Origin: an uncultured Alphaproteobacteria bacterium | Lineage (GTDB): Bacteria > Pseudomonadota > Alphaproteobacteria > Rhizobiales > Xanthobacteraceae | DNA length: 64,000 nucleotides | Assembly (NCBI GenBank): GCA_963833665.1 | Contig: CAWHZA010000062.1 | Span: 5,782-69,781, forward strand | Direction: 5' to 3' | Shown here: positions 1 to 64,000 of the stretch, piece after piece | Numbering within the stretch: the stretch's first letter is position 1 | Layout: the number at the start of each line of letters is the position of its first letter | The notes under the pieces: model-generated | Databases searched by the model: none | What the model was told of the DNA's origin: nothing | What the model saw: only the letters and a program-made list of their open reading frames with translations | Made by a program: the position numbers and the translations under genes

Positions 1-18459: not shown

Positions 18460-20902
18460 TCAGGCCTTCTTTTTCAAACCTGCCAGAACCGCCTCTGCCG
18501 TGATCGGCATATGCCGCACGCGTACGCCGACAGCGTTGTAGATCGCGTTGGCGACCGCCGGGGCCACAACCGTGGACCCGGGCTCGCCGACACCGCTCGG
18601 GTGGTGGCCCGAATCAATCAGCTCCACATCGATCGGTGGCACATCAGCCAGACGGATCGGTGTGTAGTCATGGAAGTTGCTCTGCTCGAACGCACCGTCC
18701 TTAAGGGTCAGCCGCTCGGCCATGACCTGGCTCGCACCCCAGAGCGCCGACCCCTGGATTTGCGCTTTGGCACAGAGCGGATTGATCACAGTGCCCGGAT
18801 CCATTGCGATGGTGAGCCGGTTGATCTTGTAACGGCCGGTCTTGGGATCGACCGTGACCTCCGCGATGCCGGCGACCCAGGTTGGGCTCTGCCGTTCCTC
18901 GGCGGAGGATACGGCGATGCCCATTCCGGTGTTGGGTGGCAGCTTCTTTGCGCCCCAACCTGCCCTTCCAGCCGCGACCCGCAGGCAATTGGCGAGGCGC
19001 AAGGCTCCGCCAACGGTCGTGGATTCGTAGAGCGGCCAGGAGTTGTCGTTCGGCCACGGCAGCGAGATCCACAGCCGATCCATATAGTAGTCCGAGGGCG
19101 TGCCCGGGGCGTAGCCGGAATTGGGAATGCCCCGGCTGCTGCCCTTGCCGTTGAGCAGGGCCAGGCGGAATTCCAGCGGATCGCGGTCGAGCGCGTGTGC
19201 CACCTCGTCCATGAACAATTCGACCACGAACATATTGTACGAGTTCGAAACCGTACGTAGTGCGCTGGCCTGCACGGCCCAGGTGGTACGGTCGCTGTCG
19301 AAGGCGCGGACGCGATTGTTCTCGACGTCGTACCAATGGTCGCTGCCGCCGATCGACCACTGATCGATGTCCTCCTTCTTGGCGTCCCAGGAATCGAGCT
19401 GCAGCCAGTCGGTCCCGAATTTCTTACCGACTGAGAAGCGGGCGCCCATCCAGCCGCAGCAGATGTCATGGTCCATGGCCACGAGCTGGCCTTTCTTCAG
19501 ACCGGCCTTAAGCTTGTGGTAGGTCGGCGTGCGCGCGAAACTGGTTGCGAACGTCGACTTCGCGGGTCTGGATCAGCTTGACCGGGCGGCCGACTTCCTT
19601 GGCGCAGTACGCCGCCGCCAGGATCTCGTCGTAGTCCTGCTTGCCGCCGAAGCCGCCGCCAACCAGGCTCTCGTGCACGTAGATCTTGATGTCCTCCGGC
19701 TTCTGACCCAGCACTTTCGACAGATAGGCGGTCAGGGTCATGCGCGCGAAGGATGTGCTCTGCGTTCCGCTGTAGACATGCCAAGCACCGTCGACGAACT
19801 GCACGGTCGCGTTGAGCGGCTCCATGGTCGCGTGGCACACCATGTCGGTGGTGTACTCCATTTCCAGGACCTTCTCGGCTCCCGCCAGACCCTTGTCGAC
19901 GTCACCTTCGAGCACCCAATTGGCGCCGGCCGCGGGGTTTTTGGTCGCTTGCGCAAATTCCGAGAACAGGTCGTTCGAGCCGAGCCCGCCATAAGGCCCG
20001 GGGTCGACCTGGACTTTCAGGGCCTGAGCGGCCTTTACAGCAGCCGGGAACTTCTCGGCCACCGCCACGACCCAGCCGGTGCACTTGCCCATGCTGTCGT
20101 CCACCTTCACGGCCTTGACGAATTCCGGAATCTTGCGCGCCTCGGAATTGTCAATGCTCTGCACCTTGGAGCGGTAGCGCGTGCGCGGCACGACGAGCGC
20201 GCCATAGACCATGTTCGGCAGGAACACGTCGATACCGTACTTCGCCTGCCCGTTGGTCTTGGCGGGGATGTCGAGAGCCGGGATCGATTTGCCGATGATG
20301 CTGTAAGTCCCCGGCGCCTTGAGCTTGATCGCCTTGAAATCTTCGGGGTAGGCGAACTTGCGGTCGATCTTCACCTGCCGAATGATCTCGCCATAACCGA
20401 TGGAGCGGCCCGAGGCGCGGTCGATCACGCGAGAATTCGCTGCTGTGCAGTCCGCCTCCCTTGCGCCGATGACCTTGGCTCCAGCCTCGATCAACGCCAT
20501 GCGGCCGGCCGCGCCTGCGCGTGACAGGCGGTCGAACTCGGTGGTGACGCTGCCGCTGTTGACCGTGTAGGCGAGGCCGTAGATGGCAAAGTTTTCGACG
20601 CTCTCTAGCGGCGAGTTGAGACGCACATCGTCCCATTTGACCTCGAGTTCCTCGGCGATGATCTGGGCGAGCCCGGTGCCAACGTGCTGGCCCATCTCGG
20701 CCTTCACGATATGCATCGTTACTTTGCCGTCGGGCGTCAGCGTAAACCAGATCGACGGCGTGAAGCCGGACATGGCGTCTGCCTTGGCAGTGCCGCTGCC
20801 AAGGACCGGTAAGCCAATGCTCATGAAGGTGCCGGCGGCGGTCGCCGCGGAACGGACCAGAAATTCGCGCCGGGTCGCTGCAGACGGTGTGAACCTAAGC
20901 AT
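18460..20902 (-). pseudogene. molybdopterin-binding oxidoreductase subunit (IorB / xanthine dehydrogenase family), one frameshift
   Basis: Tat-type N-terminus (TRREFLVRSAATAAG), and family-typical sequence through both ORFs 19508-20902 and 18460-19482. The join ...KLIQTREVD / FATSFARTPTYHKLKAGLKKGQLVAMDHDICCGW requires a 1-nt shift near 19550. Confidence 0.8.
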
Positions 20903-21390
20903 GAACTTGCTCCGTCATTCGTGGTCTCGGCGGCCCGATTCATGATCTCGCCGGCCCGCTTGACGGCACCGACGATGCGCGAGTAGGTGGCGCAGCGACA
21001 GAGATTGCCGGTCATACCGTCGACGATCTGCTGCTCGGTCGGATTCGGATTCTTCGAAAGTAACGCGGCCGCCTGCATGATCTGGCCGGATTGGCAGTAG
21101 CCGCATTGCGGCACCTGGTGTTCGATCCACGCCTGCTGTACTGGGTGGGCGTTGACCGGATTCAGGCCTTCAATGGTCGTGATCATTGAGCCTTCAACCG
21201 CGCTGACGGGAATCGAGCAGGAACGCACCGCCTGCCCGTCGATGTGCACCGTGCAGCTACCGCACAGGCCGATTTCGCAGCCGTACTTGGTGCCGGTGAG
21301 TCTGAGGTCCTCCCGGATCACCCACAACAGCGGGGTGTCGGGAGGGGCGTCGGCGAAGTAGCTTTGACCGTTAATCGTCAAGTTCGGCAT
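20821..21390 (-). CDS. (2Fe-2S)-binding subunit (IorA-type)
   Basis: GTKYGCEIGLCGSCTVHIDG and CGYCQSGQIM...NLCRCATY motifs. The ORF runs about 35 residues past the usual C-terminus and overlaps the iorB start by 82 nt. Confidence 0.85.
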   Translation of the reverse strand: MPNLTINGQSYFADAPPDTPLLWVIREDLRLTGTKYGCEIGLCGSCTVHIDGQAVRSCSIPVSAVEGSMITTIEGLNPVNAHPVQQAWIEHQVPQCGYCQSGQIMQAAALLSKNPNPTEQQIVDGMTGNLCRCATYSRIVGAVKRAGEIMNRAAETTNDGASSCLGSHRLQRPGANFWSVPRRPPPAPS

Positions 21391-21445
21391 GGGTTATTAC
21401 CTCCTTCATCAAGGATCGGTGGGTCACCACTAGCGGCACATCCGC

Positions 21446-22714
21446 TCATCGCTGTTTGACCAAGGGGCATCCGCCTTCGTCCAGGGGACGAAAGGCCTGA
21501 TCGCCCGGAATGGTCGACAGGATCTTGTAATAGTCCCAGGGGCCGGTCGATTTCGCCGGCGTCTTGACCTGCACGAAATACATGTCGTGAACCATACGAC
21601 CGTCTTCGCGCACCCTGCCGTTCTTCGCATAGAAATCGTTGACGGGGATCTCGCGCATCTTGGCCATTACCGCCTTCGCCTCGTCCGTACCGGCCGCTTC
21701 GATCGCGGTCAGATAGTGTCGGATCGCGGAATAGACGGCGGCCTGTGCCATAGTCGGCATACGCTTGTGCAACTCGAAGAAGCGCTTCGACCAGGCTCGG
21801 CTCTCATCGTCTCGGTCCCAGTAGAACGCTGTGACGAAGGTGAGACCCTGTGCAGCCTTAAGCCCAACGCTATTGACATCGGTGATGAAGGTGAGCAGCG
21901 ACACGACGGTCTGGCCAGCGCGCGTCAATCCGAATTCGTTGGCCTGCTTGGTGGCGTTAGTCATATCGCCACCGGCGTTGGCCATCGCTACGACCTTGGC
22001 CCCGGATGCCTGTGCCTGCAGCAAGTACGCACTGAAATCAGCGGTGTTCAGGGGATGGCGAGCGCTGCCGAGTACCTTTCCCCCACTCGCGACGACCGCG
22101 CTTGTGGCATCGGCCTCGAGCGAATGGCCCAGCGAATAGTCGACGGTGATGAAGTACCAGGTGTCCTGGCCTCGCGCCACCACTGATCGCGCGAGTGTGT
22201 TAGTGAGCGCGTAAGCGTCGTAGACCCACGCGGCTTCGTTGGGTGTGCAGGACTTCCCCGTAAAAGCCGTCGTTCCAATTGCGCCGGCGATTGCGATTCG
22301 GTTCTTCTGGAACGCGAGCTGTTCAACCGCGAGCGCAACCGACGAGTTGTCGAAACCGATCACCATGTCGACCTTGTCGGCGTCGAACCATTGGCGCGCG
22401 ATCGAGGCGCCGATGTCGGCCTTACTCTGATGGTCCGCTGCCAAGATATCGACCGGCTTGCCAAGCACCTTCCCACCGACGTCCTCGATCGCCATGCGCG
22501 CTGCGATGACCGAGCCCGGACCGCCTAGATCAGCGTACACGTTGGATTGGTCATTGAGGACGCCGATCCGAACGACATCGTCGGAAATCTGCGCCGTCGC
22601 TGCGCCGACGCGAATGACAGTCGTCGCCAGCAAGCCCATAGCAAGGGGGACACCAAGCCGCACAGGCCGCCCTACCTGCCGCCGATCCCATCGGATCGCA
22701 GCGGTAATACTCAA
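21446..22714 (-). CDS. ABC transporter substrate-binding protein (LivK / branched-chain amino-acid type)
   Basis: VRIGVLNDQSNVYADLGGPGSVIAARMAIEDVGGKVLGKPVDILAADHQSKADIG...WYFITVDYSLGHSLE matches Peripla_BP_6-type binding proteins. Uninterrupted 422-aa ORF. Confidence 0.85.
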   Translation of the reverse strand: MSITAAIRWDRRQVGRPVRLGVPLAMGLLATTVIRVGAATAQISDDVVRIGVLNDQSNVYADLGGPGSVIAARMAIEDVGGKVLGKPVDILAADHQSKADIGASIARQWFDADKVDMVIGFDNSSVALAVEQLAFQKNRIAIAGAIGTTAFTGKSCTPNEAAWVYDAYALTNTLARSVVARGQDTWYFITVDYSLGHSLEADATSAVVASGGKVLGSARHPLNTADFSAYLLQAQASGAKVVAMANAGGDMTNATKQANEFGLTRAGQTVVSLLTFITDVNSVGLKAAQGLTFVTAFYWDRDDESRAWSKRFFELHKRMPTMAQAAVYSAIRHYLTAIEAAGTDEAKAVMAKMREIPVNDFYAKNGRVREDGRMVHDMYFVQVKTPAKSTGPWDYYKILSTIPGDQAFRPLDEGGCPLVKQR

Positions 22715-22844
22715 TCACCTTCCGCCGTCGCCGTCAATTATAGTGGCGACTTCTGACCCGCCTGGGACGATGCCGTCGTCATGCTTCCAGGACGAACTCG
22801 CCGAGATCGCGAGGGCCGGTTATGCCGAGGCAGCCTCGACCGGT

Positions 22845-22946
22845 TCTAAACTGACGTGCCAATCGCGTGGCGCGTGTCTGCTTTGAGGGGGGAGAGCGGA
22901 AGTGGCGCGGAACTCGCTGCAATGTCGCAGTTTGACCCGAAGCGGA
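22845..22946 (+). repeat. REP-like repeat, copy A
   Basis: ctaaactgacgtgccaatcgcgtggcgcgtgtctgctttgaggggggagagcggaagtggcgcggaactcgctgcaatgtcgcagtttgacccgaagcgga aligns with 56554-56658, roughly nine in ten positions by eye. It ends exactly where a GTGCG motif starts. Confidence 0.85.
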
Positions 22947-23500
22947 GTGCGCCAGGATAAGCTGGCAAAGAATAGGAGGTGTAAGTCCTTCACGGGGTAA
23001 GGCTAGCCAACCGCCCCGACCCCGAGTGATGCGCGTCGTCTCGTGAGGGCCGACGTGAAGCGTTCACAGGGGAGACCACGGGCCGAGTATTGAGCTGCGA
23101 AACGGGTCTAATTCCGAGGTGCCGATCTAGTTCGCTGACGAGAAGGCAACATCGTCTCATGGCAAATGGCTTGCATGAGAAGAGCCTCGCGCAGTCGGAG
23201 ACCTTGTGCACGTGGAGACGTTCTTTGCGCGGAACCTGGGAGATCTCGTCCACGCCCGGACGCTATGTCGGGCCGGCTCGGGAAGGCCACAAGCCGCACG
23301 CCGAGCATGCACGTGGATGAGAAGTCGGATGAGGCTACAGTACCGAGGAAGCGGCCGAACAAAGGGAGGCAACTTCCAGCGGAGGTCGTGGAGGGAAGGG
23401 TCTCACCCAAGGGAAACAGCCGACAGACGGCCGTGGTTCGGACACTGAGCCGAGTTGTCACGTCGATCCGATTGGCGGCTGTGCGCCGGACCGCATGCGA
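22947..23500 (+). mobile_element. group II intron, 5' fragment (ribozyme 5' part plus first ~60 codons of the intron-encoded protein)
   Basis: Starts GTGCGCCAGGATAAGCTGG, fitting the GUGYG 5' consensus. The ORF from ATG 23307 gives MHVDEKSDEATVPRKRPNKGRQLPAEVVEGRVSPKGNSRQTAVVRTLSR...AAVRR, the characteristic N-terminus of bacterial group II intron reverse transcriptases. No RT domain follows. Confidence 0.55.
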
Positions 23501-23619
23501 TTTTCAAACCGCGCGCGGCGACGTTCGACCCGAGGGAGGAGCCCGGTGCGTTAGCAGCGCACGCCGGGATCTGTGCGGGGGGCGAGGAGTAATCCTCGTC
23601 CCTTGTACGTTGCGGGTTG

Positions 23620-24990
23620 CTTAGTAAATAAACACGTTTGCTGAGCAGCAAGGAGAACGGTGAGCCTCTTGCGTCCCTTTGGCGAATGAGCCTGTGCGGT
23701 AGATTAGGCCCCGTTTTTCCAAGCTCCGCTGTTCAGACTGGACGGTATCCTGGGACGCGCAAGAGCGTAGATCCTGCGTACAAGGTTGCTCGAAGCGGAG
23801 CTCGTGCTGCAGAGACGAGATGGAGGGATAAGACAGTGATCGACGGAATATTGGGTATCGACGTTTCCAAGAATACGCTCGACGTGAGCATCTCCAGCTG
23901 CAGCAAGGTGCGCACCAAGAGCTTTGCAAATACATCTGACGGGTGGCACCATCTTTTGGATTGGCTGGTCGCCCAAAAGATCCGACGAGTTCACGCCTGT
24001 CTGGAATCGACCGGGCGCTATAGTCTTGGCATCGCGTGTGCGTTGTACGAGGCCGGTCATATTGTCAGCATCATCAATCCCGCTCAGGTTCGAGACTTCG
24101 TGCGCACCAAGTTGGGTCGAAACAAGACCGACGGGATCGATGCGTCGCGCATTCGTGAGTATTGTGAATTGTTCAAGCCGTTGCCATGGGCGCCGCCTTC
24201 GGAGGCGCACCGTCGGTTGGGTGAGTTGCAGACGATTCGGAGTGGCATTATCGCGGGTCTGACGGAATGGAAGAATCGCAAGAACAGCGGCATTGTCGAC
24301 GCGGAGGCTCAAGCCCTGGCCGATGCGACGATCTTGCACTTCACGAGCCAGATCGGAGCGGTCGACAAAGCCATCGCACTGGCGATCGAAAATGATTCCG
24401 ACCTGCGATCGAAACGCGATCTTCTGCTAAGCATCAGTGGCGTTGGTGATACTTTGGCTGGCGTCGTGTTGGCCGAATTGCCTGGTCCGAATGTACTGCA
24501 CTCGAGCGGCGAGGTGGTTGCCTATGCGGGATTGAACCCGCGGCAGCATCAGTCGGGAACGTCTGTCGATCGAGCGACACGTATCTCCAAGATTGGCAAC
24601 GCTGTTCTTCGCGCTGCACTATACATGCCGGCCCTATCCGCCATGCGGTACAATCCCGCAATCGTGGCGCTAGTAACTCGGTTGAAGTCCCGAGGTCGCC
24701 TCAAACCCAAGCAGATTGTCGTGGCCGCGATGCGGAAGCTGTTGGTGCTGTGTTTCGGTGTTCTAAAAACGGGCAAACCTTTCGATCCCGCAATAGCGAT
24801 GGGCTGTTGAGCCATATCCAGGGATCGATCGCATGCATCCCAGCGGGAAAATGCGGAGCCGAGGCATCACGACCCAGCCATTTCGTCGAAGATGCATGCG
24901 AATTACTGAATAAACTTCGTTCTTTCGTCGATCATTTTCTTAGCGATGCCTTTGGCACTTCCTGGACAATGAGATGATGAAGAAAGCCAT
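23620..24990 (+). mobile_element. IS110-family insertion sequence (ends very approximate)
   Basis: Transposase gene with about 215 bp of upstream non-coding DNA starting at an AT-rich break (tagtaaataaacacg, about 23620), and a low-GC tail after the stop. Ends could not be defined from a single copy. Confidence 0.35.
23836..24810 (+). CDS. IS110 family transposase
   Basis: GTG at 23836 is 7 nt after GGAGGG. VIDGILGIDVSKNTLDVS..., ESTGRYSLG, NKTDGIDASRIREY and C-terminal SISGVGDTLAGVVLAEL...SGTSVDRATRISKIGN motifs. Confidence 0.9.
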   Translation: MIDGILGIDVSKNTLDVSISSCSKVRTKSFANTSDGWHHLLDWLVAQKIRRVHACLESTGRYSLGIACALYEAGHIVSIINPAQVRDFVRTKLGRNKTDGIDASRIREYCELFKPLPWAPPSEAHRRLGELQTIRSGIIAGLTEWKNRKNSGIVDAEAQALADATILHFTSQIGAVDKAIALAIENDSDLRSKRDLLLSISGVGDTLAGVVLAELPGPNVLHSSGEVVAYAGLNPRQHQSGTSVDRATRISKIGNAVLRAALYMPALSAMRYNPAIVALVTRLKSRGRLKPKQIVVAAMRKLLVLCFGVLKTGKPFDPAIAMGC

Positions 24991-25041
24991 CTAGTTATTA
25001 GGTCGAATGACCAATCGACGTTCGAGAGCTTAAGTGTGTCC

Positions 25042-25353
25042 TCAAATAGCTTGCGAGCTGCCCGAGAAGTCACGGCCTGCGCACGCTAGTGCTATCGTCT
25101 CGTACATGAGGCCGAGATTGAGATATGCTTGTCGCTCTGGATGACCTTCAGCAACATTACGCAGCGCTTCCGAGGCTTCCGGTACCAATTCGTACTTTTC
25201 CGCGTACACCAGACCCTCAACTAGATTGGCGTAAATCCCAGCGTTGTCTGGTGCGAGCGATGCCGCGGCACGAAGTTCCACCAGGCCCTTGATTAATATC
25301 ACCCACGTCGAGGAAAAATTCTCCGCGATAATCGCGAAATCGGCGCGGGGCAT
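25042..25353 (-). CDS. hypothetical protein (possibly a helical-repeat fragment)
   Basis: 103-aa ORF in a lower-GC stretch. No family recognised and no clear start context. Confidence 0.25.
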   Translation of the reverse strand: MPRADFAIIAENFSSTWVILIKGLVELRAAASLAPDNAGIYANLVEGLVYAEKYELVPEASEALRNVAEGHPERQAYLNLGLMYETIALACAGRDFSGSSQAI

Positions 25354-25392
25354 CCAAAGGGCGATTAATGGCCGCGTGTGCTCTTATCGGCC

Positions 25393-25596
25393 ATGCCCGA
25401 GCGCCGCTTTCCGCCCTGGTCCGCCGACGAGACCGACGCCTGCTTAATTGTCCGCGACGCGAACGGGCAGGCGCTCGCCTACGTCGATTTCGAGGACGAG
25501 CCGGGCAGGCGCTCGGCTGCGCACTTGCTCGCCCGCGACGAGGCCCGCCGCATCGCGGCGAACATTGCAAAGCTGCCTGAACTGCTGCAGCATTAG
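25393..25596 (+). CDS. small conserved hypothetical protein
   Basis: MPERRFPPWSADETDACLIVRDANGQALAYVDFEDEPGRRSAAHLLARDEARRIAANIAKLPELLQH. I recall this pattern as a widespread small protein in Rhizobiales. A decayed paralogue lies at 13284-13430. Confidence 0.6.
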   Translation: MPERRFPPWSADETDACLIVRDANGQALAYVDFEDEPGRRSAAHLLARDEARRIAANIAKLPELLQH

Positions 25597-25617
25597 CAAG
25601 CGAAGAGGGGTAATCTC

Positions 25618-25770
25618 GTGAACCACAGCGCCGCCGAACTCGACCAGACCGACGAAGATTTCTTCTGCGAAGCCTCCGACGAGACACTTGAGGCAGCGGC
25701 GGGCACCCCCATCGGGGGCCGAGCCATGGTGACTGTTGGACCAACGATCTTGATTGGGGGGTGCTGCTGA
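25618..25770 (+). CDS. 50-codon small ORF, acidic N-terminal half and hydrophobic Cys-Cys terminus
   Basis: GTG at 25618 is 8 nt after AGAGGGG and 21 nt after the previous stop. Peptide: (M)NHSAAELDQTDEDFFCEASDETLEAAAGTPIGGRAMVTVGPTILIGGCC. Below the ORF-track length cut-off. Confidence 0.4.
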   Translation: MNHSAAELDQTDEDFFCEASDETLEAAAGTPIGGRAMVTVGPTILIGGCC

Positions 25771-26421
25771 CTTGGGGATGGTTGAGCGCGGGCGGCTGAA
25801 GACGAGATAATGCGACGATCGCATTTGAAGCGCGGCGTCCTAACTGCAGGACCATCCTACGAGTGACGTGGATTGGCTGGCATTGTGGGCTGAGTTTGCA
25901 CAGGCCATAGATAACGAGCAGCTCGAAGTTGCCGAGCGCATTATTACCGACTACTCCGGCGACCACGGCACCAATAGGCCCGGCCACCGCAACGCCAGTC
26001 CCAACACCCTACATCTAACGATCTTTCATGACGAACGGCAACAGGGCGGACGCGACCATGACCCCGGCCAAGACTTGCACAAAGCAAACCGGATGGCCGC
26101 CATTGCCCATGACGGCCAAAAGAACCATAGCGGCCAAGATACTACCGGCTTGGACTAGGCGTTTCGGTTCCATTGCGTTGCTGGACATTATACCGCGCAT
26201 CCGGGTCGTGATCCGGTCGAAAGACCTCCACGTCTTATGTTATTCGAGAGCATTTCGTGTAAGCTCTGTCTCGTCGCGGGTGAAGGGGCCAGTATGTAAC
26301 AGATCGCGGAGCCGCGCGACAAAGGAAACTCGGCGTCTTGCTCTGGCGGCAGTGGCCACCACGTGCTCCTCGCTGACGGCATCAGTTTAATCGCGCGCGT
26401 CAAGCGGGCAGGGGAGGTCAA

Positions 26422-26883
26422 ATGACAACAAATTCTGATCGCGCACCCGCAAGCAGCGCCGTTGCCTATGGTCCTGCGAGAAGAAGCCCGTTTAAATACG
26501 TGCCCGGTTTCTTGTACATCCTAGCTCTGTACATAGCTGGCAGTTTCATCATTCCCGATCCCAGAACTAGTTGGGAGTTGTGGGACGGGTATCACATCTC
26601 TTGGGTCGAGGTTCTCCTGGTCGCCGCCGCCATGATGGCAATCGCCGAGCAGTTGAAAGTATCGCATCCTGGGGTCGACAACACCATAGAAGCAATCTTG
26701 ATGGCCGCCATCGCCGCCGTTCAGGTGTTACTTTTTGCTCTTGGGGCAGCCGGCGTCAAATACCTCGGCATCTTCAACAACACTGAGTTTGTGATGCTGA
26801 CTTTGATCAGCATGACACAGGCTGTGATCGGGGTCTTGATTAATGCCAGAACGTTGCGGCGCTCGATCGACGTAACTTCTTGA
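26422..26883 (+). CDS. hypothetical integral membrane protein
   Basis: 153-aa ORF with four hydrophobic segments. ATG follows GGGGAGG. Confidence 0.55.
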   Translation: MTTNSDRAPASSAVAYGPARRSPFKYVPGFLYILALYIAGSFIIPDPRTSWELWDGYHISWVEVLLVAAAMMAIAEQLKVSHPGVDNTIEAILMAAIAAVQVLLFALGAAGVKYLGIFNNTEFVMLTLISMTQAVIGVLINARTLRRSIDVTS

Positions 26884-26956
26884 TGACTGGCGGACGCACC
26901 GGTGGCCGCTAGGTGAACGGCCGCCAGGGCCCCATCTTTGGGACGTACAGGGTTGC

Positions 26957-27175
26957 GTGAAGGAGCGTACCGTGGCCAGCCGCCCGTCCCGGTCGAAGAA
27001 GCCGAAGCGGCCAGCCTGGGAGGTCTACCGCCTCAAGGGGTCACCGGCCGCGTTCTTCGGCCGCCACAAGGGGTCGCCGGCTGCGTTCGTCGGTGTCGTG
27101 TATGCCGAGGACGAGGAGGGCGCAATCGCGGTGGCAATCGAGGAACACAACGTCAGGATGGTTTGTGTCAGCTGA
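26957..27175 (+). CDS. small basic hypothetical protein carrying an in-frame 33-bp tandem duplication
   Basis: ...WEVYRLKGSPAAFFGRHKGSPAAFVGVVYAEDEEGAIAVAIEEHNV... The duplicated DNA units are 27034-27060 and 27067-27093. Confidence 0.45.
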   Translation: MKERTVASRPSRSKKPKRPAWEVYRLKGSPAAFFGRHKGSPAAFVGVVYAEDEEGAIAVAIEEHNVRMVCVS

Positions 27176-27863
27176 CCATCGACATAGACGCGGATGGCGG
27201 CGAGCTCGCTCTCGCTACTAGCTCTGACACTGCCTACGCGGCGGCCATTCTTCGCCGCAGGATCTAGCACAAGCTCGGCCAACGGCGGGGCCTGAACCGC
27301 ACTTGGTGGTGGAGGTACCTTTTCCCGGGCAACAACGGCAATAGCGAGACCTGGCCGACGCAGCGTCGCCTCAAACTGATTGAAGCGATGTAAGCCCGGC
27401 ATCCCGGCAAAGCGAACTTGCACAGCCTGCGCGCCTTCATATGTGGCATCAAATTGCCCGTCATCTGTCGCGACTATGATTTCGTCATCGACATACGCGC
27501 CGATCAGCACGAGCTTTGCGTCATCAGTACTAAAGACGAAGAAGCGCCCGTCGCTGTTGAGCTGAACAAGGTGCCGGTTGTCAGGGGAAAAACGGGGTCG
27601 AGATCGTCCGGACCCAACGCGTTGTAATCCCCCTCCCCCAACGCGCAGTTTAGCTCCGGCTGGTCACCCCTGCTCAATGTACGGAGTTCGCCTTCAAGAG
27701 CCGCAAAGCGTCTCCGCAAATCGGCGGACAGTCGCTTTGCGTTAGCATCCGGCGCTCCTTCTAGAATTGAGCGCTCAGGTCTCCGGTACTCTCGTCTCGC
27801 CTGCCGACCGGATCGACCGCTTTGTGACGCAGGGGTATGTGGGCAGCGGTGCACTCCACCCAT
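27025..27863 (-). pseudogene. hypothetical protein with beta-propeller-like repeat, frameshifted
   Basis: Reverse frames give ...ALGEGDYNALGPDDLDPV and then FSPDNRHLVQLNSDGRFFVFSTDDAKLVLIGAYVDDEIIVATDDGQFDATYEG... The shift lies in the G4A5 run at 27584-27592. The 3' end is uncertain because it overlaps 26957-27175 antisense. Confidence 0.4.
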
Positions 27864-28006
27864 GGCTGTGGTCGGCTACGCGAGCGCGGCACAGCGCGCG
27901 GCAGGCGTCAGCCGCCTTGTCCTTCATGCGCTTATTCATTTCCTGCGCCCGGAAGATTGCCTCGCAGTCGACGAGAGCGACGCGCGCCCGAGTTTCGCAG
28001 CGTGGC

Positions 28007-28402
28007 TTATTGGTCACCGTACCTTCTGGGCGCCATCCAGGCCAAGATCCTATTGATGGTCGCAATCCTGAGGCGCTGGTGGGCGAGGTTCTCCTTATCA
28101 AAGACCCAGGTCACTTTGCCATCGGCTCCGGTCTTTTTTACGTAGTCGCTGCTGTCGTCGGCGATCTCGAGGATTTCGTAGGCGAGGTCTTCCGCCTGAC
28201 ACTGGCGCGCGAGAACATACAGCTGGCGAAATTCCTGATTGCTGGCGAGCCAGCGGAACACCGTGGCTCTGGCCGGCATTGCCGGATCGGCGCAGACGGC
28301 CCTGAGGCTTTCACCGTTGACGAGCCGGTCGCAGATCGCTTCAGCGATCTCGGCGCTGTAGTCAGACGGTCGGCCGCGCTTGGGCTGGTCGTTGGTTTGC
28401 AT
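28007..28402 (-). CDS. phage terminase small subunit-like protein
   Basis: KRGRPSDYSAEIAEAICDRLVNGESLRAVCADPAMPARATVFRWLASNQEFRQLYVLARQCQAEDLAYEILEIADD matches the HTH-type small terminase family common in alphaproteobacterial prophages. Confidence 0.7.
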   Translation of the reverse strand: MQTNDQPKRGRPSDYSAEIAEAICDRLVNGESLRAVCADPAMPARATVFRWLASNQEFRQLYVLARQCQAEDLAYEILEIADDSSDYVKKTGADGKVTWVFDKENLAHQRLRIATINRILAWMAPRRYGDQ

Positions 28403-28826
28403 GGTGGCTATCTGGTCTCATAATTCTGAGTTCATGGGATTGATCTCGAATCTTGGCCCCCCACCGCCGCGAACGCGTCGCGCTTCTAGGCAACCGAACC
28501 GGCGCCCATCCGCAGCGAAGATCAATCTGGGCGGCGCGGGTTGGCGGCTGAATCAGGGCTCTAATCTCTTGAACCTTTGCCCGCATGGCCCTTCGGATCG
28601 ACTGATTCTCGCGTGTGTAGAGCCCACGTTTGTAATTTCCGTTGCGGTTCCCCCGAGGTCCACCCGAACCTTTAGCCCCGCCGTGCATTCGGCACCGGCT
28701 CCGATCTCTTACAGCCGCCTGCCGGCAGGGGTGACCGGCGCGGGTCTTTGCCCCGCATCGGCGAGCTTTGGCCATATTCGCCAATCGTCGCGCCACATCC
28801 GCCTGACGCATGGGGTCGTGTGTCAT
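28362..28826 (-). CDS. HGG-motif (HGGxSTG-like) basic protein, phage/plasmid associated
   Basis: RRCGAKTRAGHPCRQAAVRDRSRCRMHGGAKGSGGPRGNRNGNYKRGLYT. The ORF tail overlaps the next gene, so the true stop or frame is uncertain. Confidence 0.5.
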   Translation of the reverse strand: MTHDPMRQADVARRLANMAKARRCGAKTRAGHPCRQAAVRDRSRCRMHGGAKGSGGPRGNRNGNYKRGLYTRENQSIRRAMRAKVQEIRALIQPPTRAAQIDLRCGWAPVRLPRSATRSRRWGAKIRDQSHELRIMRPDSHHANQRPAQARPTV

Positions 28827-29563
28827 TTCTGGTCTCCCCCCTTACGCTCCCCGGCATTGACGATTCCGACCACCCCCTGGGCTCCTGCCTGTATCTGGAG
28901 GTGCCGGACCTCTACTGTCTGCTTGTGGCCCCGCCGATGCAGAGCCTGTATCAAATCAAGCTGAAGTCTGAGCAGTTTGTTGGCGTAGGGGCCGTAAGTG
29001 CTGATATAGTCGTCAGTCATGTGCCGCTGGCTTTGACGCAGAAAGCGAAGTCCCGCGAACCCCGTCGCGACGATTTCAACCGCGATAAGGGCCTCCAATT
29101 CCGACCGACAGTAGGCTGAGGCGATGATCGCCAGAGCAGCATTGAGCGTCGTTTCTTCAAGCTGGTCCCACGGGGTTGGCTTGAGCGCCTCGACGACCTT
29201 TCCCAGCATGACGTCGACGAACTCGTCGGACATGGTGTTGCCGAAAGCTTCGCGAAGTCGGGCGCGATAGCCGTCTAGGTCCGGCGTGGGTGCTAGATAC
29301 TGGTCATGAATCGGCGATGGCTTGCGGACCCGCGGGGGAGCTTTGCGCCGCTCACAGTTATCCTGCGCATCCTTGATAGGCGCTGGAAGGTTCTCCGTCA
29401 CTTCGGCCACGTTTGAGCCCTGGGCTGAATTGTCCGCTGCACTGATGCGAACCGGCGGATATTTCGCGGCCTCCATTGCAAGGTAGGTCGCTTCCTTTCC
29501 CGAGATCCGCGATTTCTTTTCTTCCGGGGAAGGATCGGTGGCGTTTCCTGCTGGCATTATCAT
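28823..29563 (-). CDS. hypothetical prophage protein
   Basis: ATG at 29563 (MIMPAGNATD...) follows GGGGA and overlaps the upstream stop by 4 nt (ATGA coupling). No family recognised. Confidence 0.5.
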   Translation of the reverse strand: MIMPAGNATDPSPEEKKSRISGKEATYLAMEAAKYPPVRISAADNSAQGSNVAEVTENLPAPIKDAQDNCERRKAPPRVRKPSPIHDQYLAPTPDLDGYRARLREAFGNTMSDEFVDVMLGKVVEALKPTPWDQLEETTLNAALAIIASAYCRSELEALIAVEIVATGFAGLRFLRQSQRHMTDDYISTYGPYANKLLRLQLDLIQALHRRGHKQTVEVRHLQIQAGAQGVVGIVNAGERKGGDQK

Positions 29564-29775
29564 TCCCCTAAAAGCCGACACAGCGACGATACTTTGATCA
29601 ATCTCCGTGTGCCGATTTTCATCCACTCTATCTCGCCGCTCTTCATCTTGTTGTAGATCATCGAGCGACCCAGGCCGGAAACCTTGACCGCGTCGTCGAC
29701 TGAACACGTCAGCCTTTCGCCGAAAGGGATGCGATCCTGCTCGGTAGCAGGATCAAACTCAACGTCGTCACTCAT
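29560..29775 (-). CDS. AlpA/excisionase-type helix-turn-helix protein
   Basis: MSDDVEFDPATEQDRIPFGERLTCSVDDAVKVSGLGRSMIYNKMKSGEIEWMKIGTRRLI fits the short MerR-superfamily excisionase/AlpA pattern. Confidence 0.65.
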   Translation of the reverse strand: MSDDVEFDPATEQDRIPFGERLTCSVDDAVKVSGLGRSMIYNKMKSGEIEWMKIGTRRLIKVSSLCRLLGE

Positions 29776-29845
29776 AGCTGTTCCTTTGTTCACGGACCTC
29801 GGAATTGAGGCCTACGCTATTGGAACACGATGCGACGAGTTTGCT

Positions 29846-29900
29846 GGTGTGCACTCAGACCTAGAATCGCAGGTTGAGTGCACACCCCATTCGAATTAAC
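29846..29900. repeat. structured direct repeat, copy 1
   Basis: ggtgtgcactcagacctagaatcgcaggttgagtgcacaccccattcgaattaac. It contains a perfect 10-bp stem gtgtgcactc/gagtgcacac. The second copy is 167 bp downstream. Confidence 0.8.
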
Positions 29901-30012
29901 AAATTTTTTAGATTCAGTGGTCGGCCGTGGCGACCGCATGCCTGCGCCTGACGTTCCGGTGCAAGCATTTCACGTGCTCGGCGTCAACATCGCAAATTTT
30001 TTTCGAACGCTA

Positions 30013-30067
30013 TGTGTGCACTCCAGCCTAAAATTGGAGGTACAGTGCACACCCCATTGGAATTAAC
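30013..30067. repeat. structured direct repeat, copy 2
   Basis: tgtgtgcactccagcctaaaattggaggtacagtgcacaccccattggaattaac. It has the same outer stem, and the 3' part agtgcacaccccatt(c/g)gaattaac is conserved. Confidence 0.8.
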
Positions 30068-30081
30068 TGCTTGTTGAAGAT

Positions 30082-30246
30082 TTAGGACGCGGGCTTGCCG
30101 ACGGCAATATTGCGCTTAACTTTGCGGCGCAACCACTTCACCCGCTCCGATTCGACATCACCAATTGCTTCGAACGCGATCTCAGTGAGCACCGCCGCCT
30201 GGTCGTCCAGCCACCGCCCGGTGATTTCTTTCAAGTAGTTGCTCAC
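30082..30246 (-). CDS. small hypothetical ORF (54 codons)
   Basis: GTG immediately after the stop of the upstream gene: VSNYLKEITGRWLDDQAAVLTEIAFEAIGDVESERVKWLRRKVKRNIAVGKPAS. Below the ORF-track cut-off. Confidence 0.3.
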   Translation of the reverse strand: MSNYLKEITGRWLDDQAAVLTEIAFEAIGDVESERVKWLRRKVKRNIAVGKPAS

Positions 30247-30713
30247 CTAATTCGTGAAGACGGCAGGCGTGTCGAACTCGCGGGTTACTTTCACGACACC
30301 GGGCACGTCCCGGGATGGATCGACTTCCATGCGAAAGACCCCAGCGGCGTTCTCAAGCATTCGGGCAAGTTCTTCACTTTCAGGCAGAGTTGGAGGCATG
30401 CCGGCCGGGTGCGGCTCGCGCAAGAACTGAGCGACCTCGTGCATCTTCTCCGCATACGTGCGATAACGATCTCGGTATTTCCCTCGGCAGGCGATGGCTT
30501 CGGTGACACGCCTTATCGCTAGTATCTCCCGGATAAAGACATTCGGAGGGATCAGTAACCCGTGCTCATGGGCGGCGCGATCAATCGTCTGCCACTCCTC
30601 GTCCGCTCGGTCGTCGTCGGACCACCTTTGGAGGTGGGCGCGGTCCTTAAATTCCAGACCAGGGGCGGCTTCCGCGTATGATACCAGAGCGGCCTTGAAG
30701 GAATTCAGGCATA
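30247..30713 (-). pseudogene. hypothetical prophage protein with a frameshift a few codons after the start
   Basis: ATG at 30713 gives MPEF... and stops after 21 codons. The adjacent frame is open for about 150 codons (SFKAALVSYAEAAPGLEFKDRAHLQRWSDDDR...VTREFDTPAVFTN) but has no start of its own. Confidence 0.4.
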
Positions 30714-30930
30714 CTCACCTCGGCTAGTCGCAATACGAGTTAGCGCAGCAGACGGGCTTCAGCTTTTCGATCTGCCGGTTTCCACGCGCCGAATCATTTG
30801 TCGCGGTTGCAAATTTACACGTCACAGGCTGCCGAGAATTCGTGACCGACCGTCTACAGGCGTCCACGCATGCTTATTGGACATACATTGGACATGTACT
30901 TAGCGCAGCCATCTAAGTGATTGAAATCAT

Positions 30931-31006
30931 TGGCGCTCCCTAGGGGACTCGAACCCCTGTTTTCGCCGTGAGAGGGCGACGTCCTGGGCCGCTAGACGAA
31001 GGGAGC
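30931..31006 (-). tRNA. tRNA-Glu (anticodon CUC)
   Basis: The reverse complement GCTCCCTTCGTCTAGCGGCCCAGGACGTCGCCCTCTCACGGCGAAAACAGGGGTTCGAGTCCCCTAGGGAGCGCCA folds as a cloverleaf. It has a 7-bp acceptor, a TTCGAGT T-loop, anticodon loop CT-CTC-AC and an encoded CCA. Close to E. coli tRNA-Glu. Confidence 0.9.
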
Positions 31007-31072
31007 CTGATTTCCGAAATAAACCCGAAGGCGCGCAGGTGCAAGCGCGTTCGTTTTCGCGGCGGCGCGGCT

Positions 31073-31474
31073 TCAAGGCTCAGTGGCAAACCTGAGCCGT
31101 CCGGTCTCCCTCAGTGTTTTTACGTCGAAAGTGCGCATTTCGATCGCGCCGCCGATATCGAGCGTCACCACGACGCGGTCGCCGGCCACGGTGCTCGAAG
31201 TGACGCGCGCGCCTTTCGGCAGCGCGACAATCGTGTCGACGGGCGTCGCGGCGCTTCCGCCGGCGTGGAAAACGCGATAGCCGATGACACCGATCACAGC
31301 GGCGAGCGCGATCAGGGTGGTGAGGCCGGATACGATCATCAGCCAGCGCGCCCGCGCGATCATGCCGGCAGCGGCGCTATTTGACTCCCCTGCCTCGTCT
31401 GCTTCCGCAACAGCGGCGTCGCGAACGATCTCCTCCGCATGGTTTCGCGAACTACTGGCGGCTAAGTTGCGCAT
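31073..31474 (-). CDS. membrane-anchored conserved hypothetical protein
   Basis: Single TM segment (WLMIVSGLTTLIALAAVIGVIGY) followed by a small domain. Divergent from rluD, as in related genomes by recollection. The start could instead be at 31363. Confidence 0.55.
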   Translation of the reverse strand: MRNLAASSSRNHAEEIVRDAAVAEADEAGESNSAAAGMIARARWLMIVSGLTTLIALAAVIGVIGYRVFHAGGSAATPVDTIVALPKGARVTSSTVAGDRVVVTLDIGGAIEMRTFDVKTLRETGRLRFATEP

Positions 31475-31497
31475 TGAGGTGCCCGCAGGAAGTGCCG

Positions 31498-32550
31498 ATG
31501 ACGTCGACCATGAAATCCGTCCGCGTCGCCGACGATGAGGCCGGCGGACGGCTCGATCGCGTGCTCGCCACGCACATTGCCGAGCTTTCGCGCACCCGAC
31601 TCAAGGCATTGATCGAGGCGGGCGCCGTGGCCGTCGACGGCCGCACGATCCGTGATCCCGGCCATCGCGTCAATTCCGGCGCGGCAGTCCAGATCGACAT
31701 TCCGCCGCCGGCGGCCGCCAAGCCTGCGCCCGAGCCCATCCCGCTGAATGTGGTCTACGAAGACGCCGACATCATCGTCATCGACAAGCCCAAGAACCTC
31801 GTCGTACATCCCGCCGCCGGCAATTGGACCGGAACGCTCGTCAACGCGCTCATCGCCCATTGCGGCGAGAGCCTGTCCGGCATCGGCGGCGAGCGGCGTC
31901 CCGGCATCGTGCATCGGCTCGACAAGGATACGACCGGCCTCATGGTCGTAGCGAAGAGCGACCGCGCGCACCGCGCGCTCGCGGCACAGTTCGCCGACCA
32001 TGGCCGCAGCGGCGAGCCGTTCGAGCGCGCCTATCTCGCCTTCGTCTGGGGAGCACCGGATCGGCCGCGCGGCACCATCGACCGGCCGATCGACCGTCAC
32101 CCGCAGGCGCGCGACCGCATGGCAGTGCGCCAGGGCGGGCGCGAGGCGATAACCCACTGGGAAGTGCTCGAACGCTACGGCACGGCGGACGGGCCTCGCG
32201 CGGCGGCAGGGAGAAGCACGCGGCCACGAGAGCCAGTCGCCAGCCTGCTCCTGTGCCGCCTCGAAACCGGCCGCACCCACCAGATTCGGGTGCATTTGGC
32301 CTCGATCGGACATCCCTTGCTGGGCGACGAGGTTTACGGGACGGGTTTTCGCACCAAGAGCGTGCTTTTGCCGCAGCAAGCCCAGGGCGCGCTCAAGGCC
32401 CTTGGCAGACAGGCCCTCCATGCCCATATCTTGTCAGTCAAGCATCCCAAGAGCGCTGAAATCCTTCGGTTCCGATCGGAACTGCCGCCCGATCTCGCCC
32501 GTTTGCGTAGGGAGCTGGCGGCCATGCAGGCTGATTCCAGCGAGAAATAA
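31498..32550 (+). CDS. rluD: RluA-family 23S rRNA pseudouridine synthase (RluD-like, with S4 domain)
   Basis: GGRLDRVLA...LSRTRLKALIEAG (S4 domain), VIDKPKNLVVHPAAGN, GIVHRLDKDTTGLMVVAK and TGRTHQIRVHL motifs. Confidence 0.85.
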   Translation: MTSTMKSVRVADDEAGGRLDRVLATHIAELSRTRLKALIEAGAVAVDGRTIRDPGHRVNSGAAVQIDIPPPAAAKPAPEPIPLNVVYEDADIIVIDKPKNLVVHPAAGNWTGTLVNALIAHCGESLSGIGGERRPGIVHRLDKDTTGLMVVAKSDRAHRALAAQFADHGRSGEPFERAYLAFVWGAPDRPRGTIDRPIDRHPQARDRMAVRQGGREAITHWEVLERYGTADGPRAAAGRSTRPREPVASLLLCRLETGRTHQIRVHLASIGHPLLGDEVYGTGFRTKSVLLPQQAQGALKALGRQALHAHILSVKHPKSAEILRFRSELPPDLARLRRELAAMQADSSEK

Positions 32551-32748
32551 GAGTTTTACCGGGTTTATCCCGGCCAAGGGGGATCAAGGCCGCGTCGCGC
32601 CGAAGTGATACGGGGTTCACTTCCACTGGCCCGACTCGACCGTGTATGTTGCGGGTGCGAGATGGGAACTTTCCGCCGTCGGCTCGGGGAGCGACGGCAT
32701 CAGATCGCCCGCCGTCATGCGGGGGCGTTGCCTTGGAGGGCGCTGTCA

Positions 32749-33651
32749 ATGGCCCAGACTGCAGCTTTGCCGATCCTGTCGGGTGAAACCGGCCTGACTC
32801 GGTATTTGGAAGAGATTCGGCGGTTCCCGATGTTGGAACCGCAGGAGGAATATATGCTGGCCAAGCGCTGGCGCGAGCACGGCGACCGCGATGCGGCGCA
32901 TCGGCTCGTCACCAGCCATCTGCGGCTCGTGGCCAAGATCGCCATGGGCTACCGCGGCTATGGCCTGCCCATTTCCGAAGTGATCTCCGAGGGCAATGTC
33001 GGCCTCATGCAGGCCGTCAAGCGCTTCGAGCCGGAGAAGGGCTTCCGCCTCGCCACCTATGCCATGTGGTGGATCAAGGCGGCGATCCAGGAATACATCC
33101 TGCGCTCCTGGTCGCTGGTGAAGATGGGCACGACCGCCAACCAGAAGAAGCTGTTCTTCAACCTGCGCAAGGCCAAGAGCCGGATCTCGGCGCTCGACGA
33201 AGGCGATATGCGGCCCGACCAGGTCAAGCTGATCGCCAAGCGGCTGGGCGTGACCGAGCAGGACGTGATCGACATGAACCGCCGGCTTGGCGGCGACGCC
33301 TCGCTCAACGCGCCGATCCGCGAAGACGGCGATTCCGGCGAATGGATGGATTGGCTGGTCGACGACGGCGCCAGCCAGGAAAGCCGCCTCGCCGATTCCG
33401 AGCAGGCCGAGAACCGGCACAAGGCCTTGGGCGAGGCGCTGACCGTGCTCAACGACCGCGAGCGCCGCATCTTCGAGGCGCGCCGCCTCGCGGACGACCC
33501 GATCACGCTCGAGGAACTCGCCGACGAGTTCGGCGTCTCACGCGAGCGGGTGCGGCAGATCGAGGTCCGCGCCTTCGAGAAGGTGCAGAAGGCGGTGAAG
33601 AGCCGCATCGCCTCGATGGAGAATCCGGAAGCCGCCATGGCGGCGCAGTGA
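32749..33651 (+). CDS. rpoH: RNA polymerase sigma-32 (heat-shock sigma factor)
   Basis: MAQTAALPILSGETGLTRYLEEIRRFPML..., and the RpoH box QKKLFFNLRKAK. Regions 2 and 4 are clear (GNVGLMQAVKRFEPEKGFRLATYAMWWI; LEELADEFGVSRERVRQIE). Confidence 0.9.
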   Translation: MAQTAALPILSGETGLTRYLEEIRRFPMLEPQEEYMLAKRWREHGDRDAAHRLVTSHLRLVAKIAMGYRGYGLPISEVISEGNVGLMQAVKRFEPEKGFRLATYAMWWIKAAIQEYILRSWSLVKMGTTANQKKLFFNLRKAKSRISALDEGDMRPDQVKLIAKRLGVTEQDVIDMNRRLGGDASLNAPIREDGDSGEWMDWLVDDGASQESRLADSEQAENRHKALGEALTVLNDRERRIFEARRLADDPITLEELADEFGVSRERVRQIEVRAFEKVQKAVKSRIASMENPEAAMAAQ

Positions 33652-33660
33652 TCCTTCTTT

Positions 33661-33676
33661 CTCCGGTCCGCCGGAG
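33661..33676. terminator. short GC hairpin between convergent rpoH and the ABC operon
   Basis: ctccgg-tccg-ccggag, 10 nt after the rpoH stop. No clean U-tract, so this is weak. Confidence 0.25.
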
Positions 33677-33727
33677 CGAGCGGCGGCGGGCGCCAAAATC
33701 GCCGCTGTAGAGCGCGCTCCTTCACGC

Positions 33728-34450
33728 CTACTTCAGTCCGAAATAGGCGCGGCGCAGCGCATCGTTCTCTTGCATGGCGGCGACGGTGCCGGAAAAGCCG
33801 ATGCGGCCATTGTCGAGGGTATAGACGCGGTCGGCGAGCACCAGGAATTTCACGTTCTGCTCCGCGATCAACAGCGCCAACTGCTTCGCGCGGAACTGCG
33901 CCAGCACCGCGATCACTTCCTTCACATAGAGCGGTGACAAGCCGGCCGACGGCTCGTCCATGACCAGAAGCCGCGGGTTGCCCACCAGCGCCTTGGCAAT
34001 GCCGAGCATCTTGCGCTGGCCGCCGGACAAGCTGCCGGCCGGCAGCCGCCGGCGCTCGGCCAGCGCCGGGAATATGGCGTAGAGTTCGTCGATCCGCCCG
34101 CGCGCGCGGTTCGCCGGCAAGAATTGCGCGCCGATCAGGACATTCTCCTCGACGGTCAGACCCGGAAAACCTGAGGTTTCCGACATGAACACGATGCCGC
34201 GCTGCACCCGCTGATCGGTGCGCAGCCGGGTGATGTTCTCGTCAGCGAAATCGATGCGTCCGGCCCAAACCTCGACCAGGCTCATGATCGCTTTGAGCAG
34301 CGTCGTCTTGCCGGCGCCGTTGGCACCGAGCAGCACCACCGATTCATGCTCGTGCACGACGAGATCGACGCCCCACAGCACCTGCAAACGCCGATAGCCG
34401 GCGGCGATGCCCGCGACTTCGAGCAGCGGTCGCGGCGCGTCATGCGGCAT
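33728..34450 (-). CDS. ABC transporter ATP-binding protein (LivF-like)
   Basis: Walker A GANGAGKTT, signature LSGGQRKML, Walker B LLVMDEPS. Confidence 0.9.
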   Translation of the reverse strand: MPHDAPRPLLEVAGIAAGYRRLQVLWGVDLVVHEHESVVLLGANGAGKTTLLKAIMSLVEVWAGRIDFADENITRLRTDQRVQRGIVFMSETSGFPGLTVEENVLIGAQFLPANRARGRIDELYAIFPALAERRRLPAGSLSGGQRKMLGIAKALVGNPRLLVMDEPSAGLSPLYVKEVIAVLAQFRAKQLALLIAEQNVKFLVLADRVYTLDNGRIGFSGTVAAMQENDALRRAYFGLK

Positions 34451-35165
34451 TCTCGTCTCCGAGGAAGACTTCGACGACCTGCCTGTTCCGCGACGCCTCC
34501 GCCAGCCGGCCTTCGAAAATCTCCTTACCGGCGTTCATGACGATGATTCGATCGGTGATCTGATCGATGAATCCCATCAGGTGCTCGACAACGAGAAGGG
34601 CAATTCCCGAGCTTGCCAGCTCCCTGAGTTTGGCGGCGACGCGCTCCAGTTCCGCTGGATTCAGTCCGGCCGCAAGCTCATCGATCAACAAAAGCCGCGG
34701 ACCGGTCGCGAGCGCCCGCGCGAGATCGAGCATTTTCTGCTGCGCGGTGTTGAGCTCGCCCGCGGCATGACCGGCGAAGTCGGCAAGATCGAGCGCGGAC
34801 AGGAGCGCCTCGACACTGGGCGCGTCGCGGCTGTCTCCGTAGGTCTTCGCGATCTCGACGTTCTCGCGCACGGTCAGCGTGAGGAACGGCTTCGGCACCT
34901 GGAAGGTACGGTTGATGCCCGCGTGCACGAGCCGGTGCGACGGCCAGCCGCCGATCGAGCGTCCGGCGAAATGAACCGTGCCGCCGTCCGGCGGGTAAAG
35001 CCCGGAGATGACATTGATGCACGTGGTCTTGCCGGAGCCGTTCGGCCCGACCAGGCCGAGAATTTCGCCGGCAGCGACCTTGAAGCTAAGAACATCTAGC
35101 GCGCGGAAGCCGCCGAAGCGCTTCACCAAACGATCGACAGCGAGAAGCGGCGCGTCAGGGGACAT
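34440..35165 (-). CDS. ABC transporter ATP-binding protein (LivG-like)
   Basis: GPNGSGKTT, ...QQKMLDLARAL..., LLLIDELAAGL. Overlaps its neighbours by a few nt (operon). Confidence 0.9.
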   Translation of the reverse strand: MSPDAPLLAVDRLVKRFGGFRALDVLSFKVAAGEILGLVGPNGSGKTTCINVISGLYPPDGGTVHFAGRSIGGWPSHRLVHAGINRTFQVPKPFLTLTVRENVEIAKTYGDSRDAPSVEALLSALDLADFAGHAAGELNTAQQKMLDLARALATGPRLLLIDELAAGLNPAELERVAAKLRELASSGIALLVVEHLMGFIDQITDRIIVMNAGKEIFEGRLAEASRNRQVVEVFLGDENAA

Positions 35166-36075
35166 CGATGCCCCATCGCTGCAATAACGACACCAGCCCG
35201 TTGGGCAGGAACATCACCAGCCCCATGATCAGCGCGCCGTAGAGCAATTGAAAATATTGCGGCGTCGAGATGCCGACCGCGTTGTAGATGCCGTAGAGGA
35301 TAACGACGCCGAGGATCGGCCCGATCACCGTGGCATTGCCGCCGAACAGCGCGAACACGATGGCAAAGATCGTGAACTCGACGCTGAAAACCGTCTCCGG
35401 ATAGAACACCGACACGTACCAGGCGAAAACCCCGCCGGCGAGGCCGGCGATCAGGGCGCTCAAGAGCCAGGCGATGACGCGCTCGCGCACGACATTGATG
35501 CCGGCCATGCCGGCGCTGATCGGATCCTCGCGAATGGCCTTGAGCGCCATGCCGAAGTGCGAATTGCGCAGATAGATCACGAGCGCGAGCGTCGCCGCGA
35601 GGACCGCGAGCGCGGTGGCGTAGCTCAGCGCCGGATCGAAGACCCCGCTGAGACTGATGCCGTAGGGGCCCTTGGTGATCTCTTCCAGATTCGGGTTCGA
35701 CACCACCTGCAGCACGGCGAGCGCGGCGGCAAGATTGGCGATCGAGAAATAGGCTCCTGACAGGCGGAACAGCGGCGTCAGCAGCAGCGCCAGCACGATG
35801 GCGGCGGCGGCGCCGACGGGAAGCGCGATGAGCGGCGGCGCATGCAGGTGGATCACCATCAGCGAGAAGCCGTAGGCGCCGGCGCCGAAAAAGCCGACAT
35901 AGCCGAACGGCAGATAGCCGGTGAACCCGTAGATCACGTTGATGCCCTGGGCGAGCGTCATGAAGATGATGAAATTGAACAGCATCAGGTGATTGCTGTA
36001 GAGGCCGGGCAGGATCGCGAACGCGGCAACGACCGGCAGCAGAATCAACAGCAGATGCCACGCAATCCTAGGCAC
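35155..36075 (-). CDS. branched-chain amino-acid ABC transporter permease (LivM-like)
   Basis: 306-aa polytopic membrane ORF with the family-typical GYLPFGYVGFFGAGAY segment. Confidence 0.85.
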   Translation of the reverse strand: MPRIAWHLLLILLPVVAAFAILPGLYSNHLMLFNFIIFMTLAQGINVIYGFTGYLPFGYVGFFGAGAYGFSLMVIHLHAPPLIALPVGAAAAIVLALLLTPLFRLSGAYFSIANLAAALAVLQVVSNPNLEEITKGPYGISLSGVFDPALSYATALAVLAATLALVIYLRNSHFGMALKAIREDPISAGMAGINVVRERVIAWLLSALIAGLAGGVFAWYVSVFYPETVFSVEFTIFAIVFALFGGNATVIGPILGVVILYGIYNAVGISTPQYFQLLYGALIMGLVMFLPNGLVSLLQRWGIDVP

Positions 36076-36991
36076 GGCGCACCTGTCGTCCGAGCAGGCC
36101 GCTGGGCCGCACCAAAAGGATCGCGATGAGCAGGACGTAGGGCAGGAGATTGGCCCACGAGCTGTAGTAGCTCTGCATCAGCATGTAGGAGACGCCGTAG
36201 ATTACTCCTCCCAGCACCGTGCCGAGCGGGTTGCCCAGCGAGCCGATGATGATGACGGCAAATGCCGTCACGGTCACCTCCCCGCCCATCGCCGGGGTGA
36301 TGCTGCCGAGCATGAAGGGTGCGAAGACGCCGGCGATAGCCGCAAGCCCGATGCCGATGCCGAAGGCGAGCGCCGATATGCGATGGACGTTGATCCCGGT
36401 CGCGACCGCCTCCTCGCGGTTGTCCATCACTGCGCGGGTGAGGTAGCCGAGCCGGGTCCGGTACAGATAAAGGTAGACGAGGAGCACGGCGCAGCCGCTG
36501 GCGATGCCGCTCGCCACCCACGCCGCCGGGAAAGTCTGGCCCAAGATCTCAACCGGACCGTTCTCCACCTCGTGCCCGATGAACACCCCCTCCACGGCGG
36601 CGACCGCGCGTCCAAGCTGGTCACCGGGAATCGAGCGTTCGCTGGTGCCGAAGGCGATCGTCGTGACCGCTTCGATCACTTGCGAGAGCCCGAAGAAGAG
36701 AATGAACGACAGCATTTCCGGGTCCTTGGCCTTCAGGAGCCGCGGAACCAGGAGGTAATAGAGCGGCAACCCGACGGCCACGAACACGGCGAAGGCGATC
36801 GGAAGGACGGGTATGGGATTGACGGCGAACAGCGCGAACAGCCAGAACGCCAGGAAGGCTCCCAGCATCAAAAAGTCGCCGTGCGCCAGGTTGACGATGC
36901 GCATGACGCCGAACACGAGATTGAGCCCGAGCCCGATCAGGGAGAAATAGAGGCCGAACAGGACGCCGGCGAGCACACTGTAGAGCAGCAT
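36068..36991 (-). CDS. branched-chain amino-acid ABC transporter permease (LivH-like)
   Basis: 307-aa polytopic ORF with GLNLVFGVMRIVNLAHGDFLMLGAF, typical of LivH. Confidence 0.85.
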   Translation of the reverse strand: MLLYSVLAGVLFGLYFSLIGLGLNLVFGVMRIVNLAHGDFLMLGAFLAFWLFALFAVNPIPVLPIAFAVFVAVGLPLYYLLVPRLLKAKDPEMLSFILFFGLSQVIEAVTTIAFGTSERSIPGDQLGRAVAAVEGVFIGHEVENGPVEILGQTFPAAWVASGIASGCAVLLVYLYLYRTRLGYLTRAVMDNREEAVATGINVHRISALAFGIGIGLAAIAGVFAPFMLGSITPAMGGEVTVTAFAVIIIGSLGNPLGTVLGGVIYGVSYMLMQSYYSSWANLLPYVLLIAILLVRPSGLLGRQVRRA

Positions 36992-37038
36992 TCAGCGCGC
37001 TCCGCCGCCGGTCCCGCTTGACCCCCGCCGGGCCATGG

Positions 37039-38286
37039 TCATGGGCGCGGATAGATGGGCTTTCCGGTCGCGACCGCGTGCGGCCATACCGTCACGATTT
37101 TCAGGTGATCGTGGTCGTCGACGACGAGCTGCCCCAGCGGAGTGATTTCGCCGATCTGGGCGCCGGTCGGATCGAGCTCGAACGTGCCGTCGAGCGTCTT
37201 GAGGTTGCCCGAAAGGCTGAACATCGCCCGGCGCAGTTCGAGCTGCTCGAGGCTCGTCGCCGTCGCCAGCGTCTTTTCCAGCACCAGCCCGGTGGTGTAG
37301 CCGGCCACCGAATTGAAGCCGAACTCGACCTGGGCGTTGGCGTACTTCTTGTGCCATTCGGCGCTGTATTCCTTCAGCGACATGCCGAAATTGGTCTCGT
37401 AGGCGATCTGCGAGGATGGAACGTAGGTGAACACGTAGTTCAGGGCCTTGCTGCCGAGGTTCTTCTCCAGCAGCTCGGTTTCGATACCCGGGTAGACGCA
37501 GAACAGGAGCTTGAACTTGACGCCGCTGTCCTGGACGTTGCGCAGGAAGGCGATGTCGTTCGGCGCGTAGCCCAGGTGGAGGACGGCGTCGGGATTCGCG
37601 GCGCGGATATTGTTGAGCAACACGGTGTAGTTCGAGGTTTCGGTCGGGACGCCCTGGTCGAAAACGATTTCCACGCCGGAATTCGACTCCTTGATGAACT
37701 TACGCACCGCGCTCGCCTGCGTGCCGGTAAAATCGTTGGTGGCGTAGAGCACGGCGACGCGCTTGATCCCGAGCGGCGGTCCGTCCTGGGTGAGAAAATC
37801 GGCAAGCGGCTTCGGCCAGATGCTGGAGACCGGATCGGCGATCAGCGCGATGTAGGGATTGTCGGCCGTGAAAAAGTTTGCGCCGGTGCCGGTCTGATCG
37901 ATCAAAAACATCTTGTGGTCGCGCGCGATCGGCACGGCGACCGAGGTCAGCACCGACCCCGAATCCGAGATCAGGATGTCGACCTTGTCCTGGGTGATGA
38001 GCTGATTGTAGAGCGTCGCCGCGGTCGCGGTGCTGCTCTGATCGTCATAGGCGACCAGCTTGAGCGGAATTTTCTTGTCGAATGCCTTCACGTAGACGCC
38101 GCCCTCGGCGTTTTTCCGCTCCATCCACAGCTTGAGCCCGTAATGGACGGGCATCGAAATGCTGGCAAAGCGGCCGGAGGAAGCGTACAGCGTCCCGAGC
38201 TTGATCTCCGCCGGCGCGTCCGCCGCGAGCGCGGCCGCGGTGGTCAGCAACGTCATCAGCGCCGCAGAAAACCAACGCCGGACCAT
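37039..38286 (-). CDS. ABC transporter substrate-binding protein (Leu/Ile/Val-binding family)
   Basis: ATG at 38286 gives MVRRWFSAALMTLLTTAAALA (signal peptide), then EIKLGTLYASSGRFASISMP... The longer 606-aa ORF upstream is Arg-rich non-protein-like sequence. Confidence 0.85.
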   Translation of the reverse strand: MVRRWFSAALMTLLTTAAALAADAPAEIKLGTLYASSGRFASISMPVHYGLKLWMERKNAEGGVYVKAFDKKIPLKLVAYDDQSSTATAATLYNQLITQDKVDILISDSGSVLTSVAVPIARDHKMFLIDQTGTGANFFTADNPYIALIADPVSSIWPKPLADFLTQDGPPLGIKRVAVLYATNDFTGTQASAVRKFIKESNSGVEIVFDQGVPTETSNYTVLLNNIRAANPDAVLHLGYAPNDIAFLRNVQDSGVKFKLLFCVYPGIETELLEKNLGSKALNYVFTYVPSSQIAYETNFGMSLKEYSAEWHKKYANAQVEFGFNSVAGYTTGLVLEKTLATATSLEQLELRRAMFSLSGNLKTLDGTFELDPTGAQIGEITPLGQLVVDDHDHLKIVTVWPHAVATGKPIYPRP

Positions 38287-38330
38287 GCGCGCTCTCCCCA
38301 ATCGTTCGTGTTCGTCGTCGCGCCGCGAAA

Positions 38331-39632
38331 CTATGGCATCGAACTTTTCCCGGCAACCGGCTCCAGCGCCGCGGCGCCGGCTTCGGCGACCAACCCGCCG
38401 TCGACCGTGGCACCGCTCTCGAGGAGCGCGCCAATCTCCGCAGCCGGCACGCCCGCTTCCTTGAGCACGGCAACGCTGTGCTCGCCGATGCGCGGCGCAT
38501 GCCGCGTGATTTTCAGAGCGGCGCCGTTCCATCGGCTGGGGATGCCGTTGTAGCGGATCTGCCCCTCGGTCGGATGCGTTCTGGTCTGGAAGAACTCGAC
38601 CGCAGCGAGATGCGGGTCGTCGATCAATGCGTCGAGGTCGTTCATCGGCGCGCAGGGAATATCGCAACGCTCGAAGAGTGAGAGCGCCTCCACCGTCGTC
38701 AGCGTGCGCAAGACGTCCGCGATGATGCCTTGCACTTCGCTGAAGTGGTGCCGCCGCGAAGCAAAATCCATCAAATGCGGATAAGCGGCGTACAGATCGA
38801 GACGGCCGAGGCCCTCGAAGAACGCTTTCCACTGCTTGTCGGTGTAGACCAGCGCGCACACATAGCCGTCACCCGTGGCGTAGGGCCGGCGGCTCCCGCT
38901 CGCCAGCCGGGGGTTGCCGGCGTCGCCGGTCGGCGGCTCGAACGAGCGGCCGCCGAGGTGATCGCCGAGCACGAATTGCGCCATGGTCTCGAACATCGGC
39001 AACTCGACGCATTGACCTTCGCCGGTGCGGTCGCGGCGCAGAACGGCCGCGAGGATGGCGTGCGCGGCATTGATCCCGACGATGCGATCGACCACCGTCA
39101 TCGGCACGTAGCGCGGCTCGCATTCGGCCGCCCGCGCGACCAGCGCCGGGAGCGCGCAGAAGCCCTGGATGAGATCGTCATAGGCGGGCTTGCCGGCGTA
39201 GGGCCCGCTCTCGCCGTACCCCATCACGCCGACATAGACGAGCCGCGGATTGACCTTGCGCACATCCTCGTAACTGAGCGCGAGGCGGCGCATCGCCGCC
39301 GGACGGATATTGTGGACGAGGACATCGGCCGTCGCGCACAGTTGCAACAGCGCCTTGCGCGCCGCCGGCTGCTTGAGGTCAAGAGCGAGGCTGCGCTTGT
39401 TGCGATTGAGCTGCAGGTAGAGCGGCCCCATGTCGGCGCTTCGAGCCGCGCCGATGCCCCTGCGCATCAGATCGCCTTCCGGCGGCTCGATCTTGATCAC
39501 GTCGGCGCCGTAGTCGGCGAGTATCTGCGCGGCGTGCGGGCCGGCGATCATCGAGGAGAGGTCGAGAACGCGCAGCCCCTGCAGCGGGGCTTGGTTGTTT
39601 TGCGAAGGCTCAGTCGACGACATGGGCATCAT
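38331..39632 (-). CDS. CoA transferase, family III (CaiB/BaiF type)
   Basis: LQGLRVLDLSSMIAGPHAAQILADYGADVIKIEPPEGD... and DVLVHNIRPAAMRRLALSYEDV. The start is chosen among three clustered ATGs (39632/39629/39623). Confidence 0.85.
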   Translation of the reverse strand: MMPMSSTEPSQNNQAPLQGLRVLDLSSMIAGPHAAQILADYGADVIKIEPPEGDLMRRGIGAARSADMGPLYLQLNRNKRSLALDLKQPAARKALLQLCATADVLVHNIRPAAMRRLALSYEDVRKVNPRLVYVGVMGYGESGPYAGKPAYDDLIQGFCALPALVARAAECEPRYVPMTVVDRIVGINAAHAILAAVLRRDRTGEGQCVELPMFETMAQFVLGDHLGGRSFEPPTGDAGNPRLASGSRRPYATGDGYVCALVYTDKQWKAFFEGLGRLDLYAAYPHLMDFASRRHHFSEVQGIIADVLRTLTTVEALSLFERCDIPCAPMNDLDALIDDPHLAAVEFFQTRTHPTEGQIRYNGIPSRWNGAALKITRHAPRIGEHSVAVLKEAGVPAAEIGALLESGATVDGGLVAEAGAAALEPVAGKSSMP

Positions 39633-39730
39633 CTGCTCGCTGGTACTGGTGTTTCCGCCGCATCCTCGATGATGCTTCCGCAATCCCGTCGATGAGGGCC
39701 GATGTTGCGAAACGCACTCCGTCCAATCCA

Positions 39731-42700
39731 TCAAACGCCGGTGATGTTTGCAACCTCCGCAAGGGATGCTTCGGCACGGCGTTCGAAGATCACGGCGCCC
39801 TGCTGCCGGGCAACGTCGCGGGCCGTCGCGAATGCCTGCCTCGCCTCTTCCTTTCGGTCGCGGCCGAGCGCGAGCAGGCATTCGCCGCGCAGGCGGTAGA
39901 TTTCCGGCAGATAAAAGCCCACGCCGGGTTCATCCCCCGTGGCGATGGCGCGGTCAAGGTGAGCGAGACCGTCGGCGGGCCGGCCCGCAGCGAGCAGTAC
40001 CTCGGCCGCCAGACCGAGATAATATTGCGGCACTGGCCCAGCGGCCGTGGCCTTGTCGATTTCGGCGTCGATGAGCTGGGCTGCCTCCTCCACACCGACT
40101 ACCGCCGTCGCCCAACCCTTCACCACCAAGCTGCTAGCGCGCCACGGCGAGAGCGCAAATTTCTCGGCCAGGTCTGCGGCGCGTTGCGCGGCCGCGAGGG
40201 CAGCCTCACGCTCGCCGCCGAGTTGGTGAGCCATGCACGCATTGTGAAGCGCATGGCCGAGAGTATTGGGATGACCGAGCGTCTCGGCGAGCGCAACTCC
40301 TTGCCTAGCGCTCGCCTTCGCCCCCAGCGCGTCGCCGGACAATTGCAGTGCGTTCGCGCGTACCACGTGGGCGCAGACGCCAGGGTCGTGACCGCCGAAG
40401 GCATGACCAAGGTGACGGTGGCGCGCAAGATCATAGGTTTCGACCCCGACCAGGGTATTGTCCAAAGCCTCGGCGACATCGCCACGGAAAAAGGCCGTCG
40501 ACCAGCGGCAATGATAAGCCTCCAGCAACAGCTCGCCGTCGCTGGAGCGCTGCGCGAGCGTCACCAGTTCGCGCGCTCGCTCACGTCCGAGCGCTGTCTT
40601 TCTTTTGATGGTGGCGTTGAGCCAGAGGCCCCATTTGGCCTTAAACGTAGCTGCGTCGTCGCCTAACCCAATGCCCAAGTCGGCGGCGCGGCGGTAGGCG
40701 TCCTCGACTTCGGCGCTCTGCATCCCACGGACGACCATCAGCGCCGGGCCGAGCTTCAGCAAGAAATCAAGCTGACGGCGCGCCTGATCGGCAGGGTCCG
40801 GCAGCGCATCGGCCAATCTGAGACCAGCCGAAAAATGCGCAACTTCTTCTTGATACGCCGATCGGCTCACGGCGCGGTCACCGGCGCGCATGCGATAGTC
40901 ACAGGCCTGCGCGAGCGATCCGCCCTCGGCGAAATGGTAGGCGAGGAGCTCCGGCTCGTTGGCCACCAGTTCGGGGAAGCCTTGTTCGAGCGCACGCGCA
41001 ATGCGCTCATGCCACTCGCGCCGGCGGCCCAACAGCAGACTCTCGTAGGCGGCGTCCCGCACCAGCGCGTGCTTGAAGCTGTAGCTGCGTTCCAGGCCGC
41101 GCCCTTCAGGAAAGACGATGCCCGCCGCGACCAGCTTGTCGAGCGCGGCGTCGAGCGCTGCACCGTCCCTGGCGGCGATCGCGACAAGCAGCGCGAAGGC
41201 GAATTGCCGGCCGATAACCGCGGCGATCTGCGCCACCTCGCGCGCCTCGTCGAGGCGGTCGAGCCGGGCCATCAATGAATCCTTGAGCGTCGCCGGCACC
41301 GCCGCGCTGTCCTCGCCCGCCGATTCCACCACGCTCTTGGTCAATTCCTCGACGAAGAGTGGCACGCCATCGGTCTTGGCCACGATCGCCGCGACCGTTT
41401 CCGCCTGCAAGCCGTGCGCGGCGGCGACGTTGGCGACCAGCCGGGCGCATTCGGCGCGGCTCAGGCGATTCAAGGTCAGAAGGGTGGCGTGCGGACGCGT
41501 GAGCCAGGGTGGCGCGAAATCCGGCCGCGCGCTCACGAGGGCAAGCAGGTGCGCGTGGCCAAGGCTGTCGGCCAAGCGCGTCATCAATTCGAGCATGGTG
41601 GGATCGATCCAGTGCGCGTCCTCCAGCACCACCAAGACCGGATCGCTCTCGCCCAAACGGACGATCTCGTCGACAAGGAGCGCGATGGTCGCCGCCTTGC
41701 GTTGCGCCGGAGTGAGCGACAATTGCGCCAGCGAGGCCCCCGCCGGAATCGACAGGAGCTCAGCCAGCAATGGGACCGCGGCTTCGTCCGACGCGGCCCG
41801 CCGGGCGAACATGACCCGGAGCTTGTCGATGCGGGCGTCTGCAGAGTCCGCTGGCGCAAATCCGGCAGCGCGAGAGAGATGCTGGATGACCGGATAGAGC
41901 GCGCTGTCGCGGTGATACGGCGAGCACTGCAGGTGAATCCGGGTGTGAGGCTCATGGGCGACATCTTCCTGCAACGCCTCGATCGCGCGCGATTTGCCGA
42001 TACCAGCCTCGCCGACCACGGTGACGATCTGACCCTCGCCCGAGCGGGCGAGACGCCAGCGCTCGAGCATCAGCCCCATTTCGTGCGCCCGGCCGACGAG
42101 CGGCAGCGTACCGGTGCGGATCGCGGCGAAGCGGCTCTCGACCGCCGCTTCGCCGAGCACGCGCCAAGCGGGCACGGGGTGGGCAAATCCTTTGAGTTCG
42201 TGCGTGCCGGTGGATTCAAGGTGGAACAATCCGCCGAGCAGACTCTGCGTCGCCTCGCTGATGAGAATCGTGTCGGGCTCGGCGAGCGCCTGAAGCCGCG
42301 CAGCAAGATTAGGCGTGTCGCCGACGATGGTACGCTCCTGCGCGCTGCCGAAGCCGACGATCTCGCCGACCACGACCAAACCGGTCGCGATCTCGATCCG
42401 GGCCCGCGCCCCGTGAACCGTCCGGCAGCTCGATGCCGCCGACTTCGGCGAGGATGTTGATTGCTGCGCGAACGGCGCGTTCCGCGGCATCCTCGAAGGC
42501 GCGCGGAAAACCGAAATAGGCCAGGACCCCGTCGCCCATGAACTTGGCGACGAACCCGCCGAAGCGGCCGATCGCGCCGGCGGCGGCATCCTGATAGCGG
42601 CGGATCACGCCGCCAAGGAGTTCGGGATCGATCGCGTTCGACAGCGCCGTCGAACCGACCATGTCGCAGAACAGCACCGTGACCTGGCGACGCTCGGCCT

Positions 42701-42926
42701 CTGCCGCGACCTGCGCGGGCGATTCCTGCTGCGGACTTGCCGCTTCGGCCGCGCGCCCGGCGACGGCCTTCAAGAGCCGCCGGCGATTGCCCAGGGAAAG
42801 GCCGAGCTGTTCGAGATCGCGCTCGCTGAGTTCCGGCAGGATATCCATGCCGATGTCGTTCGCTTCGAACGCGTCCGCGTATTGCTCGAGATTGTGCCTG
42901 CGCAACCACTCGCGAAGTTCGCTCAT
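39731..42926 (-). pseudogene. SAM domain - class III adenylate/guanylate cyclase - P-loop ATPase - TPR signalling protein, one frameshift
   Basis: N-terminal SAM (LREWLRRHNLEQYADAFEANDIGMDILPELSERDLEQLGL), then cyclase (VTVLFCDMVGSTAL...FMGDGVLAYFGFP). The frame breaks near 42425 (…IELPDG / HGARARIEIATGLVVVGE…), followed by GEAGIGKSR and long TPR-like helical repeats. Confidence 0.8.
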
Positions 42927-43029
42927 GCCGTGAAATTCCTCGGCCGCGCCGGCGCACCCGCTGCGCGAAACACATCAGCGGGGGCCCATCGTCTGGCGCG
43001 CGGCGAACCTCGGCTCGCGTGTCTCCGCG

Positions 43030-44439
43030 TCATTCCCGCAACGTGCCGCGCAGCGGCCAATGACAGGCGAAGATCGCCGCGCCGGCGATCGCGGCAATGG
43101 CGGCGACGACCAGGAAGAACACCGGCTTGTCGGTCTGGCTCCAGAAGCTGCCGATAAAGCCGGCAAGGAAATTGCCGACAAAACTCGTCGCCAGCCAAAC
43201 GCCCATCATCATCGACAGGATGCGGCCGGGAGCGACCTTGGTGACGAGCGATAGCCCGACCGGCGAGAGATAAAGTTCGCCGATAGTGATGACGACAAAA
43301 TACCCGAACAGCCAGAGCCAGCTCGCCTTGCCGCCGTCGGCGTGGAAGGCCGCCAGCGCCATGACGAGGTTTGCCGCGGTGACGCCGCAGCAGCCGAGCG
43401 CCATCTTGGTCAAGGTCGATGGCTCGGTTCCCCGCGCCGCCTGCCGCTTCCACAACGCGACCACGAACGGCGTAAACGCGAAGATCATGAAGGGATTGAA
43501 GGCCTGGAACCAGGTCGTCGGTATTTCGGCAGTCCACGCGAGGAAATCGACCGTCCGGTCGGTGTTGGCATCGGCCCATAATGCGATCGTGTTGCCCTGC
43601 TGCTCGTACGTCGCCCAGAACAGCGTATTGGGCAGGAACAGCACAAGCAACGCGACGACGGCGCGCCATTCGTCGCGGTCGAGCGGCTTTCGCTCGACGC
43701 GCCCTGCCTTCGCCTTCTGCAGCTCGTCGGGCGGCAGGAGCGGCATGGCGTAGAGATAGATGGCGAGCCCGGCCAGCATGCCGACGCCGGCCGCGGCAAA
43801 ACCGTAGTGCCAGCCGAGCATTTCGCCAAGCGTGCCGCAGACCAGCGGCGCCAGGAACGCGCCGACATTGATGCCGACATAGAAGATGGAGAAGGCGCGG
43901 TCGCGCCGCGGATCACCGGGCGCGTAGAGCCCGCCGACCTGGGTGGAGATGTTCGGCTTGAAGGCGCCGTTGCCGAGGATCAGCGCGCCGAGTGCAAACA
44001 GGAACAGCTGCTCGACCGCCATCAAGAAATGGCCGATCGCCATGAGGATTGCGCCGAGTATTACGGTGCGGCGCTGTCCCAGGACGCGATCGGCGAGGAG
44101 ACCGCCGAAAATCGGCGTCAGATAGACGAGCGCCGTGTAGAGCCCGTAGATCTGCGAAGACAAGGGCTGCAGGTCGAGCCGACCGAATGCTGCTTCGAGC
44201 GCGCTCCTGACGCCCGCGAGGCCGAGCACGTTCCCGGCCTGCTCGGGCGCGAGCAGATGCTTCGTCATATAGAGAACGAGCAGCGCGCGCATCCCATAGT
44301 AGGAGAAGCGCTCCCACATCTCGGTGGTGAACAGGAAGGCAAGGCCCCGCGGGTGACCGAACAGGACCGCCTCGGCGGCGCCCGGTCGTTGAAGGGAGAG
44401 CTGCGCAGCGTGTTCAGCCAAGACGGCCGCCTCCGCCAT
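43030..44439 (-). CDS. POT/PTR2 family di-/tripeptide:proton symporter
   Basis: GHPRGLAFLFTTEMWERFSYYGMRALLVLYM signature and about 14 TM segments. The start is uncertain (44439 or 44520). Confidence 0.85.
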   Translation of the reverse strand: MAEAAVLAEHAAQLSLQRPGAAEAVLFGHPRGLAFLFTTEMWERFSYYGMRALLVLYMTKHLLAPEQAGNVLGLAGVRSALEAAFGRLDLQPLSSQIYGLYTALVYLTPIFGGLLADRVLGQRRTVILGAILMAIGHFLMAVEQLFLFALGALILGNGAFKPNISTQVGGLYAPGDPRRDRAFSIFYVGINVGAFLAPLVCGTLGEMLGWHYGFAAAGVGMLAGLAIYLYAMPLLPPDELQKAKAGRVERKPLDRDEWRAVVALLVLFLPNTLFWATYEQQGNTIALWADANTDRTVDFLAWTAEIPTTWFQAFNPFMIFAFTPFVVALWKRQAARGTEPSTLTKMALGCCGVTAANLVMALAAFHADGGKASWLWLFGYFVVITIGELYLSPVGLSLVTKVAPGRILSMMMGVWLATSFVGNFLAGFIGSFWSQTDKPVFFLVVAAIAAIAGAAIFACHWPLRGTLRE

Positions 44440-44754
44440 TCTCAGTGCCGGCAAACGTATCATACCGAACCCGTCAAATGACCGCTTAGGCGCGGCGATT
44501 GTGCACGGGACCGCAGTCAAAGCATGTCGGCGGCAACGCGCTCAAGCGGGCCGCCGATTCGAGGGCGCCGGCTAGGTGCTCATGGAAGGGATCGTGTTCG
44601 ATGCCGGCGGGCAAGCCGCTCACCGGCAGCTTTCAGGATTACGCGATGCCCCGCGCGGACGACTTTCCCGCGCTCGTTTCGCCCCCGCGCAACGAAAGCG
44701 GCGGCGGAATAGTCCTGTCCTATAAAACGGAACGCAGCCACCGGTCCGTGTTGC

Positions 44755-46362
44755 TTATTCCGCCGGCGTCGCCAAAGCCCCTTCAGGGATCGCCTCGTGC
44801 GGAGCTGAGCGGTCCAGTGCGCTCGCCGGCGCACGGCTCAACACCCAGAAGAACGCAGCCACGATCACGTAGGCGACCGCGACCGTCGGTGTCACCGCGA
44901 AGCCGACGGATTCGCCATGCATGAAGCCGAAGAAGGTGAGCACGGCCCCGGCGAAGGCGAAAGCGGAGGCCTCAATGAATTTCTTGTCGATCACGAAGGC
45001 GGCGATGGCCCCGAGAATGAGTCCGGCGAGGATCGAGCCGCCGCCGAGAACCGAGAGTCCCTGGTAAAGCACGCCGACCCCGGCGAGCTTGGCCATGCCG
45101 ATCGCCGCAGCCGTGGTGCCGGCGGCGGCCAGTGCGCCGTCCATCAACGTCTTGCACCAACCGGCAAGATGCGGCGCCAGCGACAGCACGATCGCGGGCG
45201 CGTGGGTGTTCGGCGTGCTTTGGAATGCCTGCGCGCCGATCAGCATGCCGATATATAAAAGGATCGGAGAGATCGCCACCACCGGTATGATCGCGAGCAT
45301 CAGCGAGATGACGCCGAACCACGACAGGATGATCACCATGATGCCGGTCGCGGCCGAGTAGCCGATGCGGCCGCCCATCGCCTTCCAGCCGGGATGGCCG
45401 ATGTAGACGGCGTTGATGAAAGGGTTGCCCATCAGGCAGCCGATCAGGCTGACGACGCCGTCGGCGGTGAGCACGCGCGTCGTCGGATAGGAATCGCCAG
45501 CGGCTTCCGCGCTCTCCACATTGTCCATCGCCTCGACGAGGTCGTAGATGCCGAACGGGATCGCGGTGACCAGAATCACGCCGAGATATTGAAAGCCGGA
45601 GAAGACGTGATCGATCGCGGGAAGCGGTACCGAGAACCCGAAGTTCGTGAAAGCATCGCCGATGCCCTTCACGCTCAACCCGCCATAGTCCAGACCGAAA
45701 AGATTAGACCCCCAGCCGATGATCATTCCGACCGCAATCGCCACCAAGCCGGCCGGGATGCCCTTCGGGTATCTGAAGCCGCCGAACCAACTCACCATGA
45801 TGACGGCGAAGCAGGTCAGGCCGATCACCGGCGTCATGTACATTTCCAACGCCGGACGCATGGAAATGAAAGTGATCGATACGCCGGCCAGCGTGCCGAG
45901 CAGCGCGGCGCGCGGCGTGATCCGGCGAATAAAGGGAGCGATGAAGCCGCCGGCCATCAGGATGAAGCTCTGAAAAAAGACCCACGTCAGTCCGGCTTCC
46001 CAGCCCTTGATCGGATCGTTGGTCTTCAGCGCGATCGGCAGCATGATCACGAAGGTGACAATGAACATGTGGGGTACGCTCACGCCCGAAGGCAGCGCAC
46101 AGACGTCGTTTCGTCCCGTCTTTTGCGCCAGCCGGTACGCGAGGAAGGCGTAGTACATCGTCGACAGGCACAACATCAGGCCGAGCGCCGGCAAGATGCG
46201 GCCGAAAACGATGGAATCGGGCATCTTCACTACGAACCGCAACAGGCCGGTGAGAACCAGCATGTTGACCAGGATGTTGGTGCCGAAGCCGAAGAAGGCA
46301 TTCCAGTCGCCGCTCGTCCACACGGGCGGGCTGTACGCCGCTGTCGCTGTCCTGGTCGTCAT
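44755..46362 (-). CDS. NCS2-superfamily permease (AzgA-like xanthine/uracil/vitamin C permease family)
   Basis: 535-aa polytopic ORF: NAFFGFGTNILVNMLVL..., AIPFGIYDLVEAMDNVESAEAAGDSY. Same strand as the cysteine hydrolase and downstream of it. Confidence 0.7.
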   Translation of the reverse strand: MTTRTATAAYSPPVWTSGDWNAFFGFGTNILVNMLVLTGLLRFVVKMPDSIVFGRILPALGLMLCLSTMYYAFLAYRLAQKTGRNDVCALPSGVSVPHMFIVTFVIMLPIALKTNDPIKGWEAGLTWVFFQSFILMAGGFIAPFIRRITPRAALLGTLAGVSITFISMRPALEMYMTPVIGLTCFAVIMVSWFGGFRYPKGIPAGLVAIAVGMIIGWGSNLFGLDYGGLSVKGIGDAFTNFGFSVPLPAIDHVFSGFQYLGVILVTAIPFGIYDLVEAMDNVESAEAAGDSYPTTRVLTADGVVSLIGCLMGNPFINAVYIGHPGWKAMGGRIGYSAATGIMVIILSWFGVISLMLAIIPVVAISPILLYIGMLIGAQAFQSTPNTHAPAIVLSLAPHLAGWCKTLMDGALAAAGTTAAAIGMAKLAGVGVLYQGLSVLGGGSILAGLILGAIAAFVIDKKFIEASAFAFAGAVLTFFGFMHGESVGFAVTPTVAVAYVIVAAFFWVLSRAPASALDRSAPHEAIPEGALATPAE

Positions 46363-46769
46363 CGCGAGCTCCTTTTCGTGGCGGACTCGGTAGGGCGCGA
46401 CGCGGTGCCTACAGGCTGGTCACCCGCCGCCTCTTCGACAAGCACAAATCCGTGCCTTGGAGATTCCAAGCCCGCGCCGATCACGCGGCAATCGTGACGA
46501 TTGCCAACACGAGCTTCGCAAGGTGCATGCCAGACGGCACTTGCTGCGCGCCTCGAGGACGCTCAAAATGATGAAGACGATGAATTAGCAATAGAATCAG
46601 ATTAGATCAGCGCCGTAGCGTGTCTTAGCAACTGGATTTCTTCGACGACGTCGACTGCCCTGCAGCGATCAAACAATGGTCATTTGCTGTCATAAAAACA
46701 GCAAGCGGCGCACCGCACAGATTGGAATTCGTTTCCGCGTTCTCAGCCAAAATCCGCAGCGCGCTGCGA

Positions 46770-47447
46770 TCAGGGCAGCGCTGCCAGCGAATTGAGCAGC
46801 GGCTGCGACGCCGCGACGGAGCCGAAAATGCCGCCTTGGGCCTTGATCATGGCGAGGCCGGCCTCGTGGAATTGCGGGAAATAGGAAGCGCAGCAATCGG
46901 ACAGCACGACGCAGCGGAAGCCGCGGTCATTGGCCTCGCGCACCGTCGTGTTCACGCAGACTTCCGTGGTGACGCCGCAGACGAACAGCGTATCGATGCC
47001 GCGGTTGCGCAGCATCAGCTCGAGGTCGGTCTGATAGAACGCACCCTTGCCCGGCTTGTCGATCACCGGCTCGTCCTTGAGCGGATAGAGTTCGGGGATG
47101 ATGTCGTGACCAGGCTCGCCGCGCACCAGAATCCGCCCCATCGGCCCGCGCGCACCGATGCGGTTCGCCGGATCGCCACGCTCGACCTTGTGCCGCGGCG
47201 CATCAGAGAGATCGGGCCGATGCCCTTCGCGCGTGTGAATGATCAGCATGCCGCCGCGGCGCGCGGCGCCGAGTACCTGCCGAGAGGGACCGACGGCCGC
47301 CTGCAGGCGCGACACGTCATTGCCGAGCGCGGCCCCAAAGCCGCCGGGCTCGAGGAAGTCGCGCTGCATGTCGATGATCAGCAAGGCGGCGCGGTCGAGT
47401 TCGACCGAAAGCGGGGCCGGTTCCGCTTCGAAAGTGATGTTCGGCAT
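46770..47447 (-). CDS. cysteine hydrolase (isochorismatase-like family; biuret-hydrolase-type is one possibility)
   Basis: ATG at 47447 after GGGGGGA. AALLIIDMQRDFLEPGG..., KPGKGAFYQTDLELMLRNRGIDTLFVCGVTTEVCVNTTVREANDRGF. Confidence 0.8.
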   Translation of the reverse strand: MPNITFEAEPAPLSVELDRAALLIIDMQRDFLEPGGFGAALGNDVSRLQAAVGPSRQVLGAARRGGMLIIHTREGHRPDLSDAPRHKVERGDPANRIGARGPMGRILVRGEPGHDIIPELYPLKDEPVIDKPGKGAFYQTDLELMLRNRGIDTLFVCGVTTEVCVNTTVREANDRGFRCVVLSDCCASYFPQFHEAGLAMIKAQGGIFGSVAASQPLLNSLAALP

Positions 47448-47642
47448 TGCTTCCCCCCAAGCCCAACCGGAAACGGCCTGCAAAAACAGGGCCAGCATAG
47501 CAGTGAAGCCTGCGTCGCGAGCGGCGCGCGCATCCGCGGTGCTTGTCGCTGGTCTTGTCCGGGGGGTCTTGGCACTCGTCCAAGCGCGTGCAACAATCAC
47601 ACAACATCAAGGGCTTAGGCGCGGTTGGGAGACGTTCACGGC
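47448..47642. promoter_or_regulatory. divergent intergenic region between the hydrolase-permease and atzG/E/H-like operons
   Basis: 195-bp gap between divergent starts. Promoters are inferred from the arrangement only; no motif was identified. Confidence 0.3.
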
Positions 47643-47894
47643 ATGAAGCGAAGATCGAATACCGCGCGCAAGGCGAGGCCGCCGGCGCGCTCGGCAAGCT
47701 CAGCGAAGCGGGGCAAGCCCGACGCAATCGACGCCCTGGTCACGGCCAGTGCGCAGGCGCTTGCATTGCCGATCGACCCGGCTTGGCGCGGCGGCGTCCG
47801 GTTCAACCTCCAATTGCTATTGATGGTGGCAGGGCGGGTGGACGAGTTTCCATTGCCCGACGACGCCGAGCCCGCCCCGGTGTTCCATGCATGA
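47643..47894 (+). CDS. AtzG-like small protein (DUF4089)
   Basis: ...[56 protein letters not shown] matches the DUF4089/AtzG pattern. The stop overlaps the amidase start. Confidence 0.75.
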   Translation: MKRRSNTARKARPPARSASSAKRGKPDAIDALVTASAQALALPIDPAWRGGVRFNLQLLLMVAGRVDEFPLPDDAEPAPVFHA

Positions 47895-49290
47895 GGCGAA
47901 GGCCATCGATGTCGCGTGGAGCACGGCAGCCGATATCGCCGCCGTCGTCGCCGCCGGACGAAGCACCGCGGCGAGCATCGTCGCGGCAGCGCTCGCCCGC
48001 ATCCGTGAGCGCGGCCCGCAGTTCAACGCCTTCACCGTGGTGACCGAGGAGCGCGCCCTGGCGCGCGCACGGGCGCTCGACGAAGCGCGGGCGCGGCGTG
48101 ACGCGCTCCCTCCCCTCGCCGGCGTGCCGTTCGCCGTGAAAAACCTGTTCGATATCGCCGGCCTGACGACGCTCGCCGGCGCCAAGATCAATCGCGATGC
48201 GCCGCCCGCGAAACGCGATGCGACGATCATCAGGCGGCTCGAAGCGGCCGGCGCCGTGCTCGTCGGCGCGCTCAACATGGGCGAGTACGCCTACGATTTC
48301 ACCGGCGAGAACATGCACTACGGGCCGTCGCACAATCCGCACGATCTCAAGCGCATGACCGGCGGCTCGTCCGGCGGTTCGGCCGCCGCGGTCGCGGGCG
48401 GGCTCGTGCCGCTCGCGCTCGGCTCCGACACCAACGGATCGATCCGCGTGCCCGCCTCGCTGAGCGGCTTGTTTGGACTCAAGCCCACCTTCGGACGGTT
48501 AAGCCGCGCGGGAACTTTTCCGTTCGTTGCGAGCCTCGATCATACGGGACCGCTGGCGCGGACGACGCGTGACCTGACGCTCGCTTATGATGCCATGCAG
48601 GGCTACGACCCCGACGATCCGGTGTGTGCCGAGCGGCCGGCGGAGCCGGTGGTCGCGCTTCTGGACCGGGGCGTCGAGGACCTGCGCGTCGCAGTTGCCG
48701 GCGGGTATTTCAAAGGCCGCAGCGCCGAGGTGGTCAGCGCCGTCGACCGCGTTGCGGCGGCGCTCGGCGCCAATCGCGAGATCGAGATTCCGGAGGCGGA
48801 GCGAGCACGCGCCGCTGCTTTCGTCATCACCGCGAGCGAAGGGGGAAGCTTGCATCTTCCGCGGCTGCGGACGCGCGCGCGCGACTTCGATCCCGCGGTG
48901 CGCGACCGCCTGATCGCCGGCGCCATGGTGCCGGCCTCGCTGGTGATGAAGGCACAGAAATTCCGCCGCTGGTACCGCGGCGAGGTACTCAAGCTGTTCG
49001 CCGAGGTCGACGCGATCGTGGCACCGGCGACGCCGTGCACCGCGCCGCTGATCGGCCAGCAGACGTTCATGTTCGGCGATACCGAACTGCCGGTGCGGGC
49101 CAATCTGGGCATCTACACCCAGCCGATATCCTTCATCGGCCTTCCCGTCGCCGCCGTGCCGGTGCTGCTCGAGCCGCTGGCAATGGGCGTGCAGATCATT
49201 GCCGCGCCCTGGCGCGAGGACATCGTGCTGCGCATCGCCCATGCGCTGGAGATGAAGGGCGTTGTCGCGGCACCGCGCCCGGAGATTTAG
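47887..49290 (+). CDS. AtzE-family amidase (1-carboxybiuret hydrolase-type)
   Basis: Amidase signature [33 protein letters not shown]. Translationally coupled to a DUF4089 protein and followed by an AtzH-like gene. Confidence 0.75.
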
Positions 49291-49337
49291 GCGCACGCCG
49301 CCTTCACCGAGGTGGAATGCTTGCCTGGAGGAAGAAC

Positions 49338-49724
49338 ATGGAGATCGACCTGCCGGAGGTCATTGCCGAGGTGACCGCCGCCTTCGAGCGTTACGAGAAA
49401 GCACTGGTATCGAACGACGTCGCTGCCCTCAACGCGATGTTCCACAACGACCCGCGCACGATCCGCTACGGCGGGACGGAGAATCTCTACGGCTATGCGG
49501 AGATCGCGGCGTTTCGCACCGCGCGTTCGCCGGTCGGCCTCGGCCGCACGCGGTCGAAGACCGTCATCAGCACCTACGGCCGCGACTGCGCGGTCGCCTC
49601 GACGCTGTTTCACCGCGCCAGCGTGCCCGGCAAGATCGGGCGCCAGATGCAGACCTGGGTCCGCTTTCCCGAAGGCTGGCGGGTCGTCGCTGCCCACGTG
49701 AGTTTTATCGACGAGCCGCGCTGA
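49338..49724 (+). CDS. AtzH-like (DUF3225, NTF2-like) protein
   Basis: ATG at 49338 after [53 protein letters not shown]...[20 protein letters not shown]. Confidence 0.75.
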
Positions 49725-49747
49725 CAATTTCGCCACCCGCAATCCCA

Positions 49748-51547
49748 TCAAACCGATGCTGCCTCCTGCGCCATGAAGGCGCGCCAGCCGCCGAAGCTCG
49801 AAATGTCGCGCGCTCCGGCGACCCCCTCGGCTTCGACCAGAAAGCCTTTGACCTTGCGGCCGTCGCCGAGTTCGAGCGTGCCGATCGACAACGGCGGCGG
49901 CACCGCGGCGACGAAGCGGCCGAACGCGCTGTCTGACAGCGCCCAGACTTCGACCTCGATCGCGGCGCCGGCGCCATTCCTCACGCGCAGGAGGCCCGGT
50001 TTCGGTGGGCGAGCACCGGAAAGCGCGTAGAGGCGGTAGTGCGGCGCCGTTGCTGCACGCTCGATCAGGCGGCCTCCGGCCGCACGCAATTCGCCGTTGA
50101 GCGGCATGCCGGAGAGATGCGCGCCGACGACGGCGATGGGGATTTCCCGGGGCCCGGGCGCCGCCGTCCGCGCAAGCGGCGGCTGCGGGTGCTGGAGCGC
50201 GCCCAGCGGCAGGCGGGCGGCGAAGTGGAATTCACGGCCGATCGCCGCCAGTGCGGCCTCCTCGCCGGCGGGTGCCACCAGCGTCACGCCGAACGGGATG
50301 CCGTCAGGGCGCATCGAGGCCGGTACGGAAAGGCCGCAGAGATCCAGGAGGTTGACGAAATTGGTGTAGGTGCCGAGCCGGCTGTTGAGCCCGATCGGGT
50401 CGGCGAGCACCTGTTCGATCGTGTAGATGGTCGGAGCCGTCGGCAGCACCAGCGCGTCGATCGCGCTGAAGGTGCGGTCGCGCACGCCCCGCAGCTCCGC
50501 GAGCTGATAGAAGGCCGCGAACGCGTCGGCCGCGGTGCCATGCGCGCCGGCGAGAATGATCTGCCGCGTCACCGGATGCAGGGATTGGGGCGACGAGGCC
50601 ACGAGCGCGCGCGCCGTGAGATAGCGCTCGGCGACCCACGGCCCCTCGTAAAGAAGACGTGCCGCCGCGTAGAACGGCTCAATGTCGATCTCTACGATCT
50701 TCGCGCCGAGACCGGCGAAATCTGTGAGCGCCGCCGCGTAGGCCGCCTCCGAGGCGCGGTCGCCGAAGAACAGGCGCTGGCCGGGAATCGGCACGCCGAG
50801 CCGCAATCCGTCCGGCATCGGTCCGACCGGGTGCACCTGCCGCGGATGCGAAAACGGATCGGCAGGATCAGCGCCGGCGATCGCGCTCAGCGTGGTCATT
50901 GCGTCGTCGACAGTGAAGGCGAGGATCGACACGCAATCGAGCGTGCGGCAGGCGGGCACGACGCCTGCGGCCGAGACGAGGCCGCGGCTCGGCTTGAGGC
51001 CGACCACGTTGCTGAAGGCGGCGGGGACGCGGCCCGATCCCGCCGTATCGGTGCCGAGCGCGAGCGGAACCAGCCCGGCCCCGACGGCGACCGCCGAGCC
51101 CGAGCTTGACCCGCCGGGAATGAGCTTCGCGTCGAACAAGTTGCGCGGAATGCCGTAGGGCGTGCGCACGCCGACGAGGCCGGTCGCAAACTGGTCGAGA
51201 TTGGTCTTGCCGAGAACGAGCGCGCCCGCCGCGCGCAGCCGCGCGACGGCGGTGGCATCCTTGTTTGGGCGGTAAGCGTAGGCGGGGCACGCGGCGGTCG
51301 TGGGCAGGCCTTTGACGTCGATATTGTCCTTGACCGCAACGGGGATGCCGTAGAGCGGAAGCGACGTGTCGGCGGCGCCAGCGAGTTCGCGCGCCTCGGC
51401 GAGAACCTCGGCTTCTTCCCGCAGCGCGATGAAGATCGCCGGATCGGCGTGGGCACGGATGCGCGCAAAGCTGCGCGCGACGACGTCCTCAGGCTTTGCA
51501 GCGCCGCCGCGATAGGCGCTCAGAATCTCGGCGACCGTTTCGGTCAC
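49748..51547 (-). CDS. atzF: allophanate hydrolase
   Basis: Amidase signature ([33 protein letters not shown]) plus the allophanate-hydrolase C-terminal domain (...YRLYALSGARPPKPGLLRV...IEVEVWAL...GFLVEAEG). The start is GTG 51547 or upstream ATG 51607. Confidence 0.85.
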   Translation of the reverse strand: MTETVAEILSAYRGGAAKPEDVVARSFARIRAHADPAIFIALREEAEVLAEARELAGAADTSLPLYGIPVAVKDNIDVKGLPTTAACPAYAYRPNKDATAVARLRAAGALVLGKTNLDQFATGLVGVRTPYGIPRNLFDAKLIPGGSSSGSAVAVGAGLVPLALGTDTAGSGRVPAAFSNVVGLKPSRGLVSAAGVVPACRTLDCVSILAFTVDDAMTTLSAIAGADPADPFSHPRQVHPVGPMPDGLRLGVPIPGQRLFFGDRASEAAYAAALTDFAGLGAKIVEIDIEPFYAAARLLYEGPWVAERYLTARALVASSPQSLHPVTRQIILAGAHGTAADAFAAFYQLAELRGVRDRTFSAIDALVLPTAPTIYTIEQVLADPIGLNSRLGTYTNFVNLLDLCGLSVPASMRPDGIPFGVTLVAPAGEEAALAAIGREFHFAARLPLGALQHPQPPLARTAAPGPREIPIAVVGAHLSGMPLNGELRAAGGRLIERAATAPHYRLYALSGARPPKPGLLRVRNGAGAAIEVEVWALSDSAFGRFVAAVPPPLSIGTLELGDGRKVKGFLVEAEGVAGARDISSFGGWRAFMAQEAASV

Positions 51548-51799
51548 GAAAGGCTCCGTGTTGGCGCGGGCCCGGCAACCGCGTTCGCCGGGCTCCTTTT
51601 GTGCCAATCCCGGTGACTTCGCAATGGGGCTGGGGCGCCGGTGGTTCTTGAAGTGTAGAGAAGCAACTCAGGAGCCATCGGCCGCCGCATCCGCGTCTGC
51701 AATCCTTCGGGAGGGCAGATCGGTGAGCGAGGCGAAACCCACCACCGTTCCAAGACCGGCATGATGTGTTTCGCAAATGCTCGCCTCATCCTCCGCGCT

Positions 51800-52117
51800 T
51801 CAGAACAGCCACAGCCCCTCCGAACCCTTCAGCGATCCGATCGACAGCAGCGCCCGCAATGGCCGGCAGACCGCGTCCGCTGCCGCCCATTCCGCCGGCG
51901 TCATGGCCTGCTTGCGATCCCAGTAGCAGGGATGCGGAGAGAGGCAGCGCCGCGCCCGGCGGCAGCGCGCCGTGGCGCAGTCGCGCCAATAGCCGAGCAA
52001 ATCGCACTGCGCCTGCGCCACATCGGCGTGGCGCTCAGCATAGGGCAGCACGCTCCACTGCTTTCGGGTCATCCGCCGCGGAAACCGCCAATCCCGCGCC
52101 GTCACCTTTCGCCGCAT
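51800..52117 (-). CDS. Cys-rich conserved hypothetical protein
   Basis: 105-aa ORF (…CDLLGYWRDCATARCRRARRCLSPHPCYWDRK…). No family recognised. Confidence 0.35.
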   Translation of the reverse strand: MRRKVTARDWRFPRRMTRKQWSVLPYAERHADVAQAQCDLLGYWRDCATARCRRARRCLSPHPCYWDRKQAMTPAEWAAADAVCRPLRALLSIGSLKGSEGLWLF

Positions 52118-52696
52118 CGCCTGACTCCAGCACTGATTTTGTTTGACAACTCACGACAAGCGTTCTCGCGGCGCATCGTCTGCGCCCGAGGTTTGTTCAC
52201 ACGCCGCCACAAAGCAAAAGCTACGAAGCATTGCCTCCCGCGAAAAGAGGGAAGCGGAGCGCCGAAAGGCGCATTGTCCAACCAATGTCCGCGTCAAGCG
52301 CGGCCGCGCGCTGCTGTCTTGGCGGCGCGCCGCCTTTCGGCGCTCACGCTTGCGGCACTCGCCACCGGCTTCTACCCCGATGGCTCGGCTCCAGAACCGG
52401 GTTTCCCGCGCTTTTGACTGACGGGTGCTATTCCCGCTTCGCCAAACTGCCGCGGTTAAGCACGCTCCGTGCGGAGTCCTTGTGCCGGTCGACCGGGGAT
52501 CCGAAGCCGCCCGGGTGCGGAGCGGCATCCTCCGCCCGCGGGCACCGCAGCTCGCTCTCGTCTTTGCGGCATGCCTTCCGGAAAGGCGCCCTCAATCGAG
52601 CGAGATTTGGTGTCTGTATCTGAATTGGAGACAGATGTCAATGAAAAAGTGACAGGTTCTGACAGGGCGATTATCCGGCCGCTGACAAAAAGGAAT

Positions 52697-53653
52697 ATGC
52701 CCCTCCTACGCTTCGTAGGAGAAACGGTAAAATGGTTTCTCCTGCGGCTGCTGGGGATCAATATGGCAGACGAAGCATCGGAAACGATGGCGGGGGCGCT
52801 CAAGAATTGGCTTGGCGCGCTCGGTTTCATCGCGCCATTGGTCGCCCATTTTGTCGATACGCAGCACCCCTCTTTGCCGCCGTGGGCGAGTATTGCTCTT
52901 ATGCTTGCTGGCTTGGCGATTTATGCCTCGCCAGTAGCGTGGATGAGGGTCACGGGGCGGGGGCAAAAGCCAATGGCGATTGCAGTCATAATCGTGAGCG
53001 CGCTTGGTCTTATGTTTGGAATTTATCTTTTGGCGAGGCCATCCGCTTCTGCGCCACCTCAAACGCCAACCGACGATGCCGAGAAGCCCACGCTCACTGG
53101 ACCGCCAATGTTCGGCGAGGCATATACGAAACCGCCGCCGCCTAAAAACTATTTTCCTAACGAGAAGATTGAATTGGGCAACCTTCTAACAGTCGTTGGA
53201 AGGCTTTTTGATGACGGAGTGGCTGGTTTTGCGGAAGCAAGTAATTTCAACAATCCTCTTCCAAATGTAAAGCCACTGCTTGTGCAGAGACGGCGCGAGG
53301 TTGGACTTACTGATAGTCGCATAAGTAATATGTCGGAGTATCTGGACGAGCTCGTTCGACAAAATCCGCGCTATCGATCGGAAATAGCCTCCGTCCTCGG
53401 TAAATCGTTGACCGGTGCTGTTAGCATAGAAATTCCATCCATCCATAGATTTCTGGAACTCAGTCGCGCATTTACTGGTGATCTAGATAGCACTCTTCAG
53501 CGATACGATAGCATTGACTCAAAAACTCTGAACTGGGTGCTAACAATAATCAGCAGAGAAGGCATGTCAGCCGGGAATGAATTAAACAACGTCAAGACAT
53601 GGATCGATCAATGCACTAGCCGAATCGATAAAATGCGAGAGCAACTCAAATGA
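52697..53653 (+). CDS. hypothetical membrane protein (lower-GC, no recognised domain)
   Basis: The ORF is in visibly AT-richer DNA. It has two to three N-terminal TM segments, a Pro-rich linker (PPQTPTDDAEKPTLTGPP...KPPPPK) and a ~200-aa soluble part. The start is 52697 (after AAGGA) or 52763. Confidence 0.5.
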   Translation: MPLLRFVGETVKWFLLRLLGINMADEASETMAGALKNWLGALGFIAPLVAHFVDTQHPSLPPWASIALMLAGLAIYASPVAWMRVTGRGQKPMAIAVIIVSALGLMFGIYLLARPSASAPPQTPTDDAEKPTLTGPPMFGEAYTKPPPPKNYFPNEKIELGNLLTVVGRLFDDGVAGFAEASNFNNPLPNVKPLLVQRRREVGLTDSRISNMSEYLDELVRQNPRYRSEIASVLGKSLTGAVSIEIPSIHRFLELSRAFTGDLDSTLQRYDSIDSKTLNWVLTIISREGMSAGNELNNVKTWIDQCTSRIDKMREQLK

Positions 53654-53739
53654 TGGAGTGCTTTACTTTGGAAATGGCAATCCCAATTGTTCCGGTTCAG
53701 GCTCGCTGGCATCGTTGTCGGTTAGCTGAGACGGATGCC

Positions 53740-53900
53740 AGTGACCACGCCTCAGCAGCCTGCTATCGCCGTCCCGAAACATGTCGGGGTTGTTCCAGTT
53801 GCTATGCCGGAATTGAAATTAGGCAACGTACAGCGGCGTATATTTCGCGCACATCTTGTGGAACGTCCCCATCACGCCGCGCTTAAGAGCGACCGAATTG
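53740..53900 (-). pseudogene. IS1595-family transposase C-terminal fragment
   Basis: The reverse strand reads SVALKRGVMGTFHKMCAKYTPLYVA*FQFRHSNWNNPDMF. This is the ISXO2-like C-terminal motif, with an in-frame stop. Confidence 0.5.
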
Positions 53901-54000
53901 CGCAACGGCGACGCGCTTACACACGTCGCAGAGGAAGTTTCGACAAAAAGCAAGAGCAAAAGCAAGGCCTAGGCGCCTTCGGTGAGCTACGGGGAGAACT

Positions 54001-54181
54001 TTGCCCGTGGCGCTCGCGCGAACCGCTAGCTTCGCGCATGGTCGGCACGCTTCATTTCGGAATCGTGCAACGCATGACCGCTCCACGCCGAGGCCATCTA
54101 TTCGGAAACGAAGGGCCGATGATTTCGAGACGCCGGTCTACTATCCGGACCCTGACAGGCTGCGCGAGGAACTGCACCGGA
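54001..54181 (+). pseudogene. 5' part of a host ORF interrupted by the IS3 element
   Basis: ...FETPVYYPDPDRLREELHR reads straight into the IS end. Removing the IS and one CGGA copy restores the frame into 55450 onward. Confidence 0.5.
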
Positions 54182-54199
54182 TGACGTTGCCCCCAGTTT

Positions 54200-55120
54200 T
54201 TATCCAGCGGCGATTGGAGTCTGGCGTTCGACGTTACCCTCTTGGGTGGTGATGGCGGCGGTCCGCGGAGCGGAGCCGTCCGTGTAGCGAAGCGCAGCGG
54301 ACCGCCGGTCCGCAGCGTAGATCGCTGGGCTCATCCAACCGAGCCGCGAGTGCGGCCGGTTGGTGTTGTAGTCCGCGCGCCAGGCTTCGAGCGCAGTGCG
54401 TGCATGGGCCAGCGATCGGAACAAGGTCTCATTGAGCAACTCGTCCCGCAAGCGGCCGATGAAGGACTCGGCAAAGGCATTCTGCACGGGCTTGCCCGGC
54501 GCGATGTAGTGCCAAGCCACCTTGTGATCGTCCGCCCATTGCAGGATGACGTTCGAGGTCAGTTCGGTGCCGTTGTCGGAGACAATCATCTTCGGCGTGC
54601 CGCGATCGGTCAGCAGCCGGTCGAGTTCTCGGGCGACCCGCACACCTGAGATCGAGGTGTCGGGAACGAGCGCCAAGCATTCGCGGCTGCAGTCGTCGAC
54701 CACGACCAGGATGCGCAGGCGACGGCCGTCGTTGAACTGGTCGGCGACGAAGTCGAGCGACCAGCGCTCGTTCGGCAGTTGCGGCACCAGCATCGGTGCC
54801 CGCGTTCCCAGGGCCCGCTTGCGCCCGCCGCGCCGGCGCACCGTGAGCCCTTCCTCGCGATAGAGCCGAAACAGACGCTTGTGGTTCACCGTAAAACCCT
54901 CCCGCCGTAGCAGCACATGCAGGCGCCGATAGCCAAAGCGGCGGCGTTCATGGGCCAGAGCCCGTAGCCGCTGCCGCAGCTCGGTATCGTCCGGCCGGCG
55001 CGAGCGATACCGCACTGTCATCCGCATACAATCGATCGTCCTGCACGCCCGCCGCTCGCTCATGTCGAACGCAGTACGCAAGTGAGCGACAGCCTTTCGC
55101 TTGGCAGCGGGCGTCACCAT
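54200..55120 (-). CDS. IS3 family transposase OrfB (DDE integrase core)
   Basis: ...[14 protein letters not shown]...[12 protein letters not shown]...[18 protein letters not shown]...[26 protein letters not shown]. Expressed as an OrfAB fusion by -1 slippage at AAAAAAA (55120-55126). Confidence 0.9.
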
Positions 55121-55380
55121 TTTTTTGCTAGCAGGTCCTTCAGGGCCGCGTTGTCCAGCATCGCGTCCGCTAACAACTTCTTCAGCCTGGCGTTCTCGCT
55201 TTCCAGCCCCCGCAGCCGCTTGGCTTCGGAGACCTCCAGCCCGCCGTACCTGGCTTTCCAGTTGTAGAAGCTTGCTTCACTGATCCCGTGCCTGCGGCAC
55301 AGATCGGCCGTCTTCATCCCGGCCTCGTGCTCCTTCAGGATCGCAATGATCTGCTCTTCCGTATACCGCTTCCGCTTCAT
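55114..55380 (-). CDS. IS3 family transposase OrfA (HTH)
   Basis: [71 protein letters not shown]. Confidence 0.9.
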
Positions 55381-55445
55381 CGTCTGGTCCTTTCCCGTGG
55401 ACCAGACTCCAGGTCGTCTTGGATCAATTCAAGGGGGCAACGTCA

Positions 55446-55612
55446 CGGATTCTCGGCGAGGCGCGCGCGGCCAAGACGATCCCTTGGGACGCGGACCGGA
55501 CGGCGCTCTATCGTACATCTTTCCTCAGATGACCGGCTGTTTGCCGGAAGATGAGGGCGCGCAGTTGCGCTTTGATTTCGAAACCGAAATGGCGCGGCTG
55601 GAAGCAGCATAA
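55446..55612 (+). pseudogene. 3' part of the host ORF interrupted by the IS3 element (also frameshifted)
   Basis: ILGEARAAKTIPWDADRTALYRT, then after a 1-nt shift IFPQMTGCLPEDEGAQLRFDFETEMARLEAA. Confidence 0.45.
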
Positions 55613-55750
55613 CCCTTGCGTTCGCGGGGCACGACGAGCGAGCGGGCCTCAGCGTGCCGATCCCCTTCTGTAGTCCGATCGGGGAAGGTCAAGCCCTCTT
55701 GGGGCTTCAACTCAAGTCGGCTTCTGCAGCAAGAGCGGTCATGCCTGGAC

Positions 55751-55788
55751 GGCGCGACCAAGTCGCATTTTGACCCATAACGGACATC
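55751..55788 (+). repeat. REP-like repeat, partial copy D
   Basis: ggcgcgaccaagtcgcattttgacccataacggacatc matches the 3' third of copies A and B (gtcgca-tttgaccc-a-g-ac). Confidence 0.5.
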
Positions 55789-55862
55789 AGCAGTCGGCTG
55801 GAGCCGGGGTTATAGTGCAGTGTCGCCGAGAAGGTCTCTAGCATCGGACACTGGTAGCTCTC

Positions 55863-56492
55863 ATGGACAAGCCGGCATCAAAGCCCACGCTTCGCTCAAG
55901 GGCCGAAAGGATTAAGGAGTTCCGATGCAAGAACTTGATCGTCGTAATTGAGCATCCCGATGACATCAGAAACATTGGCGCCATCATTCGAAACGTAAAC
56001 GCGCTGGGCGCCGAAAAGGCCTACATAATCACAAATCGTAAGTTGCTACCCGATGAATGGCAGGAAATGCGTGTTAAACCGAAGCTTAACGCCATATCCG
56101 CCTCAGCGATCAAATGGAGTTTCGTCAAGATATTTAAGGATACCCATAGCTGCATGGATCACTTGGAGAAAAACGGGTTCATTTCGCTTGTTACGTCGCC
56201 TCACGTCAAAGGACTGAGAAACGTAGTGCTACATGATCACGACTACACTCCTTATAAAAAGCTTGCGATCTGGTTTGGGAACGAAGGAAGGGGCATCAGT
56301 CAGACGGCTCTCGAAAGGAGTGATCTTTGCATTAACATCCCCATGTACGGAATTATTGAAAGCTTAAATTTGGGTACGTCGTCTGGTATAGTGCTCTATG
56401 AAATTACAAAGCAACGCCGTGCATTTCAGTTGAATCTGAAAAAGAAGATTGCTGCGAAAAGAACCGCAGCAAGTAGAACGCCGCCAATGTAG
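55863..56492 (+). CDS. SpoU/TrmH-family RNA 2'-O-methyltransferase (low-GC orphan)
   Basis: LIVVIEHPDDIRNIGAIIRNVNALGA, FGNEGRGIS and INIPMYGIIESLNLGTSSGIVLYE are the three SPOUT/SpoU motifs. Visibly AT-rich codon usage. Confidence 0.8.
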   Translation: MDKPASKPTLRSRAERIKEFRCKNLIVVIEHPDDIRNIGAIIRNVNALGAEKAYIITNRKLLPDEWQEMRVKPKLNAISASAIKWSFVKIFKDTHSCMDHLEKNGFISLVTSPHVKGLRNVVLHDHDYTPYKKLAIWFGNEGRGISQTALERSDLCINIPMYGIIESLNLGTSSGIVLYEITKQRRAFQLNLKKKIAAKRTAASRTPPM

Positions 56493-56553
56493 CGCGTTCC
56501 AGGCGGCGTTTTCAGTCCTTCAACCTGTAAACATCCGATGTCCGGTGTTGGCC

Positions 56554-56658
56554 CTAAACTGACGTGCCAATCGCGTTAGCGCATGTCTGCTTTGAGGGGG
56601 AAGAGCGGAAGTGGCGCCGACTTGCTGCCATGTCGCAGTTTGACCCACAAGAGACATT
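56554..56658 (+). repeat. REP-like repeat, copy B (apparently complete)
   Basis: ctaaactgacgtgccaatcgcgttagcgcatgtctgctttgagggggaagagcggaagtggcgccgacttgctgccatgtcgcagtttgacccacaagagacatt. Confidence 0.85.
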
Positions 56659-56838
56659 AGCCGGATCGAAATCCCGCAATGCGAGATAGGCGCTACGCGC
56701 CCCGATCTGGGACATGTTGCCCGGTCGTAACCCCGCCGCCGTAGCCGATGCGCTGGTCACACTGCTGCTGGCACATGTGATCGTACACAACGCCCACGAT
56801 CCGGCGACGATGGCCGCGGCACTCGCACTCGCGGTCGA

Positions 56839-57348
56839 TCAGGACGACGCCGACGTAGAGCCGGGCAAGCGTGGCAACCAGCGCGACGCGTTGGCGCAAT
56901 AGGTGTCGTACTCCGCTCCAAATCTCCTACGCAGCGTCGGCTCCTCATAAGCCAGAACGAAGATGTGGAAGCCAATCCACAGTAGCGCGCCGTAGACCAG
57001 AAGCCTTGCGTTTCCGAGGATCAGTCCTTGGCCAAGTACAATCGCCACTAGGGCAAGATAGATCGGATTGCGGACATAACGATTGGGGCCGGTGATCACC
57101 AAATGTAGCGTTGGTGCGACCGGCGCTGGCGTGCCGCCGCCTTGCAGCGCAAATCGTGTGAAGGTGTCGACCAACACCGGAATGCCGAGCAGGATCAGAA
57201 CCACGCCGAACCATCGGATAAGCTGGAGATCGAAGAACGGCGCTTGCAGACGCCATCGCGAAATCCACCACGGCACGACACCGGCGACCGTCGTGGGGGC
57301 AATCAGAAAAAAGACCGCCGACCCCAGAACTGCCAAGCCTCTGGTCAT
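56839..57348 (-). CDS. isoprenylcysteine carboxyl methyltransferase (ICMT/PEMT-like) family membrane protein
   Basis: 169-aa, 4-5 TM segments. ...GPNRYVRNPIYLALVAIVLGQGL... and EEPTLRRRFGAEYDTYC are typical of this family. Confidence 0.6.
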   Translation of the reverse strand: MTRGLAVLGSAVFFLIAPTTVAGVVPWWISRWRLQAPFFDLQLIRWFGVVLILLGIPVLVDTFTRFALQGGGTPAPVAPTLHLVITGPNRYVRNPIYLALVAIVLGQGLILGNARLLVYGALLWIGFHIFVLAYEEPTLRRRFGAEYDTYCANASRWLPRLPGSTSASS

Positions 57349-57557
57349 GATGTTGCTCCGGCCTCACAAATCCCAGCGTGCGCGTCATAGCCCGATGGCG
57401 AACGCGTAGTGTCCATCTTCATCGACCGTGGCGCGCCAGCCCCGACATCGAGGCGCCGGCTCACGCACGCCAACAACTATCTTATCGTTAAATCGCGACG
57501 GCCCTGCGAAAGCGTCTCGACCAAGCCCACAGTCCAGCACATCGGGCATCCGCGTAG

Positions 57558-58442
57558 CGCGACGAGGGCGCGGAGTCCCTCCAGCCCATCGGCGCGTTCA
57601 AGTTGCGCGGCGCGTACCACACGGCGGCGGTCCTCCCGCCCGACGAGCGCGCCCGCGGGCTGATCACGTACTCGTCGGGCAACCACGCGCAGGGCGTGGC
57701 GCGGGCGGCCAGGCTGTTCGGCGTCCCGGCCGTCATCGTCATGCCGTCGGACGCGCCCCCGCTCAAGAAGGCCCGGGTCGAGGCCGACGGCGCCGAGGTC
57801 GTGGTGGTGGGCACCGCGTCCGACGAGCGCAAGCGGGTGGCCGAGCGGATCGCGGCCGAGCGTGGCCTCGCGATCATCCCGCCCTATGACGACCGCCGGA
57901 TCGTGGCCGGCCAGGGGACGTGCGGCCTGGAGATCGCCGAGGACATGCCCGACGTGGCGGTCGTGCTGGTGCCGGTCGGCGGGGGCGGGCTGGCGAGCGG
58001 CGTTGCCGCGGCGATCCGCGCGCTGGCACCCCGGGCCAGGGTGATCGGCGTGGAGCCCGAGCTTGCCGCCGACGCCCGCGAGTCCCTCGAGACGGGGCGC
58101 ATCGTCCGCTGGGAGGCGGAGCGGGTCAGCCGCACCATCGCCGATGGCACGCGCACGCAGTCGCTCGGGCGGCTCAACTTCGCGCACCTGTCAGTGCAGA
58201 TGGACCGTGTGGTCACGGTCTCCGAGGTGGAGATCGCCGCCGGCGTGCGACTGGCCGCCGAGGAGGCGCGGCTCGTGGTCGAGCCCTCGGGCGCTCTGCC
58301 GGTCGCCGCGATGCGGTTCCATGCCCGAGAGCTGGGCCTCGACCCGGCCGACGGCCCGATCGTCGGCGTCGTGTCGGGCGGCAACGTGGACCCCGACCGC
58401 TACCGGGAGTACCTCGCCGCGTCGGTGCCGCCGGAGGGCTGA
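57558..58442 (+). pseudogene. PLP-dependent threonine/serine dehydratase, 5'-truncated
   Basis: The open frame begins right after an in-frame TAG (57555-57557) with ...ESLQPIGAFKLRGAY..., then SSGNHAQGVA, VPVGGGGLASG and VVSGGNVD. About 50 N-terminal residues are missing. Third codon positions are almost all G/C. Confidence 0.8.
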
Positions 58443-59420
58443 CCCGCGAGCAGCCGGCCGTCGGCCGTGTCGAGCCGGCGGTCCGCCCGGACCGCCCGCC
58501 GCTCCTCATCGCGCATCCAGGCGATCACGAGCAGCAGCACGATCACGATGAAGATCAGGTCGCCGCCGACCCACATGATCCCGCCGGCGAGCTGCTGGTC
58601 CTGCAGCGCCGTCGAGCCCCAGGTTCGTCCCGCGTCGGCGTAGTGCGGGTAGAGCGGCTCGGGAGCCATGAAGATCGCCAGGGCCAGGAACGTCATCTGG
58701 GGCATCTGGAGGCCCGTGTAGAGGACGCTCGCCGCCGGGCTGAGTCGCCACGGCGCCGGGTTGCGGCCGACCACCGGCAGCCAGAACAGGAGCGCCGACA
58801 CCAGGTACAGCAGGTGCTCGCCATCGTGCACCCAGTTGTTCTCGAGGGACAGCTCGTAGATCGGCGAGAAGTGCGTGCCCCAGAGCACCGCGGCGAACAG
58901 GACCCAGGCCACCGCCGGCCGCGCGAGCACCCGCAGGAGGCGCGAGTGGAGCACCGGGAGGAGCCACCGCCGGCGGATGTCGGGCGTCGCCGCCTGGAGG
59001 GCCAGGGTCACCGGCCCGCCGAGGAGCAGGAGCGGGGGTGCGATCCAGGGTCAGCAGCAGGTGCTGGACCATGTGGTCGCTGAGCAGCGTGTCGTCGTAC
59101 ACGCCGATCCCCGAGTCGAGCGCGACCAGCACGACCGCGACGCCGGCCACGAACGCCGCCGTGCGGGCCGCTGAAACTCCGTGGTCGGGGTGCGCACGGT
59201 TGACGCGACGCACGCACGCCAGCCACAGCGCGAGCGTGGCGATCGCTGGCAGCCACACGGTGGGGTCGAACGCCCAGTCGAGCACGAACGAGGCGGCCGT
59301 GGGGGCGGGGAGGACCCCGGCGTCGTCGGCAAGGGCGACGCGGGCTGCGACGAGCGCGAGCGACAGGCCCATCGAGGCGGCGGGGACGGCGAGGACGATC
59401 CGGCGGGCCACGACGGGCAT
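58400..59420 (-). pseudogene. cytochrome c oxidase assembly factor (CtaG / Caa3_CtaG family), one frameshift
   Basis: N-terminal ORF ...DDTLLSDHMVQHLLLTL joins, after a 1-nt shift near 59040, to IAPPLLLLGGPVTLALQAATPDIRRRW...GTHFSPIYEL...HLLYLVSALLFWLPVVG... Confidence 0.7.
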
Positions 59421-59588
59421 TGTCCCCGATTCCCGGAAATCCGCCCCCGCCGGCGTGTCGACCTTGGGTGCCGAGGGTCACGCCGCCGATGGGCCGTTCG
59501 GACCCCATCACGGCCGATGTCGATATGATGGACGTCGGCTGCGGCTCGGCTCCCGGCGAACCGGCGTGGCCGCCAGCCGGACGGAGAG

Positions 59589-60272
59589 GTGACGATGAGC
59601 GCCGACGCCGCCGCCCTGCCCGCCTCGGCGGGCCATGCGCAGCCGGTCGGCCACGCCGCACGCGGACTGGGCAACCCGGTCCTCGGCATGCTGCTGTTCA
59701 TCACCTCCGAGGTGATGTTCTTCGCCGGGCTGTTCGCCGCCTACTTCTCGATCCGGGCCGGCCACACGGAGCTCGTCAACGGCGTGGCGACGCACGTTTG
59801 GCCGCCCGTCCAGGACACGGGCATCCTGAACCCGTGGCGCCTGACCACCGAGTCGGGGGCGCTCAACGTGATCCTGCCCGCGACGATCACCCTGGTGCTC
59901 TCGTCGTTCGTCTGCCAGTTCGGCCTGCGGGCGATCCGGCGAGGCGACCAACGCACGTTCGTCCGCGCGATCAGCGTCACGCTCGTTATGGGCGTCGCCT
60001 TCCTGCTGCTCCAGGCCTACGACTACACCGTCCTCGTGCGCGAGGGCCTGACGCTGGGCTCCGGCCCGTTCGGAACCACGTACTTCACCCTGACCGGCTT
60101 CCACGGACTCCACGTGCTCGGCGGCACGCTGATGCTCGCCCTCGTGGCCTACCGGGGCCGCGCGCGGCAGTTCAGCGCCCGCCGCCACGACATGGTGGAG
60201 GCGGTGTCGCTGTACTGGCACTTCGTCGATGTGGTCTGGGTTGTCCTCTTCTCGGTGCTGTACTTGGTGTAG
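59589..60272 (+). CDS. ctaE: cytochrome c oxidase subunit III
   Basis: MLLFITSEVMFFAGLFAAYF..., YFTLTGFHGLHVLGGTLMLA, VSLYWHFVDVVWVVLF. Uninterrupted 227-aa ORF. Confidence 0.85.
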   Translation: MTMSADAAALPASAGHAQPVGHAARGLGNPVLGMLLFITSEVMFFAGLFAAYFSIRAGHTELVNGVATHVWPPVQDTGILNPWRLTTESGALNVILPATITLVLSSFVCQFGLRAIRRGDQRTFVRAISVTLVMGVAFLLLQAYDYTVLVREGLTLGSGPFGTTYFTLTGFHGLHVLGGTLMLALVAYRGRARQFSARRHDMVEAVSLYWHFVDVVWVVLFSVLYLV

Positions 60273-60299
60273 CGCACGAGGGCGTGGCGGAAGGCCGGT

Positions 60300-60498
60300 T
60301 CGCGGGGCGTTCGACAACCGCGACAACCTTCCCCACAATCTGGAGATCCGCGACGCGACCGGCAAGGTGCTGTTCGAGGGCGGCATCGTCACCGGACCCG
60401 TCGTCACTGTCAACGACCTCCCTGCCCTCCCCGCAGGCCACTACCCGTTCGTCTGCACGGTCCACCCGGCGATGACGGGGACGCTGACCGTCAAGTAG
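60300..60498 (+). pseudogene. cupredoxin (plastocyanin/azurin-like) C-terminal fragment
   Basis: FDNRDNLPHNLEIRDATGKVLFEGGIVTGPVVTVNDLPALPAGHYPFVCTVHPAMTGTLTVK carries the copper-ligand pattern (H...C..H....M). There is no signal peptide or first half of the domain upstream. Confidence 0.6.
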
Positions 60499-60502
60499 GT
60501 AT

Positions 60503-61016
60503 CGAGCCATTCGCCGTCTGCTCACCCTCCCCGCCGCGGTCCTCGCGATCGCGCTGCTCGTCGCCGCGTGCGGCAACACCTCCGGCCCCCTCCCCGCCGT
60601 GGGCCACCAGGCGCCCGCCATCGCGGGCACCGCGCTCGACGGGTCGGCCGTCAGCCTCGCGGGCCTGCGGGGCCATCCCGTGGTGGTCAACTTCTGGGCG
60701 TCGTGGTGCATGCCCGTGCCGCGACGAGTTCCCGATGTTCCGGGACAAGCTGACGGCCCTCGGCCCCGCCGACGGGCTCGTCGTCCTGGGCGTGCTGTAC
60801 AAGGACGAGGCCGACCTCGCCAAGTCGTTCGTGACCGACTTCGGCGCCACCTGGCCCACGGTCACCGATCCCGACGGGTCGATCGCGGGCGCCTACCGGA
60901 TCACGGCGCCGCCCCAGACGTTCTTCATCGACAAGGACGGCGTCATCCGCGCGATCCAGATCGGCCAGATGACCGCGGACGTCTTCGACACCCAGTACGC
61001 GAAGATCAAGCCGTGA
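60503..61016 (+). pseudogene. TlpA/ResA-type thiol-disulfide oxidoreductase lipoprotein, frameshifted inside the CxxC motif
   Basis: ...LAIALLVAACG (lipobox)...LRGHPVVVNFWASWCMP, then after a 1-nt shift near 60715 CRDEFPMFRDKL...PQTFFIDKDGVIRA. No start codon in frame. Confidence 0.65.
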
Positions 61017-62010
61017 CCGTGCTCGACCCCGCCGACGGCATCGCGGTCCGCGTCAGCGACGTCCGCAAGGCGTACGGCGCCCGCCAGATCCTCTCCGGCG
61101 TGTCCTTCGAGGTGCGCCGCGGTGAGCTGCTCGGCCTGCTCGGGCCCAACGGCGCCGGCAAGACCACGACCGTCGAGATCCTCGAGGGCTACCGCAGGGC
61201 CGATGCCGGCGCCGTGCGCGTGCTGGGCCTCGACCCGGCGAAGGACGGCGACGCGCTGCGGCCGCAGGATCGGGCTGATGCTCCAGGAGGGCGGCATCGA
61301 CAACCGCTCCACGCCGCACGAGGTGCTGCGGCTGTACGCCCGGTTCTACCGGGACCCGGAGGACCCAGACCGATCTGCTCGAGTCGGTGGACCTCGCGCG
61401 CGCCGCCTCCACGCGGTACCGGCGCCTGTCGGGCGGCGAGCGCCAGCGCCTCTCGCTGGCGATCGCGCTGCTCGGGTCGGCCCGAGCTGCTGGTCCTCGA
61501 CGAGCCCACCGCGGGCATGGACCCGGCCGCGAAGCAGGCGACGCGCGAGCGGATCGCCGGGCTGCGCGCTGCCGGCACCACGATCCTGCTGACGACCCAC
61601 GAGCTCGGCGACGTCGAGCGGCTGGCCGACCATGTCGCGGTGCTCGACCGCGGGCGCATCGTCGCGTACGGAACGCCGGCCGAGCTCGACCGGCGCCGGC
61701 GCGCCGCGGGTCCGGTTCCGGCTGTCGGCGGCGCTGTCGGACGGCGACGGCGTGGCGCTCGCGACCGCCGCCGTCGCAGGGGCGCACGCCCCGGATGCAC
61801 GGGTCGTCGGTGCGGGCGTCGGCCACCACTACGAGCTCGAGGGCCTCGCCGACGCGCCCGACCCGGCGCTGGTCGCCCGGCTCGCCGCGTGGTGCGCCGA
61901 GCGCGGGCTGCTGATCACGGAGCTGCGCCTCGGCGCCGCGAGCCTCGAGGAGCGCTACCTCGAGCTGGTGGGCGCGGACGCCGCGGCCGAGGCGGAGGGC
62001 GAGGGCATGA
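61013..62010 (+). pseudogene. ABC transporter ATP-binding protein with several frameshifts
   Basis: GTG overlaps the previous stop. Walker A is GPNGAGKTTT. Later motifs are found in other frames: IGLMLQEGGI, LSGGERQRLSLAIALLG, LLVLDEPTAGMDP, LLTTHELGDVERLADHVAVLDRGRIV. At least three shifts between 61260 and 61700. Confidence 0.7.
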
Positions 62011-62807
62011 GCGCGGCGAACGGATCCCGGCTCCTGGGCGACGCGGCATCGCCCGCGCCGCCGGCGTCGTGGGGCGCGAAGGCGCTCGCGCTGACGGCGA
62101 ACGAGCTGCGCCTGGCGATGCGGCGCAGCGAGAGCCTGCTGATCACGTTCGTCATCCCGGCCGGCGTGCTGCTGGTGTTCTCCGCCTTCGACCTGTCCGG
62201 CGGCACCGCGACCGGCAAGCCGGTGGACCGGATGCTGCCCGGCTCGATGTCGCTCGCGGTCATCGCCGCGTCGATGGTGTCGCTCGCGATCGCGACCGGC
62301 TTCGAGCGCTCGTACGGCGTCATCAAGCGGCTCGGCGGGTCGCCCGCCGGCACGTCGGCGCTGGTGCCGTCCAAGACGGCGGCGGTGATCGTCGTCGAGG
62401 CCGTGCAGATGGTGCTGCTCGTCGGCCATCGCGGTGCGCGCTCGGCTGGACGGCCGGACCCACGGCCTCGCGCCGCTGGTGCTCGCTCGGGCTGGTGCTG
62501 GGCACCGTCGCGTTCGCCGGGCTTCGGGCTGCTGATGGCGGGCACGCTGCGCGCGGAGGCCGACGCTGGCGCTGGCCAACCTGCTGTTCCTGCTCTCGCT
62601 GGTGATCGGCGGCATCGTGCTGCCGCTCGACCGCCTGCCGGCGACGGTCGCAGCGGCGTCCGGGCTGCTGCCCGCGGCCGCGCTGACAAGGTGCTGACGA
62701 TCGGCCTCGGCGGCGCCACCGGCGACGCGACCGAGTCGGTGGTCGTCCTCGCCGTGTGGGCGGTCCTGCTCGCGGGCCTCGCCGCCCGCAAGTTCCGCTG
62801 GGACTGA
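62007..62807 (+). pseudogene. ABC-2 type transporter permease with frameshifts
   Basis: MSAANGS...LTANELRLAMRRSESLLITFVIPAGVLLVFS...SLAIATGFERSYGVIKRLGGSP is readable. The central part is only readable in other frames (LGWTAGPTAS...LVLGTVAFAGL). The tail is ...VVVLAVWAVLLAGLAARKFRWD. Confidence 0.6.
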
Positions 62808-62940
62808 CCGTCAACCACCCGTCGGCCCCGTTCGGCAGGCGCTCGTCGGCCCGAAGGCAGCGAGCCCGGCTCCCCGTGCAGCGATCCGCCGGGCGTCTGC
62901 CGCGAACAAGGGTGAACAGCGACCAGCCCAGAGGTATTCC

Positions 62941-63727
62941 GTGCGCTCCGACACCGCCCGCCAGGCCGTCACCGTCCTGGCATTCCTCCTCACGATCGCC
63001 CTCAATACCGCCGCCACCACGATCCCGCTCGGCGGGCAGGCGACCAACGTGATCAGCGACAGCTTCCACGTGCTACGTGATCCCCGCGGGCTACGTGTTC
63101 GCCATCTGGGGGCTGATCTACACGCTGCTCGGCGCGTTCACGGTCTGGCAGGCGCTGCCCCGAAGCCGAGCGGAGGCGGTCCTCCGCGACCTCGGATGGC
63201 TGCCGGCCCTGAGCGGCGCGCTCAACTCGGTCTGGATCGTCCTGTTCCAGTACCGCGTCTTCGTGCTCACCGTGCCGGTGATCGTGGCCCTGCTGGTCAC
63301 GCTCATCGCGATCCACTTCCGGCTGTGGGCCCACCGGACCGCGCTGCGGGGCCGCGCCTACTGGCTCGTCCGCGCGCCGTGGTCCGTGTACCTGGGCTGG
63401 ATCACCGTGGCCACCATCGCCAACGTCGCGCAGACGCTCTCGTCGCTCGGCTTCGACGGCTTCGGCATCGAGCCCGCCCTGATCGCGGCTTGTGTCCTGC
63501 TCCTCGGGCTCGCGATCGCGGCACGGTTCGTCGGGCGGTTCGGCGACGCCGCGTACGGCTGGGTGATCGTCTGGGCCTACGCAGGCGTGGCTGTGAAGGA
63601 GTGGGCCACCCCGCTGGTGGCAGGCACCGCGCTCGCGGGCGCGCTGCTGGTCGCTGTGCTGGTCGTGGCCGCGATCCTCGGCCGTCGATCCGCGAGGGGT
63701 CCGCGCGGCAGTGCTGCGACGGCCTGA
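62941..63727 (+). pseudogene. TspO/MBR-like tryptophan-rich membrane protein, frameshifted near the N-terminus
   Basis: MRSDTARQAVTVLAFLLTIALNTAATTIPLGGQATNVISDSFHV, then after a shift near 63075 IPAGYVFAIWGLIYTLLGAFTVWQALP...APWSVYLGWITVATIANV. Confidence 0.5.
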
Positions 63728-63804
63728 CGATCGGTACGGCGGCGGCGCCGGGCCGCGGCATCCCCGTGCGGGCGGCTTCCGGCCCATCGCGCTAGCCTGA
63801 GGGC

Positions 63805-64000
63805 ATGACCTCGCGAACGTCGCGCCTCGCGCCGGCTCGCCGTGACGCTCACGGCCGCCGCGATCGCGTTGGCGGGCTGCGCTGCGGGCGCCCCGACACC
63901 CTCGGTGATCATGCTCGACCCCAGCGCCACCCCGGCGCCGATCGGCGTCCGCGACACCGCGTACGACCCGCCCAGGCCGGAGCCGCCACTCCGGCTGACC
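63805..64000 (+). pseudogene. possible SCO/SenC-type lipoprotein, partial at the window end and frameshifted
   Basis: MTSRTSRLAP..., then in the next frame LAVTLTAAAIALAGCAAGAPTPSVIMLDPSATPAPIGVRDTAYDPPRPEPPLRLT (lipobox LAGC). Only the N-terminus is visible, so the family call is weak. Confidence 0.3.

Follow-up and report, generated by a model that had tools for sequence, protein, structure and literature searches.

A Probable Chimeric Join of Alphaproteobacterial and Chloroflexota DNA Within a Long-Read Metagenome Contig

The window analyzed here (the whole stretch of DNA, 64,000 nt) contains an abrupt seam, which is very probably an artifact of a chimeric long-read metagenome contig (73,557 bp, in both ENA and NCBI) rather than a biological structure, as judged from sequence comparisons. 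At this seam, DNA of an abundant Xanthobacteraceae-like alphaproteobacterium (positions 1–57570) would be joined end-to-end to DNA of a rarer, Ca. Limnocylindrales-like member of the Chloroflexota (57571–64000), both of which live in the same soils. Both flanks continue uninterrupted in their own native contexts in other assemblies (13 left-native and 4 right-native contigs), and all of these contigs diverge from the window at 57570/57571. A chimeric contig was one of the explanations raised in the preliminary description of this DNA, and it is strongly supported by the native flanks found elsewhere, a blunt join, two cut genes, the failure to find the join in the searched collections, and a higher indel rate on the right.

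Position and Anatomy of the Junction

The window holds several compositional regimes, and its sharpest compositional break lies near 57.5 kb. In a tetranucleotide scan of adjacent 5-kb windows, the distance peaks there at 0.053, compared with a mean of 0.020 and a standard deviation of 0.008 over the window. The GC content rises across the seam from about 0.57–0.66 to 0.73, or from 0.58–0.65 to 0.75–0.77 in 200-nt windows at the seam itself, and the GC3 of coding-looking ORFs, which is 0.85 or lower everywhere to the left, is 0.94–0.96 from 57558 onward. The preliminary description had reported an abrupt seam within 57392–57610 and G or C at almost every third codon position to its right, and had suggested that tetranucleotide profiles be compared; the comparison, now run, agrees with the first observation, and the GC3 values agree with the second.

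Alignment to native relatives sets the exact breakpoint between 57570 and 57571. In three-way alignments of the window with the left-native contig L002 and the right-native contigs L022, L011, L112, and L023, the left parent reads ...GAGGGCG/GCAACG at the breakpoint (marked by the slash), the right parent reads ...CTCAAGG/CGGAGTCC, and the window reads ...GAGGGCG/CGGAGTCC. The features on either side of the junction are as follows.

54200–55380, minus strand: IS3-family insertion sequence (orfA 55114–55380, orfB 54200–55120; Pfam HTH_Tnp_1, rve, rve_3, and HTH_21)
56839–57348, minus strand: PEMT/ICMT-type methyltransferase, the intact gene nearest to the seam in the left block (Pfam PEMT, 1.4e-11; identical protein on 20 contigs)
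57477–57570, minus strand: 3' remnant (~31 codons) of a 71/79-aa ORF (coordinates mapped from L002 9633–9872)
57570–57571, no strand: junction, blunt, where both parents have no more than 1 nt (G) in common in the three-way alignments
57571–58442, plus strand: PLP-dependent threonine/serine dehydratase without the first 47 codons (Pfam PALP match starting at profile position 29; 290/290 identity to residues 48–337 of P0121)

One gene is cut on each side of the breakpoint. On the right, the dehydratase has lost codons 1–47, in keeping with the earlier remark that it starts mid-domain and is about 50 residues short. The earlier remark that a gene is cut at the junction holds for the dehydratase and needs correction on the left, where a small minus-strand ORF is cut as well and keeps about 31 codons. 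The native place of this 71/79-aa ORF is after an ECF sigma factor gene. No Pfam family was matched by the ORF, and its reading as an anti-sigma factor would be a guess taken only from the position after the sigma factor gene. An in-frame TAG (57555–57557) and an AT-rich string (57471–57495) had also been pointed out at the seam; both are present, but they are native left sequence in 13 out of 13 native contigs and do not mark the junction.

As the preliminary description had stated, the junction carries no recognizable boundary element: no tRNA, inverted repeat, direct repeat, IS end, or integrase was found at 57570. The element closest to the join is the IS3 copy, which lies 2.2 kb to the left and not at the join, and the sole tRNA gene in the window (30931–31006) is 26 kb away. 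With these distances and no repeats, IS3-mediated capture and a tRNA-associated island were both rejected as explanations of the seam. A mis-overlap during assembly was likewise discarded as the principal cause: apart from the single nucleotide, at most, that they have in common at the breakpoint, the two parents show no similarity.

Native Context of the Left Block

The relatives of the left block were gathered by exact lookup of the PEMT protein in public assemblies, which returned ten contigs with Flye-style names (ENA ERZ250394xx-5xx). An exact lookup of the protein of the SpoU methylase, also located in the left block (Pfam), added further relatives, including short-read JGI contigs. The segment adjoining the seam is summarized as one feature.

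30931–57570, no strand: left block, a native chromosome segment (99.6–99.9% identity to L002/L105, L003, L007, L013, and L104–L111; RpoH best named match Xanthobacteraceae)

This segment is collinear with one 280-kb contig (represented by L105 and L002; ERZ25039458 contig_23956) and with seven others, and it is thus a normal chromosomal segment. Every left-native contig that reaches the seam matches the window at 99.6–99.9% identity up to 57570 and no further. Thirteen independent contigs from at least eight samples all proceed past 57570 into the same other sequence (GCAACGCCCGC...), which encodes the remainder of the 71/79-aa ORF, the ECF sigma factor (184 aa), and a YgaP-like membrane protein. 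The right block is absent from all 13 of these contigs, which come from the same or sister strains.

The taxonomic signal on the left agrees with the alphaproteobacterial origin proposed earlier. The RpoH gene (32.7–33.6 kb) has its best named match in Xanthobacteraceae (91% identity), and the MFS gene of the 1–30.9 kb island belongs to a 90%-identity cluster that includes a protein named for Pseudolabrys sp. A plasmid search with the left block returned only weak matches of 72–76% (IS3, and atzF on Rhizobium plasmids), all of them from Hyphomicrobiales, and the same search with the right block returned only short ABC-cassette matches. Judging from these searches, neither side of the seam is a known plasmid.

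Native Context of the Right Block

Four independent contigs (L022, L112, L023, and L011) start to match the window exactly at 57570 and carry different sequence upstream. The native upstream sequence of the right parent ends in ...GGCTCAAGG, and in this context the full-length dehydratase gene is preceded by a DksA/TraR zinc-finger gene and a YHS gene. The closest of the four, the 3.1-kb short-read contig L022, is 99.89% identical to the window over 1858 nt (57570–59427) and encodes the full-length 337-aa dehydratase P0121, which falls in the 90% cluster of its L011 relative. The 117-kb contig L112 is 96.95% identical over 6.4 kb (57570–64000), and the short-read contigs L113 and L114 are, like L112, about 97% identical to the right block. 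The identity is 93% for the JGI contig L023 and 88–92% for the 463-kb contig L011, which was found by a homology search with the dehydratase fragment. At position 64000, where the window ends, it is still collinear with the Chloroflexota contigs L011 and L112.

The closest named homologues of the right block belong to Candidatus Limnocylindrales (Chloroflexota), with 83–90% identity. A scan of GTDB representatives with the full-length dehydratase provides phylum-level support, with no close genome among the matches listed: the best of the matches listed is a Chloroflexota MAG (70%), whereas the Actinomycetota among them reach only 44–46%. The preliminary description had assigned this block to Actinobacteria, an assignment that these matches contradict and that was misled by the high GC content. 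Beyond the dehydratase, the right block contains the following genes.

58400–59420, minus strand: Caa3-type CtaG assembly factor with a 1-nt insertion at 59045 (Pfam Caa3_CtaG; tblastn frames -1 and -3; the upper end, ~59420, is an estimate from the 339-aa CtaG of L112)
59589–60272, plus strand: cytochrome c oxidase subunit III (CtaE), intact (Pfam COX3, 2e-33; 93% identity to the L011 protein)
60680–62804, plus strand: genes for a TlpA-like redoxin, an ABC ATPase, and an ABC-2 permease, each interrupted by single-base indels (Pfam domains split between frames)
62941–63727, plus strand: gene for a 261-aa membrane protein with a 1-nt insertion at 63072 (tblastn frames 1 and 2; intact at 261 aa in L113 and L114)
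63821–64000, plus strand: start of an SCO1/SenC-type gene, which extends beyond the window; 1-nt insertion at 63830 (tblastn to L011 SCO1; indel against 4 references)

The gene families named earlier from the translations alone were recovered here by Pfam and tblastn searches, including the PEMT/ICMT-type methyltransferase on the left and Caa3_CtaG, COX3/CtaE, an AhpC/redoxin protein, and an SCO1-type protein on the right.

Single-Base Errors on the Two Sides of the Seam

The right block contains 15 window-specific 1-nt indels in 6.4 kb (2.3 per kb), each of which recurs against two to four of the references used (L011, L112, and the short-read contigs L022, L113, and L114). Within 60680–62804, indels occur at 60712, 61370, 62003, 62423, ~62438, 62487, ~62518, 62560, and 62688. 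In tblastn searches with L011 proteins, the genes for CtaG, the redoxin, the ABC ATPase, and the 261-aa protein are each split between frames. The extra C of the CtaG insertion is missing from the short-read contig L022. When the indels are removed, the reading frames are full-length and free of internal stops; the corrected redoxin is identical to the L011 redoxin at 108 of 112 residues, and close alignments with L011 are obtained for the other corrected proteins as well. The broken genes of the right block reflect sequence errors and not decay.

In contrast, the left block has no indels relative to short-read sequence over 3200 nt (L014, 100% identity) and 2223 nt (L015), and a single indel relative to L002 in 10.7 kb. 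As a proxy for read depth, this contrast suggests that far fewer reads support the right side, a difference that we infer from the error rates of the two sides.

The indel density within the right block is uneven, with 1 indel in 57.57–59.4 kb versus 14 in 60.7–64 kb. The block also differs from the short-read contigs by about 3% substitutions, and these contigs form a strain cloud that is itself 98–99.5% similar. The uneven density is not simply explained by a single raw read, and several reads or strains therefore probably contributed to the right-block consensus.

Broken gene calls also occur in related Flye-style contigs (L003, L005, L006, L009, L013, L108, and L112), where they affect tannase, isochorismatase, and LysR genes, and the dehydratase in L112 is called at only 130 aa. 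The presence of such split genes in related assemblies suggests that they too reflect indel errors, which seem to be common in the lower-coverage contigs of these public assemblies. Contig names of a matching form (MFD...bin...contig_N) are used by a Nanopore-only soil project that assembled with metaFlye and polished with one round of Medaka (the Microflora Danica long-read paper, PMC12313526), and the naming of the related assemblies indicates that they may belong to this project.

The Junction in Public Collections

A 40-mer spanning the junction had no matches in the GTDB representative genomes, and a 30-mer spanning it had none in the JGI metagenomes. As a positive control, the right-hand 32-mer alone does find a native contig. 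The truncated and frameshifted products of the right block (P0003, P0299, P0301, and P0303) comprise a 279-aa truncated dehydratase, a 203-aa CtaG fragment, a 391-aa out-of-frame ORF, and a 216-aa fragment, and for each of them a single contig is recorded, 73,557 bp long, with NCBI and ENA as the sources. For the exact SpoU protein of the left block (P0137), the longest contig recorded also has 73,557 bp. The join thus seems to be present in the deposited contig and not to have been made by the choice of the window. Moreover, both organisms occur together in one sequencing run, ERR12035936 (L019 and L022).

Origin of the Join

The most likely route to the junction is a chimeric long read, which could have arisen when two fragments were ligated during library preparation or when two molecules were read as one. 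The assembler may then have used the chimeric read to extend or bridge a contig, and the thinly covered right part would have been left with uncorrected single-base indels after polishing. The lack of any mark at the join, the failure to find the join elsewhere, the single 73,557-bp contig, the indel contrast between the two sides, and the co-occurrence of the two organisms are all consistent with a well-covered alphaproteobacterial contig to which a low-coverage Chloroflexota fragment was attached by a chimeric read or a misjoin of the assembler. The seam resembles the misjoins of long-read metagenome assemblies that result from chimeric reads or graph errors in its blunt junction, the co-occurrence of the two organisms, and the intact parental contexts elsewhere. 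It also shares with them the genes cut on both sides, the lack of a mobile-element signature, the sharp step in composition, and the many uncorrected indels on the right. One point of difference is that a misjoin from a single raw read would give a uniform indel density, unlike the uneven density of the attached block.

The alternative that survives best is a real and very recent transfer, in which a Chloroflexota fragment was joined into the alphaproteobacterial chromosome by illegitimate, end-joining-type recombination in an IS-rich region. The left flank is plastic and IS-rich, which makes real rearrangements there more likely a priori and counts against a chimera: it is mosaic between strains, with IS3, IS110, IS91, and integrases in varying arrangements, and a 3.2-kb IS3–SpoU–PEMT module has other flanks in L014. 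Donor and recipient of such a transfer also co-occur in one run. However, the join is located at no IS end, shows neither a target duplication nor repeats, destroys a gene on each side, and offers only a single boundary. It occurs in no other contig found, and 13 contigs have an uninterrupted left context. With a GC3 of 0.96, the foreign block shows no amelioration, and a free-living strain matches it at 99.9% identity. Single-base errors that are absent from short-read assemblies, and not decay, account for the broken genes of the block. We regard a recent transfer as very improbable, and its fullest form, in which a soil Xanthobacteraceae cell physically captured Chloroflexota chromosomal DNA by illegitimate end-joining within a hyper-plastic region rich in IS elements and the join was caught in one sample before being removed by selection, as slightly more improbable again.

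Horizontally acquired genomic islands of the tRNA- or integrase-associated type share with the seam an abrupt change in GC, GC3, and tetranucleotide composition, and best matches in another phylum. Their boundaries, unlike the seam, are marked by an integrase, a tRNA, direct repeats, or an IS end. The seam further differs from them in cutting both the target and the first cargo gene mid-domain, and the block is absent from 13 sister contigs and nearly identical to a free-living donor strain.

It is less probable still that the window represents two separate contigs that were concatenated (e.g., within one contaminated bin), so that two contig ends came to lie side by side. Genes are cut on both sides of the seam, as they would be at contig ends, but the products specific to the right block (P0003, P0299, P0301, and P0303) are found on a single contig of 73,557 bp, and the left-block protein P0137 lists a contig of 73,557 bp too. 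This length exceeds that of the window, and both blocks thus seem to sit on one deposited contig.

An ancient cross-phylum acquisition, now a stable part of the alphaproteobacterial genome, was the other explanation raised in the preliminary description, and although the cross-phylum gene content and the contrast in composition (and these only) are what such an event would leave, it is refuted to the point of being next to impossible by the near-identity of the block to present-day native Chloroflexota (99.89% to L022, that is, 99.9% over 1.86 kb to a native strain from the same sample set, and about 97% to L112–L114), by the lack of compositional amelioration (GC3 0.96), and by the presence of the block in 0 of 13 same- or sister-strain contigs of the recipient.

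Variability of the Left Flank

Apart from the seam, the alphaproteobacterial part of the window contains several features of its own. A tRNA-Glu(CTC) gene (30931–31006, minus strand) is located exactly at a GC step from 0.59 to 0.66. All eight native contigs that have 30931–46992 in common with the window diverge from it, and partly from each other, to the left of 30914–30931, and the region from 1 to 30.9 kb thus looks like a strain-variable island. It is likely an IS-rich island at a tRNA hotspot, of the classical kind bounded by tRNA-Glu. The region contains two IS110 elements, an IS5-like DDE element, an IS630-like DDE_3 element, a trehalose-6-P synthase gene, and the MFS gene. Domains D1–D4 of a group II intron match at 22982–23204 on the plus strand (Rfam RF02005, 159 bits), adjoining an IS110 transposase gene (23632–24810), and the related contig L006/L012 has a reverse transcriptase (RVT_1+GIIM) in the same neighborhood. 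The gene for a molybdopterin-binding oxidoreductase subunit (MoCoBD_1 and MoCoBD_2; 18460–20914, minus strand) is present as two overlapping ORFs split near 19.5 kb, which suggests a frameshift, either an error or a pseudogene.

Nearer to the seam, a cluster at 46770–51607 resembles the pathway of cyanuric acid, biuret, and allophanate. Its genes are as follows.

46770–47600, minus strand: isochorismatase-family hydrolase
47824–49290, plus strand: amidase
49748–51607, minus strand: allophanate hydrolase with an AH_C domain

Small AtzG-like and AtzH-like genes are called between the cluster genes in the identical native contigs L002 and L013. The region from the allophanate hydrolase to PEMT varies among related contigs through insertions of IS110, IS91, integrases, and group II introns. 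Low-GC patches (0.42–0.55) are found within the alphaproteobacterial block at 52600–54200 and 55800–56600, and the ORFs at 52469–53653 and 53735–54184 had no Pfam match.

The 3.2-kb segment with IS3, the SpoU methylase, and PEMT (54182–57381) is 100% identical in the JGI short-read contig L014, where it has unrelated flanks and breakpoints at 54182 and 57381. Either the segment moves as a unit or the short contig L014 is misassembled. Between IS3 orfA and the SpoU gene, there is a non-coding stretch of 342 nt (55446–55787), which has copies of 91–97% identity at one or two further sites in the majority of related contigs (e.g., L002 8013–8354 and 2824–3164) and no second copy in the window. 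This stretch is a dispersed repeat and is possibly what the preliminary description called a "REP-like repeat".

Implications for Public Records and Comparative Analyses

Biologically, the seam has no importance, as it holds no new element or mechanism. Its relevance lies in the records: the chimeric contig of 73.5 kb appears to be present in public ENA and NCBI entries, and probably in a MAG, and at least 6.4 kb of Chloroflexota DNA would count as alphaproteobacterial in those records. The possible harm includes false signals of cross-phylum transfer, false "pseudogenes", and a wrong taxonomy of the cytochrome oxidase assembly genes. The combination used here, in which the exact proteins flanking a seam are looked up in other assemblies and the indel density is compared between its two sides, offers a cheap diagnosis of misjoins that works without the reads.

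Follow-up and report, generated by a model that had tools for sequence, protein, structure and literature searches.

The terminal 10.2 kb of contig C62 of a Xanthobacteraceae metagenome-assembled genome carry DNA of another phylum. We propose, with a probability of roughly 0.87, that this block is Limnocylindria DNA wrongly joined to the tip of the contig, and that the frameshifts in its genes are unpolished long-read errors. The block begins at position 57571 of the window (the whole stretch of 64,000 nucleotides analysed here) and runs beyond it to the contig end (window-equivalent 67776), at 73% GC overall. A composition scan places a sharp edge at about 57.55 kb, where GC jumps from about 0.60 to at least 0.73; within the block GC is 70–80% and GC3 is about 0.95, in keeping with the strong G/C third-position bias described earlier from the letters alone. 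The end of the host sequence, the seam and the genes that follow are these:

56590–57570, no strand: last host (Xanthobacteraceae) stretch, a 981-bp duplicate of C51:121073–122053, with an ICMT-like gene and the 3' portion of a gene for a small CPMCW membrane protein
57570/57571, no strand: seam, a blunt host/Limnocylindria-like junction
57571–58442, plus strand: PLP-dependent enzyme (PALP, threonine dehydratase-like; PF00291, 2e-63), no internal frame break
58400–59420, minus strand: Caa3_CtaG-type oxidase assembly factor, one 1-nt insertion at about 59045 (against L106 and L348)
59589–60272, plus strand: ctaE, cytochrome c oxidase subunit III (PF00510, 117 bits, cut-off 23.8), intact
60307–60498, plus strand: mini-cupredoxin (PF13473 positions 42–104), copper ligands H, C, H and M all present
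60599–61016, plus strand: TlpA-like thiol-disulfide oxidoreductase (Redoxin/AhpC-TSA), 1-nt insertion at 60712 inside WCxPC (against L107, L106 and L348)
61013–62010, plus strand: ABC transporter ATPase, five 1-nt insertions (61265, 61370, 61477, 61687, 62003)
62007–62807, plus strand: ABC-2 permease, five 1-nt insertions (62423, 62436, 62487, 62517, 62560) and two 1-nt deletions (62471, 62687)
62941–63727, plus strand: TspO/MBR-like membrane protein, one 1-nt insertion at 63072 (against L348)
63805–64000 and on to window-equivalent 64447, plus strand: SCO1/SenC copper chaperone, insertion at 63831 and, beyond the window, at 64015, 64126 and 64314 (against L106 and L348)

What is the source of this DNA? 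The best named matches of the ctaE product come from Limnocylindrales genomes (65–69% identity), whereas matches in Actinomycetota reach 37–44%. The product is 92% identical in amino acids to its counterparts in L348 and P0001 and has the length of its relatives (225–227 aa), so that ctaE is indeed intact, as had been reported. L348, L106 and L107 are contigs of the Chloroflexota class Limnocylindria, and this class is the donor lineage of the block. In these Candidatus Limnocylindrales loci every gene is intact and the order is identical: PALP, CtaG on the minus strand, COX3, mini-cupredoxin, TlpA-like redoxin, ABC ATPase, ABC-2 permease, TspO-like protein (in L348) and SCO1. Nucleotide identity to the window copy is 84–92%; over the whole block, which is colinear with its intact relatives, it is 88–92% for L348, 90% for L107 and 84% for L106. 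The window copy differs from all three in its cut 5' end and its 25 frame-breaking indels. The final 111 bases of C62 are the start of a donor aminotransferase gene. The sequence-only reading had called the block actinobacterial in type. It does share with the actinobacterial ctaC-ctaF and ctaE-qcr clusters a high GC content, a Caa3_CtaG protein, a subunit III and SCO-type copper chaperones, but it contains no qcr genes, its ctaE is distant from theirs, and its synteny is that of Chloroflexota.

Knowledge of the donor lineage also changes the reading of two apparent losses. The cupredoxin had been described as a C-terminal half. Free-standing cupredoxin genes occupy the equivalent site in the three closest relatives, however (79 aa in L106, 60 aa in L107, 63 aa in L348), and by this comparison the mini-cupredoxin is a native gene of the Limnocylindria lineage rather than one shortened on this contig alone. 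Similarly, more distant Limnocylindrales (L001 and L002) encode coxB and coxA between ctaG and ctaE and a subunit-IV–cupredoxin fusion after ctaE; judged by the closer relatives, the absence of coxA and coxB is the normal arrangement in the block's donor lineage. Because the cupredoxin is not broken, the count of truncated or frameshifted genes falls from the eight of nine claimed earlier to seven of nine, comprising six frameshifted genes and one cut by the seam.

The seam can be placed to the base. Positions 56590–57570 match C51 at 99.9% identity; the sole difference is a substitution at 57490, and indels are absent. This identity stops at 57570, the same base at which identity to L106 and L348 begins, and microhomology is at most about 1 nt. 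Two genes are severed. The host CPMCW-protein gene (73 aa) is whole on C51 and cut on C62, and the donor PALP gene is 5'-truncated exactly at the junction, as had been noticed: its product aligns to residues 46–335 of the 335-aa L348 protein with 98% amino acid identity, so that about 45 residues are missing. No insertion sequence (IS), integrase, att site or tRNA was found at 57570/57571. The block is one-sided, C62 ending inside donor DNA with no host DNA beyond it.

Terminal foreign DNA recurs in this assembly. Two further contig ends carry DNA of other phyla with at least 75% GC. One is the end of C39, where the DNA is Acidobacteriota (Thermoanaerobaculia)-like, with 80% nucleotide identity over 9.7 kb. 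This foreign DNA starts directly 3' of an A68(CT)11T129 low-complexity stretch, the sole such stretch in 8 Mb, and about 64 frame breaks were counted across 8.5 kb of it, the baseline of the method being about 0.9 per kb. The other, the start of C31, has a GC content of 75% and bears an Actinomycetota-like gene (82–84% amino acid identity).

Could the junction nevertheless be real? A Xanthobacteraceae cell or a minority strain might have taken up Limnocylindria DNA, in which case the frameshifts would be errors arising from the low depth of that variant. Contig C62 is contiguous across the seam, and the seam lies in an IS-rich, rearranged region (an IS in at least 11 copies and REP-like repeats, including a multi-copy one at 56540–56657). 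Moreover, the 981-bp host stretch may be a true second copy, distinct from the C51 locus, since it differs from its twin by one base. Against a real junction stand the one-sidedness of a block that stops at the contig end, a blunt join within two genes that bears no mobile-element or att signature, the foreign tips of two other phyla at two other contig ends (one of them attached through the artefactual A68(CT)11T129 stretch), and the absence of the block from all 60 same-genus genomes searched. On balance we consider a real junction improbable, and its more specific form, a recent uptake of at least 10 kb of Limnocylindria copper-oxidase biogenesis DNA by illegitimate recombination in an IS-rich island, with the frameshifts alone as noise, a shade less probable still. 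The same features (a blunt, one-sided, gene-cutting junction, a block that ends with its contig, and two other foreign contig ends) favour a possibility that had been named earlier as one that would overturn the idea of a decaying insert, namely that the block belongs to a separate organism.

The nature of the frame breaks provides a second line of evidence. Frame breaks were located by alignment to the three intact close relatives. An alignment to the closest homologous region, suggested earlier as a check, thus yields 25 frame-breaking indels at 88–92% nucleotide identity, although that region is from Limnocylindria and not, as had been expected, actinobacterial. The 25 indels lie in 10.2 kb, or 2.45 breaks per kb. 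Relative to L348, the coding DNA contains 22 insertions of 1 nt, one insertion of 2 nt and two 1-nt deletions, a ratio of 23:2; beyond these, the coding DNA shows just three 3-nt insertions, which keep the frame, and one of 34 nt at the SCO1 3' end. All 25 are absent from L348, and L106 and L107, where they overlap, side with L348 against the window. None lies within a homopolymer of three or more bases. Among the 22 single-base insertions, 12 do not adjoin the same base and none lengthens a run of three or more. In-frame stops are absent from the approximately 3,000 frame-corrected codons, and amino acid identity to relatives is 88–95% for the broken genes and 79–98% for the unbroken ones, so that the broken genes show no extra divergence.

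Gene by gene, most of the breaks described from the sequence alone were found again, often in greater number. The single shift in CtaG divides its PF09678 match between two frames (172 bits, cut-off 27.7), and the frame-corrected product has 92% amino acid identity and no stops. In the redoxin the shift inside the CxxC motif stands, with the Pfam halves in two frames (PF00578, 36.9 bits, cut-off 26) and 95% amino acid identity after correction; the supposed lack of a start codon does not, as GTG at 60599 is usable and agrees with the start called in L107. The ABC ATPase, credited with three or more shifts, has five, placed by three-way and pairwise nucleotide alignments, and its corrected product shows 90% amino acid identity and no stops. 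The ABC-2 permease, credited with two or more, has seven (62423–62687) and likewise 90% amino acid identity after correction. The TspO-like gene has its one shift; its homologues are named TspO/MBR, some with PF03073, and are 261–263 aa long when intact, while its 216-aa piece gave no significant Pfam match. In SCO1 the one shift proposed is the only one inside the window, three more lying past it, and PF02630 fragments appear in two frames at C62:69795–70125 (59.7 bits, cut-off 22.8). The open reading frames of 668, 520 and 387 aa are read-throughs across several genes, and their dismissal as genes was correct.

These observations bear on the proposal that the block is horizontally acquired respiratory-assembly DNA truly decaying to pseudogenes in a new host. 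Six genes do contain frame breaks, and a seventh is truncated. In addition, the host has intact COX1 and SCO1 genes of its own, four of the former and two or three of the latter, a point the sequence-only reading had asked to have checked, and the block would therefore be dispensable. However, decay in bacterial pseudogenes is biased to deletions, and slippage prefers runs. Here 25 frame-breaking indels are accompanied by zero nonsense codons and no surplus amino acid divergence in the broken genes, insertions outnumber deletions 23:2, and the indels lie outside homopolymers. The large deletions that decay would seem to have left (coxAB and the cupredoxin N-terminus) are the native architecture of intact relatives, there is no host DNA on the right side of the insert, and the evidence for a chimera counts against decay too. 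We therefore regard decay in a new host as very unlikely. A functional role for the shifts, through programmed ribosomal frameshifting or an unusual genetic code with the genes working as written, is supported by nothing except how well the corrected frames are conserved and is extremely unlikely, given that the sites have no slippery motif in common, that there are up to seven shifts per gene in both directions, and that relatives 88–92% identical encode the same proteins in a single frame.

The frame breaks instead look like uncorrected long-read sequencing errors, with no gene decay, on the evidence of their kind and context in the sequence. The contrast with the host background points the same way: approximately 3 of approximately 175 host ABC ATPase domains have a broken frame, about 80-fold fewer breaks than in the block, and no indels were found in the 2.25 kb of host repeat DNA adjoining the seam. 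Earlier work describes small-indel frameshifts as a known property of long-read (meta)genome assemblies, with a density that follows local depth (10.1101/2021.08.23.457338, PMC9262707, PMC12007338). Like the artefacts treated in the proovframe preprint, by Sereika et al. 2022 and by Kastor, the breaks here are scattered 1-nt indels that split conserved genes without nonsense codons, and intact orthologues exist in other assemblies. Unlike those artefacts, the breaks here gather in a foreign segment at a contig end. Furthermore, PMC9262707 stresses homopolymer-derived indels for Nanopore, whereas the insertions in the block are mostly non-homopolymer; the platform used for this assembly may differ.

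The block also resembles the inter-phylum chimeric contigs of metagenome-assembled genomes in its abrupt switch from Xanthobacteraceae to Limnocylindria within one contig, its GC jump from about 60% to 73%, its cut genes and the recurrence with other phyla on other contigs. It differs in that the foreign pieces are short terminal tips (10–35 kb) of raw-read quality, which argues for contig ends lengthened by single chimeric reads and against binning errors.

We propose that the block came from a low-abundance Chloroflexota soil bacterium of the class Limnocylindria in the same community, and that its DNA would have become attached to the C62 tip through a chimeric long read or through a mis-join made by the assembler. 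Very few reads probably cover the block, and the consensus would have been left uncorrected for that reason; this would have left single-base insertions dispersed through the block, which disrupt six of the nine genes lying within the window. The sequence-only reading had itself offered, as the alternative to decay, consensus errors in a very GC-rich contig of low coverage; this alternative fits the indel evidence, and the low depth itself is probable. In its true owner the block is predicted from its genes to be an intact locus for the biogenesis of the cytochrome oxidase copper centre, comprising CtaG, subunit III, the mini-cupredoxin, a TlpA-like reductase, an ABC exporter, a TspO-like protein and SCO1.

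Finally, we note two features of how the breaks are distributed. Their spread within the block is uneven, with 13 of the 25 in 60.7–62.7 kb and none in PALP or ctaE, which runs against the expectation of a uniform error model. Host-like DNA at 3–21 kb of the window also has clustered frame breaks when compared with near-identical paralogues, and error-dense patches are thus not limited to foreign DNA.

Whose DNA forms the end of contig C62 in the host metagenome-assembled genome (G000)? The contig is 73,557 bp long and the window is C62:5782-69781 (positions without a contig name are those of the window). At ~57.5 kb the GC content goes from ~0.60 to 0.70-0.80 and stays high up to the window end. 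In a reference-genome search, the best matches of ctaE were Candidatus Limnocylindrales and Chloroflexi RBG_16_72_14 at 65-69%, whereas Streptomyces and other Actinomycetota reached only 37-44%, and the DNA of the whole C62 tail is colinear with one Limnocylindrales contig. Contigs of closer relatives were found by way of a large protein database.

Close Limnocylindria contigs: nucleotide identity to the block and positions covered
L107, short-read contig: 90%, covers 59364-62869
L106, 186-kb contig: 84%, covers 57570-62805 and 63864-64442
L348, 464-kb contig: 88-92%, covers 57570-67776, to the last C62 base

These contigs have the gene order of the window in common, and every gene is intact there: PALP, CtaG (minus strand), COX3, a 60-79 aa cupredoxin gene (mini-cupredoxin), Redoxin, ABC_tran and ABC2_membrane. 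In L348 a 261-aa TspO-like gene and then SCO1 come next; in L106 SCO1 is present and the TspO-like gene is absent. By the ctaE matches and the identity and gene order common to the three contigs, the block is Chloroflexota (Limnocylindria) DNA, not the actinobacterial DNA of the sequence-only reading. A tRNA-Met(CAT) gene lies inside the block downstream of SCO1 (minus strand, window-equivalent 64576-64650; 8358-8432 of L082, a stretch of G000) and shares 83-95% identity with the tRNA genes that Limnocylindria genomes have at the syntenic position.

How is this DNA joined to that of the host? A BLAST search with the flank against all of G000 matched 56590-57570 to C51:122053-121073, on another G000 contig, at 99.9% identity, with one substitution and no indel. 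Identity to C51 stops at 57570, and identity to L106 and L348 begins there. In C51 the host sequence runs on through a 73-aa membrane-protein gene (...ALRGCPMCW...); the window keeps only the 3' part of this gene, abutting approximately codon 46 of the donor PALP gene. The seam is blunt, with host and donor genes both cut, and no IS end, integrase, att repeat or tRNA was found at it. The foreign DNA continues to the C62 end, and thus there is no second junction. The block is absent from all 60 of 60 same-genus genomes. The 981-bp host stretch before the seam may exist as a genuine second copy; the left border of this duplicate common to C51 is a REP-like repeat of ~100-130 bp (56540-56657), with copies on C42, C48, C50, C51, C62 and C64 at 78-94% identity.

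That the frames of the block are broken is borne out by the domain matches. Third-position GC is 0.9-1.0, the leading frame in a GC3 frame plot switches every few hundred bases, and the Pfam domains Caa3_CtaG and AhpC-TSA/Redoxin are each divided between two ORFs. Inside the 668-aa ORF, ABC_tran is matched over only the first 51 positions of the domain, in agreement with the earlier view that the long ORFs are read-throughs. COX3 is complete, and PALP is without its N-terminus. The TspO-like piece had no significant Pfam match; its label comes from full-length homologues, by way of their names and PF03073 annotations. Segment counts from the GC3 frame plot, a reference-free measure too crude to carry weight, show the blocks to be more fragmented than controls, and coverage by high-GC3 ORFs, tried as a frameshift measure, did not discriminate. 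Since an automated frameshift scan makes ~0.9 false calls per kb even when intact relatives are compared, the C62 counts were taken from nucleotide alignments to intact relatives (84-92% identity): a three-way alignment of the window, L107 and L106, and pairwise alignments to L106 and L348.

Frame-breaking indels per gene
PALP: 0
CtaG: 1
COX3: 0
Mini-cupredoxin: 0
Redoxin: 1, within WCxPC
ABC ATPase: 5
ABC-2 permease: 7
TspO-like: 1
SCO1: 4
288-aa hypothetical gene, beyond the window: 3
MFS gene, beyond the window: 2
Aminotransferase gene, beyond the window: 1

Against L348, the coding DNA has 25 frame-breaking indels, comprising 23 insertions (22 of 1 nt, one of 2 nt) and two 1-nt deletions; the other coding indels are three in-frame 3-nt insertions and a 34-nt insertion at the SCO1 3' end. 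The frame-breaking indels are clustered, 13 of the 25 falling within 60.7-62.7 kb. Of the nine genes, six carry frameshifts and one is cut by the seam, which makes seven affected rather than the eight first counted, and the redoxin gene is not without a start codon, as GTG at 60599 agrees with the start called in L107. Among the 22 single-base insertions, 12 have no identical neighbour, 7 create a doublet from a single base and 3 lengthen an existing doublet; runs of three or more bases contain none. Frameshift-aware protein-to-DNA alignment revealed no in-frame stop in ~3,000 codons of the block. Amino acid identity to L348 is 88-95% for broken genes and 79-98% for unbroken ones, and distant references gave the same picture.

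What produced these breaks? We propose that the C62 end is a chimeric contig tip carrying another organism's DNA, and that its unpolished long-read quality would have led to the frameshifts. This is the best explanation, with a probability of roughly 0.87. Consensus error, already named as an alternative, is supported by insertions outside homopolymers, the absence of stops and a break rate that changes at the seam; origin from another organism, also raised earlier, is supported by colinearity with the Limnocylindria contigs and a seam that cuts both genes. The block has 2.45 breaks per kb, roughly 80x the host core rate. A drop in read depth at the seam is the simplest reading of the rate change, and we infer it on that ground; such a drop would not occur with the block on the same chromosome. 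The indel pattern resembles residual single-molecule read errors, and small-indel frameshifts are described as a problem of long-read (meta)genomes (10.1101/2021.08.23.457338, PMC9262707, PMC12007338).

The decay interpretation of the sequence-only reading, that actinobacterial DNA is breaking down in a new host, is not supported. Pseudogenes of bacteria are biased towards deletions, and slippage arises in repeats. Mutational decay does not yield 23 insertions to 2 deletions, placed outside homopolymers, in genes that have no nonsense codons and no excess divergence. High GC alone is an unlikely cause of error: host-like regions of the window with 69-70% GC keep long open frames (predicted ORFs of 467 and 619 aa), and the error rate switches exactly at the seam.

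The rest of the assembly provides the background. By its rpoB gene, G000 belongs to Xanthobacteraceae (96-97% identical to uncultured soil MAGs, ~90% to Bradyrhizobium), and a check of the host's own cta/sco set found four intact COX1 and two or three intact SCO1. Among 141 host ABC ATPase loci (roughly 175 domains), ~3 have collinear HSPs in different frames, and tandem gene pairs account for the remaining multi-frame loci. A short way upstream of the seam (54181-55446) lies a 1,266-bp IS that carries a transposase ORF of 306 aa; the assembly has at least 11 copies of this IS, 97-100% identical. The copy next to the seam equals the consensus of 11 copies, and the 1-nt indels seen sporadically in individual copies resemble consensus errors. 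At 3100-21200, ~14 frame discontinuities (e.g., 12492, 13172, 14545 and 14655) appear against paralogues in other parts of the assembly, and several of these paralogues are 85-100% identical and uninterrupted. We regard this as another patch dense in errors or pseudogenes, towards the opposite end of C62, and such a cluster in host-like DNA suggests patchy depth or quality along C62 generally.

Are other contig ends affected? A scan of all G000 contigs for 2-kb windows at ≥70% GC found four long blocks. The C62 end, the C39 end and the C31 start are terminal, and C58:75-90 kb is internal. The C39 block, of at least 75% GC, begins directly after A68(CT)11T129 (C39:206787-207007; 788-1008 of the stretch L085), the only long low-complexity run in the 8-Mb assembly, and extends to the contig end at 223857; this junction is artificial and chimeric. 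Over its last 9.7 kb, C39 is 80% identical to, and colinear with, a Thermoanaerobaculia (Acidobacteriota) contig, with ~64 frame breaks in 8.5 kb against the method baseline of ~0.9 per kb between intact relatives. C31:1-35000 (L083 and L084) has 75-77% GC, several long ORFs that appear intact, and one 473-aa gene 82-84% identical to Actinomycetota (Streptosporangiaceae-like) MAGs; no host/foreign seam was found in C31, and the Actinomycetota references were not syntenic over any length. A single foreign genome behind all three blocks was rejected: the C31 head and C39 tail are not syntenic with five Limnocylindria genomes, the rest of the Limnocylindrales reference contig G001:C31 is absent from G000, and the C39 tail is Acidobacteriota-like while the C31 head has an Actinomycetota-like gene. 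Terminal blocks of three phyla, one directly after an obviously artificial junction, favour chimeric tips over three separate transfers between phyla.

Other-phylum DNA at raw-read quality is present on at least two G000 contig ends and probably on three. The block gives no evidence that genes decay after cross-phylum transfer, its biological import is nil, and its relevance is to quality control of an assembly that scores 98.5% complete and 3% contaminated. Results from mining G000 would be misleading, be it for horizontal transfer, for pseudogenes or for respiratory metabolism.

Terminal blocks to trim
C62: from base 63352
C39: from ~base 206787
C31: probably 1-35000

We also note that G000, at 8.0 Mb, is above all 60 sampled same-genus genomes (2.9-7.7 Mb) and that near-identical duplicated segments occur between its contigs, e.g., C62 and C51; redundant strain variants or foreign tips may inflate the bin.

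Finally, two supposed lesions, the missing coxAB and the half cupredoxin, belong to the native layout of this lineage, since the closer relatives show it intact. We compared L001 3225-8000, L106 9781-11040, L348 6344-7751 and window 59420-60600. In the more distant Limnocylindria contigs L001 and L002, coxB and coxA separate ctaG from ctaE, which is followed by a subunit-IV-cupredoxin fusion; coxB has a C-terminal cupredoxin (L001 3225-8000). In the closer lineage (L106, L107, L348 and the window) the locus is without coxAB, an orphan ctaE adjoins ctaG, and the mini-cupredoxin is a free-standing half-domain protein of 60-79 aa with its H, C, H and M copper ligands kept. Kilobase-scale deletions of coxAB and the cupredoxin N-terminus relative to L001/L002 were rejected, as L106, L107 and L348 have the same architecture intact, and the "C-terminal half only" state once read as damage is normal here. 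The references called intact have flaws of their own: L107 has its own 1-nt deletion close to the 3' end of the mini-cupredoxin gene (L107 1007-1189), which encodes 60 aa ending in ...TVHSATRER in place of ...TVHPAMTGTLTVK. A minor by-product is a view of the intact Limnocylindria locus, with an orphan ctaE and a mini-cupredoxin near ctaG, tlpA and sco.
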